The position numbers and the translations under genes were made by a program. Of a stretch of 32,000 nucleotides of DNA, positions 1-32,000 are shown piece by piece. Under the pieces are notes generated by a model. It was not told the DNA's origin. It did not search any database and was given only the letters and a program-made list of their open reading frames with translations. Source of the stretch: Flavobacteriaceae bacterium (GTDB lineage: Bacteria; Bacteroidota; Bacteroidia; Flavobacteriales; Flavobacteriaceae); NCBI GenBank assembly GCA_965224465.1, contig OZ245049.1, forward strand, positions 390,001 through 422,000, written 5' to 3'. Positions within the stretch are counted from its first letter, which is position 1, and each line of letters opens with the position of its first letter.

Positions 1-266
1 TGTCTTTAAAGCCTTTTAAAGCAGTATCAGTATTTCCGGGTTGCCCACTACTTGTTAAAACTTCCTTATTGTAAATATCTACAACCGTAAATGTTTTTGA
101 TGGTTCTGCGTAAGTTGCTGCTATTGTTTTGTTTCTTACACCGTGCGTTGTAGACTCTCCTGCTTTAACAAAATCATTTGGTGTCATTTTATTTGCAGAA
201 GTCAAATGATTTTGGTCTTTTCCGAAATTTAAAACACTAGGACTATCTAAAAGCATATAAATTATA
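1..266 (-). pseudogene. 5'-truncated fragment of a polymorphic-toxin C-terminal domain (third copy of the CTD of ORF 10713..11951); continues off the left window edge
   Basis: nt 1-266 align without gaps to nt 10982-11247 at roughly 95% identity, and more loosely to about 6686-6940. Homology ends abruptly at 266, where the IS terminal repeat begins. Confidence 0.75.
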
Positions 267-1680
267 GGTTGTGTAATTTAAACTCTGTCTGCTTGTTTTT
301 TTCTACGTTTTAAAATAGTTCGATTTTCTCTTCATAAGGCTGCTTTAAAAATCGAACTATTTTAAAATGAGCCCCAGCGGCTAGCGTCACGAATTGCTTC
401 CGTTTTTATGTAAATCCAACGTTATTCGATCTTCAAATTTAATATATAATTGTTGAATTGTCAAGCACCAATTATGTAAAGGGTTTGTCCATTTTTTTTC
501 GATATTTTTTGTTGCTAAGTAAACAAGCTTTAATAGTGCCATATCACTGGTAAAAGCCCCTTTTGTTTTAGTTACTTTTCTTACCTGTCTATGAAAACCT
601 TCTACTGCATTTGTTGTGTAAATTATTTTTCTGATAGGTTCTGTATACTGAAAAAACTGAGATAACTCTTCCCAATTACGGTTCCAACTTTCTAAAACTA
701 CAGGGTATTTTTCTCCCCATTTTTCTTCTAATTTCAATAACTCCAACTCAGCAATATCCTTATTAACAGCCTTGTAAACAAGCTTTAAATCTCGAATAAA
801 TTCTTTTTGGTCTTTGGAAGCTATATACTTTAAAGAATTACGAATTTGATGAACAATACACTTTTGAATTTGTGTTTTAGGAAATACACTCAAGATAGCT
901 TCTGAAAACCCTTTTAAGTTGTCTGTACAGGCAATTAGGATATCCTTAAGCCCTCTGTTATTAAGGTCTGTCAATACTTGAAGCCAAAAATTTGCGCCTT
1001 CACTTTCTGAAATATACATTCCTAAAACCTCTTTGATCCCTTCTTTATTTACTCCTAAAACATTGTAAAGTGCTTTGTGTTGTATTTTACCGTCTACTTT
1101 TACCTTGTAATGCATAGCGTCAAGCCAAACAATGCAGTACATCTGTTCTATTGGACGACTTTGCCATTGTTTTATATCTGGTATGATCTTATCTGTAATT
1201 TGACTTAAAACAGTGTGTGATATATCTGTATCATACATCTCTTTTATATGACCAGAAATATCGCGTAAGCTCATTCCTAGGCCGTATAATCCAATGATCT
1301 TATCTGATAAATTATCTGCTAAAATGGTTTGACGCTTTTTTATCAGAACAGGCTCGAAACTACTATTTCTATCCGCTGGCGTGCTTATTTCAAAACTACC
1401 AATACTAGTTTTAACAGTCTTTTTGCCCTTTCCATTACGTTTATTCCCTTTAGAACGTTCCTCTTCACTAAGGTGTGATTCCATTTCTGCTTCCAATGCT
1501 TTCTCAAGAAATTGTTTCATTAAAGGAGCAAAGGCACCTTCTTTTCCGAATAAACTTTTTCCTGATAATAATTGATCCAATGCCTTTTTTTCAATGTTGG
1601 CTAACTCGTCTTTTGTCATGTTTTCTGTTTGAATAAAGTTAATACTTTTTTTTATTCAGACAGAGTTGAGTTTACAGTCC
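267..1680 (-). mobile_element. IS256-family insertion sequence (about 1.4 kb)
   Basis: Single transposase ORF. Imperfect terminal inverted repeats: GGTTGTGTAATTTAAACTCTGTCTG at 267 versus the reverse complement GGACTGTAAACTCAACTCTGTCTG ending at 1680. The ends were placed where homology to the flanking paralogous genes stops. Confidence 0.8.
387..1619 (-). CDS. IS256-family (Mutator-type) transposase, 410 aa
   Basis: Length and sequence pattern typical of IS256/Transposase_mut proteins: N-terminal LSGKSLFGKEGAFAPLMKQFLEKALEAEMESHL, central WLDAMHYKV and C-terminal TTNAVEGFHRQVRKVTK. Confidence 0.9.
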   Translation of the reverse strand: MTKDELANIEKKALDQLLSGKSLFGKEGAFAPLMKQFLEKALEAEMESHLSEEERSKGNKRNGKGKKTVKTSIGSFEISTPADRNSSFEPVLIKKRQTILADNLSDKIIGLYGLGMSLRDISGHIKEMYDTDISHTVLSQITDKIIPDIKQWQSRPIEQMYCIVWLDAMHYKVKVDGKIQHKALYNVLGVNKEGIKEVLGMYISESEGANFWLQVLTDLNNRGLKDILIACTDNLKGFSEAILSVFPKTQIQKCIVHQIRNSLKYIASKDQKEFIRDLKLVYKAVNKDIAELELLKLEEKWGEKYPVVLESWNRNWEELSQFFQYTEPIRKIIYTTNAVEGFHRQVRKVTKTKGAFTSDMALLKLVYLATKNIEKKWTNPLHNWCLTIQQLYIKFEDRITLDLHKNGSNS

Positions 1681-2323
1681 CAGTTATCCTTAAAAACTTG
1701 CCATTTACGCCATCTATTCTGTAAACTTTAATGTCTTTAAGGTTATATTTTTCATTTCCATCTAATACAACTTGCCATTCTGGTTTTGCATTTGGGAATT
1801 CGTTTAAATTATTGTGTGTTAAATTAAACCCTGTAACCTGATAATTTTCAATGTCTTTTTTTGCAATTCTCTTTACTATTTCTATAGCTTCAGCCCAACA
1901 TATTTTATAGCCTTTTTCGTAGTCTATTACTTTCGTTATTTTTCCTTGTTCATTGTAATGAGTTTCTTTATTTATTTTAGAATTACCATTTTCATATTTA
2001 AATAAACTCCATCTTATTTTATTGTTTTTATACCTTATCCATTTAGAAATATTTATTTTTTTGTTTATATAGACATTTGTCACATCATTATCACCTAGAT
2101 TCAAATATTCATTTTTATAATTTTCATTATCAAGTAAAATTAAATCACCTTCTTTATTTTTTAGTTGCTTTTGTATGTTCTGATCAAGTACCAACTCCTC
2201 TTTAGAAATTTTAAAAACAGGATAATTATAATGGCAAGTATTATTATTAATTAAATATCCTTTAGGAACAGAGGAACAATTAGTAAAAAAAATACTTAAT
2301 AATAAAATATATAAATATTTCAT
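1652..2323 (-). CDS. putative immunity lipoprotein, paralog c of three; 3' end replaced by IS sequence
   Basis: Lipoprotein signal MKYLYILLLSIFFTNC. The C-terminal half is near-identical to 2396..3064 and 3137..3805. The last 12 or so codons (ITGTVNSTLSE) differ from the paralog tail (TTRIITTHH) because they read into the IS right end. Confidence 0.6.
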   Translation of the reverse strand: MKYLYILLLSIFFTNCSSVPKGYLINNNTCHYNYPVFKISKEELVLDQNIQKQLKNKEGDLILLDNENYKNEYLNLGDNDVTNVYINKKINISKWIRYKNNKIRWSLFKYENGNSKINKETHYNEQGKITKVIDYEKGYKICWAEAIEIVKRIAKKDIENYQVTGFNLTHNNLNEFPNAKPEWQVVLDGNEKYNLKDIKVYRIDGVNGKFLRITGTVNSTLSE

Positions 2324-2395
2324 ATTATTTTAATTTAGAATATTGTTGTAATTTTTCCCACTGCCATTTGTAGGTGCGCCTCGTTAACTACTGGC

Positions 2396-3064
2396 TTAGT
2401 GGTGAGTTGTTATTATTCTAGTTGTCCTTAAAAACTTGCCATTTATGCCATCTATTCTGTAAACTTTAATATCTTTAATGTTATATTTTTCATTTCCATC
2501 TAATACAACTTGCCATTCTGGTTTTGCATTTGGGAATTCGTTTAAATTATTGTGTGTTAAATTAAACCCTGTAACCTGATACTTTTCAATGTCTTTTTTT
2601 GCAATTCTCTTTACTATTTCTATAGCTTCAGCCCAACATATTTTATAGCCTTTTTCGTAGTCTATTACTTTCGTTATTTTTCCTTGTTCATTGTAATCAA
2701 ATTCTTTGAATATATTTATATAACTATTCAAATATTTAAATTCAACCCATTTTATTTTCCCTAGATGGTCATATCTTATATATTTAGCTATGTTTATTTG
2801 TTTATTTGTTTGTTTATTTGTTATGTATTCATCTTTCGAATATCTAAATTCATTTTTAAAATATTTATTATCTGTCGTAACAGTATCTTCTTCCTTTTTT
2901 TTCAATTGATAAAGAATTTCGTTATTAAGTGTTAATTCTTCTTTATTAATTTTAAAAATGGGGTAATTATAATGGCAAGTATTATTATTAATTAAATATC
3001 CTTTAGGAACAGGGGAACAATTAGTAAAACAAATACTTAACAATAAAATATATAAATATTTCAT
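2396..3064 (-). CDS. putative immunity lipoprotein, paralog b
   Basis: Lipobox signal peptide. Lies in the tandem 741-bp unit downstream of the metallopeptidase-type effector. Confidence 0.6.
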   Translation of the reverse strand: MKYLYILLLSICFTNCSPVPKGYLINNNTCHYNYPIFKINKEELTLNNEILYQLKKKEEDTVTTDNKYFKNEFRYSKDEYITNKQTNKQINIAKYIRYDHLGKIKWVEFKYLNSYINIFKEFDYNEQGKITKVIDYEKGYKICWAEAIEIVKRIAKKDIEKYQVTGFNLTHNNLNEFPNAKPEWQVVLDGNEKYNIKDIKVYRIDGINGKFLRTTRIITTHH

Positions 3065-3136
3065 ATTATTTTAATTTAGAATATTGTTGTAATTTTTCCC
3101 ACTGCCATTTGTAGGTGCGCCTCGTTAACTACTGGC

Positions 3137-3805
3137 TTAGTGGTGAGTTGTTATTATTCTAGTTGTCCTTAAAAACTTGCCATTTACGCCATCTATTCTG
3201 TAAACTTTAATATCTTTAAGGTTATATTTTTCATTTCCATCTAATACAACTTGCCATTCTGGTTTTGCATTTGGGAATTCGTTTAAATTATTGTGTGTTA
3301 AATTAAACCCTGTAACCTGATACTTTTCAATGTCTTTTTTAGCAATTCTCTTTACTATTTCTATAGCTTCAGCCCAACATATTTTATAGCCTTTTTCGTA
3401 ATCTATTACTTTCGTTATTTTTCCTTGTTCATTGTAATGGGTTTCTTTGAAGATAGGTTTTGTGCCATTGATGTAAACAAAACTTACTCTTTTAATTGTT
3501 CTGTTTTTTCTATATAAAATCCATTTATCAATGCCTAATTGTTTGCTTGTTTGGTAATTTGCAATACTTCCACTAGATAAAACAGAAAATAGATTTTTAT
3601 AATTCTCATTGTCTGATATGACAATATCCCCGTTTTCGTCTTTTGATTGTTTTAAAATATTTGGATTAAGGACTAATTCTTCTTTAGTTATTTTAAAAAT
3701 AGGTTCGTTGTAATGACATGTATTATCATTTGCTAAATATTCTTTAGGAACAGAGAAACAATTAGTAAAACAAATACTTAACAATAAAATATATAAATAT
3801 TTCAT
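3137..3805 (-). CDS. putative immunity lipoprotein, paralog a (directly coupled to effector 3807..4946)
   Basis: Its start lies 1 nt after the effector stop. Lipobox signal MKYLYILLLSICFTNC. Confidence 0.6.
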   Translation of the reverse strand: MKYLYILLLSICFTNCFSVPKEYLANDNTCHYNEPIFKITKEELVLNPNILKQSKDENGDIVISDNENYKNLFSVLSSGSIANYQTSKQLGIDKWILYRKNRTIKRVSFVYINGTKPIFKETHYNEQGKITKVIDYEKGYKICWAEAIEIVKRIAKKDIEKYQVTGFNLTHNNLNEFPNAKPEWQVVLDGNEKYNLKDIKVYRIDGVNGKFLRTTRIITTHH

Positions 3806-3806
3806 A

Positions 3807-4946
3807 TTATTTTAATTTAGAATATTGTTGTAATTTTTCCCACTGCCATTTGTAGGTGTGTTTTTTATGATTATTATAATCCATATAATTGTCTGTTTTT
3901 GCGTCCTTAAATTTATGTATACTTTGAAAGGCATCCCTTAATCCTAAAGCGTGCATTATTTCGTGAATTATATTTTCTGATTTAATGTTTCCTTCAGGGT
4001 CTAATACCAAATAGGCGATTCCAGTACCTGCAGGAGATATACCTCCTGCAGCCTTAAAAGATCCCTCTTCTGGAATGTCTTTTTCATTGATACATTTTTG
4101 ATTGATAAAATAAATAGTTAATTTGTTTGTATCTTTATTGTGTTTATTATTAATATAAGATAAAATGGTGCTTATTTTACTCCTTTCAATATAGTTTCCA
4201 ATTCTATTGTCAATATTTTTTTTTAGAAAACCATGTTTTTTAAAATTTTCTAAATGTTCACTAATATCGACCATCGTTGGATTATTATTAGTGATATTGA
4301 TATCAATTAAAGCAGGATTTAAACCTTTTTTAAGGTCTTTTTCTAAATCTAATTTGTTGATTTCTTTACCTAAAGCGAATTCATCTTTTTCATCTCCTTG
4401 AATTTCGACAAAACACCATTCAAGGTCAATAGTTTTGGGTTTAGGGTAAAAGATATTAATTGCTCCAACAATTAATTCATCATCCGCTTTTATTAAGATT
4501 TGAGCAGAAGTTACATTGTTGTTTTTACAGGTTATTTTTACTTTTTTAGCATCTTTTAAGTTCTTTGGTTCAAAAGTAAAATCGGCATGAGGTTCAAAAC
4601 TTATAGTTTCATAGTCATCTGCTTTTCCTTTTTTCGTCCAATCAAGTTCCAATTCGACTGTTTGGTCTTTTCTTAAACTTAACCAAGAAGGAATGTATTG
4701 CTCTCCTCGTATTTTTTCTGAGAGCGGCTTGTATTCTTTTTTAAGTTTTTCGTAGTCCGATACAACAATTTTTTCTTTAGGGATCCTATCAAAACCGAAA
4801 ACGCCCCTCATAATATCTTTATTTCTTGCTATAAATTCGATTTTAAAAGGTTTTTTAGTAGCAATTGGCTGTAAATATCTAGTTAATGTTTCTCCGTCTT
4901 CAAATGTTATTCTAAAACCTGTTTTTTTCATTTTTTGAGTTCCCAT
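3807..4946 (-). CDS. T6SS-associated effector with a C-terminal metzincin/M43-like zinc metallopeptidase domain (379 aa)
   Basis: HEIMHALGLRD (HExxHxxGxxD) at about nt 3941-3970, followed by DNYMDY, which resembles the N[FY]MDY Met-turn block of the M43 pappalysin/cytophagalysin family. TAATG stop-start overlap with the upstream hcp copy. Confidence 0.6.
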   Translation of the reverse strand: MGTQKMKKTGFRITFEDGETLTRYLQPIATKKPFKIEFIARNKDIMRGVFGFDRIPKEKIVVSDYEKLKKEYKPLSEKIRGEQYIPSWLSLRKDQTVELELDWTKKGKADDYETISFEPHADFTFEPKNLKDAKKVKITCKNNNVTSAQILIKADDELIVGAINIFYPKPKTIDLEWCFVEIQGDEKDEFALGKEINKLDLEKDLKKGLNPALIDINITNNNPTMVDISEHLENFKKHGFLKKNIDNRIGNYIERSKISTILSYINNKHNKDTNKLTIYFINQKCINEKDIPEEGSFKAAGGISPAGTGIAYLVLDPEGNIKSENIIHEIMHALGLRDAFQSIHKFKDAKTDNYMDYNNHKKHTYKWQWEKLQQYSKLK

Positions 4947-5584
4947 TACTTTTTCACTTTTTGTTTAATCACTTTTAACTCAATCTGTTCTAAATCGTTA
5001 CTTATTTCGATATTACTAAGGGTATCATTAGGTAGCAAATTACCATTGTACTCAAAATCATACTTAGCATCATCTAAATTAATTGTTATAAAACCTCCTC
5101 TACGGTTTTTCGTTTCTATATTTAATAGTATAATATCATTATCTTTATAATCTTGAATTTCTTCATTATCGGAATTCGTTAAATAATACCTTATTATTTC
5201 TTTCTCATCATCTCTCTCTAACACCGTTGGTTCAACTTCTATAAAAGGATCTTCAAACACCCAATTTTCTATTTTTTTAACATCTTTTATTTTAACAGCA
5301 CCACACGTTATCGTTAAATTAATGTGTAAGGGCAAATTGTCTTGATTGTCAAATTCTTCTGTAAGACCTACAATATAGGCTTTATGGAATTCTACTTTGT
5401 ACAAGGTTTTAAACTCATCTCTGTCATAAAATATTAATTCACCGCTAAAACTAGCATTTGGTGAAAACATATAGTGATACAAATCGCTATCAAACCCAGT
5501 AGATTCAAACATTAAATGGAATGGGCTTTTACGCGTTGTGGTCGTAGGGTTTCCCGTAATATCTTTTAGTTTGTATAATACCAA
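4946..5584 (-). CDS. tssD: 5'-truncated TssD/Hcp copy with C-terminal extension type B (212-aa ORF; only a junction-created TTG start)
   Basis: nt 5221-5578 are more than 99% identical to the intact hcp (12224-12581). It lacks the first 22 codons, and its C-terminal 70 or so aa differ from the other two copies. Confidence 0.7.
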   Translation of the reverse strand: MVLYKLKDITGNPTTTTRKSPFHLMFESTGFDSDLYHYMFSPNASFSGELIFYDRDEFKTLYKVEFHKAYIVGLTEEFDNQDNLPLHINLTITCGAVKIKDVKKIENWVFEDPFIEVEPTVLERDDEKEIIRYYLTNSDNEEIQDYKDNDIILLNIETKNRRGGFITINLDDAKYDFEYNGNLLPNDTLSNIEISNDLEQIELKVIKQKVKK

Positions 5585-5811
5585 TTACAATCCAAAATAA
5601 CCGATATAAATAGTTTATTTTACGTTCTAGCGTTGTTAAAAAACAGAACGATAGCTATCCTTAGATTTTACGCCTAGCTAGAACAAAAAATTAATTTCAT
5701 TTCTAAACCGTCACTTGAAAATGTATTTGGTATTAATACAGCTACCAACAGCAATCTGTAGATAAAATATTTACTTCAAGTTAACACAGAATCTTAGATA
5801 TTAACTGGACT
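5579..5811. repeat. R element copy 1 (long form)
   Basis: About 98% identical to 9852..10084. The core AATTACAATCCAAAATAAC...GTTGTTAAAAAACAGAACGAT is shared with 13326..13403 and 17769..17929. Confidence 0.85.
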
Positions 5812-6417
5812 TTATTCATACTTAGTTTTTCGTAAATCTTTATACTTACAGTTTTTTGTTCTGTAACACTCAATAACATCACTATTTATATTTTTATATA
5901 AAATTTCTAATAAGCCTTCTTTTAGTTCGAAAAAATTCCAATTTGCTGGAATATCAATATAATTTGCTTCTTTGTCATTTTTCATTGCGAAAATTAGAAC
6001 ACGTATTCCTAAATAACCTTTTGTTCGATTTCCTTGAGCGTTCTCTAAAAACGGCTTAATGGACAAGCTGTCATTTGTACACTTTATATTGTGTACGTAA
6101 AAAATACATTTTTTTTTATAGGTATAACTTGTTGTCTTTACTAATAATTCCTTTTCGTTTAAATTAAAAATGTAGCTTATAAAATTAGAACTACTATTAG
6201 TTAACTCATCGGAATATTTAGTACCTGTATGTTTTACATCTTTTAATAATTTTAATACGCTTTTAAAATCAATTTTGGTTTGTAATCCTTTTTTTTTTAT
6301 ACGTGTACTATCAGAAACAACAATTTTAATTATTGGAATTTCTTTATTTGTTTTAATAGTTTTTTTAAAACAAACTAAAAATGGTATAATAAATAATATT
6401 ATAAAATAGTTTTTCAT
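5812..6417 (-). CDS. putative immunity lipoprotein for the orphan Cys/His toxin CTD (homolog of 10085..10711)
   Basis: Signal peptide. Shares a conserved C-terminal block with 10085..10711: IKPFLENA.G..T.GY...RVLIFAMKNDKEAN.IDIP...LLEILYKNI.SDVIEC.RTK.CKYKDLRKTK.E. Confidence 0.55.
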   Translation of the reverse strand: MKNYFIILFIIPFLVCFKKTIKTNKEIPIIKIVVSDSTRIKKKGLQTKIDFKSVLKLLKDVKHTGTKYSDELTNSSSNFISYIFNLNEKELLVKTTSYTYKKKCIFYVHNIKCTNDSLSIKPFLENAQGNRTKGYLGIRVLIFAMKNDKEANYIDIPANWNFFELKEGLLEILYKNINSDVIECYRTKNCKYKDLRKTKYE

Positions 6418-6419
6418 AA

Positions 6420-7178
6420 TTATTTCTTTTTATTTCTAAGTTGATAGATTTCTAATTTCATAGGGTATTTATCTCTCCAAGCGTAAACTGTTCCTAAAAA
6501 ATAATTTTCAAGCTGCTTACATGTTCTTGGTATTACACCAACTATTTGGTCAATAAATTGAAATTCAAAAGTGTCATCTTTTTTATTTACAATAACTGTA
6601 AAAGAATGGTAATCATCGTTATAAGCACCAATAAAAACATAATTGCCATTATCTGGACACTTGCTTTTCATATAATCAATTGGACTGTCTTTAAAGCCTT
6701 TTAAAGCAGTATCAGTATTTCCGGGTTGCCCACTACTTGTTAAAACTTCCTTATTGTAAATATCTACTACAGTAAATGTTTTTGATGGTTCTGCGTAAGT
6801 AGCTGCTATTGTTTTGTTTCTTACACCGTTAGTTGTAGATTCTCCTGCTTTTTCATAGTCTTTTGGAGTGTCTCTACCTACTATTTGGTCTTTTCCTAAA
6901 ATTAAACTTGAAGGATTGTCTAAAAGTTTATAAATTATGTGTTTATGTGTATCCGTACAATGATGATAATCAGAGTATTTATTAGCATTTCGCTGTTTAT
7001 TATAATTTGCTATTGCATACACATTAATTTCTTCAATTTTCTCTTTACTAAACTCCCATTCGTTAAGGGTTTCGTAAACTATTTTCATACACCCACAAAA
7101 CAAGTTTTCATAATCCCCAGTTGAATACCCCTCTTCATTATCATTAGCTAAAAAACGAATATAGAATGCTACACTTTA
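6420..7178 (-). pseudogene. orphan toxin module: Cys/His CTD paralog plus a 75-nt remnant of the conserved effector N-terminal domain (ORF-track ORF 6420..7103)
   Basis: nt 7104-7178 match 11405-11480, which encodes ...SVAFYIRFLANDNEEGYSTGDYENLFCGC. Homology stops 14 nt after the stop of the upstream immunity gene. There is no N-terminal domain or native start. Confidence 0.7.
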
Positions 7179-7192
7179 TTCATGCTAAAACC

Positions 7193-8023
7193 CTAAATTC
7201 TTTTTAGAACATATTTTAAAGAATCTTTTTTTTCGAGAAATAGATTGTTGTTTTTGATATAGAAGTACCATTCTTCTTCGTTTAACCTGATTAAATACTT
7301 TTTGTTACTTTCACTTTTTGGATTAGCTAATGTGCTATAGTTGGTATTCGAGTACGTTTTAAAAATATCAGAACCAATGATTTTTTTTTCTAGGATGTCA
7401 AAATAAATTTTAGATTCTAGTAAATTGTTACAGGAGTCATATAGATCAAAAGTTTTTTTGAAAAAATAAACATCTCTTTGCAATCGATAATAAAAAAGAT
7501 CATTAAATATAAAACTCTTTAAATTAGAACAATAATGGATACTATCTTTACTTGTAATAATACTAAATTGATTTTTCCTCTTTACTAAAAAAATAGAATC
7601 TTTATTCTGGTAATGATGAGTATTAAATTTGGTTAGATAATAAGTACTGTCATTAATCGCAACTACTCGTAATTTTCTATAATCAAATTTTGAACTATTA
7701 GCATAAATCTTTTTTTGTTTCCAATTACTAATATGAATAAATTCGTATGGATAACTTTCGTTATTTCTAATTGAAGTATCATCAAATCCTTTTAAATTTA
7801 AATTATAAACAAAGTCGACAGGCATCCAAAAGGAATTGTCTATTGATTTTTTATTATAAACAAAATCGGAGGAGTCCAAACTCATAAAACGGGTGGTTTT
7901 AAGAGTGTCTTGTTTTGTTTTTGTGTTTAATTCTTTTTTAAATTGTTGGTCTTTAGATTTTTTTTTTGAATTACAAAAAACTAAAGAAAAGCAAAGTAAA
8001 ATGATAAAAAATATTTTTTTCAT
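7193..8023 (-). CDS. putative immunity lipoprotein for the Tae4-like effector (276 aa)
   Basis: Lipoprotein signal MKKIFFIILLCFSLVFC. Starts 6 nt downstream of the effector stop. Confidence 0.5.
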   Translation of the reverse strand: MKKIFFIILLCFSLVFCNSKKKSKDQQFKKELNTKTKQDTLKTTRFMSLDSSDFVYNKKSIDNSFWMPVDFVYNLNLKGFDDTSIRNNESYPYEFIHISNWKQKKIYANSSKFDYRKLRVVAINDSTYYLTKFNTHHYQNKDSIFLVKRKNQFSIITSKDSIHYCSNLKSFIFNDLFYYRLQRDVYFFKKTFDLYDSCNNLLESKIYFDILEKKIIGSDIFKTYSNTNYSTLANPKSESNKKYLIRLNEEEWYFYIKNNNLFLEKKDSLKYVLKRI

Positions 8024-8029
8024 ATCTAT

Positions 8030-9223
8030 TTATTTCAATTCCCAATACCATATTTCATCAGCTCCATAGTAACCCGATCCTGTCTGACCGTGGTAAATAA
8101 CATCTATGTGACTAACACCTCCATCACTTTTATCCCATAAAAAAACAATCCCATTGGCAGAATTTGGATTGAATTCACTAGTGTTTTTAAATTTTTCAGG
8201 TATAAAAACATTATTATGTAACCAATCAGCTAAACCTTTGGAGGATCTGGCAAATCCATCTCTTGTTTTGTTTATACTAGGGTAAGAAAACAAATTAAAA
8301 TTAGAATTAGTTAATCCATAAGAAAGACGAATAGCACATTGATTATAATACTTATCATGATCAATAGTTACATCTTGTCTGTGAGCCCCAACTTTATCGG
8401 TAGGGTATTTATGTATTAATTCACCTAAACTTGGAAGTCCTCCTTTATTTTTAAAACTCCAATTAAACTTGTTTTTTTCTTCTTTTAATCTTTCTTTTTC
8501 TAATTTTAAACTAAAAAACTTTTTATTTTCAAGGGATTTATACTCACCGTCTGATACAAGTATTGTTCTGTTCTTTTCAAATTCAGAATTTACTTCTCCT
8601 AAAAACTCTCCATCTGAATTACTATAAAAATATATTTTTGATTTTATAACAATAGTCTCAACCTTAAAACACCCACAAAACAAGTTATCATAATCCCCAG
8701 TTGAATACCCCTCTTCATTATCATTAGCTAAAAAACGAATATAGAATGCTACACTTTCTTCTGTTGTAATATCAACTTCCACTTCTATTTCAGAACCAAA
8801 TTTAGCTAAAATATTATCACTAAACGTTGTTTCAGATTTTTGCTTAATTTTTGCTGTAACCCCTTTAACTTCTACAAATTTGTCTTTTTCCTGAGATATT
8901 TCTATTTCTATATACCCATCGTCGTCTTCCCATTGTTCATCAGGACCTCCTTTTTTAATTAGAAAAGGTATTACTGGTTTTTGTAGTGCGGTTAGTAATG
9001 TAGTTATAGTTTCGTTTTTTTTACTGTCGTTAGTTTGGGTTAAGAGGTCTACAAAAACATGTTTATCGTTTTCATCCTTTTCTAAAGGGAGTTTATCTTT
9101 TTCAATATTGTATCCTGTCGTATCTCTTAATTCTACTAGAGGTATAAATTCTGTCCATTCTAAGCCTTCTCCTGTGTATGAATTACTAGGGTTTCCTGTT
9201 TCACTTACTGTTATGGTTCCCAT
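8030..9223 (-). CDS. T6SS-associated effector: conserved N-terminal domain plus a Tae4-like peptidoglycan amidase CTD (397 aa)
   Basis: YYNQCAIRLSYGLTN and GIVFLWDKSDGGVSHIDVIY resemble the catalytic Cys and His blocks of Tae4 (NACPIRMSYVLN ... GHVTLW). The N-terminal 190 aa are near-identical to 10713..11951. Confidence 0.65.
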   Translation of the reverse strand: MGTITVSETGNPSNSYTGEGLEWTEFIPLVELRDTTGYNIEKDKLPLEKDENDKHVFVDLLTQTNDSKKNETITTLLTALQKPVIPFLIKKGGPDEQWEDDDGYIEIEISQEKDKFVEVKGVTAKIKQKSETTFSDNILAKFGSEIEVEVDITTEESVAFYIRFLANDNEEGYSTGDYDNLFCGCFKVETIVIKSKIYFYSNSDGEFLGEVNSEFEKNRTILVSDGEYKSLENKKFFSLKLEKERLKEEKNKFNWSFKNKGGLPSLGELIHKYPTDKVGAHRQDVTIDHDKYYNQCAIRLSYGLTNSNFNLFSYPSINKTRDGFARSSKGLADWLHNNVFIPEKFKNTSEFNPNSANGIVFLWDKSDGGVSHIDVIYHGQTGSGYYGADEIWYWELK

Positions 9224-9224
9224 A

Positions 9225-9857
9225 CTAACTATTTTGTTTTTTAGAGTTTAATTCTATTTTCATAGTATCTGAAGTTATATTAAAACCATTTATTTTATTG
9301 TCTTCAAGTAATTGTCCTTGGTGTTCCAGTGGTGCATTAATTGAACTTAAATCTATATCTGTTTGTTTACCTGTCATATCTTGTGTTTTTAGGATTAAAA
9401 ACACTTTTACACCTTTTTGTATCTTAGACACTCTTTCTCCTTGACTGTCTTGGAAATAGGTTTCTAAGACAGCTCCTTCTCCACTATTTTCTAACACCGT
9501 TGGTTCAACTTCTATAAAAGGATCCTCAAACACCCAATTTTCTATTTTTTTAACATCTTTTATTTTAACAGCTCCACACGTTATCGCTAAATTAATGTGT
9601 AAGGGCAAATTGTCTTGATTGTCAAATTCTTCTGTAAGACCTACAATATAGGCTTTATGGAATTCTACTTTGTACAAGGTTTTAAACTCATCTCTGTCAT
9701 AAAATATTAATTCACCGCTAAAACTAGCATTTGGTGAAAACATATAGTGATACAAATCGCTATCAAACCCAGTAGATTCAAACATTAAATGGAATGGGCT
9801 TTTACGCGTTGTGGTCGTAGGGTTTCCCGTAATATCTTTTAGTTTGTATAATACCAA
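9225..9857 (-). CDS. tssD: 5'-truncated TssD/Hcp copy with C-terminal extension type A (210-aa ORF, TTG start only)
   Basis: Near-identical to codons 23-231 of 11953..12648. The junction with the R element is at the same nucleotide as in 4946..5584. Confidence 0.7.
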   Translation of the reverse strand: MVLYKLKDITGNPTTTTRKSPFHLMFESTGFDSDLYHYMFSPNASFSGELIFYDRDEFKTLYKVEFHKAYIVGLTEEFDNQDNLPLHINLAITCGAVKIKDVKKIENWVFEDPFIEVEPTVLENSGEGAVLETYFQDSQGERVSKIQKGVKVFLILKTQDMTGKQTDIDLSSINAPLEHQGQLLEDNKINGFNITSDTMKIELNSKKQNS

Positions 9858-10084
9858 TTACAATCCAAAATAACCGATATAAATAGTTTATTTTACGTTC
9901 TAGCGTTGTTAAAAAACAGAACGATAGCTATCCTTAGATTTTACGCCTAGCTAGAACAAAAAATTAATTTCATTTCTAAACCGTCACTTGAAAATGTATT
10001 TGGTATTAATACAGCTACCAACAGCAATCTGCAGATAAAATATTTACTTCAAGTTAACACAGAATCTTAGACATTAACTGGACT
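9852..10084. repeat. R element copy 2 (long form)
   Basis: See copy 1. It fills the whole immunity-to-hcp intergenic space. Confidence 0.85.
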
Positions 10085-10711
10085 TTATTCAGACTTAGTT
10101 TTTCGTAAATCTTTATACTTACATTTTTTTGTTCTGTTACACTCAATAACATCACTATCAATATTTTTATATAGGATTTCTAATAATTCTTTTCTTAATT
10201 TAAGAGGATTCATTTTTTCTGGTATATCAATAAAATTTGCTTCTTTATCGTTTTTCATAGCGAAAATTAGAACACGATTTTGTGTATAACCTCGTGTAGT
10301 TTTCCCAAAGGCGTTTTCTAAAAAAGGCTTTATGCTTATGTCGTTTTTAATGTGTTTTAAATTATGTACATAAAATTTTAAGTTATTTTTGTATTCATAA
10401 CTGATTGTTTTTATTACAAACTTTCGATTATTAAGTAGAAAAACAGAATCTAAAGTACGTGCTCTATCAAACATCCAATCCTTATTTTTTTTTCCAACAT
10501 TTTTAACATTTTTAATATTAGATAATAAGTTATTAAAATTTATTGCAGTTTGTAGGTGTTTTTTCTTTATAACTTTTATAGAGTCTAAAGTTAAATTATT
10601 AAAAGAAGTATTAGAATTACTCTTATCAAATATAATTTTATTATTTGGTTTGGTTCCTTTACAACTAGACGTCAGTAATAGGATAAATAATACTAAAAAA
10701 TAACTTTTCAT
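10085..10711 (-). CDS. putative immunity lipoprotein for effector 10713..11951 (208 aa)
   Basis: Lipobox LLLTSSC. The start is 1 nt after the effector stop (TAA A ATG). Confidence 0.55.
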   Translation of the reverse strand: MKSYFLVLFILLLTSSCKGTKPNNKIIFDKSNSNTSFNNLTLDSIKVIKKKHLQTAINFNNLLSNIKNVKNVGKKNKDWMFDRARTLDSVFLLNNRKFVIKTISYEYKNNLKFYVHNLKHIKNDISIKPFLENAFGKTTRGYTQNRVLIFAMKNDKEANFIDIPEKMNPLKLRKELLEILYKNIDSDVIECNRTKKCKYKDLRKTKSE

Positions 10712-10712
10712 T

Positions 10713-11951
10713 TTACTTCGTTTTATTTCTTAATTGATACAGTTCTAATTTCATAGGGAAATTAGAAGCGTAATCATCTATATTAATTAAAAATTTTAAA
10801 TTTTCTAATTTTTCACCTGTATAATATTGAACACCTACCATTTGGTCAATAAATTGAAATTCAAAAGTGTCATCTTTTTTATTTACAATAACTGTAAAAG
10901 AATGGAAATCATCGTCATAAGCGCCAATAAAAACATAATTGCCATTATCTGGACACTTGCTTTTCATATAATCAATTGGACTGTTTTTAAAGCCTTTTAA
11001 AGCAGTATCAGTATTTCCGGGTTGCCCACTACTTGTTAAAACTTCCTTATTGTAAATATCTACAACAGTAAATGTTTTTGATGGTTCTGCGTAAGTTGCT
11101 GCTATTGTTTTGTTTCTTACACCGTTAGTTGTAGATTCTCCTGCTTTAACAAAATCATTTGGTGTCATTCTATTCGCAGAAGGCAAATGATTTTGGTCTT
11201 TTCCAAAATTTAAAACACTAGGACTATCTAAAAGCATATAAATTATATGCTTGTGCGTATCTGTACAATGATGATATCTATTTGCATCTCCGCCTCCGCT
11301 GTATTTTGCACAATTAGCTCTTGCGTACACTTTAATTTCTTCAATTTTCTCTTTACTAAACTCCCATTCGTTAGGGGTTTCGTAAACTATTTTCATACAC
11401 CCACAAAACAAGTTTTCATAATCCCCTGTTGAATACCCCTCTTCATTATCATTAGCTAAAAAACGAATATAGAATGCTACACTTTCTTCTGTTGTAATAT
11501 CCACTTCCACTTCTATTTCAGAACCAAATTTAGCTAAAATCTTATCACTAAACGTTGTTTCAGATTTTTGCTTAATTTTTGCTGTAACCCCTTTAACTTC
11601 TACAAATTTGTCTTTTTCCTGAGATATTTCTATTTCTATATACCCATCGTCGTCTTCCCATTGTTCATCAGGACCTCCTTTTTTAATTAGAAAAGGAATT
11701 ACTGGTTTTTGTAGTGCGGTTACTAATGTAGTTATAGTTTCGTTTTTTTTACTGTCGTTAGTTTGGGTTAAGAGGTCTACAAAAACATGTTTATCGTTTT
11801 CATCCTTTTCTAAAGGGAGTTTATCTTTTTCAATATTGTATCCTGTCGTATCTCTTAATTCTACTAGAGGTATAAATTCTGTCCATTCTAAGCCTTCTCC
11901 TGTGTATGAATTACTAGGGTTTCCTGTTTCACTTACTGTTATGGTTCCCAT
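10713..11951 (-). CDS. T6SS-associated effector: conserved N-terminal domain plus an unclassified Cys/His CTD (412 aa)
   Basis: Starts 1 nt after the hcp stop (TAG T ATG). Shares its N-terminal domain with 8030..9223 up to the LFCGC junction. The CTD has the conserved blocks YHHCTDTHKHIIY, DD[FY]HSFTVIV and FIDQ. Confidence 0.65.
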   Translation of the reverse strand: MGTITVSETGNPSNSYTGEGLEWTEFIPLVELRDTTGYNIEKDKLPLEKDENDKHVFVDLLTQTNDSKKNETITTLVTALQKPVIPFLIKKGGPDEQWEDDDGYIEIEISQEKDKFVEVKGVTAKIKQKSETTFSDKILAKFGSEIEVEVDITTEESVAFYIRFLANDNEEGYSTGDYENLFCGCMKIVYETPNEWEFSKEKIEEIKVYARANCAKYSGGGDANRYHHCTDTHKHIIYMLLDSPSVLNFGKDQNHLPSANRMTPNDFVKAGESTTNGVRNKTIAATYAEPSKTFTVVDIYNKEVLTSSGQPGNTDTALKGFKNSPIDYMKSKCPDNGNYVFIGAYDDDFHSFTVIVNKKDDTFEFQFIDQMVGVQYYTGEKLENLKFLINIDDYASNFPMKLELYQLRNKTK

Positions 11952-11952
11952 A

Positions 11953-12648
11953 CTAACTATTTTGTTTTTTAGAGTTTAATTCTATTTTCATAGTATCTGA
12001 AGTTATATTAAAACCATTTATTTTATTGTCTTCAAGTAATTGTCCTTGGTGTTCCAGTGGTGCATTAATTGAACTTAAATCTATATCTGTTTGTTTACCT
12101 GTCATATCTTGTGTTTTTAGGATTAAAAACACTTTTACACCTTTTTGTATCTTAGACACTCTTTCTCCTTGACTGTCTTGGAAATAGGTTTCTAAGACAG
12201 CTCCTTCTCCACTATTTTCTAACACCGTTGGTTCAACTTCTATAAAAGGATCCTCAAACACCCAATTTTCTATTTTTTTAACATCTTTTATTTTAACAGC
12301 TCCACACGTTATCGCTAAATTAATGTGTAAGGGTAAATTGTCTTGATTGTCAAATTCTTCTGTAAGACCTACAATATAGGCTTTATGGAATTCTACTTTG
12401 TACAAGGTTTTAAACTCATCTCTGTCATAAAATATTAATTCACCGCTAAAACTAGCATTTGGTGAAAACATATAGTGATACAAATCGCTATCAAACCCAG
12501 TAGATTCAAACATTAAATGGAATGGGCTTTTACGCGTTGTGGTCGTAGGGTTTCCCGTAATATCTTTTAGTTTGTATAAGGTGTATTCTGCTCTTAATAA
12601 CGTTCTTTCTTTTCCATCTATAATGGCGATGCCTTTAAAACTACTCAT
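11953..12648 (-). CDS. tssD: intact type VI secretion tube protein TssD/Hcp (Bacteroidota type) with an approximately 90-aa C-terminal extension (231 aa)
   Basis: Matches the Bacteroidota TssD pattern: F..GKE...L...Y.L......G.P......FESTG...L..YMF......G.IF.D......K.EF..AYIV...E.F......PL.I.L.I....VKI......NW. It is the only copy with an ATG and the first beta-strand region. Confidence 0.8.
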   Translation of the reverse strand: MSSFKGIAIIDGKERTLLRAEYTLYKLKDITGNPTTTTRKSPFHLMFESTGFDSDLYHYMFSPNASFSGELIFYDRDEFKTLYKVEFHKAYIVGLTEEFDNQDNLPLHINLAITCGAVKIKDVKKIENWVFEDPFIEVEPTVLENSGEGAVLETYFQDSQGERVSKIQKGVKVFLILKTQDMTGKQTDIDLSSINAPLEHQGQLLEDNKINGFNITSDTMKIELNSKKQNS

Positions 12649-13215
12649 GGTTTTTCAATTTTTGATTCATCTTTTAATTGGGTACAGCTTTTTTTAAATC
12701 CATAACTAGCACCCATAATCTCACAATAGCAATCCCGAACATGATGGTATATCCATATAGTTCACAATACAGGATGGGCTTATTGTTAGGGTGTGCCTAT
12801 TTTTTTAAACGTAGGTCAAATATATAAAATAATGTTATACGCCGTGTGTTTTTTATAATTAAATCCATCATTTAGGGGGTAATTCCCCTTTGCTCTTCCT
12901 AGATATACAAAACAGTCTTTCGGAGGGTACCTCGCATGCCTGAGTAGAGGCTGTTGATTACATGTATCGTACTGTTTATACTGTTATTACAGGAGATTTA
13001 CGACTCATTTTCTATACGTCTTTTTAAAATCTAACAAACAAAACAATCACAGTTATGGTTTGATACGCTTATTATGCAACGGTTATGAATACATAAAATA
13101 TGAATTAAAAATAGCATTTTAATCCTTTTACTTTATAAATCCAATTGTAATTATTATTTACGACCGCTACTTAATAAAGCACAATTCACACATTTGTTTA
13201 AAACTACTGAGCTAA

Positions 13216-13310
13216 GTCAATAACCTTAGGGCAAGTTCACGAGAAAAGAAAAAAACCTTAATCATTTAGATGCAAATATCGGAGAATTAAACCCACTGAT
13301 GGGATTTAAA
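13216..13310 (+). repeat. approximately 95-nt intergenic element with three short stem-loops, copy 1
   Basis: Aligns with 30049..30147: GTCAATAACCT..GGGCAAG..CACGAG...AAAAGAAAAAACCT.AATCATTT.GATGCAA..ATCGG.GAATTAAACCCACT..TGGGATTAAA. Confidence 0.7.
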
Positions 13311-13325
13311 AAAGGAGGTTTACGT

Positions 13326-13403
13326 ACAATACCAATTACAATCCAAAATAACATATATAAATAGGTTGTTTTGCGTGCTGTCGTTGTTAAAAAACAGAAC
13401 GAT
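13326..13403. repeat. R element copy 3 (core only)
   Basis: AATACCAATTACAATCCAAAATAACATATATAAATAGGTTGTTTTGCGTGCTGTCGTTGTTAAAAAACAGAACGAT. Closest to copy 4. Confidence 0.8.
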
Positions 13404-13779
13404 TGTAAGATAGGGAAACTCAAAATAGTCTATCTATTTAGCGGAAGAGGACCTCCTACCTATTGGTTACAACGAATAAAAGCAGGTGCTAATAAGCAAA
13501 CAAAAAATACAAACGTAGCAACGTAAGGGGAAACGCATGCCAAAACCCTGCTTACCAATACTTATGGAGTGTCTATAAACAGTAAAAACATATCCCACAA
13601 AAGAGCGTGAGAGTAAATGACCTAAAAACAGGTGGTACCTATTAAGGTTTTTGTCGAGAGTCTCTTAATTAATTCGCGGAATCCCTATAGTAATATCTTT
13701 TGAGCCGGTATAGTCAACAGGATGTTCATGCTGGGCGCTACGCACCGCACGAACACTTAGTTATTAGCTGTAGTACTTG

Positions 13780-15609
13780 TTATTCATTCAATTCATCTTC
13801 AGTTACAATTCTAATATTCCCCGCGAATTTAGCAATAATATTCTTTTTAGTTACAGCTTCAGGAAATGCCATTGCTAACACTTTTTTAGGTCTAGACATT
13901 GCTACATAAATTAATCTTTTCTTCTCACTAGGAAAGGTATTGTCAGAATTACAAATGTCTTCAAAAAGTATATTGCTAGCGTGTTTTCTATCGTTAAAGA
14001 AAATTAATACTGAATCTAAAGTTTTACCTTTCACTTGGTGAATAGTAGTAATTGGAATGTTAGATTCCGAATACGATTTTTTAAAATGAATGTTAACAGA
14101 TTCATTTAGTGTTATATCTTTATTGAAAAATTTAGATTTTCTATTTCTTAGATTAAAATTCACGTCATAATGTAAGCCCAATTTTTCTTTCATAAAAATT
14201 TGAGTTTGATTTGTCCAATCTGCAACTGTTAATTCAAAACTTGGTAGCTCAATTAGAATCTGAAATAAAAGTGAATTAAAAAGATGGTCTTCTTTTGAAT
14301 TTCTTTCAATTTCCTTTAACTGATGATAGTCACTTTCTGGATTTAATAACTTTATAGAAATAGTACGTATTTCGTTTATGGAATTTTTGATATCATTACC
14401 CTTAAAACGATTTTTTGCCGTAATAATTTCTTTTGGCAACTCAATACCCCAAGGTCTTTCTTCTGTTGTTTTTCCTAATAATTTATTCTTTAATGAGTTT
14501 CCTCTAACTACAATATTGTTCTTTTCAAAATTGTTGGTCGAGCAAAGTTCTTCATAGTGTTTAATAATTGATTGAAGATTGTTCTCAGAATATTTATAAA
14601 TAATAATTGAATTGTCTTTTGTAGGATTGCCAACAGAACTTATTTTTGCGTCATTAGCTTTTCTTAGTATAGAAAAAATGTCAATAATATTTTGAGGTGA
14701 CCGCCTGTTGTCTGTTAGGTCAAATGAATTCCAACTATCGTCTTCATTATACTTTTTTAAAAATTCATTTGGATTTGCATCTCTCCATTGATAGAGGCTT
14801 TGATAAGGGTCGCCAATTAATTCTATGTTTTTTAATCCTTGCTTAGACAATTCTTCAAAGATTGCGTGTTGAATTAAAGAATTATCTTGAGCCTCATCAA
14901 TTATGATAAAAGGAAACCTTAAAGATAACCATTGACAAATTTTCGGTTTTTTCCTTAAAATATGGAGAGCTATATATGCAGAATCTCCTGTTGAGATTAA
15001 GCCTTTAGTAAATTGTGTATTCTTAATTAATTTGCAATAATTTTTAAACTTATCTAGTTCAACTTTATCTGGTGATGGTTGATTACCTTTCACAGAATAA
15101 CTTCCATCTTGTTCAATTCTAATTTCGCTAGGTGGATATAAATGATAGATACTTCTATTATTTTTTGCTTTATATGCATCAAAGTTTAAAGGTCTTTTTA
15201 AACCTTCTTTTGTTTTTCCATTTTTGTCAATGTAATTGATTTTCCACATTTCATCTAGAATATTTGTGTGGTCAAGGATTTTAGGTCTTTTAAACTTTCT
15301 ATCTAATATATTATAAAAAGGAAGTGTAATAAATTTATTTATAAAACTATCAATAGTGGAAACGTGATTAGGAAAGCTTAAAATTTTCCCGCTCAGTTTT
15401 GAATAAGATTCGTTTATTTCATCCTTTGCTGAGTTCGTAAAAGAAAGACAAGCAATACCTGAATATGAATTGACCTCTTTTAATTGCTGTAATTCTATTA
15501 TTTTTTGTGCAATTGTAGTTGTTTTACCGCTTCCAGGACAGGCGTTTAATATGATTTTACCTCTTGCTTGAAGATATGCCGTTCTTTCTTCATTTAAGTC
15601 ATAAATCAT
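13780..15609 (-). CDS. gajB: UvrD/PcrA/Rep-like SF1 helicase, GajB-like (609 aa)
   Basis: Helicase motifs CPGSGKTTT (I), IIIDEAQDNS (II), GDPYQSLYQWRDA (III), NRRSP (IV), TIHQVKGKTLDSV (V) and YVAMSRPKKVL (VI). ATGA start-stop overlap with the upstream OLD-family gene. Confidence 0.8.
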   Translation of the reverse strand: MIYDLNEERTAYLQARGKIILNACPGSGKTTTIAQKIIELQQLKEVNSYSGIACLSFTNSAKDEINESYSKLSGKILSFPNHVSTIDSFINKFITLPFYNILDRKFKRPKILDHTNILDEMWKINYIDKNGKTKEGLKRPLNFDAYKAKNNRSIYHLYPPSEIRIEQDGSYSVKGNQPSPDKVELDKFKNYCKLIKNTQFTKGLISTGDSAYIALHILRKKPKICQWLSLRFPFIIIDEAQDNSLIQHAIFEELSKQGLKNIELIGDPYQSLYQWRDANPNEFLKKYNEDDSWNSFDLTDNRRSPQNIIDIFSILRKANDAKISSVGNPTKDNSIIIYKYSENNLQSIIKHYEELCSTNNFEKNNIVVRGNSLKNKLLGKTTEERPWGIELPKEIITAKNRFKGNDIKNSINEIRTISIKLLNPESDYHQLKEIERNSKEDHLFNSLLFQILIELPSFELTVADWTNQTQIFMKEKLGLHYDVNFNLRNRKSKFFNKDITLNESVNIHFKKSYSESNIPITTIHQVKGKTLDSVLIFFNDRKHASNILFEDICNSDNTFPSEKKRLIYVAMSRPKKVLAMAFPEAVTKKNIIAKFAGNIRIVTEDELNE

Positions 15610-17537
15610 ATTCCTTGTCTTAAATGAGTTAATCCTTCTTGTATGTACGGAGGGATTACGAAAGATACTTTTGCGTTTTCTAAGTTTTCAAGAATATGTA
15701 TTGAAAAATCTTGAGCAAAGTCAGCTTTTGATGGCAGGGCTTTCCATAGCAAAATTCCTACTTTACGTTTTTCAGAATCAGACATAATATCATTATCAAA
15801 TTTTTGAGTGTATTTAATGATTTTATCAATTTTATCTAAATAATTTTGATTGACATAGTTAAAAAGAAAGTTGTCAAGTAGTTCTGTGCGATTATCCTTA
15901 ATGTTGTGAATGGCCAATTCATACTCTAAAGTTTTATAAGAGTGTAATATCTTTATGTTATCAGCATTATTTGCAACAGAATTTAGATTAGCAATTCTTG
16001 TTACCGCAGTTCCATTTTGAATGTTATAGTCTAATTCATCTAATATAGAATAATCTGTTTCTAGTAATTTATTAAAACTATAGATTGATTTTTTAGAATC
16101 CGTAAATCGGTCGTCATCTGTTAGGACTGTAATGGGCTTGTTAATTCTTTTGCTTTCTTCTTGGTTGTTGAATAGATATAAAAAAGGATAGAATGACGTA
16201 CCTTTTACATTTACGACTTCAACTCTATAATCTTCAAGTTGATAATCGTCTAAGCTTGTAAAAGATGAAAGTAAAAGTTCTTCTGAAATTCCTTCTACAA
16301 ACAATACTGATTTTGCGTAAAAAAGTTGAGACTTTGTTACGTCAATATAACGCTCAAGTTTTTTTTGACTTAATTGATAATCAATGTCTCTTAATGGAAT
16401 ATTCTTAGTTGTATCTTGAATTATATTTTCAGCTATTCTATTTTGAAATTGATGTTCTAGTTTATAAGCTTTTTTATTATCTAATAAAATTAGATTTTTT
16501 AAGGGTACTTTTGAAGTTAGAGTAGGAGAATGGGTAGTTATGAATAACTGACTATTATCTGAAGTGTTAGCACTTGTAAGAAAGTTATATAAACTTAACT
16601 GAAGTTGTGGATGCAAATGAGCTTCAGGTTCTTCAATTAAAAGGGCGTAATGAGGAATTTCGTTATCTTCAATTTGTTCTTTAACATCACCCAATACTAT
16701 TGCAATGTAAATGAGATTATTTAAACCTAAGCTATTTTGCCATAAATGGAATCCTTCTTCATTTAAAGTTTCTCTGTTATGAGGTAAAAAAGGTTTTATT
16801 GCATTGACAATATATTCTGTTTTTGATTCTTCTATTCTAAGACCAATTTTGTTGTCTAGAAATTTCTTAAAAATCCCTTCTAAATTTTGGTTTACACCAT
16901 CTCTAGTACTTATGACTTCATCTCTTTCAAGTAGCTGAGAATTTGCATCTTTCATTATTTGTTCAATCTTAGCTTCCGTTTCATTTCTTTTCACGAATCT
17001 TTTGATTACTCTTCCCAAAACATTTCCTCGAGTACTTAATAAATCACGAGTACTATCTCTTAAAGCTCCTAAATAATAATGTTGAAATAATTCAAATGTT
17101 TTGTAGTCTGCTTTTTGACCATCAATATCTCCCGTATTGTATGAAAATTGAGGATATTTTCCGTCTTTCTCCTCATAACTGATTGTTATTTTAGCATAAT
17201 CTTCTGCCGTGTCATCTGGGTCGATTACCATATATTCATAAAAAGCTCCTTTCTGCGAAATTGTAAGTCCTTTAAAAATATATGTTATTGTAATTAGTGT
17301 GGCTTTTTCAATATGGATTCCAGAGTCAGTTGTCACTTTTTTTTGGTAAAAATCATCTGATGATACTGATATTTCTCTTATCGGTTCACCAATATTGTAT
17401 AGTAATCTTATTGCATCAATTATGGCAGATTTACAACTTCCATTTTCTCCAATAATTATATTGATATTAGGGTCAAACTCTGTTTCTATAATTTCAACTC
17501 CTTTGTAATTTTCTACTTTAATATATGATAAGTACAT
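15606..17537 (-). CDS. gajA: OLD-family ATP-dependent endonuclease (ABC-type ATPase plus TOPRIM), GajA-like (643 aa)
   Basis: P-loop GENGSCKS, signature-like NSLGLNNL, Walker B/D-loop ALLIEEPEAHLHPQLQ and H-loop ITTHSP. TOPRIM Glu in VLFVEGISEE and DxD in VLTDDDR. Class 2 OLD gene order, with a UvrD helicase immediately downstream. Confidence 0.8.
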   Translation of the reverse strand: MYLSYIKVENYKGVEIIETEFDPNINIIIGENGSCKSAIIDAIRLLYNIGEPIREISVSSDDFYQKKVTTDSGIHIEKATLITITYIFKGLTISQKGAFYEYMVIDPDDTAEDYAKITISYEEKDGKYPQFSYNTGDIDGQKADYKTFELFQHYYLGALRDSTRDLLSTRGNVLGRVIKRFVKRNETEAKIEQIMKDANSQLLERDEVISTRDGVNQNLEGIFKKFLDNKIGLRIEESKTEYIVNAIKPFLPHNRETLNEEGFHLWQNSLGLNNLIYIAIVLGDVKEQIEDNEIPHYALLIEEPEAHLHPQLQLSLYNFLTSANTSDNSQLFITTHSPTLTSKVPLKNLILLDNKKAYKLEHQFQNRIAENIIQDTTKNIPLRDIDYQLSQKKLERYIDVTKSQLFYAKSVLFVEGISEELLLSSFTSLDDYQLEDYRVEVVNVKGTSFYPFLYLFNNQEESKRINKPITVLTDDDRFTDSKKSIYSFNKLLETDYSILDELDYNIQNGTAVTRIANLNSVANNADNIKILHSYKTLEYELAIHNIKDNRTELLDNFLFNYVNQNYLDKIDKIIKYTQKFDNDIMSDSEKRKVGILLWKALPSKADFAQDFSIHILENLENAKVSFVIPPYIQEGLTHLRQGI

Positions 17538-17768
17538 TCTTTCGTTTTTGGAGGTTGATTTGGTATTACAGCTAACACCCGTATATCATCAATAAACTTC
17601 CAAAACTTGACGTTATTTCCGTTATGTCTATAATAGTTTCGGGGTATGTGTTGTTTTTTTGTTAAATGTATTCAAATTTCATGAATTTTCAAGCGGTTCG
17701 CGATTTTTTTTATTGTTAATTTCAATGGTCTTGGTGTCTATCTCTGTGGTTTCTGGAGAGGCATGGTC

Positions 17769-17929
17769 TAATAAATTACAATCCAAAATAACATATATAA
17801 ATAGGTTGTTTTACATTCTAGCGTTGTTAAAAAAACAGAGCAATAGCTATCTATCCTTCCATTTTTTTACCTAACTATTACAAAAAATAATCACATTTCT
17901 AAACCGTCACTTGGAAATGTATTGGGTAT
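17769..17929. repeat. R element copy 4 (core plus distal block)
   Basis: The core is near-identical to copy 3. The distal block CATTTCTAAACCGTCACTTGGAAATGTATTGGGTAT matches copies 1 and 2. Confidence 0.8.
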
Positions 17930-18009
17930 AAGATTTAAAGAATTATATCCATCTTTATTCTAAAATCATATCATTAGAAGCTTTAAATGGTAGAAGTCCT
18001 ATCCCCAAT

Positions 18010-18050
18010 AAAAACGCTGTATCGTTATAACAAACGATACAGCGTTTTTT
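18010..18050. terminator. bidirectional Rho-independent terminator
   Basis: Perfect 11-bp stem CGCTGTATCGT / ACGATACAGCG with an 8-nt loop, flanked by an A5 run and a T6 run. Lies 45 nt downstream of the minus-strand gene ending at 18095. Confidence 0.8.
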
Positions 18051-18094
18051 AAGCCCTCTATTTTATTGAATACTATGCGTTGAACAATACACTA

Positions 18095-20002
18095 TTATTC
18101 TTTAAGTCTCACTCTATTTTTAAATACTTCGACATCGTTGATATACACCTTTACATAATATCTTTTCTTAGGTAAATAGGACAAATCAAAATTCAAATCT
18201 CCCTTGCTAAACATATAATACGTATGTGTCTGGACTATAAGTACTTCATCATCCTGAGCTACAATAGTTACTTTTACAGTTGCAGGAGTATTGGAAAAAT
18301 AACTAAGTGTAATGGGCCCATCAGTACGTGAAGGATATAAAGCAATCGAAGGTGTGTTGTCTAAATCATAGTCCAAATTTGGGTGTACATAAAAAGGATA
18401 CTTAATAACGCTCCCAAAGTCAGAATAAAAATGTTTGATTGCCTTGGCCTGTAAATCTATTATTTTTAATTCGCCCCTTCCCGCTTTTTTATTGTACCAA
18501 AATTCAAGGCCATCATTTCCATGATCTATCATTTCAAATGCATAACTCCCTTGTTTTAACGTGATGGTATCTAAATATACTGTATTTGGTTTTAAAGCCA
18601 AAGAGTCGTTTTGAAACAATACCTTTCCTTCACTCGTTTTAATGGTGTACCTATTTTGTTGCGGTTCTGCATTTGTTTTAAAATACACCACAAATTGTTT
18701 GGGTAAAATAGCAGGTCTTAGATACGTTGATGACAGGTAGTTATCATTTTTAAAAGCATCCAATTTACCGTTTGGTCTATAAATCTTAACTTGAAATTCC
18801 GCTTCTTTCTTCGTCGAAAATATATGTATTGGCAATTCAATGAACGCTGATTCCCCAAAAGCAATACTTCCTTTCCAAACAAACAACTCTTGTTTTTCAC
18901 CTTCCAGTCCATAACGTACTTTAAATTTTTTCAGAAGCTTTTTACCGTTGTTTTTTACTTTTATAATTGGAAAACCTGCTGTCGGATTGTTTCTACTATA
19001 TATCAATCGTGTTGTTGGATTCAGAATATCCACTAGTGTGATATCATTTTTTGCATTTATAGCACCGTATTCGATCACGTATGTTGTTAATAGTTCTTTT
19101 GCGCTTGGCTTCTCTGTTTTATAGGGCTCCATATTCAAATCAACCGAGTACAAGTCCCCTCCTTTGGTATCCAACAGCACTTCATCAGGTTGTAACAAAT
19201 ATCCAGGGCACCAATTCGCACGGTCAAAAATCCAAGTTCCTGCTTGCGGATACAAAGGATTCTCACCACAACTTTTCCAAACACTTTTATGGGCTACAAT
19301 ATTTCCATTAAAAAGTATATCCCGGTATTTACTACAAAACTCACCACAGCCATTGGCATCCATACCATGCCCGGTTTGATACACTTTAATTTTTGAGAAT
19401 ACTGTTTTACTTGTAGCCGTAAAAGACATTGGTTTTAAATAATTTTCTATCGGGTCTTTTTCGTCACCATACGCATAGTTACCATCATACACTTTATGAA
19501 TCGCCAAAGGATCGGCTACTGGATTTCCGTATGTAATTTCAAAATCCACCGTTACTTTCCACCCACGTTTCTTATTATCTTCATAGCCCGTATGGATATA
19601 ATCTATCACAACTTGATCTCTCAAAATCTGACTAAAATCAGTCACATCAACGTTCCATTGAAACATCCAATCATTTTGAAACCTACCACCATAAGGCGTT
19701 AGCATTCTCGCTATTTCATACACTTCACCCCCATGGACTGATTGTGCCTTAATATGATCCACATAATCCCAGTCTGCACATCGCATTTTATCAGGACATT
19801 CAAAGGTTAAGTTTAAGATAATACGTCTAATCTCTTTGTTTTTAGCAGGAAACTGAACCGTTCTTTTATAACTATTAAAGCCCTTGGATGGATTGGTTAC
19901 AATGGTCTCTCCCTGATGAGAAATCACATGTGTTATTTGTTGAGATTTCATGGAGAAATTCAGTAAGAGCATCACTATCAAAGTACTGTAAAATGTTTTC
20001 AT
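18095..20002 (-). CDS. peptide-N-glycosidase F (PNGase F)-like protein with a T9SS C-terminal sorting domain
   Basis: ECPDKMRCADWDYV...YEIARMLTPYG...VDVTDF...VDFEITYGNP and GCGEFC...FDRANWCPG parallel the PNGase F blocks ECPNKTCDEWDRY...YEIGRFITPY...IDVTDF...VDFDIVYGTP and GCAEWC...PDRAGWCPG. The C-terminal RYYVKVYINDVEVFKNRVRLKE looks like a Por secretion tail. The likely start is the MKTFYSTLIVMLLL signal peptide at 20002; the ORF track extends to 20053. Confidence 0.75.
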   Translation of the reverse strand: MKTFYSTLIVMLLLNFSMKSQQITHVISHQGETIVTNPSKGFNSYKRTVQFPAKNKEIRRIILNLTFECPDKMRCADWDYVDHIKAQSVHGGEVYEIARMLTPYGGRFQNDWMFQWNVDVTDFSQILRDQVVIDYIHTGYEDNKKRGWKVTVDFEITYGNPVADPLAIHKVYDGNYAYGDEKDPIENYLKPMSFTATSKTVFSKIKVYQTGHGMDANGCGEFCSKYRDILFNGNIVAHKSVWKSCGENPLYPQAGTWIFDRANWCPGYLLQPDEVLLDTKGGDLYSVDLNMEPYKTEKPSAKELLTTYVIEYGAINAKNDITLVDILNPTTRLIYSRNNPTAGFPIIKVKNNGKKLLKKFKVRYGLEGEKQELFVWKGSIAFGESAFIELPIHIFSTKKEAEFQVKIYRPNGKLDAFKNDNYLSSTYLRPAILPKQFVVYFKTNAEPQQNRYTIKTSEGKVLFQNDSLALKPNTVYLDTITLKQGSYAFEMIDHGNDGLEFWYNKKAGRGELKIIDLQAKAIKHFYSDFGSVIKYPFYVHPNLDYDLDNTPSIALYPSRTDGPITLSYFSNTPATVKVTIVAQDDEVLIVQTHTYYMFSKGDLNFDLSYLPKKRYYVKVYINDVEVFKNRVRLKE

Positions 20003-20166
20003 AATATAAGCTGTCTTTTTAATCTTTTCAAAAATAGCGATACGGAGCAACATTCAAATTAAATTTTCGACCAAAGTAACTTCTACCCTGTTATTGGCAT
20101 CATTTTTAACGTCGATACTTTTTAATTAACATTGAATATTCTATTTTAGCATTTAAACAAAAAAAG

Positions 20167-20673
20167 ATGCATAAACTTATACTCATCCTTTCTCTGCTTA
20201 TTTATACACAGACCAATGCTCAAAACAATCCAAGTAAAATCGCTTTTCTTGAAAAATGGGAGCATTCGAAGGTCTATCTGATTCAAATTGCAGAAGCAAT
20301 GCCAGAGAAAGCGTACGATTACGCTCCAACAGAACGTCAAATGACATTTAAAGAACAGCTTATTCATATCACAAAAAACATGGATTGGTTGACCAGTAGC
20401 TATTTTACAGCAGAAAAAATGATTCCCATCAGTACATCTGCGAATAAAAATGAAGTAATTGCCTATTTAAAAACCTCTTTTGACCATGTAAAAAAAGCGA
20501 TTGAAGCAACAAATTCAGACGAGTTCACAGAAAAAATTGATTTTTTTGCTGGGGCAAAAAATAAATTACAAATTCTAAATTTATTAGAAGACCATGTAAG
20601 TCATCATCGTGGACAACTGATTGTGTATTTAAATTTAAAAAACATAATTCCACCAAAATATATTGGTTGGTAA
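20167..20673 (+). CDS. DinB-family protein (168 aa) with N-terminal signal peptide
   Basis: Size and the C-terminal HVSHHRGQLIVYL motif are typical of the DinB/YfiT-like four-helix-bundle superfamily. Confidence 0.6.
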   Translation: MHKLILILSLLIYTQTNAQNNPSKIAFLEKWEHSKVYLIQIAEAMPEKAYDYAPTERQMTFKEQLIHITKNMDWLTSSYFTAEKMIPISTSANKNEVIAYLKTSFDHVKKAIEATNSDEFTEKIDFFAGAKNKLQILNLLEDHVSHHRGQLIVYLNLKNIIPPKYIGW

Positions 20674-20718
20674 TCATCTCTATTATTTTTAACCCAAGCT
20701 ATAGTGCTCTCTTTTAAA

Positions 20719-22686
20719 ATGAACAAAAAAACACTCAACATAGGCATTCTAGCGCATGTTAATGCAGGAAAAACAACCATTACAGAACAATTATTGTTTC
20801 AATCTGGCGCTATTAAAACACTTGGAAATGTAGACAAAGGATCTACAGTAACAGATTCTCTAGATTTAGAAAAACAACGGGGAATTACCATCCAAAATAC
20901 CTGTGTAAGTATGGAGTGGAAAAACCATCTTATCAATATTATTGACACCCCAGGCCATGCCGATTTTTCTGGTGAAGTAGACAAAGTTATTGAGGTACTA
21001 GATGGCATTGTATTGGTTATTTCTGCAGTGGATGGAATTCAAGCAAACACCTTAAATTTATGGGAGAGTTTGAACGAATTAAAAATCCCTGTCGTTATAT
21101 TTATCAATAAAATTGACAGGGCTGGAGCTGATCCGTCAGGCGTGTTCAACGAGTTAGAAAAAGAATTAAACATCAAAGGTTTTTGTATTAATTACCCTAA
21201 GGATGCGAGCACTTTATATCCTTTTTCAAAAATGAATTCTAGTGAGGAATCCATCGCCAAAAGCTATGAAAATTTGGCGGAATTAGACGATGAAATATTT
21301 GAGATGTTTTTAGAAGAAACATTGACGTATTCACCAGAAATTGAAGAGAAAATACAACGTTTTATAAATACACAACAATTAGTCGCTATTCATTTCGGAG
21401 TCGCAAAACAAGGAATTGGAATCACAGACTTAGCCAATTCTATTTGCCGTATAACACCACGCCCACTTTTAGATAGCAACGTAATTAATGCTAAAATTTT
21501 TAAAATTGAACACCATCCAAAACATGGAAAATTGGCGCATATTAAAATGTATTCTGGCAGCTTAAAAGCAAAGGATTCCATTTATATTCAACGCTTAGAC
21601 AAAACTTTAAAAGTGAATCAATTGATGCAAAGTGCTACAGGGAAATTGGAAAATATCCCTAAAATTACTTGCAACCAAATTGGCATAATTGCCGTTTCCG
21701 AAGCTATTATAACAGGAGATGTGATTGGAAATGAATTGAAAACAGGATCTAGCATTCCTAAAAACAAATCAGTTTTATCTGTTCAGATTGATGCTGTTAA
21801 TAAAAATGAATACCAAGCATTGGCAAAGGCATTGCAACAATTAGCTATTGAAAATCCAGCATTAAACTTTGTTTGGAACAAAATAGATAAAGAATTTTAT
21901 GTGGCTATTTTAGGCCCCATGCACTCGGAAGTATTACAGGATAGCCTTACACATCGTTTTAAAATAGAGGTAACCATAAACCCGCCAAAAATTATTTATA
22001 AGGAAACACCCAAAACTACAGCAGAAGGCTATGTTCGCTATTGGATGCCAAAACCATGTTGGGCAATCATGACCTTTAAAATAAGCCCTGGAGCATTGAA
22101 TTCTGGCGTTGTTTACACCTCCTCAGTAGGCGTAAACGACATTTGTCAAAAATATCAAAACGAAATAAAAAGAGCCATTCCTTGGGGTTTAAAGCAAGGA
22201 GTAAAAGGATGGGAAGTCACAGATATTATTATAGAATTGATACAAGGAGAAGACCATACCGTGCATTCCAATCCAGGTGATTTTTTATTAGCGACCCCTA
22301 TGGGAATTCTTCGAGGAATAGAAAAAGCAGCTACCCAATTATTAGAACCGTATTTTAATTTTGAAATAAAAGCAACTCAAGACTTATTAGGAATTATACA
22401 AAGTAGTTTGGTGAAAATGACAGCAACAATTGGGGCACCCTATTTTGAGGGGGACATTTTTCACTTAAAAGGGACTGTAACCGTTGCAAAATCCTTGGAA
22501 TACCCTATTGTATTTAATACGCTTACGGGAGGAAAAGGCCGCTTAAAATTAAAATTCGGAGGCTATCAACCTTGCGAAATGAGTCCCGATAAATTACGAA
22601 AACACATAGGAGTTAACCCTTTGGATGAAGCACAATGGATACTACACAATAGAGGAGCTTTTAAAGCAGATGACAGATTGAGCTAA
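20719..22686 (+). CDS. Tet(M)/Tet(O)/Tet(Q)-like ribosomal protection-type GTPase (EF-G paralog)
   Basis: NIGILAHVNAGKTTITEQLLFQSGAI..LGNVDKGSTVTDSLDLEKQRGITIQ....MEW....INIIDTPGHADF..EV parallels the Tet(M) N-terminus almost block for block. NKID G4 motif present. About 655 aa. The ATG at 20719 is preferred over the GTG at 20704. Confidence 0.75.
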   Translation: MNKKTLNIGILAHVNAGKTTITEQLLFQSGAIKTLGNVDKGSTVTDSLDLEKQRGITIQNTCVSMEWKNHLINIIDTPGHADFSGEVDKVIEVLDGIVLVISAVDGIQANTLNLWESLNELKIPVVIFINKIDRAGADPSGVFNELEKELNIKGFCINYPKDASTLYPFSKMNSSEESIAKSYENLAELDDEIFEMFLEETLTYSPEIEEKIQRFINTQQLVAIHFGVAKQGIGITDLANSICRITPRPLLDSNVINAKIFKIEHHPKHGKLAHIKMYSGSLKAKDSIYIQRLDKTLKVNQLMQSATGKLENIPKITCNQIGIIAVSEAIITGDVIGNELKTGSSIPKNKSVLSVQIDAVNKNEYQALAKALQQLAIENPALNFVWNKIDKEFYVAILGPMHSEVLQDSLTHRFKIEVTINPPKIIYKETPKTTAEGYVRYWMPKPCWAIMTFKISPGALNSGVVYTSSVGVNDICQKYQNEIKRAIPWGLKQGVKGWEVTDIIIELIQGEDHTVHSNPGDFLLATPMGILRGIEKAATQLLEPYFNFEIKATQDLLGIIQSSLVKMTATIGAPYFEGDIFHLKGTVTVAKSLEYPIVFNTLTGGKGRLKLKFGGYQPCEMSPDKLRKHIGVNPLDEAQWILHNRGAFKADDRLS

Positions 22687-22823
22687 CTATCAATAAATGA
22701 GGTAACAAATTGAATTTAACACGTTTAATAAACATGTTCAAACATCTATTAACCAATAATTAACGTTTATTTTAACTATTTATGCATTATAATTTTAAAT
22801 TATTTTGTAAATTTGCTTGAATT

Positions 22824-23243
22824 ATGAGCATAAGTACAAAAAAAATAACATCCATTTTAATGACATTCGTCGTATTATTTTCTACGATGTCATTTACTAT
22901 TAGTGAGCACTATTGTGGTGATCAATTAATGGATACTTCTTATTTTTTTACGGCTGATTCTTGTGATATGATGGATATGAAAACTGCCATTCCTTCTGAT
23001 CGATGTCAAATTGGAACCAAAGATTGTTGTTCCAATCACACCGAGTTTATTCAAGGCAGTTCTGAACTTAATCCCTTAGCTTCTTCTTTAAATTTTGAAC
23101 AACAGGTATTTCTTACCTCTTTTGTATTCACGTACATTAATTTGTTTCAAGGATTAGAGAAAAACACCATCCCTTTTAAAAACTACACAGCACCACTCAT
23201 TGTCAAAGACATACACGTGGTAGACAGTGTTTTCTTAATTTGA
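22824..23243 (+). CDS. small Cys-rich membrane-anchored protein (HYC...CC type) preceding the RND pump
   Basis: N-terminal TM segment. Motifs SEHYCGD and KDCCSNHTEF. Sits directly upstream of the CusA/CzcA-like gene, an arrangement common in Bacteroidota. Confidence 0.5.
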   Translation: MSISTKKITSILMTFVVLFSTMSFTISEHYCGDQLMDTSYFFTADSCDMMDMKTAIPSDRCQIGTKDCCSNHTEFIQGSSELNPLASSLNFEQQVFLTSFVFTYINLFQGLEKNTIPFKNYTAPLIVKDIHVVDSVFLI

Positions 23244-23361
23244 TTTTATGTACTATTTAAGAGCCCCCTTCCCAATTAATTTGGCAAAGGGTATCTTTGT
23301 TTTGCATCATTTTATGCAAAAAAATGTTATTTCATTCATTTTTTAGTAAAATCATTTTCAC

Positions 23362-26300
23362 ATGCTCAATAAAAGCATTAAATTTTTAATTGAAAATAAA
23401 TTAGTCGCTGTATTATTAGTCGCACTATTTATTGGTTGGGGAGTTTCCAATGCTCCTTTTGATTGGGAAACAGGAAGTTTCCCTCGCAACCCTGTTGGCG
23501 TAGATGCCATTCCAGATATTGGAGAAAATCAACAAATTGTATTTACAAAATGGGCAGGACGATCTCCGCAAGATATTGAAGATCAAATCACCTACCCTTT
23601 AACCACGTCCCTACTTGGAATTCCAGGAGTAAAAACCATCCGAAGTTCTTCCATGTTTGGGTTTTCAAGTATTTATATCATATTTGAAGAAGACATAGAA
23701 TTTTATTGGAGTCGGTCCAGAATTTTAGAAAAATTAAATTCTTTACCCAGTAACTTGTTGCCATCCGAAGTAAAACCAGCACTTGGTCCCGATGCTACAG
23801 GATTGGGTCAAGTATATTGGTATACCTTAGAAGGACGCGATAAAAACGGTGAAGTTACAGGAGGGTGGGACTTACATGAGCTAAGAAGCATTCAAGATTT
23901 TTATGTAAAATATGGACTGTCCTCTGCTTCAGGAGTTTCGGAAGTTGCTTCTATTGGAGGTTTTGTACAAGAATACCAAATAGACATCAATCCAGATTTA
24001 TTAAAAGAGTACAAAATATCCTTACAAGAAGTAGTCGCAGCTGTAAAAAACAGCAATAAGGACATCGGTGCAAAAACTACAGAAATCAACCAAGTAGAAT
24101 ACTTGGTTCGAGGTTTGGGCTATGTTAAATCGGTAGAAGACATTGAAAATGCTGTTGTGAAATCAACAAATTTTACTTCTATTTTAATTCGTGATATCGC
24201 TACAGTTTCTTTAGGCCCCGCAATCCGAAGAGGATTATTGGATAAAGAAGGAGCCGAAGTTGTAGGAGGTGTTGTTGTTGCTAGATATGGCGCCAATCCA
24301 ATGGAGGTAATTAATAATGTAAAAAAACAGATTGCGCAGATTAGTGCGGGCTTGCCCTCCAAAGTATTAAAAGATGGACGCACATCTCAATTGACAATCG
24401 TTCCTTTTTATGACAGATCGGAATTGATCAACGAAACTTTGGAAACCTTGGACGAAGCCTTGACGCTAGAAATACTAATTACCATATTGGTAATCATTGT
24501 TATGGTGTTTAATTTACGTGCTTCTGTCTTAATATCTGGCTTGTTACCAATTGCAGTATTGATGGTGTTTATTGCTATGAAAATAGCCAATGTTGATGCT
24601 AATATTGTTGCCCTTTCCGGAATAGCCATTGCCATTGGAACGATGGTGGATGTTGGAGTGATACTCTCCGAAAACATCATTCGTCACATGGAAGAGGACA
24701 GGCATAAAACACCTGTAAATGAGATTGTTTATAAGGCAACAACAGAAGTTTCTGGAGCAATAATAACTGCTGTGATGACAACCATTATTAGCTTTGTTCC
24801 TGTATTTACCATGATTGGTTCTGAGGGGAAATTATTTCGACCTCTCGCATTTACAAAAACAGCAGCTCTGACCTCCTCTCTTATTGTTGCATTGTTCTTG
24901 ATCCCTCCTTTTGCAGCGTGGCTATTTGCTTGGAAGCCGCCCGTAAAAAAGGGGAAATACGTCCTGAGTATCTTATTGATAATTGCAGGTATTTTCGGTA
25001 TATTTAAAGGCTATTATATTGCATTGATTCTTATTGGATTTGGTATTTCAAGTTTCTTAAAAGTAAAAGAATTACTTACAGAAGAGCGTGCCAATTATAT
25101 AAATATTGCCATATCCATAGTCGCTATTTTAGGTTTGTTAAGTACCACTTGGAGACCCTTAGGTGTAGACCATTCTATTTTTACCAACCTAATTTTTGTG
25201 TCGGTTATCTGTTTTGGAATCTTAGGTGTTTTTACTTTATTTAGAAAATTCTATGTACGTATTTTAAATTGGGCATTGCAGAACAAGATACTATTTTTAA
25301 GTGCCCCTGTACTGATTGTAATATTAGGATTGAATGTTTGGCGAAACACGGGTAAAGAATTTATGCCTTCGTTAAATGAGGGATCCTTTCTATTGATGCC
25401 TACTTCAATGCCGCATGCGGGTGTTACAGAAAACTTACGTGTATTAAAACAATTGGACATGGCAGTCGCTACCATTCCAGAGGTGAGAACCGTAGTTGGA
25501 AAAGCAGGACGTATAGAAAGCGCCTTGGATCCTGCTCCCCTATCCATGTACGAGAACATTATCAATTACAAATCTGAATACAAAATGAATGCGCATCGCA
25601 AACGTTTAAAATTCAAGGTAAATAATGATGGACTTTTTGAAACAAAAACAGGAAAATTTATTAGCGCTGGAACAAAGATAGAAACGAGGCAATTAATAGA
25701 GGATGATGATGGAGACTATTATAGAAACTGGAGAACACACATAAAATCTGCTGATGATATATGGAAGGAAATTGTAAAGGTTACAAAACTTCCAGGTGTT
25801 ACTTCTGCGCCTAAATTACAGCCTATCGAAACACGTTTGGTGATGCTACAAACAGGAATGAGAGCCCCAATGGGAATCAAAGTAAAAGGATCAGATTTAA
25901 GGCAAATTGAAGCATTTGGATTGAAATTAGAAACCATTCTAAAACAAGTGCCTGGTGTTAAAAAAGAAGCTGTTTTTGCAGATAGAATTGTCGGAAAACC
26001 CTATTTACTAATAGATATAAATAGAAAGAAACTAGCACGTTACGGATTGTCTGTAAGCGCTGTTCAAAACATATTAGAAGTATCCATAGGTGGTAAAATG
26101 ATAAGCCAAACTGTAGAGGGACGTGAACGTTATGGAATTCGTGTTAGATATCCTAGAGAACAACGATCTAGTCCAGAAGATTTTAATAAAATTTACGTAC
26201 CAACCCCAAACGGCAATCCAATTCCATTGTCGGAATTAGTAACGATTAAATATGAACAAGGCCCCCAAGTTATTAAAAGCGAGGATACTTTTTTAGTAGG

Positions 26301-27051
26301 TTATGTACTGTTTGATAAATTAGATGGTGAAGCAGAAGTTACCGTTGTAGAACGTGCACAAGATGTAATTAAAAGAAGTATAGAGCGGGGAGAATTGATG
26401 GTCCCAAAAGGAATTAATTATACGTTTACGGGAACCTATGAAAACCAAATTAGAGCAGAAAAAACACTGGCTGTTGTAGTACCACTAGCATTGGGAATTA
26501 TTTTCTTAATTCTATATTTCCAATTTAGATCTGTGGCGACCTCACTAATGGTATTCTCTGGAATCACAGTCGCCTTTTCTGGGGGATTTATCATGCTATG
26601 GCTCTATGGAGAATCTTGGTTCTTAAATTTCAATGTTTTTGACGTAAACTTGAGAGATTTATTCCAAATGAGAACTGTTAACTTGAGTGTTGCTGTTTGG
26701 GTCGGATTTATTGCACTGTTTGGAATTGCAACAGATGATGGCGTTGTAATGGCCACCTATTTAACCCAAACATTTGATAAAAATACGCCTACAACAAAGG
26801 AAGCAATAAGAGCTTCTGTAGTAGAAGCAGGTGTCAAACGTATTAGACCTTGTTTAATGACGACCGCCACTACCATGCTTGCACTATTACCCGTATTAAC
26901 ATCTACAGGAAGAGGATCCGATATTATGATTCCGATGGCAATCCCAAGTTTTGGAGGAATGCTCGTCGCTTTAATTACCTTATTTGTAGTGCCTGTATTA
27001 TTTAGTTGGCAGAGAGAATTATCATTAAAAAAATTGAATAATGAGCAATAA
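23362..27051 (+). CDS. CusA/CzcA-family heavy-metal efflux RND permease, extended form (1229 aa)
   Basis: RND topology with two large periplasmic loops. Blocks typical of the HME-RND family: SIKFLIENKL, DAIPDIGENQQIV, SSSMFGFS.IYIIFE.D and GIATDDGVVM. Confidence 0.85.
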   Translation: MLNKSIKFLIENKLVAVLLVALFIGWGVSNAPFDWETGSFPRNPVGVDAIPDIGENQQIVFTKWAGRSPQDIEDQITYPLTTSLLGIPGVKTIRSSSMFGFSSIYIIFEEDIEFYWSRSRILEKLNSLPSNLLPSEVKPALGPDATGLGQVYWYTLEGRDKNGEVTGGWDLHELRSIQDFYVKYGLSSASGVSEVASIGGFVQEYQIDINPDLLKEYKISLQEVVAAVKNSNKDIGAKTTEINQVEYLVRGLGYVKSVEDIENAVVKSTNFTSILIRDIATVSLGPAIRRGLLDKEGAEVVGGVVVARYGANPMEVINNVKKQIAQISAGLPSKVLKDGRTSQLTIVPFYDRSELINETLETLDEALTLEILITILVIIVMVFNLRASVLISGLLPIAVLMVFIAMKIANVDANIVALSGIAIAIGTMVDVGVILSENIIRHMEEDRHKTPVNEIVYKATTEVSGAIITAVMTTIISFVPVFTMIGSEGKLFRPLAFTKTAALTSSLIVALFLIPPFAAWLFAWKPPVKKGKYVLSILLIIAGIFGIFKGYYIALILIGFGISSFLKVKELLTEERANYINIAISIVAILGLLSTTWRPLGVDHSIFTNLIFVSVICFGILGVFTLFRKFYVRILNWALQNKILFLSAPVLIVILGLNVWRNTGKEFMPSLNEGSFLLMPTSMPHAGVTENLRVLKQLDMAVATIPEVRTVVGKAGRIESALDPAPLSMYENIINYKSEYKMNAHRKRLKFKVNNDGLFETKTGKFISAGTKIETRQLIEDDDGDYYRNWRTHIKSADDIWKEIVKVTKLPGVTSAPKLQPIETRLVMLQTGMRAPMGIKVKGSDLRQIEAFGLKLETILKQVPGVKKEAVFADRIVGKPYLLIDINRKKLARYGLSVSAVQNILEVSIGGKMISQTVEGRERYGIRVRYPREQRSSPEDFNKIYVPTPNGNPIPLSELVTIKYEQGPQVIKSEDTFLVGYVLFDKLDGEAEVTVVERAQDVIKRSIERGELMVPKGINYTFTGTYENQIRAEKTLAVVVPLALGIIFLILYFQFRSVATSLMVFSGITVAFSGGFIMLWLYGESWFLNFNVFDVNLRDLFQMRTVNLSVAVWVGFIALFGIATDDGVVMATYLTQTFDKNTPTTKEAIRASVVEAGVKRIRPCLMTTATTMLALLPVLTSTGRGSDIMIPMAIPSFGGMLVALITLFVVPVLFSWQRELSLKKLNNEQ

Positions 27052-28261
27052 AATCATGTATGTAATCTTACTTTTTACAACGTTAAGTGTTCGTTCACAA
27101 GACTTAAAAGATTACCTAAAAGAAGCAGAAAAAAACAATCCAGCATTAAAAGCCATGCAATATAGCTATAAAAGTGCCTTGGAAAAAATAGTTGAAGTAG
27201 GAAGCATTCCTAACACAACCATCGGAATAGGATATTTTGTACAAACACCAGAAACTCGTGTTGGGGCACAGCGAGCAAAAATAGCTATCGGACAAAAAAT
27301 CCCTTGGTTTGGTACATTGGAGGCAAAAAGAGAAAGTGCTGCTTTTAAAGCAGAAGCACAATCTAATGAATTGGATTTTATAAAAAGAAAACTGTTCTTA
27401 GATGTAAAAACGATCTATTTTGAATTGTTTGAGTTAAAAACCAGCAAAATGATTGTCAATAAAAATATCGAAATTTTAAAAACTTTTGAAGCATTGGCAT
27501 TGACAGCATTGGAAAACAACCGTTCGAGCATGGTAGCTGTGTTAAAAATTAGAATGGAAAAAAATGAGCTTTACAATACGCTTCATAACATAGAAGAAAA
27601 TATCATAGCAAAAACAAGTGCATTTAATCTATTATTGAATCGCAATGAGACTCTTAAAATAGCTATAATTGAAAGCATCCATATAAATAAACATGAAGTA
27701 TTCAAAAAAGAAGACATCACAAGCAATCCTAAATTAATCCAATTAGACAATTTAAAAAATGCGTTGATAAAAGCTGCTTTGGCGGTAAAAAAAGAAGGAA
27801 ACCCAACAATAGGTTTTGCATTGGATTACGTAATTGTAGATAAAAGAGACCTGACAAATTTAATCGATAACGGAAAAGATATTATCATGCCAATGATCAC
27901 TGTTTCTATACCGTTGTTTTCGAATAAATACAAATCAAAACAAAAACAATTGATACTAGAGCAACAAGCATTGACTAGCAGTAAAACAAACACTTTAAAT
28001 CAGCTACACCGTATTTTTAGCAAAGCGACCCGAGGAATTTCTAAGGCAAAAGTTGCCATTAAAACACACGTAAAGAATATCAAAGAAGCAGACCGTGTAA
28101 AAGAAGTCTTGTTTGCTGCGTATGAAACCTCTAAAATTGATTTTGAGCAATTGTTAGAAATCCAACAATTAAAGTTGAAATTTCAATTAAAAAAAGTGAT
28201 TTCTGAAAAACAGTATTCAATACAAAAAGCAACTTTAGAATTCTTAACCTCAGATTATTAA
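27041..28261 (+). CDS. TolC-family outer-membrane efflux protein (406 aa)
   Basis: Signal peptide. Heptad-rich repeat structure with the N-terminal LKDYLKEAEKNNPALKA motif typical of the OEP family. Overlaps the pump gene by 11 nt. Confidence 0.75.
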   Translation: MSNKIMYVILLFTTLSVRSQDLKDYLKEAEKNNPALKAMQYSYKSALEKIVEVGSIPNTTIGIGYFVQTPETRVGAQRAKIAIGQKIPWFGTLEAKRESAAFKAEAQSNELDFIKRKLFLDVKTIYFELFELKTSKMIVNKNIEILKTFEALALTALENNRSSMVAVLKIRMEKNELYNTLHNIEENIIAKTSAFNLLLNRNETLKIAIIESIHINKHEVFKKEDITSNPKLIQLDNLKNALIKAALAVKKEGNPTIGFALDYVIVDKRDLTNLIDNGKDIIMPMITVSIPLFSNKYKSKQKQLILEQQALTSSKTNTLNQLHRIFSKATRGISKAKVAIKTHVKNIKEADRVKEVLFAAYETSKIDFEQLLEIQQLKLKFQLKKVISEKQYSIQKATLEFLTSDY

Positions 28262-28315
28262 CACGTATATTTTAAGGGACCCATGGTTCTTGAAAATAAA
28301 TATAACATCTTAAAC

Positions 28316-30043
28316 ATGAAAAAATATAGTATATATATCGGACTATTCATCTTAGGTTTAGCCATTGGACGTTTTGGTTTTGGAAGCGCTTCAAACGACA
28401 GTCATACATCACACAGTGAAACAGAAGCGGCGACCAATACCCAATGGACTTGTTCCATGCATCCACAAATTTTGCAACCAGAAGCAGGAGATTGCCCCAT
28501 CTGCGGAATGGAATTAATTCCTGCAGAATCTGTCGCTGACGGATTGGATATTAATGAATTCAAATTAACAAAAAATGCCATGGCTTTGGCAAACATTCAA
28601 ACAACAGTTATTGGAATACAAACAGGAAGTATTGCAGGAATGGTATTGTCTGGTAAAATTGTAGAAAATGAAAATAACAACGCCTTACAAACAACCCATT
28701 TTGGAGGACGTATCGAAAAATTATACATAGAAACCACTGGGCAAAAAGTACGTTTTGGACAAAAATTAGCTTTAATTTATTCCCCCGAATTGGTGACTTC
28801 TCAAAAAGAATTTTTGACCGCTGTAAAAAGTAAAAGCAGTGACTTTCTTTTATACAATGCTGTCAAAAACAAATTAAAACTTTGGAAATTGACAGCGACT
28901 CAAATTAATAGGATCGAAACCTCAAAAAAAATTATTACAAATTTCCCAATATATGCAAGTGTCTCAGGAATTGTGAGTAAAAAAATGATTGAAGAAGGGC
29001 AATACGTTAAAAAAGGACAAGGACTACTAACTATTGCAAATTTAAACACAGTTTGGGCAGACTTTGATGCGTATGAAAAACAATTATCGTCCATTAAACT
29101 GGGAGATAAAATCAGTATTGTTACGAATGCTAACCCAAACAAAAAGATAGAAGCAAAAATAACTTTTATAGACCCTATTTTAAATACTAGCACAAGAACA
29201 GTTGTTGTAAGAGCGGTACTTAATAATAGTAAAGGAGTTTTGAAACCAGGAATGTTTGTGTCTGGTACTTTTAGTAAAAAAACAGCTAAAAACAGTAAAA
29301 AAGCACTCTTAATGATTCCCAAAACTGCTGTGATGTGGACAGGAAAACGCTCCTTGGTATATATTAAAAAATCTACTGACGAACCTATATTTGAAATGAG
29401 AGAAGTAGTACTCGGAAATGCTTTTAGTGACCTTTACGAAATTATAGAAGGACTTGAAATCAATGATGAGATTGTAACCAATGGTACATTTACTGTAGAT
29501 GCTGCTGCCCAATTACAAAGTAAGCGTAGTATGATGAATACGCGGCTAGATAAAAAGAAAAAACCCGAAGATAAAATCATAAAAAGACGTGTTGTACCCA
29601 AAAAATTTCAACAACAATTAGCCCTTGTTTACAGTCATTATTTGCCTATTAAAGATGCATTGGTAACAGATAATACTGCATTAGCCTCTGAAAAATCTAT
29701 CCTATTTAAAACTGCATTGGCAAAGGTTAATATGAAACTATTAAAAGACCCCAAAAGCCATATGATATGGATGGAAAACATGTCGATTTTAAATAATTTA
29801 GCGGCACAATTAGCAACAACAACAGATATTAATATGCAGCGAAACCAACTCTATACCCTCTCTAAAGCATTGGCAAATGCAATTCAATCATTTGGAATTA
29901 ACGAACCTGTTTATATGCAGTTTTGCCCAATGGTTAATGATGATAAAGGTGCCTATTGGTTAAGTAAAGAAGAAGAAATTTTCAATCCATATTTTGGTGA
30001 AATGATGCTTAAATGTGGCAATGTAAAACAAACAATAAATTAA
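28316..30043 (+). CDS. RND periplasmic adaptor (CusB/HlyD-like) with an N-terminal CxxxH...CPICGM metal-binding module and a C-terminal extension
   Basis: WTCSMHPQILQPEAGDCPICGMELIP, followed by a barrel-sandwich/beta-barrel adaptor core, then an approximately 150-aa C-terminal domain ending FCPM...YWLS....NPYFG..ML.CG (DUF3347-like). The start at MKKYSIYIGLFILG is preferred over 28283. Confidence 0.75.
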   Translation: MKKYSIYIGLFILGLAIGRFGFGSASNDSHTSHSETEAATNTQWTCSMHPQILQPEAGDCPICGMELIPAESVADGLDINEFKLTKNAMALANIQTTVIGIQTGSIAGMVLSGKIVENENNNALQTTHFGGRIEKLYIETTGQKVRFGQKLALIYSPELVTSQKEFLTAVKSKSSDFLLYNAVKNKLKLWKLTATQINRIETSKKIITNFPIYASVSGIVSKKMIEEGQYVKKGQGLLTIANLNTVWADFDAYEKQLSSIKLGDKISIVTNANPNKKIEAKITFIDPILNTSTRTVVVRAVLNNSKGVLKPGMFVSGTFSKKTAKNSKKALLMIPKTAVMWTGKRSLVYIKKSTDEPIFEMREVVLGNAFSDLYEIIEGLEINDEIVTNGTFTVDAAAQLQSKRSMMNTRLDKKKKPEDKIIKRRVVPKKFQQQLALVYSHYLPIKDALVTDNTALASEKSILFKTALAKVNMKLLKDPKSHMIWMENMSILNNLAAQLATTTDINMQRNQLYTLSKALANAIQSFGINEPVYMQFCPMVNDDKGAYWLSKEEEIFNPYFGEMMLKCGNVKQTIN

Positions 30044-30048
30044 TAATG

Positions 30049-30147
30049 AGTCAATAACCTCGGGGCAAGCCCACGAGGCATGAAAAAGAAAAAACCTCAA
30101 TCATTTCGATGCAAGCATCGGGAATTAAACCCACTTGTGGGATTAAA
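30049..30147 (+). repeat. approximately 95-nt three-stem-loop intergenic element, copy 2
   Basis: See 13216..13310. Stems: CCTCG(G)GGG/CCC(A)CGAGG, CGATG/CATCG and CCCA/TGGG. The first two have CAAG loops. Confidence 0.7.
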
Positions 30148-30159
30148 TATATTAGAAAC

Positions 30160-30555
30160 ATGAAAAAAGTAATTTTAGCCCTTGTAATTTTTGTAACAGT
30201 AGGAATCTCCTCTGCCATAGCACAAGAAAAAGTAACAAAAGCAACCTTTGGAGTACGTGGTAACTGTGGCATGTGTAAAGGAACCATAGAAAAAGCTGCA
30301 AACACAGTAAATGGAGTTATAAATGCCGTATGGGATAAAGAAGCAAAAAAAATGGATGTTTCTTTTGACCCAGAAAAAACCAATACAATGCACATTCAAA
30401 AATCTGTAGCAGCATCTGGTTATGATACAGAAAAAATAACTGCTTCCGTGAATGCATATGACAATCTACCTGGATGTTGTCAATATGATAAAGAACAGCA
30501 AATGGGAGCTGTAAGTAAAAAATCTGTAGACACACACCATGGACACAGTCATTAA
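30160..30555 (+). CDS. secreted heavy-metal-associated (HMA) domain protein with a His-rich tail
   Basis: Signal peptide MKKVILALVIFVTVGISSAIA. Metal-binding motif GVRGNCGMCKGTIEKA (CxxC). C-terminal HHGHSH. Confidence 0.75.
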   Translation: MKKVILALVIFVTVGISSAIAQEKVTKATFGVRGNCGMCKGTIEKAANTVNGVINAVWDKEAKKMDVSFDPEKTNTMHIQKSVAASGYDTEKITASVNAYDNLPGCCQYDKEQQMGAVSKKSVDTHHGHSH

Positions 30556-30642
30556 TTAATAGCAATCCATAAATACTTTGGGAGTTATTTGAACTAATCA
30601 CTCCATAATTCCCAATTTATTTTAAAAAAATCCCCTCTCTAA

Positions 30643-31164
30643 ATGAAAACAATTCATGTTAAAACGGCATCGCTTCTAATGTTACTATTTATAGGTATTG
30701 GTCCATTAGCGTGCTATGATTTTAAAGAAAAAAATCTAGCGGATATCGAAGGTAACTATAGCGGAACTATGATAAGTAACACATCCGATAACAGTACCAT
30801 TTATTGTAAAGAAACAATGGCTACAGTTTACATACGTGGTGAAAAATTAGAAATCACTTTTACTGATACTACAATGCCCCCCGCCCTAATGTTAGATTTA
30901 ATTAAAAATGATACTTTATCAAAAACATGTTTAACATGTCGTACATTCTTATTTGAATTCCCCGATACATCTTCCAAACAGCTTTCTAAAAAAGGAGAAC
31001 CTCCATACATAACAGCAAGTAAATGGACAGAAGATATAAGTCTAGATACATTTAAAAACACACAACATTCTTTTGCTTTTAATACGGATGACAACAGTAT
31101 TAACTGTTGGTTTACTACAAATAAATGCACCTTTTATTTTAAAGGATCAAAAAAATATTTATAA
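30643..31164 (+). CDS. hypothetical lipoprotein (173 aa)
   Basis: Signal peptide with the lipobox-like GPLAC. No recognisable domain. Confidence 0.5.
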   Translation: MKTIHVKTASLLMLLFIGIGPLACYDFKEKNLADIEGNYSGTMISNTSDNSTIYCKETMATVYIRGEKLEITFTDTTMPPALMLDLIKNDTLSKTCLTCRTFLFEFPDTSSKQLSKKGEPPYITASKWTEDISLDTFKNTQHSFAFNTDDNSINCWFTTNKCTFYFKGSKKYL

Positions 31165-31188
31165 TTGGTTAGTTATATTTCAAAAAGT

Positions 31189-31223
31189 CATCCATGGATT
31201 GTCATGGGTGGCTTTTTATTTTT
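31189..31223 (+). terminator. putative Rho-independent terminator
   Basis: 8-bp stem CATCCATG / CATGGGTG (one G-U pair), 6-nt loop, then GCTTTTTATTTTT. Lies 25 nt after the stop at 31164. Confidence 0.5.
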
Positions 31224-31382
31224 ACACCGAGTTCATCTACATAAAAAACAGGACATCCCTAAATTTATAAACAGCACTATCGGAATGCAGTTGCTGTAAA
31301 TGCAGGTCAAAACTATTTTCCTTTTCATTAATCATTATCAATATGAACAAGTATCTTTGCCGTATAATTAAATTATTAAATA

Positions 31383-31775
31383 ATGAGCACCTGTAATTGC
31401 GGAAGTGAACAAACCTACGAGTTATGTTGTAAACCCATACATTCCGACATCTCCAATGCAAGCACAGCAGAAATGTTAATGCGCAGTAGATATACCGCTT
31501 TTTGTATGGCAAATGGTGCATACTTATTAAAAAGCCAGGCTAAAAAACATGCTCCTAGCACCTCTGAAATCAAAGAAATTGTAGCTTGGGCAAAAGCTGT
31601 TACATGGGTAAAACTAGAAGTAATGGCAAGTACAAATGGTTTAGAAACGGATACTACAGGAACCGTAACATTTAAAGCAACATACTTTGATGCAGACGGA
31701 ATGGGAATTATTGAAGAAAAATCTTTGTTCGAAAAAGAAAATGGACATTGGGTATATGTAACAGGAATCGAATAA
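31383..31775 (+). CDS. YchJ-family (UPF0225) protein with an N-terminal SEC-C-like Cys motif
   Basis: CNCGS...YELCCKPIH...A.TAEMLMRSRYTAF matches the YchJ family signature. About 130 aa. Confidence 0.75.
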   Translation: MSTCNCGSEQTYELCCKPIHSDISNASTAEMLMRSRYTAFCMANGAYLLKSQAKKHAPSTSEIKEIVAWAKAVTWVKLEVMASTNGLETDTTGTVTFKATYFDADGMGIIEEKSLFEKENGHWVYVTGIE

Positions 31776-31777
31776 CT

Positions 31778-31957
31778 ATGGGAAAGCAAGGCAAAGAAAA
31801 AAATACAAAAAATAAAGCGAAGCACACTAAGTTAATGGATCGTAAGATAAATAAGATTCGTAAAAATAAGGATGTGACAAAAAACAAGATAAAATACTTG
31901 TTAAAAAAGCACAAAGAAACAAAAACAGAAGTAGAAAACAAATCCTCAGAAGAATAA
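31778..31957 (+). CDS. possible small lysine-rich basic protein (59 aa)
   Basis: The ATG lies 3 nt after the YchJ stop. Low-complexity K/N-rich sequence in AT-rich DNA, so this could be non-coding. Confidence 0.25.
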   Translation: MGKQGKEKNTKNKAKHTKLMDRKINKIRKNKDVTKNKIKYLLKKHKETKTEVENKSSEE

Positions 31958-32000
31958 TGAAGGCGAAAGAATCAAAGGGATTACATCCACAGAACAAGCA

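Follow-up and report, generated by a model that had tools for sequence, protein, structure and literature searches.

Three tandem copies of a candidate immunity gene stand behind an effector gene in the window, the 32,000-nucleotide stretch of Flavobacteriaceae DNA analysed here, and combine nearly identical ends with strongly different centres. The question is how such a mosaic has arisen and which role it might serve. We give a probability of roughly 0.6 to the reading that the locus is a polyimmunity array, in which old central alleles lie between ends homogenised by recombination, behind a T6SS Hcp-linked, adamalysin-like zinc-metalloprotease effector.

Organisation of the array and its effector

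The array lies on the minus strand and consists of three head-to-tail units of 741 bp with first bases at 3858, 3117 and 2376. The motif CACCTACAAATGGCAGTGGG is found at these same minus-strand positions, and the direct-repeat spacing is 741/741 nt (738 in one register); TRF was silent on the array, as it covers periods up to 500 only. The repeat unit is composed of the last 52 nt of the metalloprotease effector gene, a lipoprotein ORF of 222 aa and a 19-nt spacer. The 52-nt effector tail, including the stop codon, is identical in all three units and is followed by a single T and then by the ATG of the lipoprotein ORF. Unit 1 starts with the native 3' end of the effector gene (3807..3858, encoding ...TYKWQWEKLQQYSKLK*), continues with the paralogue U1 (3137..3805, 222 aa; defined by ORF, AF2 model and family alignment; variable block, aa 45-121, at 3443-3673) and closes with the spacer GCCAGTAGTTAACGAGGCG (3118..3136), which runs from the U1 stop codon to the second effector-tail copy and has the duplication junction at its 3' edge. 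Unit 2 contains a tail copy identical to the native one (3066..3117), the paralogue U2 (2396..3064, 222 aa; variable block at 2702-2932) and the second spacer copy (2377..2395). Unit 3 contains the third tail copy (2325..2376) and the paralogue U3 (1652..2323, 223 aa; variable block at 1964-2191), and all of these features are on the minus strand. The repeat spacing and the identical tails confirm the original prediction of a 741-bp tandem triplication carrying 52 nt of the effector in every unit, except that unit 3 is cut at 1682.

U3 is native only down to base 1682, and from base 1681 downwards unit 3 is replaced by an IS256/Mutator-family element (267..1681, minus strand), with its transposase at 387-1619 (Pfam Transposase_mut, E=5e-98) and terminal inverted repeats at 272-291 and 1657-1676. 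The end of this element supplies the stop codon of U3 and the 10 codons before it, and the protein ends in ...FLRITGTVNSTLSE instead of ...FLRTTRIITTHH. A third unit is therefore present with an intact ORF but not with its own 3' end. All three ORFs are intact and each keeps all 20 family-invariant residues. The element joins the truncated U3 to a toxin-domain fragment of another effector (window 1-266), and the flanking sequences contain no target-site duplication, so the downstream end of the array was deleted or rearranged. Window 1-273 aligns with 10982-11255 at 96%, and other recombination products and IS elements are abundant at the locus.

Since flanks of 98-100% identity are difficult to assemble, the tandem copies might be suspected to be a mis-assembled repeat. 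We regard this as scarcely credible, as every unit is anchored by a unique 270-nt centre, comparable arrays are present in more than five other genomes, and the junctions between U2, U3 and the IS are reproduced in an independent ENA metagenome contig (L022). This contig is 99.3% identical to window 1-2823 and has one more unit-to-unit junction; the 99.3% identity to the window is that of its right-hand part (2612-5433), in which the remainder of the array lies.

The gene upstream of the array, on the same strand, encodes a protein of 379 aa (effector C, 3807..4946; ORF, AF2 model and Foldseek) in which a beta-sandwich region at the N-terminus precedes an adamalysin-like metzincin domain at the C-terminus. 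Its zinc motif HEIMHALGLRD (HExxHxxGxxD) is encoded at 3933-3965 and is followed downstream by a Met-turn-like YMDY; residues H328, E329, H332, M355 and D356 are invariant in 44 effector homologues. No Pfam model matches the protein. Its AF2 model (pLDDT 91) was matched by Foldseek to snake-venom metalloproteinases and ADAM catalytic domains, mostly at probability 0.96-1.00, and the adamalysin/ADAM entries 9clp, 1r55, 1htd and 4dd8 were matched at a probability of about 1.0 with target TM-scores of 0.28-0.51 (0.36-0.51 for the catalytic-domain entries of about 200 residues). Entries for Bacteroides fragilis metalloproteinase-II/fragilysin matched at probability 0.47-0.90, with 4on1 at 0.84-0.90. 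In 26 of the 57 effector homologues listed, TssD/Hcp (PF17642) is fused in the same polypeptide, and the effector family profile matches solved Hcp structures (E=1.5e-18). The assignment of this gene as an effector is supported by the zinc motif, the YMDY sequence, the adamalysin/ADAM/fragilysin fold match and the Hcp-fused homologues.

The window effector itself is free-standing and located 3' of an Hcp gene, in place of the fusion seen in many homologues. This Hcp/TssD gene, Hcp' (4946..5584, minus strand; Pfam TssD, E=1.9e-21, profile positions 27-128 only), is truncated at its 5' end and overlaps the effector start. Its homology to the full-length Hcp gene at 11953-12648 begins at codon 24, codons 1-23 being missing, and self-BLAST aligns 5217-5578 with 12218-12579 at 98.9%. 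A T6SS core cluster was not found within the window. The third zinc ligand is Asp in the window effector, whereas it is His in 18/18 homologues at other loci. With this Asp and an Hcp partner devoid of codons 1-23, the effector may be inactive or unexpressed here.

A lipoprotein homologue is located directly downstream of an effector homologue in 20 of 21 genome loci of marine Flavobacteriaceae (Mariniflexile, Tenacibaculum, Pseudotamlana, Flavivirga, Lacinutrix, Aquimarina and Sinomicrobium). This gene order, together with the analogy to other toxin loci, suggests that the effector-linked lipoproteins are immunity proteins. U1 carries a lipoprotein signal with the invariant Cys16, and the lipoproteins would probably sit in the periplasm and inhibit the protease. 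In the AF2 model of U1 (pLDDT 86), residues 60-135 form a beta-hairpin sheet and residues 144-217 a C-terminal alpha/beta domain. Seven antiparallel strands are modelled at residues 61-135, for which the top fold matches, although weak, are to the single-layer sheet of OspA, and the variable block forms an exposed beta-sheet. The immunity lipoprotein has no Pfam family. PepSY (PF03413) matches 4 of 34 family members at a best E of 0.0032, below the curated threshold and with no match to the window protein, and the weak fold matches to YpeB (5boi), the vibriolysin propeptide (3nqz) and 4exr all have TM-scores of at most 0.34. MORN_2/YwqK-type repeats (PF07661) match 6 of 34 members, again below the curated threshold (best E=0.064). 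When an HMM profile was run against 1.84 billion representative proteins, only 96 relatives were found. The effector-lipoprotein pair, an adamalysin-like metzincin with a Pfam-less candidate immunity lipoprotein, is an uncharacterised one.

Conserved ends and divergent centres

Divergence between the three units is concentrated in the centre and is not evenly spread. Sliding-window nucleotide identity is 95-100% in unit columns 1-120, falls to 40-67% in columns 180-390 and returns to 92-100% in columns 420-690; taken together, identity amounts to 95-100% over roughly 110-170 nt at the 5' side and roughly 270 nt at the 3' side, and to 57-62% in the centre between these two blocks. At the protein level, pairs share 15-16 of 16 residues at positions 1-16, 21-25 of 28 at 17-44, 33-35 of 77 at 45-121 and 86-90 of 91 at 122-212. 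A two-breakpoint max-chi-square scan placed 38-44% differing sites in the central segment as compared to 2.3-4.6% outside, with a clustering chi-square of about 160 that was reached in 0/200 permutations. The 5' breakpoint of the mosaic is not the same in different pairs. The non-uniform divergence anticipated from the sequence is therefore borne out, as is the extensive difference expected for residues 47-120 or so. The boundaries need some correction: near-identity had been extended to about residue 45 but holds for residues 1-16 only, residues 17-44 being intermediate (pS 0.25-0.42), and the near-identity proposed for the last 105 or so residues stands for residues 122-212 but not for the end of U3, where IS sequence has taken over.

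The original prediction had offered two origins for this mosaic, namely focused diversification of a binding surface or homogenisation of the flanks by gene conversion. Nei-Gojobori estimates between U1, U2 and U3 give a dS of 0.02-0.06 in aa 123-211 and 0.9-1.9 in aa 45-121, placing the centre and the 3' block about 20-90-fold apart in synonymous divergence. Synonymous sites of the centre are saturated (pS 0.52-0.69), and its dN/dS of 0.26-0.53 stays below 1, the ratio being imprecise since the central dS is saturated. Saturated dS together with a dN/dS below 1 indicates that the centres are old alleles and not products of recent focused mutation. Between genomes, the core and C-terminal block reach a saturated pS of 0.5-0.8 at a pN of only 0.04-0.19, as compared to a pS of 0-0.13 within the array; amino-acid constraint can therefore not account for the nucleotide identity of the array flanks. 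Judged from these substitution patterns, the flanks appear to share recent ancestry via gene conversion or unequal crossing-over, and the second of the two proposed origins is the one that gains support, both from the synonymous contrast and from the saturation of the same 3' block between genomes.

A recent triplication of one gene followed by positive selection on the binding surface, aa 45-121, would explain why divergence is sharply limited to the block that forms the exposed sheet in the model. We consider it very improbable in view of the saturated centre with its low dN/dS. The substitution spectrum of the centre is moreover unbiased, with all types of change (ts/tv 0.77-1.0), and 47 central classes exist across the family. 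A U1-type centre is also present in another genus: between U1 and its Mariniflexile ostreae relative the centre is the best-conserved part, with 84% nucleotide identity, pN 0.09 and pS 0.43, whereas identity to the M. ostreae centre drops to 59-60% for the centres of U2 and U3. In protein comparisons, P0002, P0003, P0005 and P0006 have centres with 82-100% identity to that of U1. Targeting by a diversity-generating retroelement (DGR) was also considered and rejected, as the substitutions have no adenine-specific pattern and no template repeat, that is, no second copy of any central block, occurs within the window. An RT-like ORF was likewise not found among the window ORF lists, of which part of the ORFs were Pfam-scanned.

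Modules and copy number across the family

Under the preferred reading of old alleles between homogenised ends, the Hcp-linked effector would have its lipoprotein immunity gene in three paralogous tandem copies, whose central blocks would be anciently diverged allele classes. Both the 5' stretch (effector tail, start region and signal peptide) and the 3' 270 nt (conserved core and C-terminal alpha/beta domain) would have been homogenised recently within the array by homologous recombination, through gene conversion or unequal crossing-over. The repeat unit itself is probably old; tail remnants at about the same junction are seen in other genera, ahead of secondary copies in L002, L008, L009, L014 and L023. 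Each copy may keep the effector tail because it provides the native translation-initiation context.

Copy number varies from 1 to 8 between genome loci, with arrays of 2-8 copies in L002, L006, L008, L009, L014, L015, L016 and L023; frameshifted and IS-disrupted copies as well as orphan effector C-terminal fragments are present. The mosaic of conserved flanks and divergent centre is also found in L002, L008, L009, L015 and L016. A second paralogue set in the source genome (P0029, P0040, P0110 and P0041), compared at the protein level, has N-terminal parts 95-100% and C-terminal parts 94-100% identical, with centres 42-61% identical between different variants; the centres of P0040 and P0110 are identical.

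The array could alternatively have grown, or had its content exchanged, by taking up central blocks horizontally as foreign cassettes of other strains, through homologous recombination in its conserved end blocks, with little internal gene conversion between old resident paralogues and unchanged immunity function. We hold this to be possible but doubtful as the main explanation. Central classes are common to several genera while flanks are genome-specific, and P0006, encoded elsewhere in the source genome, combines a centre identical to that of U1 with a different C module. The metagenome contig L022, in which the same flanks enclose a fourth central allele, carries different central alleles in its first two array positions between flanks of about 98% identity; however, the identity switch in this contig coincides with an IS and the contig may be a chimeric assembly. 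Near-identical flanks within one array and a pair-specific 5' breakpoint are in contrast the expected product of intra-array conversion tracts. Cassette capture and intra-array gene conversion are compatible with each other, and present data do not distinguish between the two.

Family-wide, a conserved core (aa 122-165) separates the variable central module from a variable C-terminal module. Among 69 non-redundant members, 47 central and 22 C classes can be told apart, and these are found in reassorted combinations, central 1 and central 6 each occurring with both C1 and C2. Within L002, L008, L016 and the source genome, the similarities of the central modules do not agree with those of the C modules. 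Both modules have reassorted around the core. A tentative extension is a combinatorial cassette system, in which the core and the tail/signal-peptide block act as crossover sites and central beta-hairpin and PepSY-like C modules are shuffled within and between arrays, producing new immunity specificities against polymorphic Hcp-borne metzincins faster than point mutation. If so, each of the three window copies would have a functional specificity of its own, built on the chassis that they share.

An immunity repertoire against allelic effectors is plausible, and several central variants may widen protection against the variant effectors of competitors. It might be argued instead that the copies are redundant, the centre being a loosely constrained scaffold and any specificity residing in the PepSY-like C-terminal domain that is identical in the three copies, with the array serving dosage or being a by-product of a recombination-prone locus that is rich in other recombination products and IS elements. 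When the immunity modules were checked for covariation with the effector, the central block tracked effector divergence least, its identity correlating with toxin-domain identity at a Spearman coefficient of 0.24-0.26 as compared to 0.47-0.58 for the C module, and near-identical Tenacibaculum effectors adjoin different central classes. We nevertheless find redundancy unlikely, since purifying selection clearly acts on the central block when members of one allele class are compared between genera (the pN and pS given above for M. ostreae), the three intact ORFs retain the family-invariant residues, and several genera have arrays that combine distinct central classes. The 47 central and 22 C-terminal classes on a conserved chassis offer a natural experiment that could show which part of the inhibitor sets specificity for the protease toxin.

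Relation to known immunity arrays

Orphan immunity genes are also known from Vibrio cholerae, and effector 3'-end remnants accompany immunity genes in orphan immunity arrays. The flank-homogenised tandem pattern is likewise already known from other bacterial toxin-immunity loci. The closest description is that of the T7SS-associated strings of esaG in Staphylococcus aureus and tipC in Streptococcus, tandem paralogues that evolve by homologous recombination (Garrett et al. 2022, PMC9484751). As in the window, several non-identical immunity paralogues follow a polymorphic toxin gene in a string, with high-identity 5' and 3' blocks around variable sequence; recombination in these blocks yields chimeras and copy-number change, and the variable part of tipC forms a beta-sheet face thought to bind the toxin (PMC9484751). 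The window array differs in being T6SS-iii/Hcp-linked and from Bacteroidota rather than Firmicutes, in having a metzincin toxin rather than a nuclease or lipid II phosphatase, and in its unrelated immunity family. Unlike in esaG/tipC, its repeat unit includes the last 52 nt of the effector and two variable modules reassort around a conserved core. If our inference holds, the locus is a Bacteroidota T6SS counterpart of the recombining Gram-positive T7SS immunity strings. For genome scanning, near-identical flanks with a divergent centre in tandem paralogues would then point to concerted evolution around old alleles and not to rapid local diversification.

Polyimmunity loci have been described as tandem, often strongly diverged immunity paralogues beside toxin cassettes, with a proposed role in protection against non-self toxin variants (Zhang et al. 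2012, PMC3482391). That concept mainly concerns the SUKH and SuFu superfamilies, whereas the window family is a Pfam-less lipoprotein with a beta-hairpin and a PepSY-like domain, and the flank-homogenised mosaic is absent from the description (PMC3482391). AID/rAID clusters of Bacteroidales are orphan immunity arrays with a proposed defence against T6SS effectors of neighbours (bioRxiv 10.1101/471110; PMC12247911). The window array resembles them in keeping extra immunity genes without a full effector. It differs in that its copies are paralogues of one family behind their own effector, instead of mixed unrelated immunity genes, and in that no tyrosine recombinase or mobile AID element was seen beside the array, where the IS256-family transposase gene is the sole flanking recombination gene. 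A reading as an rAID cluster was rejected on these grounds.

Arrays of orphan toxin-immunity cassettes are also known from Rhs/CDI systems (Poole et al. 2011, PMC3150448). Similar displaced cassettes make up the wider locus (window 1-12648), with 5' ends cut inside a conserved delivery gene (here at Hcp codon 24) and an immunity gene after each. The recombination handle here is Hcp with the effector N-domain, in place of Rhs or CdiA, and the array itself, unlike the Rhs/CDI cassettes, is a duplication of the immunity gene alone.

Tandem paralogues behind a metzincin effector

Directly behind a metzincin effector gene of an Hcp-linked family, three head-to-tail units occupy window positions 1652-3858 on the minus strand, in agreement with the 741-nt tandem triplication that had been claimed from the sequence. 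The first bases of the units are 3858, 3117 and 2376 (minus strand). As predicted, every unit carries the last 52 nt of the effector gene; these copies are identical in all three units, stop codon included, and a single base separates this stop codon from the ATG of the following putative immunity ORF. The three ORFs, U1 (3137-3805), U2 (2396-3064) and U3 (1652-2323), are all located on the minus strand and encode proteins of 222-223 aa. Units 1 and 2 are full and are closed by a 19-nt spacer, while the third, originally counted as equal to the others, is interrupted at base 1682 by an insertion sequence (IS) of the IS256/Mutator family (~267-1681, minus strand; transposase E=5e-98), from which U3 takes its final 10 codons and its stop codon. 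On the far side of the IS lies a toxin-domain fragment of a different effector, and no target-site duplication was found around the element. Therefore, the array no longer has its original downstream end, and the joining of two unrelated truncated genes by an IS without target-site duplication suggests an IS-mediated deletion. The same IS junctions are present in L022, a metagenome contig. An assembly artefact was ruled out by the unique centre of each unit together with this independent contig.

The effector preceding the array (effector C, 3807-4946, minus strand, 379 aa) has no Pfam match, and searches of Pfam and NCBIfam gave nothing usable for either the effector or the immunity protein. 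The effector contains the motif HEIMHALGLRD with YMDY downstream, and residues H328, E329, H332, M355 and D356 are invariant among 44 effector homologues. In its AlphaFold model (pLDDT 91) an N-terminal beta-sandwich part is followed by ~190 C-terminal residues whose structural matches are snake-venom metalloproteinases, the catalytic domains of ADAM proteins and B. fragilis metalloproteinase-II/fragilysin. An N-terminal TssD/Hcp domain is present in 26 of the 57 listed effector homologues, these proteins being 490-545 aa in length, and the family profile matches solved Hcp structures of Bacteroidales and Flavobacterium. The window encodes the Hcp part in an ORF of its own (Hcp', 4946-5584), which lacks codons 1-23. 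The third zinc-ligand position of effector C, residue 338 (3933-3935, minus strand), is Asp, whereas it is His in 18/18 homologues of other loci and in at least 90% of the 44 aligned proteins. Asp338 may serve as a zinc ligand in the manner of snapalysin, or the change may be attenuating. With its Hcp part truncated as well, the Hcp'-effector C cassette may be an attenuated or silent orphan, with the immunity genes retained for defence.

Old centres between young flanks

Sliding-window comparison, as had been proposed, revealed that divergence is concentrated in the centre of the units. Nucleotide identity in 60-nt windows is 95-100% over the first ~120 nt of the unit columns, falls to 40-67% at columns 180-390 and returns to 92-100% from column ~420 to the end. 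A two-breakpoint max-chi-square scan placed differing sites at 38-44% in the centre against 2-5% outside, and this clustering was matched by 0/200 permutations. At the protein level, pairwise identities are 15-16/16 for residues 1-16, 21-25/28 for residues 17-44, 33-35/77 for residues 45-121 and 86-90/91 for residues 122-212. The near-identity expected of the N-terminal flank up to about residue 45 is hence seen for residues 1-16, while residues 17-44 are intermediate. The 5' breakpoint varies by pair, similarity between U2 and U3 extending ~60 nt beyond that with U1, and the 3' breakpoint falls together with the start of a family-wide conserved core (aa 122-165). This pattern fits conversion tracts that would resolve where homology begins.

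Two explanations had been offered for the mosaic, namely focused diversification of the centre and homogenisation of the flanks by gene conversion. Had the copies arisen by a recent triplication and then come under selection in the centre, its synonymous sites would have been spared, but Nei-Gojobori estimates among the three copies gave dS of 0.9-1.9 for aa 45-121 (dN/dS 0.26-0.53), meaning that the synonymous sites of the centre are saturated; recent positive diversification was therefore rejected. The corresponding dS values are 0.31-0.62 for aa 1-44 (dN/dS 0.16-0.23) and 0.02-0.06 for aa 123-211, where dN/dS of 0.07-0.89 is unstable because only 1-4 differences of each kind are present. 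The core and C-terminal block differs between genomes with pS of 0.5-0.8 and pN of only 0.04-0.19, whereas inside the array its pS is 0-0.13. The nucleotide identity of the flanks thus reflects recent shared ancestry rather than constraint, and of the two original explanations flank homogenisation is supported. In the comparison of U1 with a Mariniflexile ostreae gene, the centre is the best-conserved part (84% nucleotide identity, pS 0.43, pN 0.09), while the same M. ostreae centre shares 59-60% identity with those of U2 and U3. The central blocks are therefore old allele classes which are themselves under purifying selection. Mutagenesis of the DGR type was ruled out, as substitutions in the centre show no bias in spectrum and the window has no template copy.

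The suggested survey of related loci found that copy number varies in other genomes, with pseudogenised copies included, and that centres and C-terminal (C) modules have been reassorted across the family. In L002, a Tenacibaculum sp. locus, one pair of copies is 92-96% identical in the N-terminal, central and core modules with C modules at 65%, while two other copies have C modules at 91% and centres at 60%. Both incongruent types of pair are present in L008. Centres of 53% identity accompany C modules of 98% in L009, and centres of 63% accompany C modules of 100% in L015. Classification of the 69 non-redundant members gave 47 central and 22 C-terminal classes; central classes 1, 4 and 6 are each found with C1 and with C2, class 3 is combined with C7, C8 and C9, and class 2 with C1 and C19. 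The centre of P0006, a family member encoded elsewhere in the source genome, is identical to that of U1 while its C module differs. Four further paralogues of the source genome (P0029, P0040, P0110 and P0041) form another set of like architecture at the protein level, their flanks being identical and their centres variable, and P0041 resembles a P0029/P0040 chimera inside the central block. Outside the window, the 5.24-Mb source contig contains at least five more immunity-family members, these proteins included, and an effector-like fragment (P0094).

Remnants of the effector tail precede secondary copies at about the same junction in five other loci (L002, L008, L009, L014 and L023), so the tail-plus-immunity unit is old or recurrent and not a recent accident of the source genome. 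In the L008 array (positions 7146-14041 of L008; uncultured Flavobacteriaceae, CANLCJ010000027.1), two near-complete orphan C-terminal effector fragments (residues 261-379) and a short remnant (261-299) lie scattered among eight immunity copies; here the duplicated unit sometimes takes in the C-terminal toxin-domain part, zinc motif included, beyond the 52-nt tail. Contig L022 is 99.3% identical to window 1-2823 and contains a fourth central allele, together with a divergent version of the 5' part of U2, between flanks of ~98% identity. An IS lies where the identity switches, so the contig may be a chimeric assembly. Its copy of U2 holds an extra DDE_5/DDE_Tnp_1 IS.

Putative immunity function and related systems

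A homologue of the repeated lipoprotein directly follows the effector homologue in 20 of 21 loci of species-representative genomes, covering Mariniflexile, Tenacibaculum, Pseudotamlana, Flavivirga, Lacinutrix, Aquimarina and Sinomicrobium; a scan of metagenomes contributed just 4 further loci. On the basis of this conserved gene order, the lipoprotein is considered the putative cognate immunity protein. The family is small: a word-indexed search gave 52 clusters, a search of 1.84 billion proteins gave 96 representatives at E<=1e-3, and a profile search found no relatives among PDB sequences. The product has a hydrophobic leader and an invariant Cys16, which are read as a lipoprotein signal, and further invariant cysteines at positions 30 and 143. 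In its model (pLDDT 86), residues 61-135 fold into an antiparallel hairpin sheet of seven strands, and residues 144-217 into a domain of helix plus sheet. Weak matches were obtained to MORN_2 (6/34 members, best E=0.064) and PepSY (4/34 members, best E=0.003), and structural matches with OspA, YpeB, the vibriolysin propeptide and PepSY-like lipoproteins reach TM-scores of at most 0.34. PepSY domains are protease-inhibitory propeptide modules, which for the immunity protein is no more than an analogy.

It seems plausible that the immunity proteins are periplasm-facing lipoproteins inhibiting the protease, and that distinct central (and C-terminal) modules would confer distinct specificities, in which case the array would broaden protection against effector alleles of competitors. 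The retained 52-nt tail could provide each copy with its native AT-rich initiation context; initiation based on Shine-Dalgarno sequences is largely absent in Bacteroidota. Covariation of the toxin domain or middle region of the effector with the immunity modules, over 16-19 pairs of effector and first immunity protein, gave the lowest correlation with toxin-domain divergence for the central block, and different central classes adjoin near-identical Tenacibaculum effectors.

The closest described system is that of the T7SS esaG/tipC genes, which form strings of non-identical immunity paralogues where recombination in conserved 5' and 3' blocks yields chimeras and changes in copy number, the variable region of tipC being a sheet thought to bind the toxin (Garrett et al. 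2022, PMC9484751). Such arrays have been named polyimmunity loci (Zhang et al. 2012, PMC3482391). The orphan immunity arrays AID/rAID of Bacteroidales are related in purpose but are recombinase-associated and heterogeneous. Our literature search found nothing on this immunity family, nor on arrays of this kind in Flavobacteriaceae. New here are the protein families and the T6SS/Bacteroidota setting, whereas the evolutionary mechanism is already known and was expected. The array represents a clean, replicated example and a tractable system for studies of specificity.

The surrounding Hcp-effector-immunity cassettes

Window 1-12648 (minus strand) is an array of Hcp-effector-immunity cassettes, organised much like the orphan arrays of Rhs/CDI systems, with Hcp in the role of recombination handle. 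The first cassette comprises a full Hcp gene (11953-12648), effector A (10713-11951) and the immunity gene of effector A (10085-10711), all on the minus strand. The Hcp genes of the two later cassettes (9225-9857 and 4946-5584) begin at codon 24. Effector B (8030-9223, minus strand) carries a Tae4 amidase domain (PF14113, E=2e-6) and has its first 188 residues in common with effector A at 97% identity. A headless copy of the effector A toxin domain (ORF 6420-7103 within region 6420-7181, minus strand) is followed by a second copy of the effector A immunity gene (5812-6417). Large internal duplications relate 8669-9851 to 11397-12579 (99.4%) and 5217-7181 to 9490-11489 (84%).

An element of ~80 nt (5573-5652 and 9846-9925, minus strand), holding the short inverted repeat CGTTCT...AGAACG, marks the precise 5' edge of each truncated Hcp copy. 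Rfam contains no match to this element, and a search of 26 retrieved loci did not find it; Rfam and tRNA scans of the window as a whole were likewise negative. A third copy (13324-13403, minus strand, 89% identical) precedes the full-length Hcp gene by ~700 nt. The Hcp-effector array is itself immediately preceded by a Gabija anti-phage pair, complete and on the minus strand at 13780-17537, with GajA at 15606-17537 (PADLOC E=2.7e-285) and GajB at 13780-15609 (E=1e-103).

Follow-up and report, generated by a model that had tools for sequence, protein, structure and literature searches.

In the window (the whole 32,000-nt stretch of DNA that was analyzed), the ORF list places every gene of the array on the minus strand, where one intact hcp gene is followed by two 5'-truncated copies, each heading its own toxin and immunity genes. 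This layout had been proposed in a first-pass annotation, and both the ORFs and self-BLAST agree with it. In the order in which the strand is read, the features are:

12649..13323 (-): non-coding region upstream of hcp1; absent from modules 2 and 3
11953..12648 (-): hcp1, intact specialized TssD/Hcp, 231 aa (Pfam, PDB profile, Foldseek)
10713..11951 (-): module-1 effector, 412 aa; EffN_A plus toxin ToxX; identical to P0019
10085..10711 (-): ImmX, putative immunity lipoprotein for ToxX (position, ORF)
9225..9857 (-): hcp2, 5'-truncated, core plus extension ExtA; codons 1-23 missing
8030..9223 (-): module-2 effector, 397 aa; EffN_A plus Tae4 amidase domain
7193..8023 (-): putative Tae4 immunity gene, 276 aa (position only)
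6420..7181 (-): orphan ToxX' (ORF 6420..7103) behind 93 nt from the 3' end of EffN_A (7089-7181)
5812..6417 (-): ImmX', immunity gene of the orphan toxin (position, mosaic similarity to ImmX)
4946..5584 (-): hcp3, 5'-truncated, core plus a different extension (ExtB); codons 1-23 missing
3807..4946 (-): module-3 effector, 379 aa; zincin HEIMH motif read from the translation
3137..3805, 2396..3064 and 1652..2323 (-): three tandem paralogous immunity-type lipoprotein genes (within 1652..3805), 84-90% identical in DNA
266..1681 (-): IS256-family element closing the array; transposase ORF 387..1619
1..273 (-): fragment of a third ToxX copy, past the IS element; 96% identity to 10982-11255

No T6SS core genes were found in the 32 kb that hold the modules, and the region is probably an accessory island of tandem Hcp-effector-immunity modules in an uncultured Flavobacteriia genome.

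The earlier assignment of the 231-aa protein to TssD was confirmed. Pfam TssD (PF17642) covers it at profile positions 2-128 (E = 9e-25), the PDB profile match is F. johnsoniae Hcp1 (6bdc, E = 2e-12), and the best Foldseek matches are 6bdc, 8gra and 7yw0. The protein, identical to public protein P0014, consists of a TssD core (aa 1 to ca. 144) and ExtA, of ca. 90 aa; the variable extension is all-beta. A motif scan located a Bacteroidetes-type -7 motif (TAnnTTTG) at 12824 only, upstream of hcp1, and none upstream of the truncated copies. In the Pfam profile search of the array ORFs, no family was matched besides TssD and Tae4 (PF14113, in the module-2 effector, 28.3 bits against a cut-off of 27); the product of 7193..8023 matched none.

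The homology of both truncated copies to hcp1 ends at one common base, beside the TTA of Leu24, and the single cut site noted at first therefore stands. The missing part comprises codons 1-23 rather than 1-22: the ORFs begin with TTG-GTA, which is MITE sequence, and then Leu24. In agreement, PF17642 matches hcp2 and hcp3 at positions 27-128 only, and hcp2 covers residues 24-231 of hcp1 at 100% (tblastn). The TTG does lie at the junction, but it is not the only possible start, as public gene calls begin both copies at an in-frame ATG, Met46 (P0015, P0011). The predicted products are 210-212 aa long. All copies have open ORFs and the effectors downstream of the truncated genes are intact, which fits recent loss and kept function alike. 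The MITE-derived MVLYKL start recurs in P0001 and P0010, from the 5,241,564-nt contig of the source genome, and in one metagenome product (P0004); at least five hcp paralogues, bearing four different extensions, share the codon-24 junction. The truncated Hcps are probably non-functional, because they lack both the first two predicted strands (residues 6-10 and 13-21) and the only recognizable promoter motif. The claim that residues 1-23 are essential draws on the alignments to Pfam and PDB entries and on what is generally known of the Hcp fold, the structural model being of low confidence in the Hcp domain (pLDDT ca. 55).

The likeness of the three 360-nt cores (at least 98.9% identity) cannot be chance. 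Compared base by base, they differ at one position (hcp1/hcp2), three (hcp2/hcp3) or four (hcp1/hcp3), against the 1-3 in about 358 nt given originally. Self-BLAST aligned 5217-5578 with 12218-12579 at 98.9%. Past the core, similarity falls abruptly to unalignable at the ...EPTVLE codons. Five C-terminal extensions with 23-33% amino-acid identity to one another occur on cores that are 98-100% identical; by this comparison of sequences, the Hcp core behaves as a constant region at the evolutionary scale.

The near-identity had been thought confined to the core. The cores are indeed 98.9-99.7% identical, but the tracts extend beyond hcp, ca. 300 nt upstream (hcp2 vs. hcp3) and 820 nt downstream (hcp1 vs. 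hcp2). The hcp1/hcp2 tract (8669-9851 vs. 11397-12579; 99.4% over 1183 nt) takes in the extension and ca. 190 effector codons, so that for part of the modules identity does exceed the proposed recombination handle. These codons specify EffN_A, the ca. 190-aa N-terminal domain of the module-1 effector ending in ...FCGC, whose DNA is 99.4% identical to the N-terminus of the 397-aa module-2 effector. For hcp2 and hcp3, self-BLAST aligned 5217-6061 with 9490-10334 at 94.2%. Here, 10150-9490 and 5877-5217 are 96-100% identical through the MITE, save where core meets extension (last ca. 70 nt, 89%); the immunity 3' end (ca. 65 nt), intergenic spacer, MITE and core agree at 97-100%; the toxin and immunity parts beside the two junctions reach only 53-81%. 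As first described, ImmX and ImmX' are diverged over most of their length, with 53-67% identity over the first two thirds in a mosaic pattern; the remaining third shows 75-96%, and its last ca. 65 nt 96%. The toxin copies are likewise mosaic (6389-7181 vs. 10683-11489, 85.6%), and the EffN_A remnant before ToxX' matches the module-2 effector (7089-7181 vs. 8669-8761, 97.8%).

What the truncated copies carry at the junction is the right end of a MITE, 154-159 bp long, which has terminal inverted repeats (TACCAAATACATTTCCAA; ca. 15 of 18 positions match when the ends are aligned) and a 3-bp TWA target duplication. Its copies in the window and in related metagenome contigs are:

17772..17928 (-): complete MITE, TTA/TTA duplication; intergenic, at the far island edge
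13330..13409 (-): partial MITE consisting of the right-hand ca. 80 nt; on the distal edge of the region upstream of hcp1
9852..10005 (-): hybrid MITE at the hcp2 5' junction; flanks TAA left, TTA right
5579..5732 (-): hybrid MITE at the hcp3 5' junction; identical to 9852-10005
L001 2335-2493 and L002 1574-1732: MITE inside hcp, TTA/TTA duplication
L002 950-1107: MITE, TAA/TAA duplication

Matched target duplications were seen at three independent sites (window and L001/L002). An empty site (ACC-TTA-TAC, with a single TTA) is present in hcp1 and L005, and a filled one (ACC-TTA-[MITE]-TTA-TAC) in L001 and L002, where the MITE simply interrupts, at Leu24, an hcp that is otherwise complete and adds 54 in-frame codons, five of them stops. 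These two hcp-internal MITEs are mutually identical. At both window junctions the flanks are mismatched (TAA left, TTA right): the sequence on the left (tggtagctgtat) recurs unchanged as the left flank of L002 950-1107, and hcp from codon 24 onward makes up the right flank. As these are the flanks of two different MITEs, they point to a deletion between two MITEs. The common cut, initially read as the boundary of a silent cassette, is thus a MITE scar. No autonomous IS sharing the inverted ends was found in the sequences examined.

Related contigs hold the states expected before such a deletion. Both parent MITEs occur in L002 as direct repeats whose starts lie 624 nt apart, one on either side of the hcp upstream region and the hcp 5' end. 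In L005, the order is ImmX, MITE (full-length, at the position equivalent to 13330..13409), a 680-nt upstream region and intact hcp-ExtB (P0017, 233 aa); window module 3 is 99.6% identical to this hcp-ExtB region over 1047 nt. The region 12649..13323 is 93.5% identical to L005 655-1398, itself 5' of an intact hcp, and 92% identical to the L001 and L002 sequence before the hcp 5' end. The insertions in L001 and L002 and the intact module 3 of L005 indicate that the truncated copies are deletion derivatives of once-complete, self-sufficient modules, which argues against purpose-built cassettes.

The likely history is that a MITE-MITE deletion truncated hcp once and that the resulting block was then copied. 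Each original module would have been complete, with its own upstream region of ca. 680 nt, an hcp encoding the constant TssD core and a variable ca. 90-aa C-terminal extension, a cognate effector and at least one immunity gene. The MITE would have entered the TTA of codon 24 and then recombined with a same-orientation MITE just past the preceding immunity gene, deleting the upstream region with codons 1-23 and leaving one hybrid MITE. The two junctions are identical, on this history, because the single event was later copied: the block of immunity 3' end, MITE and truncated core would have spread through either unequal crossing-over or conversion of one hcp core by another. Later, Tae4 and its immunity gene would have displaced ToxX'/ImmX' downstream of the constant N-terminal domain of the effector. 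Direct support comes from the MITE, with target sites seen both empty and filled, from the mismatched flanks, from the pre-deletion states and from the mosaic identity. The exact intermediate of these two modules in the source genome is deduced from the related contigs; from the upstream MITE to hcp, the spacing in L001/L002 is shorter (about 394 nt vs. about 675 nt). Transposition of the upstream MITE into the codon-24 TTA (adjacent deletion) would yield an identical product in one step.

It was originally suggested that the array is a reservoir of silent cassettes, in which the core serves as a handle and deletion or conversion regularly places a new set behind the intact 5' end. The near-identical cores with extensions that are unalignable at the DNA level, the five extension types on one core in the lineage, the intact hcp-ExtB in L005 and the activation of orphan rhs by recombination in Salmonella (PMC3967940) would all suit this reading, which we nevertheless consider unlikely. 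The cut is the scar of a MITE that elsewhere simply disrupts complete hcp genes; the high-identity tracts reach well past hcp; related dolphin-oral genomes have single complete modules and no cassettes; and a deletion would also lose immunity against the toxin of sibling cells. Before hcp, L005 is paralogous to the sequence upstream of hcp1 (93.5%), while farther downstream it matches module 3 (99.6%), so that L005 resembles the module-3 ancestor and not an hcp1 x hcp3 recombinant. As to the handle itself, the core is constant and the longest run that hcp1 and hcp3 share without a difference measures 244 nt (difference table), making recombination of hcp1 with a truncated copy physically possible as judged from sequence, but no evidence of programmed or frequent switching was found in the window or the related contigs. 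A downstream module could now and then be re-armed through homologous recombination with hcp1, which would be incidental and not a designed function.

Independent insertion of the MITE at codon 24 of each module through a strong target preference, followed by separate truncations, is improbable. The recurrence of the junction in at least five paralogues with four extensions speaks for it, and after the MITE right end L005 and window position 13330 read TTGTACGTAAAC, which resembles the hcp target TTATACAAAC and hints at such a preference. Against it, the window junctions are identical hybrids over ca. 660 nt, L001 and L002 have the same MITE sequence inside hcp, and the cores testify to common copying between paralogues, by which one insertion could spread. 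That the truncated genes yield shortened "minor" Hcp subunits for heteromeric rings carrying the cognate effectors is very improbable, as is their expression from the MITE-borne TTG or Met46: intact ORFs in every copy, the effector-recognizing heterohexamers of Bacteroidales minor Hcps (PMC13213661) and the presence of PDB 9vne among the Foldseek fold matches are outweighed by the absence of TssD profile positions 1-26 with two predicted N-terminal strands, the absence of the upstream -7 motif, and the L001/L002 junction, plainly an insertional disruption with stop codons.

Under the MITE-scar history, the extension probably acts as an adaptor for the N-terminal domain of the effector. Module 2 has the ExtA of hcp1 and an effector N-terminal domain common to module 1, so Hcp1 could serve both; intact Hcp1-ExtA can presumably still serve the Tae4 effector, and module 2, by its sequence, may not be silent. 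Module 3 appears to be disarmed, with its immunity genes retained.

The array is a variant, new in form, of the orphan-module polymorphic toxin arrays. The parallel with the rhs/cdiA orphan toxin-immunity arrays (Poole et al. 2011, PMC3150448; Koskiniemi et al. 2014, PMC3967940), drawn from the outset, holds: a full gene is followed by 5'-truncated copies that retain a portion of the constant region, each with a variable C-terminus and immunity gene; the constant/variable junction is sharp; and an orphan could become active by recombining with the full gene. Here, however, the T6SS tube protein domain (TssD) takes the place of the Rhs core or CdiA as constant region, variability lies in an adaptor-like extension and a separate effector gene, and truncation is traced to MITE-mediated deletion of a once-complete module, not to displacement by incoming DNA. 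In the sequential displacement arrays of Vibrio cholerae T6SS auxiliary clusters (Kirchberger et al. 2017, PMC5361080), a new effector-immunity pair likewise lies behind a conserved segment, with the old toxin fragment and immunity gene kept downstream. The displacement of ToxX'/ImmX' by Tae4, which left 93 nt of the constant effector domain in place, is of this type, but it occurred at the effector N-terminal domain (the ...FCGC junction) inside one module, and the hcp truncations are a separate process.

Bacteroidales T6SSiii minor Hcps (PMC13213661) are also TssD paralogues that adjoin and co-segregate with the effector they are thought to recognize. They have low mutual similarity, lie inside the T6SS locus and are described without such an extension, whereas the cores here are near-identical, variability is confined to the C-terminal extension and the modules form an accessory island, with T6SS core genes absent from the 32 kb. 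The pilE/pilS silent cassettes resemble the array in having promoterless, 5'-truncated copies downstream of one expressed copy; here, neither non-reciprocal conversion nor a dedicated initiation element is in evidence, the boundaries are transposon scars, and the copies are few, each with whole downstream genes. Specialized or evolved Hcps (Hcp-ET; PMC8262886, PMC6730261) share a polymorphic C-terminal extension of >60 aa and an immunity gene downstream. The extension here, in contrast, has no toxin-family match and a separate effector follows, making an adaptor more likely. Relatives do have true fusions of an effector to an Hcp of this family (L019, P0013); in L019, a homologue of the module-3 effector is fused straight onto an Hcp core.

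No terminator-like sites were found between the modules in the window, and read-through transcription across them is therefore possible. The IS256-family element at 266..1681 has a copy in L001 that agrees with it at 100% over 1416 nt and whose product matches PF00872.

All genes of the array lie on the minus strand. They and the copies of the repeat that abuts two of the hcp genes were located as follows, where ExtA and ExtB denote C-terminal extensions of Hcp.
11953..12648, minus strand: hcp1, intact, 231 aa, with ExtA (module 1)
10713..11951, minus strand: 412-aa effector of module 1
9225..9857, minus strand: hcp2, 5'-truncated, with ExtA (module 2)
8030..9223, minus strand: 397-aa effector of module 2, with Tae4
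6420..7181, minus strand: ToxX', orphan toxin
5812..6417, minus strand: ImmX', immunity partner of ToxX'
4946..5584, minus strand: hcp3, 5'-truncated, with ExtB (module 3)
3807..4946, minus strand: 379-aa metallopeptidase effector of module 3
9852-10005: junction MITE, abutting hcp2
5579-5732: junction MITE, abutting hcp3
17772-17928: MITE, full
13330-13409: MITE, partial

The product of hcp1 was matched by the TssD profile PF17642 at profile positions 2-128 (87.5 bits, E = 9e-25; the curated cut-off is 25.8 bits), and those of hcp2 (73.8 bits) and hcp3 (76.7 bits) were matched at positions 27-128 only. The Hcp assignment made in the first-pass annotation, and the missing N-terminal part of both downstream copies, were thereby confirmed. 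A sequence profile of the family retrieved Flavobacterium johnsoniae Hcp1 (6bdc, E = 2e-12) and Bacteroidales TssD structures; Foldseek, run with a structural model of hcp1 in which the pLDDT of the Hcp domain was only ca. 55, returned 6bdc (E = 2e-6), 8gra, and 7yw0 as the top matches. No annotated T6SS core components were recognized among the ORFs of the window (the Pfam scan covered the ORFs of the array). Self-BLAST and base-by-base comparison upheld the report of three near-identical cores (360 nt each; pairwise differences at 1, 3, and 4 positions) and of a cut in the same place, as the homology of hcp2 and hcp3 to hcp1 ends at one common base. Two details required correction: codons 1-23 are absent, not 1-22, and the TTG at the junction is not the only possible start, because an internal ATG (Met46) is present and is used by the public gene calls for both truncated copies. 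Past the codons for ...EPTVLE, the similarity of the cores falls abruptly to unalignable; a second constant/variable junction (...FCGC) is found in the effector. The extension beyond the TssD domain comprises ca. 90 aa (i.e. more than 60 aa, as in specialized Hcps) and had no toxin family match in Pfam, the sole weak match being DUF2196 (E = 0.03, below its cut-off). It was modeled as a small all-beta domain (residues 150-226, pLDDT ca. 80), and a separate effector gene lies downstream.

The sequence abutting hcp2 and hcp3 is one of a family of repeats, of which the window has four copies and the related metagenome contigs L001, L002, and L005 have five more; a scan of the JGI metagenome collection returned none. 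The element is 154-159 bp long and non-coding, without an ORF. Its ends form imperfect inverted repeats (TACCAAATACATTTCCAA at one end and, as the reverse complement of the other, TACCAATTACAATCCAAA, with ca. 15 of 18 positions matching in a manual alignment), and it is flanked by 3-bp TWA duplications (TTA/TTA and TAA/TAA at three independent sites). In L001 and L002 (ENA metagenome assembly ERZ25073217), the hcp start and 24 codons are followed by TTA-[element]-TTA and then by the remainder of the gene, an arrangement that adds 54 in-frame codons containing five stops. The corresponding empty site, a single TTA (Leu24), is present in hcp1 and in the hcp of L005. Given these filled and empty sites, the inverted ends, and the TWA duplications, the junction element is identified as a MITE that transposed into hcp. 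An insertion sequence sharing its ends was not found in the window, L001, L002, or L005, where only MITE copies and a few weak, four-mismatch matches were recovered; the ends of the IS256-family element in the window are unrelated to those of the MITE.

The contig L002 also carries a second MITE in the same orientation, located upstream, just past the preceding immunity gene (950-1107, flanks TAA/TAA). The start-to-start distance from this MITE to the hcp-internal copy (1574-1732, flanks TTA/TTA) is 624 nt. Both junction MITEs of the window have mismatched flanks. On the left, TAA comes after tggtagctgtat, the same left flank that the upstream copy in L002 has; on the right, TTA is followed by hcp from codon 25 onward. 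As is well established for transposons, target duplications that do not match are typically left when two copies of an element recombine. If the sequence between its two MITEs is removed from L002, exactly the junction product of the window is obtained. We infer that a MITE inserted in hcp recombined with the upstream MITE of the same orientation, with loss of the intervening upstream region and the 5' end of hcp. Other traces of recombination or conversion among MITE copies may be read from the contigs: the upstream MITE of L002 equals the hcp-internal copy over its first ca. 130 nt and then has the right end of the L001 upstream copy (1711-1868), which itself has mismatched flanks (TAT/TAA).

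The state preceding these events is apparent in L005, which reads ImmX (the immunity gene of module 1), MITE, an upstream region of ca. 680 nt, an intact hcp-ExtB (P0017, 233 aa), and the metallopeptidase effector, and which is 99.6% identical to module 3 of the window over 1047 nt. By this comparison, L005 shows module 3 before the MITE insertion in hcp and the truncation; taken with L002, it indicates that the truncated copies derive from complete modules with their own upstream regions. The effector in L005 is broken by an IS1595-family transposase gene (2031-3450), and the window has the reverse state, with an intact effector and a truncated hcp; as judged from the two loci, module 3 has been inactivated twice, in different ways. 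The region upstream of hcp1 (12649-13323) is unusually long (675 nt), contains no ORF of 60 aa or more, and is 92-93% conserved in L001, L002, and L005; it may be a long leader or regulatory region. The only occurrence of the Bacteroidetes-type -7 motif (TAnnTTTG) in the upstream regions lies 176 nt before hcp1, and none was found ahead of hcp2 or hcp3. A scan for sigma-70 promoters and terminators gave the same counts as shuffled sequence, and the sigma-70 promoter type is the wrong one for this phylum.

The two junctions appear to share one origin. The blocks 10150-9490 and 5877-5217, which comprise the last ca. 65 nt of an immunity gene, the spacer, the hybrid MITE, and the core, are 96-100% identical, falling to 89% over the last ca. 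70 nt at the core/extension boundary; the adjoining toxin and immunity sequences are only 53-81% identical. Since independent deletions would not yield identical hybrid elements, the junction is taken to have been made once and then duplicated or converted. Between hcp1 and hcp2, the identity is 99.4% over 1183 nt, through the extension and ca. 190 codons of the effector. Plausibly, unequal crossing-over between hcp1 and the core of truncated hcp3 duplicated [ExtA - effector - ImmX - MITE - core]; a Tae4 toxin and its immunity gene would then have displaced ToxX'/ImmX' behind the constant N-terminal domain of the effector, 93 nt of which remain before the orphan toxin (7089-7181). Another rearrangement boundary of the array is marked by the IS256-family element (266-1681, 1416 nt), which has taken the place of the final codons in the third immunity paralogue (1652..2323) and adjoins a third fragment (1-273) of ToxX, the module-1 toxin. 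Of the three copies in L001 (those listed are at 5298-6713 and 8631-9991), one is 100% identical to it.

The wider family was assembled by homology search and cluster look-up. The source genome, a contig of 5,241,564 nt, encodes at least four intact hcp paralogues (P0014, which is hcp1, P0002, P0016, and P0005) and at least four MITE-junction copies (hcp2, hcp3, P0001, and P0010). Five extension types in this lineage, with mutual amino-acid identities of 23-33%, are borne on cores that are 98-100% identical; the core of the divergent paralogue P0005 is at 78%. Duplication alone cannot explain this break in identity, which requires either that the cores were subject to gene conversion or that recombination took place where core and extension meet. 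Outside the lineage, the relatives recovered (63-78% identity) all came from dolphin-oral metagenomes and MAGs. The JGI metagenome scan gave 13 hcp loci, all from dolphin-oral samples; each had a single hcp match, and no arrays were seen at the relatives' loci. Where the downstream genes were examined (L003, L004, and L020), one hcp-effector-immunity module was found at each locus. A GTDB genome scan with a single protein had no match, and one with the protein alignment returned one dolphin-oral MAG. In the dolphin-oral contig L019 (3409-5086), hcp reads MSSFKAVAI-stop and resumes at ...TGNPTTT, an internal deletion of roughly codons 10-29. There is a direct fusion of its core to a 535-aa metallopeptidase effector, a homologue of that at 3807..4946, with MORN-like immunity paralogues next. 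It is a 5' lesion that arose independently in this gene family.

Bacteroidales minor Hcps recognize the neighboring effector (PMC13213661). On that model, and on that of specialized Hcps (PMC8262886), the constant TssD domain would be expected to become part of the tube, and the predicted all-beta extension to bind the N-terminal domain of the effector encoded downstream. As adaptors, ExtA is predicted to pair with the N-terminal domain common to the 412-aa and 397-aa effectors, and ExtB to pair with the metallopeptidase effector. As ExtA is present in both hcp1 and hcp2, and the 412-aa and 397-aa effectors have that domain in common, intact Hcp1 can plausibly deliver both effectors; module 2 would then be dead in its hcp only, not as a module. 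No intact Hcp-ExtB was among the products recovered for the source genome, and module 3 is therefore probably disarmed, with its three immunity paralogues persisting.

The first-pass annotation had likened this locus to rhs/cdiA orphan arrays and to pilS-type silent cassettes, with the hcp core as the recombination handle. Several features of the rhs/cdiA arrays (PMC3150448, PMC3967940) are indeed shared: a full-length gene with 5'-truncated copies behind it in which constant-region sequence is kept, a sharp constant/variable junction, diverse C-termini, and cognate immunity genes. Regarding the handle, the discontinuity between constant core and divergent extensions supports the idea, but the high-identity tracts do not coincide with the hcp core, as that between hcp1 and hcp2 extends well past it; this goes part of the way to one of the outcomes that the first-pass annotation had named as refuting it. 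A purpose-built boundary did not hold up, given the hybrid MITE with mismatched target duplications and the pre-deletion states in L001, L002, and L005. Programmed pilS-type cassettes have intrinsic conserved boundaries that serve conversion, whereas the boundaries of the hcp array are mobile-element scars; a programmed, pilS-like system thus fails the one defining feature for which the sequences were compared. The most striking feature of the locus, the identical truncation, now has an ordinary explanation. The other closest systems are Vibrio cholerae displacement arrays (PMC5361080), Bacteroidales minor-Hcp cassettes (PMC13213661), and Hcp-ET proteins (PMC6730261), the last sharing a C-terminal extension of more than 60 aa. 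No description of 5'-truncated hcp orphans, nor of a MITE in hcp of Bacteroidota, was found in the literature searched. The novelty is that a polymorphic Hcp whose core is near-invariant occurs together with tandem modules and transposon-mediated disarming; the mechanism itself is not new. A more ambitious reading, which we regard as rather unlikely, is that gene conversion keeps the TssD cores uniform as the constant-region handle of a polymorphic T6SSiii Hcp, that extension-effector-immunity sets are swapped between loci and strains, and that MITE-cut or MITE-interrupted modules could be re-armed, whether through MITE excision or because they recombine with an intact hcp. If true, the tube protein would be the basis of an arsenal that is reversible and gated by a transposon.

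One core in this lineage carries at least five extension-effector-immunity sets, and the constant-region/variable-tip logic of polymorphic toxins (Rhs, CdiA, VgrG) is extended to the Bacteroidota T6SS tube protein. The array also offers a concrete case of a small transposon that appears to disarm secretion modules, with the immunity genes staying. When a genome scan turns up repeated genes that are all truncated at one point, a mobile-element scar should be looked for before a cassette mechanism is proposed.

Three other accounts of the junction were rejected. An integron-like attC or site-specific cassette boundary, raised because copies also flank Gabija genes, was dropped in favor of the MITE once filled and empty sites had been seen. 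An RNA element or intron is contradicted by the inverted ends and target duplications, and an Rfam scan of the window at gathering thresholds was empty (a permissive scan of 12600-13800 gave one chance-level match only). An assembly artefact is dismissed, as the junction occurs twice in the window, in P0001 and P0010 of the source genome, and in independent contigs.

Neighboring features were also recorded. A second short dispersed repeat, with no relation to the MITE (ca. 100 nt, 82-83% identity), occurs at 13215-13310, inside the region upstream of hcp1, at 30049-30147, near metal-efflux genes, and in L005 (669-763). A complete Gabija pair (13780-17537, minus strand; GajA, 15606..17537, E = 3e-285; GajB, 13780..15609, E = 1e-103) lies between the full and the partial MITE. 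Just downstream of gajB, ca. 370 nt of non-coding sequence (13410-13780) look, by eye, richer in G+C than their surroundings and also look structured. On the minus strand, this stretch contains no ORF of at least 60 aa, and Rfam gave no match to it even at E <= 1. The partial MITE is cut exactly where the Gabija-side sequence begins, and the Gabija segment may therefore have landed in, or recombined through, a MITE.

Follow-up and report, generated by a model that had tools for sequence, protein, structure and literature searches.

We consider it probable that the LFCGC sequence encoded in a 32,000-nt stretch of Flavobacteriaceae DNA (the window) marks where the constant module of a polymorphic Bacteroidota T6SSiii cargo effector ends, in an explanation that takes in, as a whole, an adaptor on the upstream Hcp and exchangeable gene cassettes. 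The features by which polymorphic toxins are recognized (sensu Zhang et al. 2012, PMC3482391) were found at this locus: an N-terminal domain (NTD) that would serve as the trafficking region and is joined to diverse C-terminal domains (CTDs), a downstream gene for a cognate, putatively protective immunity protein that co-varies with the toxin, and orphan cassettes that keep a remnant of the constant region (orphan C and the fragment at 2-265). The effectors are also linked to T6SSiii structural genes, as T6SSiii cargo effectors are, both through the TssD gene upstream and through a related locus (L004) described below.

All genes of the array lie on the minus strand and are given here in their 5′ to 3′ order on that strand.

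11953..12648 (-): full-length TssD/Hcp with extension (PF17642, 8.7e-25, residues 3-130; ~100 additional C-terminal residues)
12244-12648 (-): TssD core of the full-length Hcp
11956-12216 (-): ~87-aa type-A C-terminal extension of the full-length Hcp
10713..11951 (-): effector A, 412 aa
11382..11951 (-): NTD of effector A, residues 1-190, all-beta in the predicted model, unannotated, 31 homologues
11397..11411 (-): LFCGC codons, effector A residues 181-185, in the predicted core of the NTD's final beta-strand
10713..11381 (-): linker and C-terminal toxin domain of effector A (type A, with HHCTDTHKH)
10085..10711 (-): immunity candidate A, with a lipoprotein-type signal peptide (…LLTSSC), 50% identical to immunity candidate C
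9225..9857 (-): 5′-truncated Hcp copy without codons 1-22, type-A extension
8030..9223 (-): effector B, 397 aa, comprising NTD, LFCGC (8669-8683), linker, and Tae4 amidase domain
7193..8023 (-): immunity candidate B, with a lipoprotein signal; homologue 3′ of the Tae4 effector in locus L001
7089..7178 (-): head of orphan cassette C, made up of the LFCGC codons and the 74 nt that remain from the 3′ end of the NTD
6420..7088 (-): toxin domain C, an orphan of type A with 79% aa identity to residues 155-409 of effector A
5812..6417 (-): immunity candidate C, sharing 50% identity with immunity candidate A
4946..5584 (-): 5′-truncated Hcp copy with type-D extension, core 98% identical to that of the full copy
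3807..4946 (-): effector D, with an FRITFEDGE N-terminal motif and an HEIMH metallopeptidase motif
1652..3805 (-): immunity candidate D, three tandem paralogues, 73-75% identical
387..1619 (-): Mutator-family transposase (insertion sequence) that breaks into the array end
2..265 (-): fourth fragment of a type-A toxin, covering residues 236-323 with 95% identity to A, at the window edge and directly next to the insertion sequence

The stop codon of the full-length Hcp and the start codon of effector A are 1 nt apart, and the start of effector D overlaps the stop codon of its upstream Hcp copy. Both downstream Hcp copies lack strand 1 and are joined to an ~85-nt element that recurs ~675 nt ahead of the full-length Hcp. 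The suspicion that the region upstream of the full Hcp held an ORF-less group II intron or another RNA was set aside, as no Rfam match was found in the window. The window holds no T6SS core genes. A Gabija system lies upstream of the array (GajA, 15606-17537; GajB, 13780-15609).

The LFCGC junction in the window

A first-pass annotation of this DNA had proposed that the genes of effectors A and B are almost identical up to the LFCGC codons and become unalignable immediately afterwards. The window contains exactly three copies of these codons (TTGTTTTGTGGGTGT), located at 11397, 8669, and 7089, which are the positions that the annotation had assigned to them. In a comparison anchored on the motif, effectors A and B differed by 7 mismatches in the 1168 nt upstream of it (99.4% identity), and their identity directly downstream was 20 to 43% per 30-nt block, which is the level expected by chance. 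The proposed break is thus borne out. The near-identical block is longer than had been described: besides the entire NTD, it takes in the extension encoded by the upstream Hcp gene and the Hcp core as far back as codon 23. At the protein level, the NTDs of the two effectors are 97% identical and their CTDs are unrelated. The orphan module had been said to retain a short stretch of constant region upstream of its LFCGC, and orphan C indeed matches A and B over 74 nt with one mismatch. The end of this homology and the stop codon of the immunity gene before it are 14 nt apart, and an in-frame stop codon lies upstream of the cassette; the orphan toxin (6420-7103, including the LFCGC of the remnant) is promoterless and lacks a start codon.

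The CTD of effector B had been described as Tae4-like, in agreement with a marginal match of residues 292-393 to the Pfam Tae4 family (PF14113; 28.3 bits, with a gathering cut-off of 27). The CTD of effector A had no match in Pfam, NCBIfam, or the PDB sequences, and AF2 modeled this type-A toxin domain poorly (pLDDT about 45-80).

A lipoprotein-type immunity candidate is encoded directly 3′ of each complete effector in the window; lipoprotein signals are present on the immunity candidates, and no signal peptide is present on the effectors. The candidates appear to follow the toxin type. Homologous lipoproteins are found after type-A toxins (two copies in the window and one related locus, L003, which has additional immunity paralogues), and homologous immunity candidates are found after the Tae4 effectors of the window and L001. 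The final 18 codons of effector D recur ahead of each of the two duplicated immunity D copies (2396-3064 and 1652-2323).

The N-terminal domain family and its interchangeable toxins

Homologues of effector A were collected by an exhaustive phmmer (HMMER) search of 1.84 billion cluster representatives, which returned 33 matches, 31 of them true homologues. The exhaustive search was needed because a word-indexed protein search was near-blind to both of the domain families described here (0, 2, and 4 matches). The family is small, with 31 representatives, and is marine as far as the sources show. All 31 homologues align over residues 1 to ~190, and the same junction is kept in 29 to 31 of them. 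Beyond the junction, BLASTP clustering of the 31 representatives gave at least 13 mutually unrelated CTD classes. The largest is a C39-like cysteine peptidase class (8e-8 against PDB 9jdd); the others include type A, Tae4, an HEIGH metallopeptidase, Amidase_2 (1.4e-13), a GH19-like class (weak match), a TIGR02594-like class, and several unannotated classes, with the FSHG and MCFAV toxin classes having no PDB-sequence match. The CTDs that can be assigned to a family look cell-wall-directed.

Judged by sequence identity, the similarity of the NTDs is decoupled from that of the CTDs across the family. One pair of homologues (P0009 and P0007) shares NTDs at 83% identity and has unrelated CTDs. Two other pairs are more similar in the CTD than in the NTD: effector A and P0004 have 40% identity in the NTD and 66% in the CTD, and P0010 and P0015 have 32% and 63%, respectively.

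The 99.4% identity of effectors A and B upstream of the motif indicates a very recent event. On that account, a single recent round of duplication and recombination in this genome could have left the break between them, which would then say nothing about the family. This reading, extremely improbable in our judgment, is already refuted by homologues from many samples that are only 27 to 58% identical to effector A, in which the constant/variable boundary falls at the same place, ~5 to 12 residues after the Cys-Gly of the motif. Because the junction is conserved in 29 to 31 of 31 distant homologues, it reflects more than chance or a single recent recombination. The homologues showed neither a missing junction nor an NTD tied to a single CTD type, and the core of the first-pass interpretation, an NTD of ~190 aa joined to interchangeable toxins, therefore stands.

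The form of the motif required amendment. LFCGC had been proposed as a demarcation motif comparable to VENN of CdiA and PxxxxDPxGL of Rhs. A conserved junction is present, but LFCGC is not the motif of the family, which reads N-[VI]-[HF]-C-G-R-h-K-[IV] (or N[VI][HF]CGR[VI]K[IV]) within the longer consensus EFY[IL]DFYAND[DN]EDD…GE[YL]xN[VI][HF]CGR[VI]K[IV], and neither VENN nor PxxxxDPxGL is related to it in sequence. In the family alignment (A3), G184 is invariant and C183 is conserved in at least 90% of members, with Ser in its place in P0003 and Val in P0017; further invariant columns are F26 and P28 (DEFxP motif), D100 and G103 (DDDG motif), F160, F164, and D168. Most members have Arg in place of the second Cys of LFCGC, and CGC is confined to the subclade of the window (effectors A and B, P0001, P0002, and P0003). 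The suggestion that the two Cys residues act as a pair was accordingly abandoned.

The first-pass annotation had not been able to assign the NTD to a described family, and no match to it was found in Pfam, NCBIfam, or PHROG; a Pfam scan of effectors A and B and 10 homologues likewise yielded nothing in the NTD. AF2 modeled the domain from alignment A3 as all-beta (pLDDT, 85.6; pTM, 0.79). A Foldseek search of the PDB with this model gave generic beta-sandwiches, the best at an E value of 1.6e-3 and a TM of 0.32, with none below 1e-3 and no Hcp, VgrG, or PAAR match. The last strand of the NTD model, strand 13, consists of residues 181-188 (LFCGCMKI); in the full-length model, the last strand spans residues 181-190, the pLDDT dips over residues 191-199, and the CTD opens with a helix at residue 200. 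Since the motif lies in the terminal beta-strand and is followed by a low-confidence linker, the models place LFCGC at the core of that strand and at the predicted physical end of the folded domain.

An alternative is that the Cys-Gly at the boundary is a site of autoprocessing or covalent chemistry that releases or anchors the toxin, as in the aspartyl autoproteolysis at PxxxxDPxGL of Rhs proteins or in HINT-type pre-toxin domains. The near-invariance of C183, the invariance of G184, and their placement exactly at the constant/variable boundary would fit such a role, as would the frequent His directly before the Cys (about half of the members read HCGR). The same position is, however, often Phe, Tyr, Leu, or Pro, and the Cys itself is replaced by Ser or Val in two members. 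Moreover, the Cys-Gly is located inside a confidently predicted beta-strand of the NTD and not in a loop, the sequences downstream are unrelated, so that no common catalytic fold could act there, and Pfam gave no pre-toxin, HINT, or Rhs signal. With no indication of a processing site of the Rhs kind at the motif, we regard autoprocessing as quite improbable and retain the reading of the motif as the predicted end of the constant domain.

The Hcp extension and a second swap point

The linkage to Hcp and a swap point inside the Hcp gene did not figure in the first-pass annotation. Loci related to the window were obtained from a genome scan (L001, Aquimarina sp.), protein look-ups, and a metagenome scan. 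Of the 18 loci with readable upstream DNA, 15 have, directly before the NTD gene, a gene for a carrier protein that bears an extension like that of the window Hcp, and in nearly all loci the effector starts within about 5 nt of the carrier stop codon or overlaps it. The extension, ~90 aa and beta-rich, has the consensus …YFEDxxGEKIxxxxKxxxVxLxIxTxxxxGKxIDIDLSDxxxxFEYNGxxLENxILxxxEITSDxMKIEL (alignment A6); it belongs to no Pfam family and matched no toxin family. Homology between the extension and the NTD was considered and rejected (hhalign probability, 0.2%).

The carrier is a recognizable TssD in 10 of the 15 cases (window A and B, L001, L003, L004/L005, L010, L018/L019, L020, and L021), where L020 and L021 are cut by contig ends and the visible N-terminal stretch was read as a TssD core by eye only. 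PF17642 TssD was found directly upstream in the window, L001, L003, L004, L005, L010, L018, and L019. One of these loci, L004, lies within a T6SSiii locus that also encodes TssC, a second TssD, and an AAA+ ATPase of ClpB/ClpV-like type. A contig end leaves the extension alone in L006, L014, and L022. In L012, L015, and L016, the extension sits on a non-Hcp protein of ~230 aa, for which no family match was found in Pfam, NCBIfam, or PHROG. This protein looked LysM-like by eye, a label that was dropped for want of support from the same three databases. The occurrence of the same extension on a non-Hcp carrier indicates that it is the extension, and not Hcp as such, that travels with the NTD. Loci without an extension-bearing carrier are L002, which is degenerate, L007/L008, where a group II intron is inserted upstream, and L013, where the upstream gene encodes a DUF4280 PAAR-like protein without the extension and another domain replaces residues 1-25 of the effector's NTD.

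Comparison of Hcp copies within genomes located a second point of exchange. The type-A and type-D Hcp copies of the window are 98% identical in their cores and 23% identical in their extensions, and at the DNA level they part after …PTVLE, at about 12217 in copy A; the two Hcp copies of L001 are likewise 91% identical in the core and 27% in the extension. Within the window and within L001, each Hcp copy is paired with a different effector N terminus. Between the window and L001 the relation is reversed: matching extension types are about 48% identical, and the cores only 30%. [quoted passage not shown] In these comparisons of sequence, then, the extension and the effector N terminus move jointly, against an Hcp core that is specific to each genome. 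That they do so is the main argument that they interact.

The NTD could instead be loaded into the lumen of the Hcp ring, with the extension serving another role (tube capping, spacing between rings, or chaperoning) and not binding the NTD directly. A compact beta-domain of ~21 kDa is about the right size for the Hcp lumen, although the full effector, at 45 kDa, exceeds one ring. Internal density has been seen in Bacteroides minor-Hcp rings with Bte1 (PMC13213661). Against lumen loading, some genes upstream of the same NTD encode the extension on a carrier other than Hcp, and the class of effector co-varies with the extension and not with the Hcp core. We therefore regard this alternative as unlikely and prefer an extension that would act as an adaptor for the NTD.

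Proposed loading mechanism and relation to known systems

In the mechanism that we propose, the NTD would be a T6SS loading domain, which the extension would bind as an adaptor, possibly by way of its N-terminal hairpin. The bound NTD would tether the cargo to an Hcp protomer, the cargo would leave with the tube, and the toxin domain would then act in the target periplasm. Experiments in Bacteroides fragilis offer a precedent: its minor Hcps bind the effector encoded downstream, are needed for its secretion, and co-segregate with it (PMC13213661). Diversity would arise through homologous recombination at two boundaries, one between the Hcp core and the extension and the other between the NTD and the toxin. 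The window would contain one complete cassette (Hcp-A, effector A, and immunity A) followed by 5′-truncated spare cassettes, and recombination through the shared Hcp core or NTD could bring a spare cassette into the complete position. Potential substrates are the Hcp core (about 370 nt), the NTD (570 nt), and, for orphan C, 89 nt. Because both downstream Hcp copies lack the first strand, the window provides effector D with no intact carrier of its own type. It is the architecture of the array that suggests cassette switching.

We further propose, tentatively and with less confidence than the cassette explanation as a whole, that the extension and the NTD form a 'socket and plug' pair for portable T6SSiii loading, in which the socket may be carried by Hcp, by the ~230-aa protein, and perhaps by others, with at least two specificity types (A and D) within one genome. 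If so, the near-invariant Cys might have a part in the chemistry of docking.

Several known systems resemble parts of this arrangement. The MIX, FIX, RIX, PIX, and WHIX effectors of Proteobacteria (PMC10435454; bioRxiv 10.1101/2023.07.16.549128 and 10.1101/2024.08.21.608442) are likewise defined as classes by a conserved N-terminal domain and have many alternative C-terminal toxins and downstream immunity genes, often in orphan islands beside a T6SS structural gene. The present NTD differs from these in that it occurs in Bacteroidota T6SSiii, forms a small family, and has no Pfam match, and its apparent partner is a dedicated Hcp extension rather than VgrG, PAAR, or a free adaptor. None of the marker domains of these classes that are represented in Pfam was found in effectors A and B and 10 homologues. 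In the Hcp1/Hcp2-Bte1 system of Bacteroidales (PMC13213661), a specialized TssD is also encoded directly upstream of a cargo effector, with which it co-segregates and for whose secretion it is needed. Those minor Hcps are ~15 to 16 kDa and lack an extension, and recognition has been attributed to heteromeric rings; in contrast, the Hcp core here is constant, and an appended domain of ~90 aa varies with the effector.

Rhs and CdiA proteins share with the present family a motif at the switch from constant to variable sequence (PxxxxDPxGL and VENN, respectively), a recombination-prone array, and orphan CTD-immunity cassettes that keep a short piece of the constant region. There is no relation in sequence or fold: the sequence contains no VENN and has no Pfam match to CdiA PT-VENN, no Rhs/YD Pfam match was found, and PxxxxDPxGL is absent from the translations. 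The motif here is a predicted terminal beta-strand with no sign of proteolysis. Unlike Rhs and CdiA, the present system has a further swap point, within the upstream Hcp gene, which allows cassettes to include part of the carrier. Finally, Ma et al. 2017 reportedly described Hcp-ET, specialized enterobacterial Hcps with C-terminal toxin extensions. The likeness lies in an Hcp with an appended C-terminal domain for effector delivery, although the appended domain here is not a toxin and the toxin is encoded by a separate downstream gene that is tightly spaced or overlapping.

Polymorphic T6SS cargo effectors with an N-terminal delivery domain and orphan cassettes are therefore of an already known kind. 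What is new is the two domain families, their occurrence in T6SSiii, and an adaptor-like Hcp appendage that is exchanged together with the effector class; full-text searches of the literature gave no description of either the NTD or the extension.

To our knowledge, the field has yet to explain how a T6SS selects its cargo effectors and loads them onto Hcp, and we know of almost nothing on the subject for T6SSiii outside gut Bacteroidales. The locus offers a simple handle on loading, with a constant Hcp core, an appendage that depends on the effector class, and an NTD that ends at a recognizable motif. Searches with profiles A3 and A6 could uncover T6SSiii effectors and their toxin/immunity repertoires in marine Flavobacteriia, and the nested cassettes extend the 'orphan' idea of Rhs and CdiA to part of a structural gene. 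If the 'socket and plug' proposal is true, one Hcp core would be re-addressable to different effector classes by cassette exchange, a mechanism of cargo selection that has not been described for any T6SS.

Repeated sequences within the effector array

Three features mark the minus-strand array of Hcp, effector and immunity-candidate genes:

13324-13403, 9846-9925 and 5573-5652: three copies of an ~85-nt element
1652-3805, minus strand: immunity candidate D, as three tandem 741-nt repeats (73-75% amino acid identity)
2-265, minus strand: fourth type-A toxin fragment, which spans residues 236-323 with 95% identity to effector A, next to a Mutator-family transposase (387-1619, minus strand)

One copy of the ~85-nt element is found upstream of the full-length Hcp gene, at a distance of ~675 nt, and in both truncated Hcp copies codon 23 is joined directly to the element. 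Judged by this junction, the truncated copies resemble the full locus without a segment of ~810 nt that has TGTAC/TATAC at its bounds. The element had no match in Rfam. It could be the scar of a deletion, or it could serve either in recombination, as a site for it, or as a promoter or leader that each cassette brings along.

Directly before each of the two duplicated immunity D copies (2396-3064 and 1652-2323) stand the final 18 codons of effector D, an arrangement of sequence indicating that unequal crossing-over amplified both the immunity gene and the 3′ end of effector D as one unit. At the end of the array, where the toxin fragment adjoins the transposase, a further cassette seems to have been interrupted by the insertion sequence to which this transposase belongs.

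Genes neighboring the array

A complete Gabija anti-phage system (13780-17537, minus strand) lies directly upstream of the array. The remaining genes below appear to have no relation to it.

15606-17537, minus strand: GajA (PADLOC model match, 2.7e-285)
13780-15609, minus strand: GajB (PADLOC model match, 9.9e-104)
18095-20053, minus strand: PNGase-F-like protein
20704-22686, plus strand: EF-G/ribosomal-protection-like GTPase
23362-28261, plus strand: AcrB-type efflux pump with outer-membrane factor

Carriers at other loci

Homologs of the ~190-aa effector N-terminal domain (NTD) are found elsewhere beside the following:

L008 1366-2626, and the same site in L007: group II intron (RVT_1 plus GIIM reverse transcriptase)
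L012 1037-1717, L015 1193-1894 and L016 3093-3794: ~230-aa non-Hcp carrier protein
L013 2962-4966: DUF4280 (PAAR-like) protein that has a C-terminal tail of its own, upstream of the effector

The intron is inserted a short way in front of the gene for P0012, a GH19-like NTD effector, in the expected place of the carrier gene. The ~230-aa protein shares its C-terminal extension with the Hcps, and the NTD effector gene follows it; its N-terminal module of ~140 aa had no match in Pfam, NCBIfam or PHROG, and the protein is possibly a new secreted carrier. In L013, the effector has an ~150-aa domain in place of NTD residues 1-25. This replacement, together with the preceding DUF4280 gene, suggests that the body of the NTD can be redirected to the spike tip.

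Follow-up and report, generated by a model that had tools for sequence, protein, structure and literature searches.

Putative effector-docking extensions of Hcp in a T6SSiii cassette array of a Flavobacteriaceae bacterium

Organisation of the hcp cassette array

The 32,000-nucleotide stretch of DNA analysed here, referred to as the window, contains three copies of the T6SSiii hcp gene (tssD), each of which continues through a linker into a C-terminal extension and is followed by an effector gene and lipoprotein-type immunity genes (Table 1). All features of the array lie on the minus strand, with the hcp1 cassette first and an IS256-type transposase gene last. Between these ends, hcp1, eff1, imm1 and an intergenic block are followed by hcp2' with extension A, eff2, imm2, the toxin tip CTD1' and imm1', and then by the same intergenic block, hcp3' with extension B, eff3 and three lipoprotein genes. 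A single nucleotide separates the hcp stop codon from the effector start in copies 1 and 2, whereas in copy 3 the two overlap by 1 nt. A Gabija defence pair lies upstream of hcp1. No T6SS core genes are present in the 32-kb window, and an Rfam search of the window returned no matches. The locus is best read as an orphan-cassette array and as an auxiliary T6SSiii cargo island.

Table 1. Features of the array, with positions counted from the first nucleotide of the window
Feature	Position	Strand	Description
hcp1	11953..12648	-	231 aa; only full-length copy of the three
hcp1 core (aa 1-131)	12256..12648	-	TssD/Hcp fold, Pfam PF17642
Linker (hcp1 aa 132-144)	12217..12255	-	EDPFIEVEPTVLE; identical in 3/3 copies
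Extension A, copy 1 (hcp1 aa 145-231)	11956..12216	-	87 aa; predicted beta-sandwich; stop codon 11953-11955
eff1	10713..11951	-	412 aa; leader, NTD-A (to LFCGC, aa 181-185) and CTD1 toxin domain
eff1 leader, type A (aa 1-30)	11862..11951	-	MGTITVSETGNPSNSYTGEGLEW...; ATG 1 nt past hcp1 stop
imm1	10085..10711	-	Candidate immunity protein, lipoprotein-type; N-terminus MKSYFLVLFILLLTSSCKG; directly after eff1
Intergenic block common to cassettes 2 and 3	9846..10084	-	hcp-proximal ~160 bp (9846-10006) is a dispersed repeat
hcp2'	9489..9851	-	5'-truncated Hcp core, codons 24-144; no ATG; within 1,183-bp duplication
Extension A, copy 2	9228..9488	-	Protein sequence identical to copy 1
eff2	8030..9223	-	397 aa; eff1-type leader and NTD-A, then Tae4-like amidase domain
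imm2	7193..8023	-	Candidate immunity protein for eff2, lipoprotein-type
CTD1'	6420..7181	-	Displaced orphan toxin tip: last ~27 NTD-A codons, LFCGC, CTD1 homologue
imm1'	5812..6417	-	imm1 homologue
hcp3'	5216..5578	-	5'-truncated Hcp core, cut at same nucleotide as hcp2'
Extension B	4949..5215	-	Same domain family as A, 23-25% identical to A
eff3	3807..4946	-	379 aa; type B leader, 'GFD' domain, HExxH metallopeptidase-like domain
eff3 leader, type B (aa 1-31)	4854-4946	-	Start unlike eff1 and eff2
Three tandem paralogous lipoprotein genes	3137..3805, 2396..3064, 1652..2323	-	Candidate immunity genes for eff3; span 1652..3805
Transposase, IS256-family (Mutator-type)	387..1619	-	Pfam PF00872, E=5e-98; closes the array

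The core of hcp1 is recognisable as a tube protein, its residues 3-130 aligning with positions 2-128 of the 128-position TssD profile (Pfam PF17642, E=8.7e-25). The top Foldseek matches of the hcp1 model were 6bdc, 8gra and 7yw0 (E~1e-4), among which 6bdc is Hcp1 of F. johnsoniae and 7yw0 is Hcp5 of B. fragilis; the pLDDT of the modelled core was only ~30-57 because the underlying alignment was shallow. A preliminary description of the locus had recorded three extended hcp copies with a shared linker, and all three are found where it placed them, although only hcp1 is full length. Both hcp2' and hcp3' lack codons 1-23 and become homologous to hcp1 at codon 24 (TTATACAAACTA), 5' of which they share a sequence that is unrelated to hcp1 and offers no ATG. 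The PF17642 match of the truncated copies, hcp3' included, likewise begins only at profile position 27. Neither copy can make a normal Hcp.

The same description had also counted two identical pairs of extension and effector N-terminal domain. The extensions are indeed identical and eff1 and eff2 share 183 of their first 190 residues, but copies 1 and 2 are the product of a single duplication (8669-9851 = 11397-12579; 1,183 bp, 99.4% identity) that spans hcp from codon 24, the extension, and the effector up to codon ~185. The window therefore holds two independent extension/effector modules rather than three, and two such modules by themselves are no more than linkage would give. The third copy shares with hcp1 only the hcp core (12218-12579; 362 bp, 98.9% identical), and the identity of copies 1 and 3 stops exactly at the end of the linker, which marks the upstream recombination boundary of the extension module. 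The arrangement of an intact hcp1 followed by 5'-truncated copies sharing 362-1,183 bp with it at 98.9-99.4% identity is a feature of orphan arrays.

Directly abutting hcp codon 24 is the ~160-bp repeat of the intergenic block, which recurs at 5573-5733 and 17766-17929 and, in part, at 13324-13403. In two loci of a near-identical strain from an ENA assembly (L018 and L025), this repeat lies between hcp codons 1-24 and codons 24-end with TTATAC on both sides, and so an insertion into hcp was probably the origin of the truncations of hcp2' and hcp3'. For the 148-bp insert in the hcp genes of that strain, an intron and translational bypass were also considered; either is implausible at that length, and insertion of a repeat element fits better. 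The cassettes in L025 are flanked by the same type of transposase gene that closes the array.

Searches with eff1 gave no Pfam, NCBIfam or PDB match, and no homologues of NTD-A (eff1 residues 1-190) were detected. Residues 292-393 of eff2 match the Tae4 family (PF14113, E=2e-6) by a small margin, at 28.3 bits against a gathering cutoff of 27. The identity between eff1 and eff2 ends at the LFCGC motif and appears to reflect a separate, recent recombination at that junction. CTD1' has neither leader nor start, is 85.6% identical to 10683-11489, and includes a segment (7089-7181) that equals 8669-8761 at 97.8% identity; since it keeps the end of NTD-A together with LFCGC, the array has nested junctions, as orphan toxin arrays do. 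The swap unit proposed in the preliminary description, composed of extension, effector and immunity gene, is accordingly only one of two that can be read from the array, the other being a putative nested unit of toxin tip and immunity gene. All candidate immunity proteins of the array start with lipoprotein-like signal sequences, and lipoprotein genes homologous to the candidate immunity genes of eff3 also follow the effector of locus L011. The type A leader of eff2 is one that intact hcp1 could serve, while the window has no intact type B carrier for eff3.

The extension as a domain family

Modelled alone by AF2 with nine homologues, extension A is predicted to fold as an all-beta sandwich (pLDDT 88.7, pTM 0.77). 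Extension B had been described as different from A and merely similar to it in length and alternating pattern. It is indeed divergent, yet the two are homologous, as indicated by a pairwise z of 10.5 against shuffled sequences and by a profile that was built without either of them and matches A with E=2e-15 and B with E=9e-20. An exhaustive profile search for the extension recovered 374 cluster representatives at E<=1e-3, 277 of them at E<=1e-10. Among the best 148 of the 374 representatives, the domain ends at most 5 residues from the C-terminus in 141, and the carriers include 78 TssD proteins, 2 PAAR, 2 DUF4280 and 1 Tox-PAAR-like protein. Small PAAR-type carriers are exemplified by P0148, P0161, P0121 and P0022. 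The domain occurs singly at the C-terminus of PAAR proteins and also in tandem copies, and its presence on PAAR-type proteins would fit a built-in adaptor. In a minority of proteins it resides in cis between a short conserved N-terminal motif and toxin domains, which are an M23 peptidase plus lysozyme in P0035 and DUF6402 in P0045. From these occurrences, the extension domain may also act simply as a spacer.

Neither Pfam nor NCBIfam contains a model for the extension domain, and the PDB yielded no significant relative by Foldseek or by sequence, the best match (E=0.059) being to Wzt carbohydrate-binding domains. No transthyretin-like structure was among the 50 Foldseek PDB matches listed for the extension, and Pfam, NCBIfam and PDB sequence searches matched it to no toxin family. 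A description of the domain was not found in the literature searched, which is no proof that none exists. On the Bernardetia plasmid NZ_CP147019, three tandem cassettes of extended tssD, effector and immunity gene are situated within a complete T6SSiii locus, beside two short tssD genes. Short Hcps without extension also occur in other related genomes (L014-L016) as well as in Bernardetia.

Co-variation of extension and effector leader

Sixteen non-redundant Hcp-extension/effector pairs, representing four unrelated Hcp core lineages, were compared through similarity matrices. The pairs were drawn from the window, dolphin-oral Flavobacteriia metagenomes, the ENA assembly of the near-identical strain, Mesonia algae and a relative, a marine JGI contig and Bernardetia plasmids; a scan of genome contigs for loci gave one locus only. 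Extension similarity correlates with similarity of effector residues 1-35 (Mantel r=0.67, p~5e-5), a signal carried mainly by the type D group and three close pairs, B/B' and C/C' among them. Thus the expectation of the preliminary description that extension type would predict the neighbouring effector was borne out on this small scale, for the start of the effector. The extension is uncorrelated with the Hcp core (r=0.05, p=0.31) and weakly correlated with the effector body (r=0.19, p=0.04), and leader and body correlate with r=0.29 (p=0.008).

In all leaders a turn separates an alternating-hydrophobic segment from another alternating one, a sequence pattern suggestive of strand-turn-strand. 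The N-terminus of eff3, previously regarded as unrelated to that of the other effectors, does start differently, but this short pattern is common to all of them. Type D extensions are always accompanied by the leader SFExGRGNTMRIxFPxV, in three dolphin-clade and two Mesonia-type loci, even though they are attached to two unrelated Hcp cores, one in the dolphin-oral Flavobacteriia and one in Mesonia (normalised core similarity 0.10-0.18), and the type D leaders head at least four unrelated toxin bodies. Conversely, eff3, which follows extension B, and its L011 counterpart behind extension D differ over the first ~31 residues and share 60% identity from about residue 32 onwards, and the effectors of L021 (extension D) and L025 (extension G) have a common body behind different leaders. 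The core can also stay nearly constant as the extension changes. In the source genome, cores that are about 97-100% alike, and identical outside one or two residues, bear extensions of at least four types, namely A, B and the ones found in P0002 and P0010; across types A, B, B' and G the cores are 97-100% alike; and in Bernardetia four extension types, each with a different leader, occur on cores that are 90-100% identical. The fifth extended Hcp of the source genome, P0005, has a more divergent core.

Taken together, these cases indicate that the co-varying unit is the extension plus a leader of 25-35 aa, bounded upstream by the PTVLE linker and downstream within the effector ORF, 25-38 codons from its start. 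Because homologous bodies occur with different leaders, and one leader on at least four bodies, the partner of the extension would be the leader and not the NTD. The preliminary description had anticipated a docking domain for the effector N-terminus; the correlation with the leader is in keeping with that idea, but the ~190-aa NTD is replaced by a far shorter partner. The spacing between hcp and effector ranges from -8 to +12 nt in 12 Flavobacteriia loci and reaches 82 nt in Bernardetia.

The correspondence is not uniform. W1, L024, B27b and L028 share an A-like leader motif (Y-E-[ST]-G-N-x-S-N-S), while their extensions are no more alike than background, so that an A-like extension superfamily matching this motif is unsupported. 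In L006 and L008 the extensions are 89% similar, and the leaders are similar only weakly, at the level of the motif. Two other explanations for the leader were considered and set aside. It could have been a mimic of the Hcp N-terminal hairpin that the truncated copies lack, but it scores z<1 against the N-terminus of its own Hcp in 12 of 12 loci. A programmed frameshift or readthrough giving an Hcp-effector fusion is contradicted by the effector frame, which varies by locus (+1, -1 and 8-nt overlaps).

Natural Hcp-toxin fusions offer a further comparison. In L013 (an intact 587-aa ORF), L017 and P0013, the same Hcp core and linker are followed by an acidic stretch and then directly by an eff3-type toxin, comprising a 'GFDW' domain and the HExxH family of eff3. 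These fusions contain neither extension nor leader, from which it appears that the extension and leader pair takes the place of the covalent link. They provide the strongest indirect argument that extension and leader may contact each other.

A docking model and its alternatives

On balance, the extension probably serves as a docking module for the short N-terminal leader of the effector, a reading that we favour by a modest degree. Hcp1 would then be a specialised carrier Hcp, in which a TssD tube fold is joined through a conserved linker to a self-folding C-terminal beta-sandwich of ~88 aa that binds the ~25-35-aa leader and so tethers a large toxin to one Hcp protomer. The effectors comprise 379-412 aa in the window and up to 761 aa elsewhere. 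The former sizes had been taken earlier as too large for loading into the Hcp lumen, an argument weakened by the finding that large cargo can be enclosed by two Hcp rings (PMC13323088). The tether of extension and leader would be the non-covalent equivalent of an Hcp-toxin fusion, and ordinary short Hcp would presumably join the carrier protomer in a tube of mixed rings. With specificity residing in the extension/leader pair, one invariant Hcp core could serve many toxins. The hcp2' and hcp3' cassettes would act as orphan modules, in that the ~360 bp of 99% identical hcp core could permit homologous recombination with hcp1, bringing the intact hcp1 start in front of extension B, eff3 and the associated immunity genes, while the second junction, at LFCGC, would swap toxin tips together with their immunity genes. 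The anatomy of the domains, their homology, the size and placement of the family, the co-variation, the natural fusions and the duplications are observed, and from these we infer the binding, the hairpin structure of the leader, the mixed rings and the recombinational switching. A broader proposition, which we put forward more tentatively and hold to be somewhat short of probable, is that the Bacteroidota T6SSiii possesses a portable address system not previously described. A C-terminal beta-sandwich of ~90 aa on Hcp and PAAR-type proteins (at least 374 clusters) would specifically capture a ~30-aa N-terminal hairpin tag of the downstream effector, the match of dock and tag rather than the Hcp lumen would decide the carrier, and cassettes would be swappable through the invariant core.

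Extension and leader are adjacent in DNA, and block inheritance could therefore yield their correlation. In that case the two would form one contiguous ~360-nt block between two recombination hot spots, the extension would have another role, whether as a spacer, in stacking or at the tube end, or in binding a carbohydrate or target, and the effector would be recognised elsewhere, for example in the Hcp lumen, an established site for loading the N-terminal regions of effectors, as in B. fragilis and Pseudomonas (PMC13035841, PMC13323088). Consistent with linkage alone are the apparent spacers in cis (P0035, P0045 and P0023), the weak resemblance to Wzt carbohydrate-binding domains (E~0.06 for the best Foldseek matches) and the A-like leader group without clustering of its extensions. 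However, core and extension, and leader and body, are equally contiguous, and yet reach r values of only 0.05 and 0.29, compared with 0.67. At least five independent comparisons place the downstream breakpoint within the effector ORF, at a depth of 25-38 codons, and not at a gene boundary, and the natural fusions drop extension and leader together. Moreover, the Hcp core is invariant across extension types, and the lumen therefore cannot explain the diversity of leaders. Linkage alone is, on this evidence, an unlikely explanation. The fusions, which occur in the same clade, can be turned to another purpose, for an ancestral Hcp-domain-toxin fusion might have split inside the domain, leaving extension and leader to reassemble by strand complementation. 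Such gene fission would agree with the overlapping or abutting stop and start codons and with the likeness of the leaders to beta hairpins. It seems very improbable, given that the extension alone is confidently predicted as a complete sandwich, that it stands alone on PAAR proteins and in tandem copies, that the known fusions contain neither piece, and that junction frames differ between loci.

A different question is raised by the truncated copies, which might be pseudogenes generated by insertion of the ~160-bp repeat at codon 24 and by rearrangement rather than a reservoir for switching. On that view the array would consist of displaced, defunct modules that persist only because of the immunity genes they carry, and the pairing of extension B with eff3 would be a relic. 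Truncation at the identical nucleotide, abutting the repeat, speaks for such decay, as do the repeat within hcp of the near-identical strain, with TTATAC on both sides (L018, L025), the displaced CTD1' tip, and the IS elements in the window, together with the IS30 element that disrupts the L018 effector. On the other hand, eff2, eff3 and all immunity ORFs are intact, the leader of eff2 is of type A, which the extension of intact hcp1 would serve, and the hcp fragments are still 98.9-99.4% identical to hcp1, which suggests recent exchange or gene conversion. We consider decay possible though doubtful as an account of hcp2' and hcp3'; it is in any case compatible with the docking model for hcp1 and eff1.

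Several known systems resemble parts of the docking arrangement. Orphan arrays of Rhs and CdiA consist of a full-length gene followed by 5'-truncated copies with a conserved junction, alternative tips and immunity genes. The present array is similar in that its 5'-truncated copies keep the junction and carry alternative and displaced toxin tips with immunity genes, but differs in that the recombination handle is the Hcp core and that the PTVLE linker and LFCGC form a nested pair of junctions. C-terminal transthyretin-like domains of PAAR proteins recruit cognate effectors. VgrG C-terminal extensions do the same (Flaugnatti et al. and Bondage et al., as cited in PMC13323088 and PMC13402684). 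As in these adaptors, a small predicted beta-sandwich is placed on a structural T6SS protein and encoded beside the cargo, and the domain is also present on PAAR, DUF4280 and PAAR-like proteins; here, however, the carrier is the tube protein and not the spike, and the listed Foldseek matches include no transthyretin-like fold. Specialised (evolved) Hcp effectors (Hcp-ET; Ma et al., 2017, as cited in PMC13323088 and PMC13035841) likewise place cargo on the Hcp C-terminus, and direct Hcp-metallopeptidase fusions are found in the same Hcp clade (L013, L017 and P0013). The hcp1 extension is, by contrast, no toxin, and the toxin is a separate ORF and polypeptide.

The closest parallel is the GA3 T6SS of B. 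fragilis, in which cargo depends on minor Hcps that are specific to individual effectors (PMC13402684, PMC13213661). The minor Hcp2-Hcp3 load V1 effectors in a 'lock-and-key' manner, and the effectors possess an N-terminal region that includes an antiparallel beta pair and co-evolves with the lumen face of Hcp3, which is hypervariable (PMC13035841). Both are T6SSiii systems in which effector-dedicated Hcp genes adjoin and co-segregate with their cargo and an N-terminal effector module co-varies with the carrier, although the beta pair of the leader is here a sequence pattern. The two differ in where the variation lies, since in GA3 it is in the hypervariable lumen of a ~130-aa core within a heterohexamer and here in a C-terminal domain attached to an invariant core. 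The co-varying effector segment is also shorter, at ~30 aa compared with ~70-80 aa in GA3.

How Hcp selects its cargo is an active question, and the structures from 2026 consulted here show selection through the Hcp lumen. If the docking model is correct, an exchangeable dock and a short tag would explain how one conserved tube protein carries toxins too large for a single ring. It would account for the cassette-wise evolution of hcp/effector loci and for the purpose of a widespread, unannotated domain on TssD and PAAR proteins. A rule for finding effectors would follow, whereby the gene after any TssD with an extension is a candidate that can be recognised by its leader. Conceivably, the compact leader tag might also be used to load engineered cargo.

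Effector domains and the displaced toxin tip

The N-terminal region shared by eff1 and eff2, the effectors following hcp1 (the full-length Hcp gene) and the truncated copy hcp2', comprises residues 1-190 of eff1 and is referred to as NTD-A. No homologue of NTD-A was detectable in a search of 5.8 billion proteins, which missed even the window's own effectors, and the eff1 toxin domain (CTD1) had no match in Pfam, NCBIfam or PDB. A displaced toxin tip that lacks a start, CTD1', retains the last ~27 codons of NTD-A together with the LFCGC junction. After CTD1' comes another copy of its immunity gene. The LFCGC sequence behaves as a motif demarcating the toxin tip.

Downstream of eff3, the effector following hcp3', three lipoprotein genes that are paralogs of one another (222-223 aa) are arranged in tandem. 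Their products have variable N-terminal halves and nearly identical C-terminal halves, and the genes may represent expansion of an immunity gene family.

Locations of features in the window and in related loci
Feature	Position	Strand	PADLOC E
eff1	10713-11951	-	
CTD1'	6420-7181	-	
Second copy of CTD1' immunity gene	5812-6417	-	
Lipoprotein genes	1652-3805	-	
Gabija pair	13780-17537	-	
GajA	15606..17537	-	2.7e-285
GajB	13780..15609	-	1e-103
GTPase and RND-like genes	20704-30043	+	
Repeat, window	9846-10006, 5573-5733, 17766-17929; partial 13324-13403		
Repeat, near-identical strain	L018:1573-1735; L025 ~2335-2495		
IS30-type transposase genes	L018:2387-4744		
Rhs effector and orphan array	L027 (NZ_CP147019.1) 3700-16300		

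A dispersed repeat and the neighboring genes

The truncated hcp copies of the window adjoin a dispersed element of ~160 bp that contains the inverted repeat GTTCTAGCTAGGCG...CGCTAGAAC. In the near-identical strain (loci L018 and L025), this element lies within hcp, separating codon 24 from codon 25, and TTATAC flanks it on each side. The repeat may be a MITE-like element, with or without a promoter. Also in L018, two IS30-type (HTH_38) transposase genes lie within the effector that follows the B'-type Hcp extension, interrupting it after residue 11.

Immediately upstream of hcp1 is a complete Gabija anti-phage pair, in which GajA and GajB overlap by 4 nt. Elsewhere in the window are a gene for a 660-aa GTPase resembling a translation factor, and a set of three genes (1229, 406 and 586 aa) resembling an RND efflux system, both called by eye only; these appear unrelated to the hcp extension and its effectors.

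Extension domains beyond Hcp

On the Bernardetia T6SS plasmid (L027), a DUF6531/Rhs effector lies downstream of vgrG and precedes a classical orphan array made up of Rhs core fragments, AHH toxin and Imm43/Imm26 immunity genes; this array and the cassettes of extended tssD genes reside on the same plasmid.

A second class of proteins bearing extension domains (P0023, P0031, P0035, P0037 and P0045) begins with a conserved N-terminal motif, hhLhxKxxLPxEPxYNG. Between one and three extension domains come next, and toxin domains (either M23 together with lysozyme, or DUF6402) are present or absent. This class may constitute either a further type of leader or an adaptor that stands alone. In addition, small PAAR, DUF4280 and PAAR-like proteins terminate in the extension domain, sometimes in tandem (representatives P0022, P0121, P0148 and P0161), which suggests that both the spike and the tube make use of the module.
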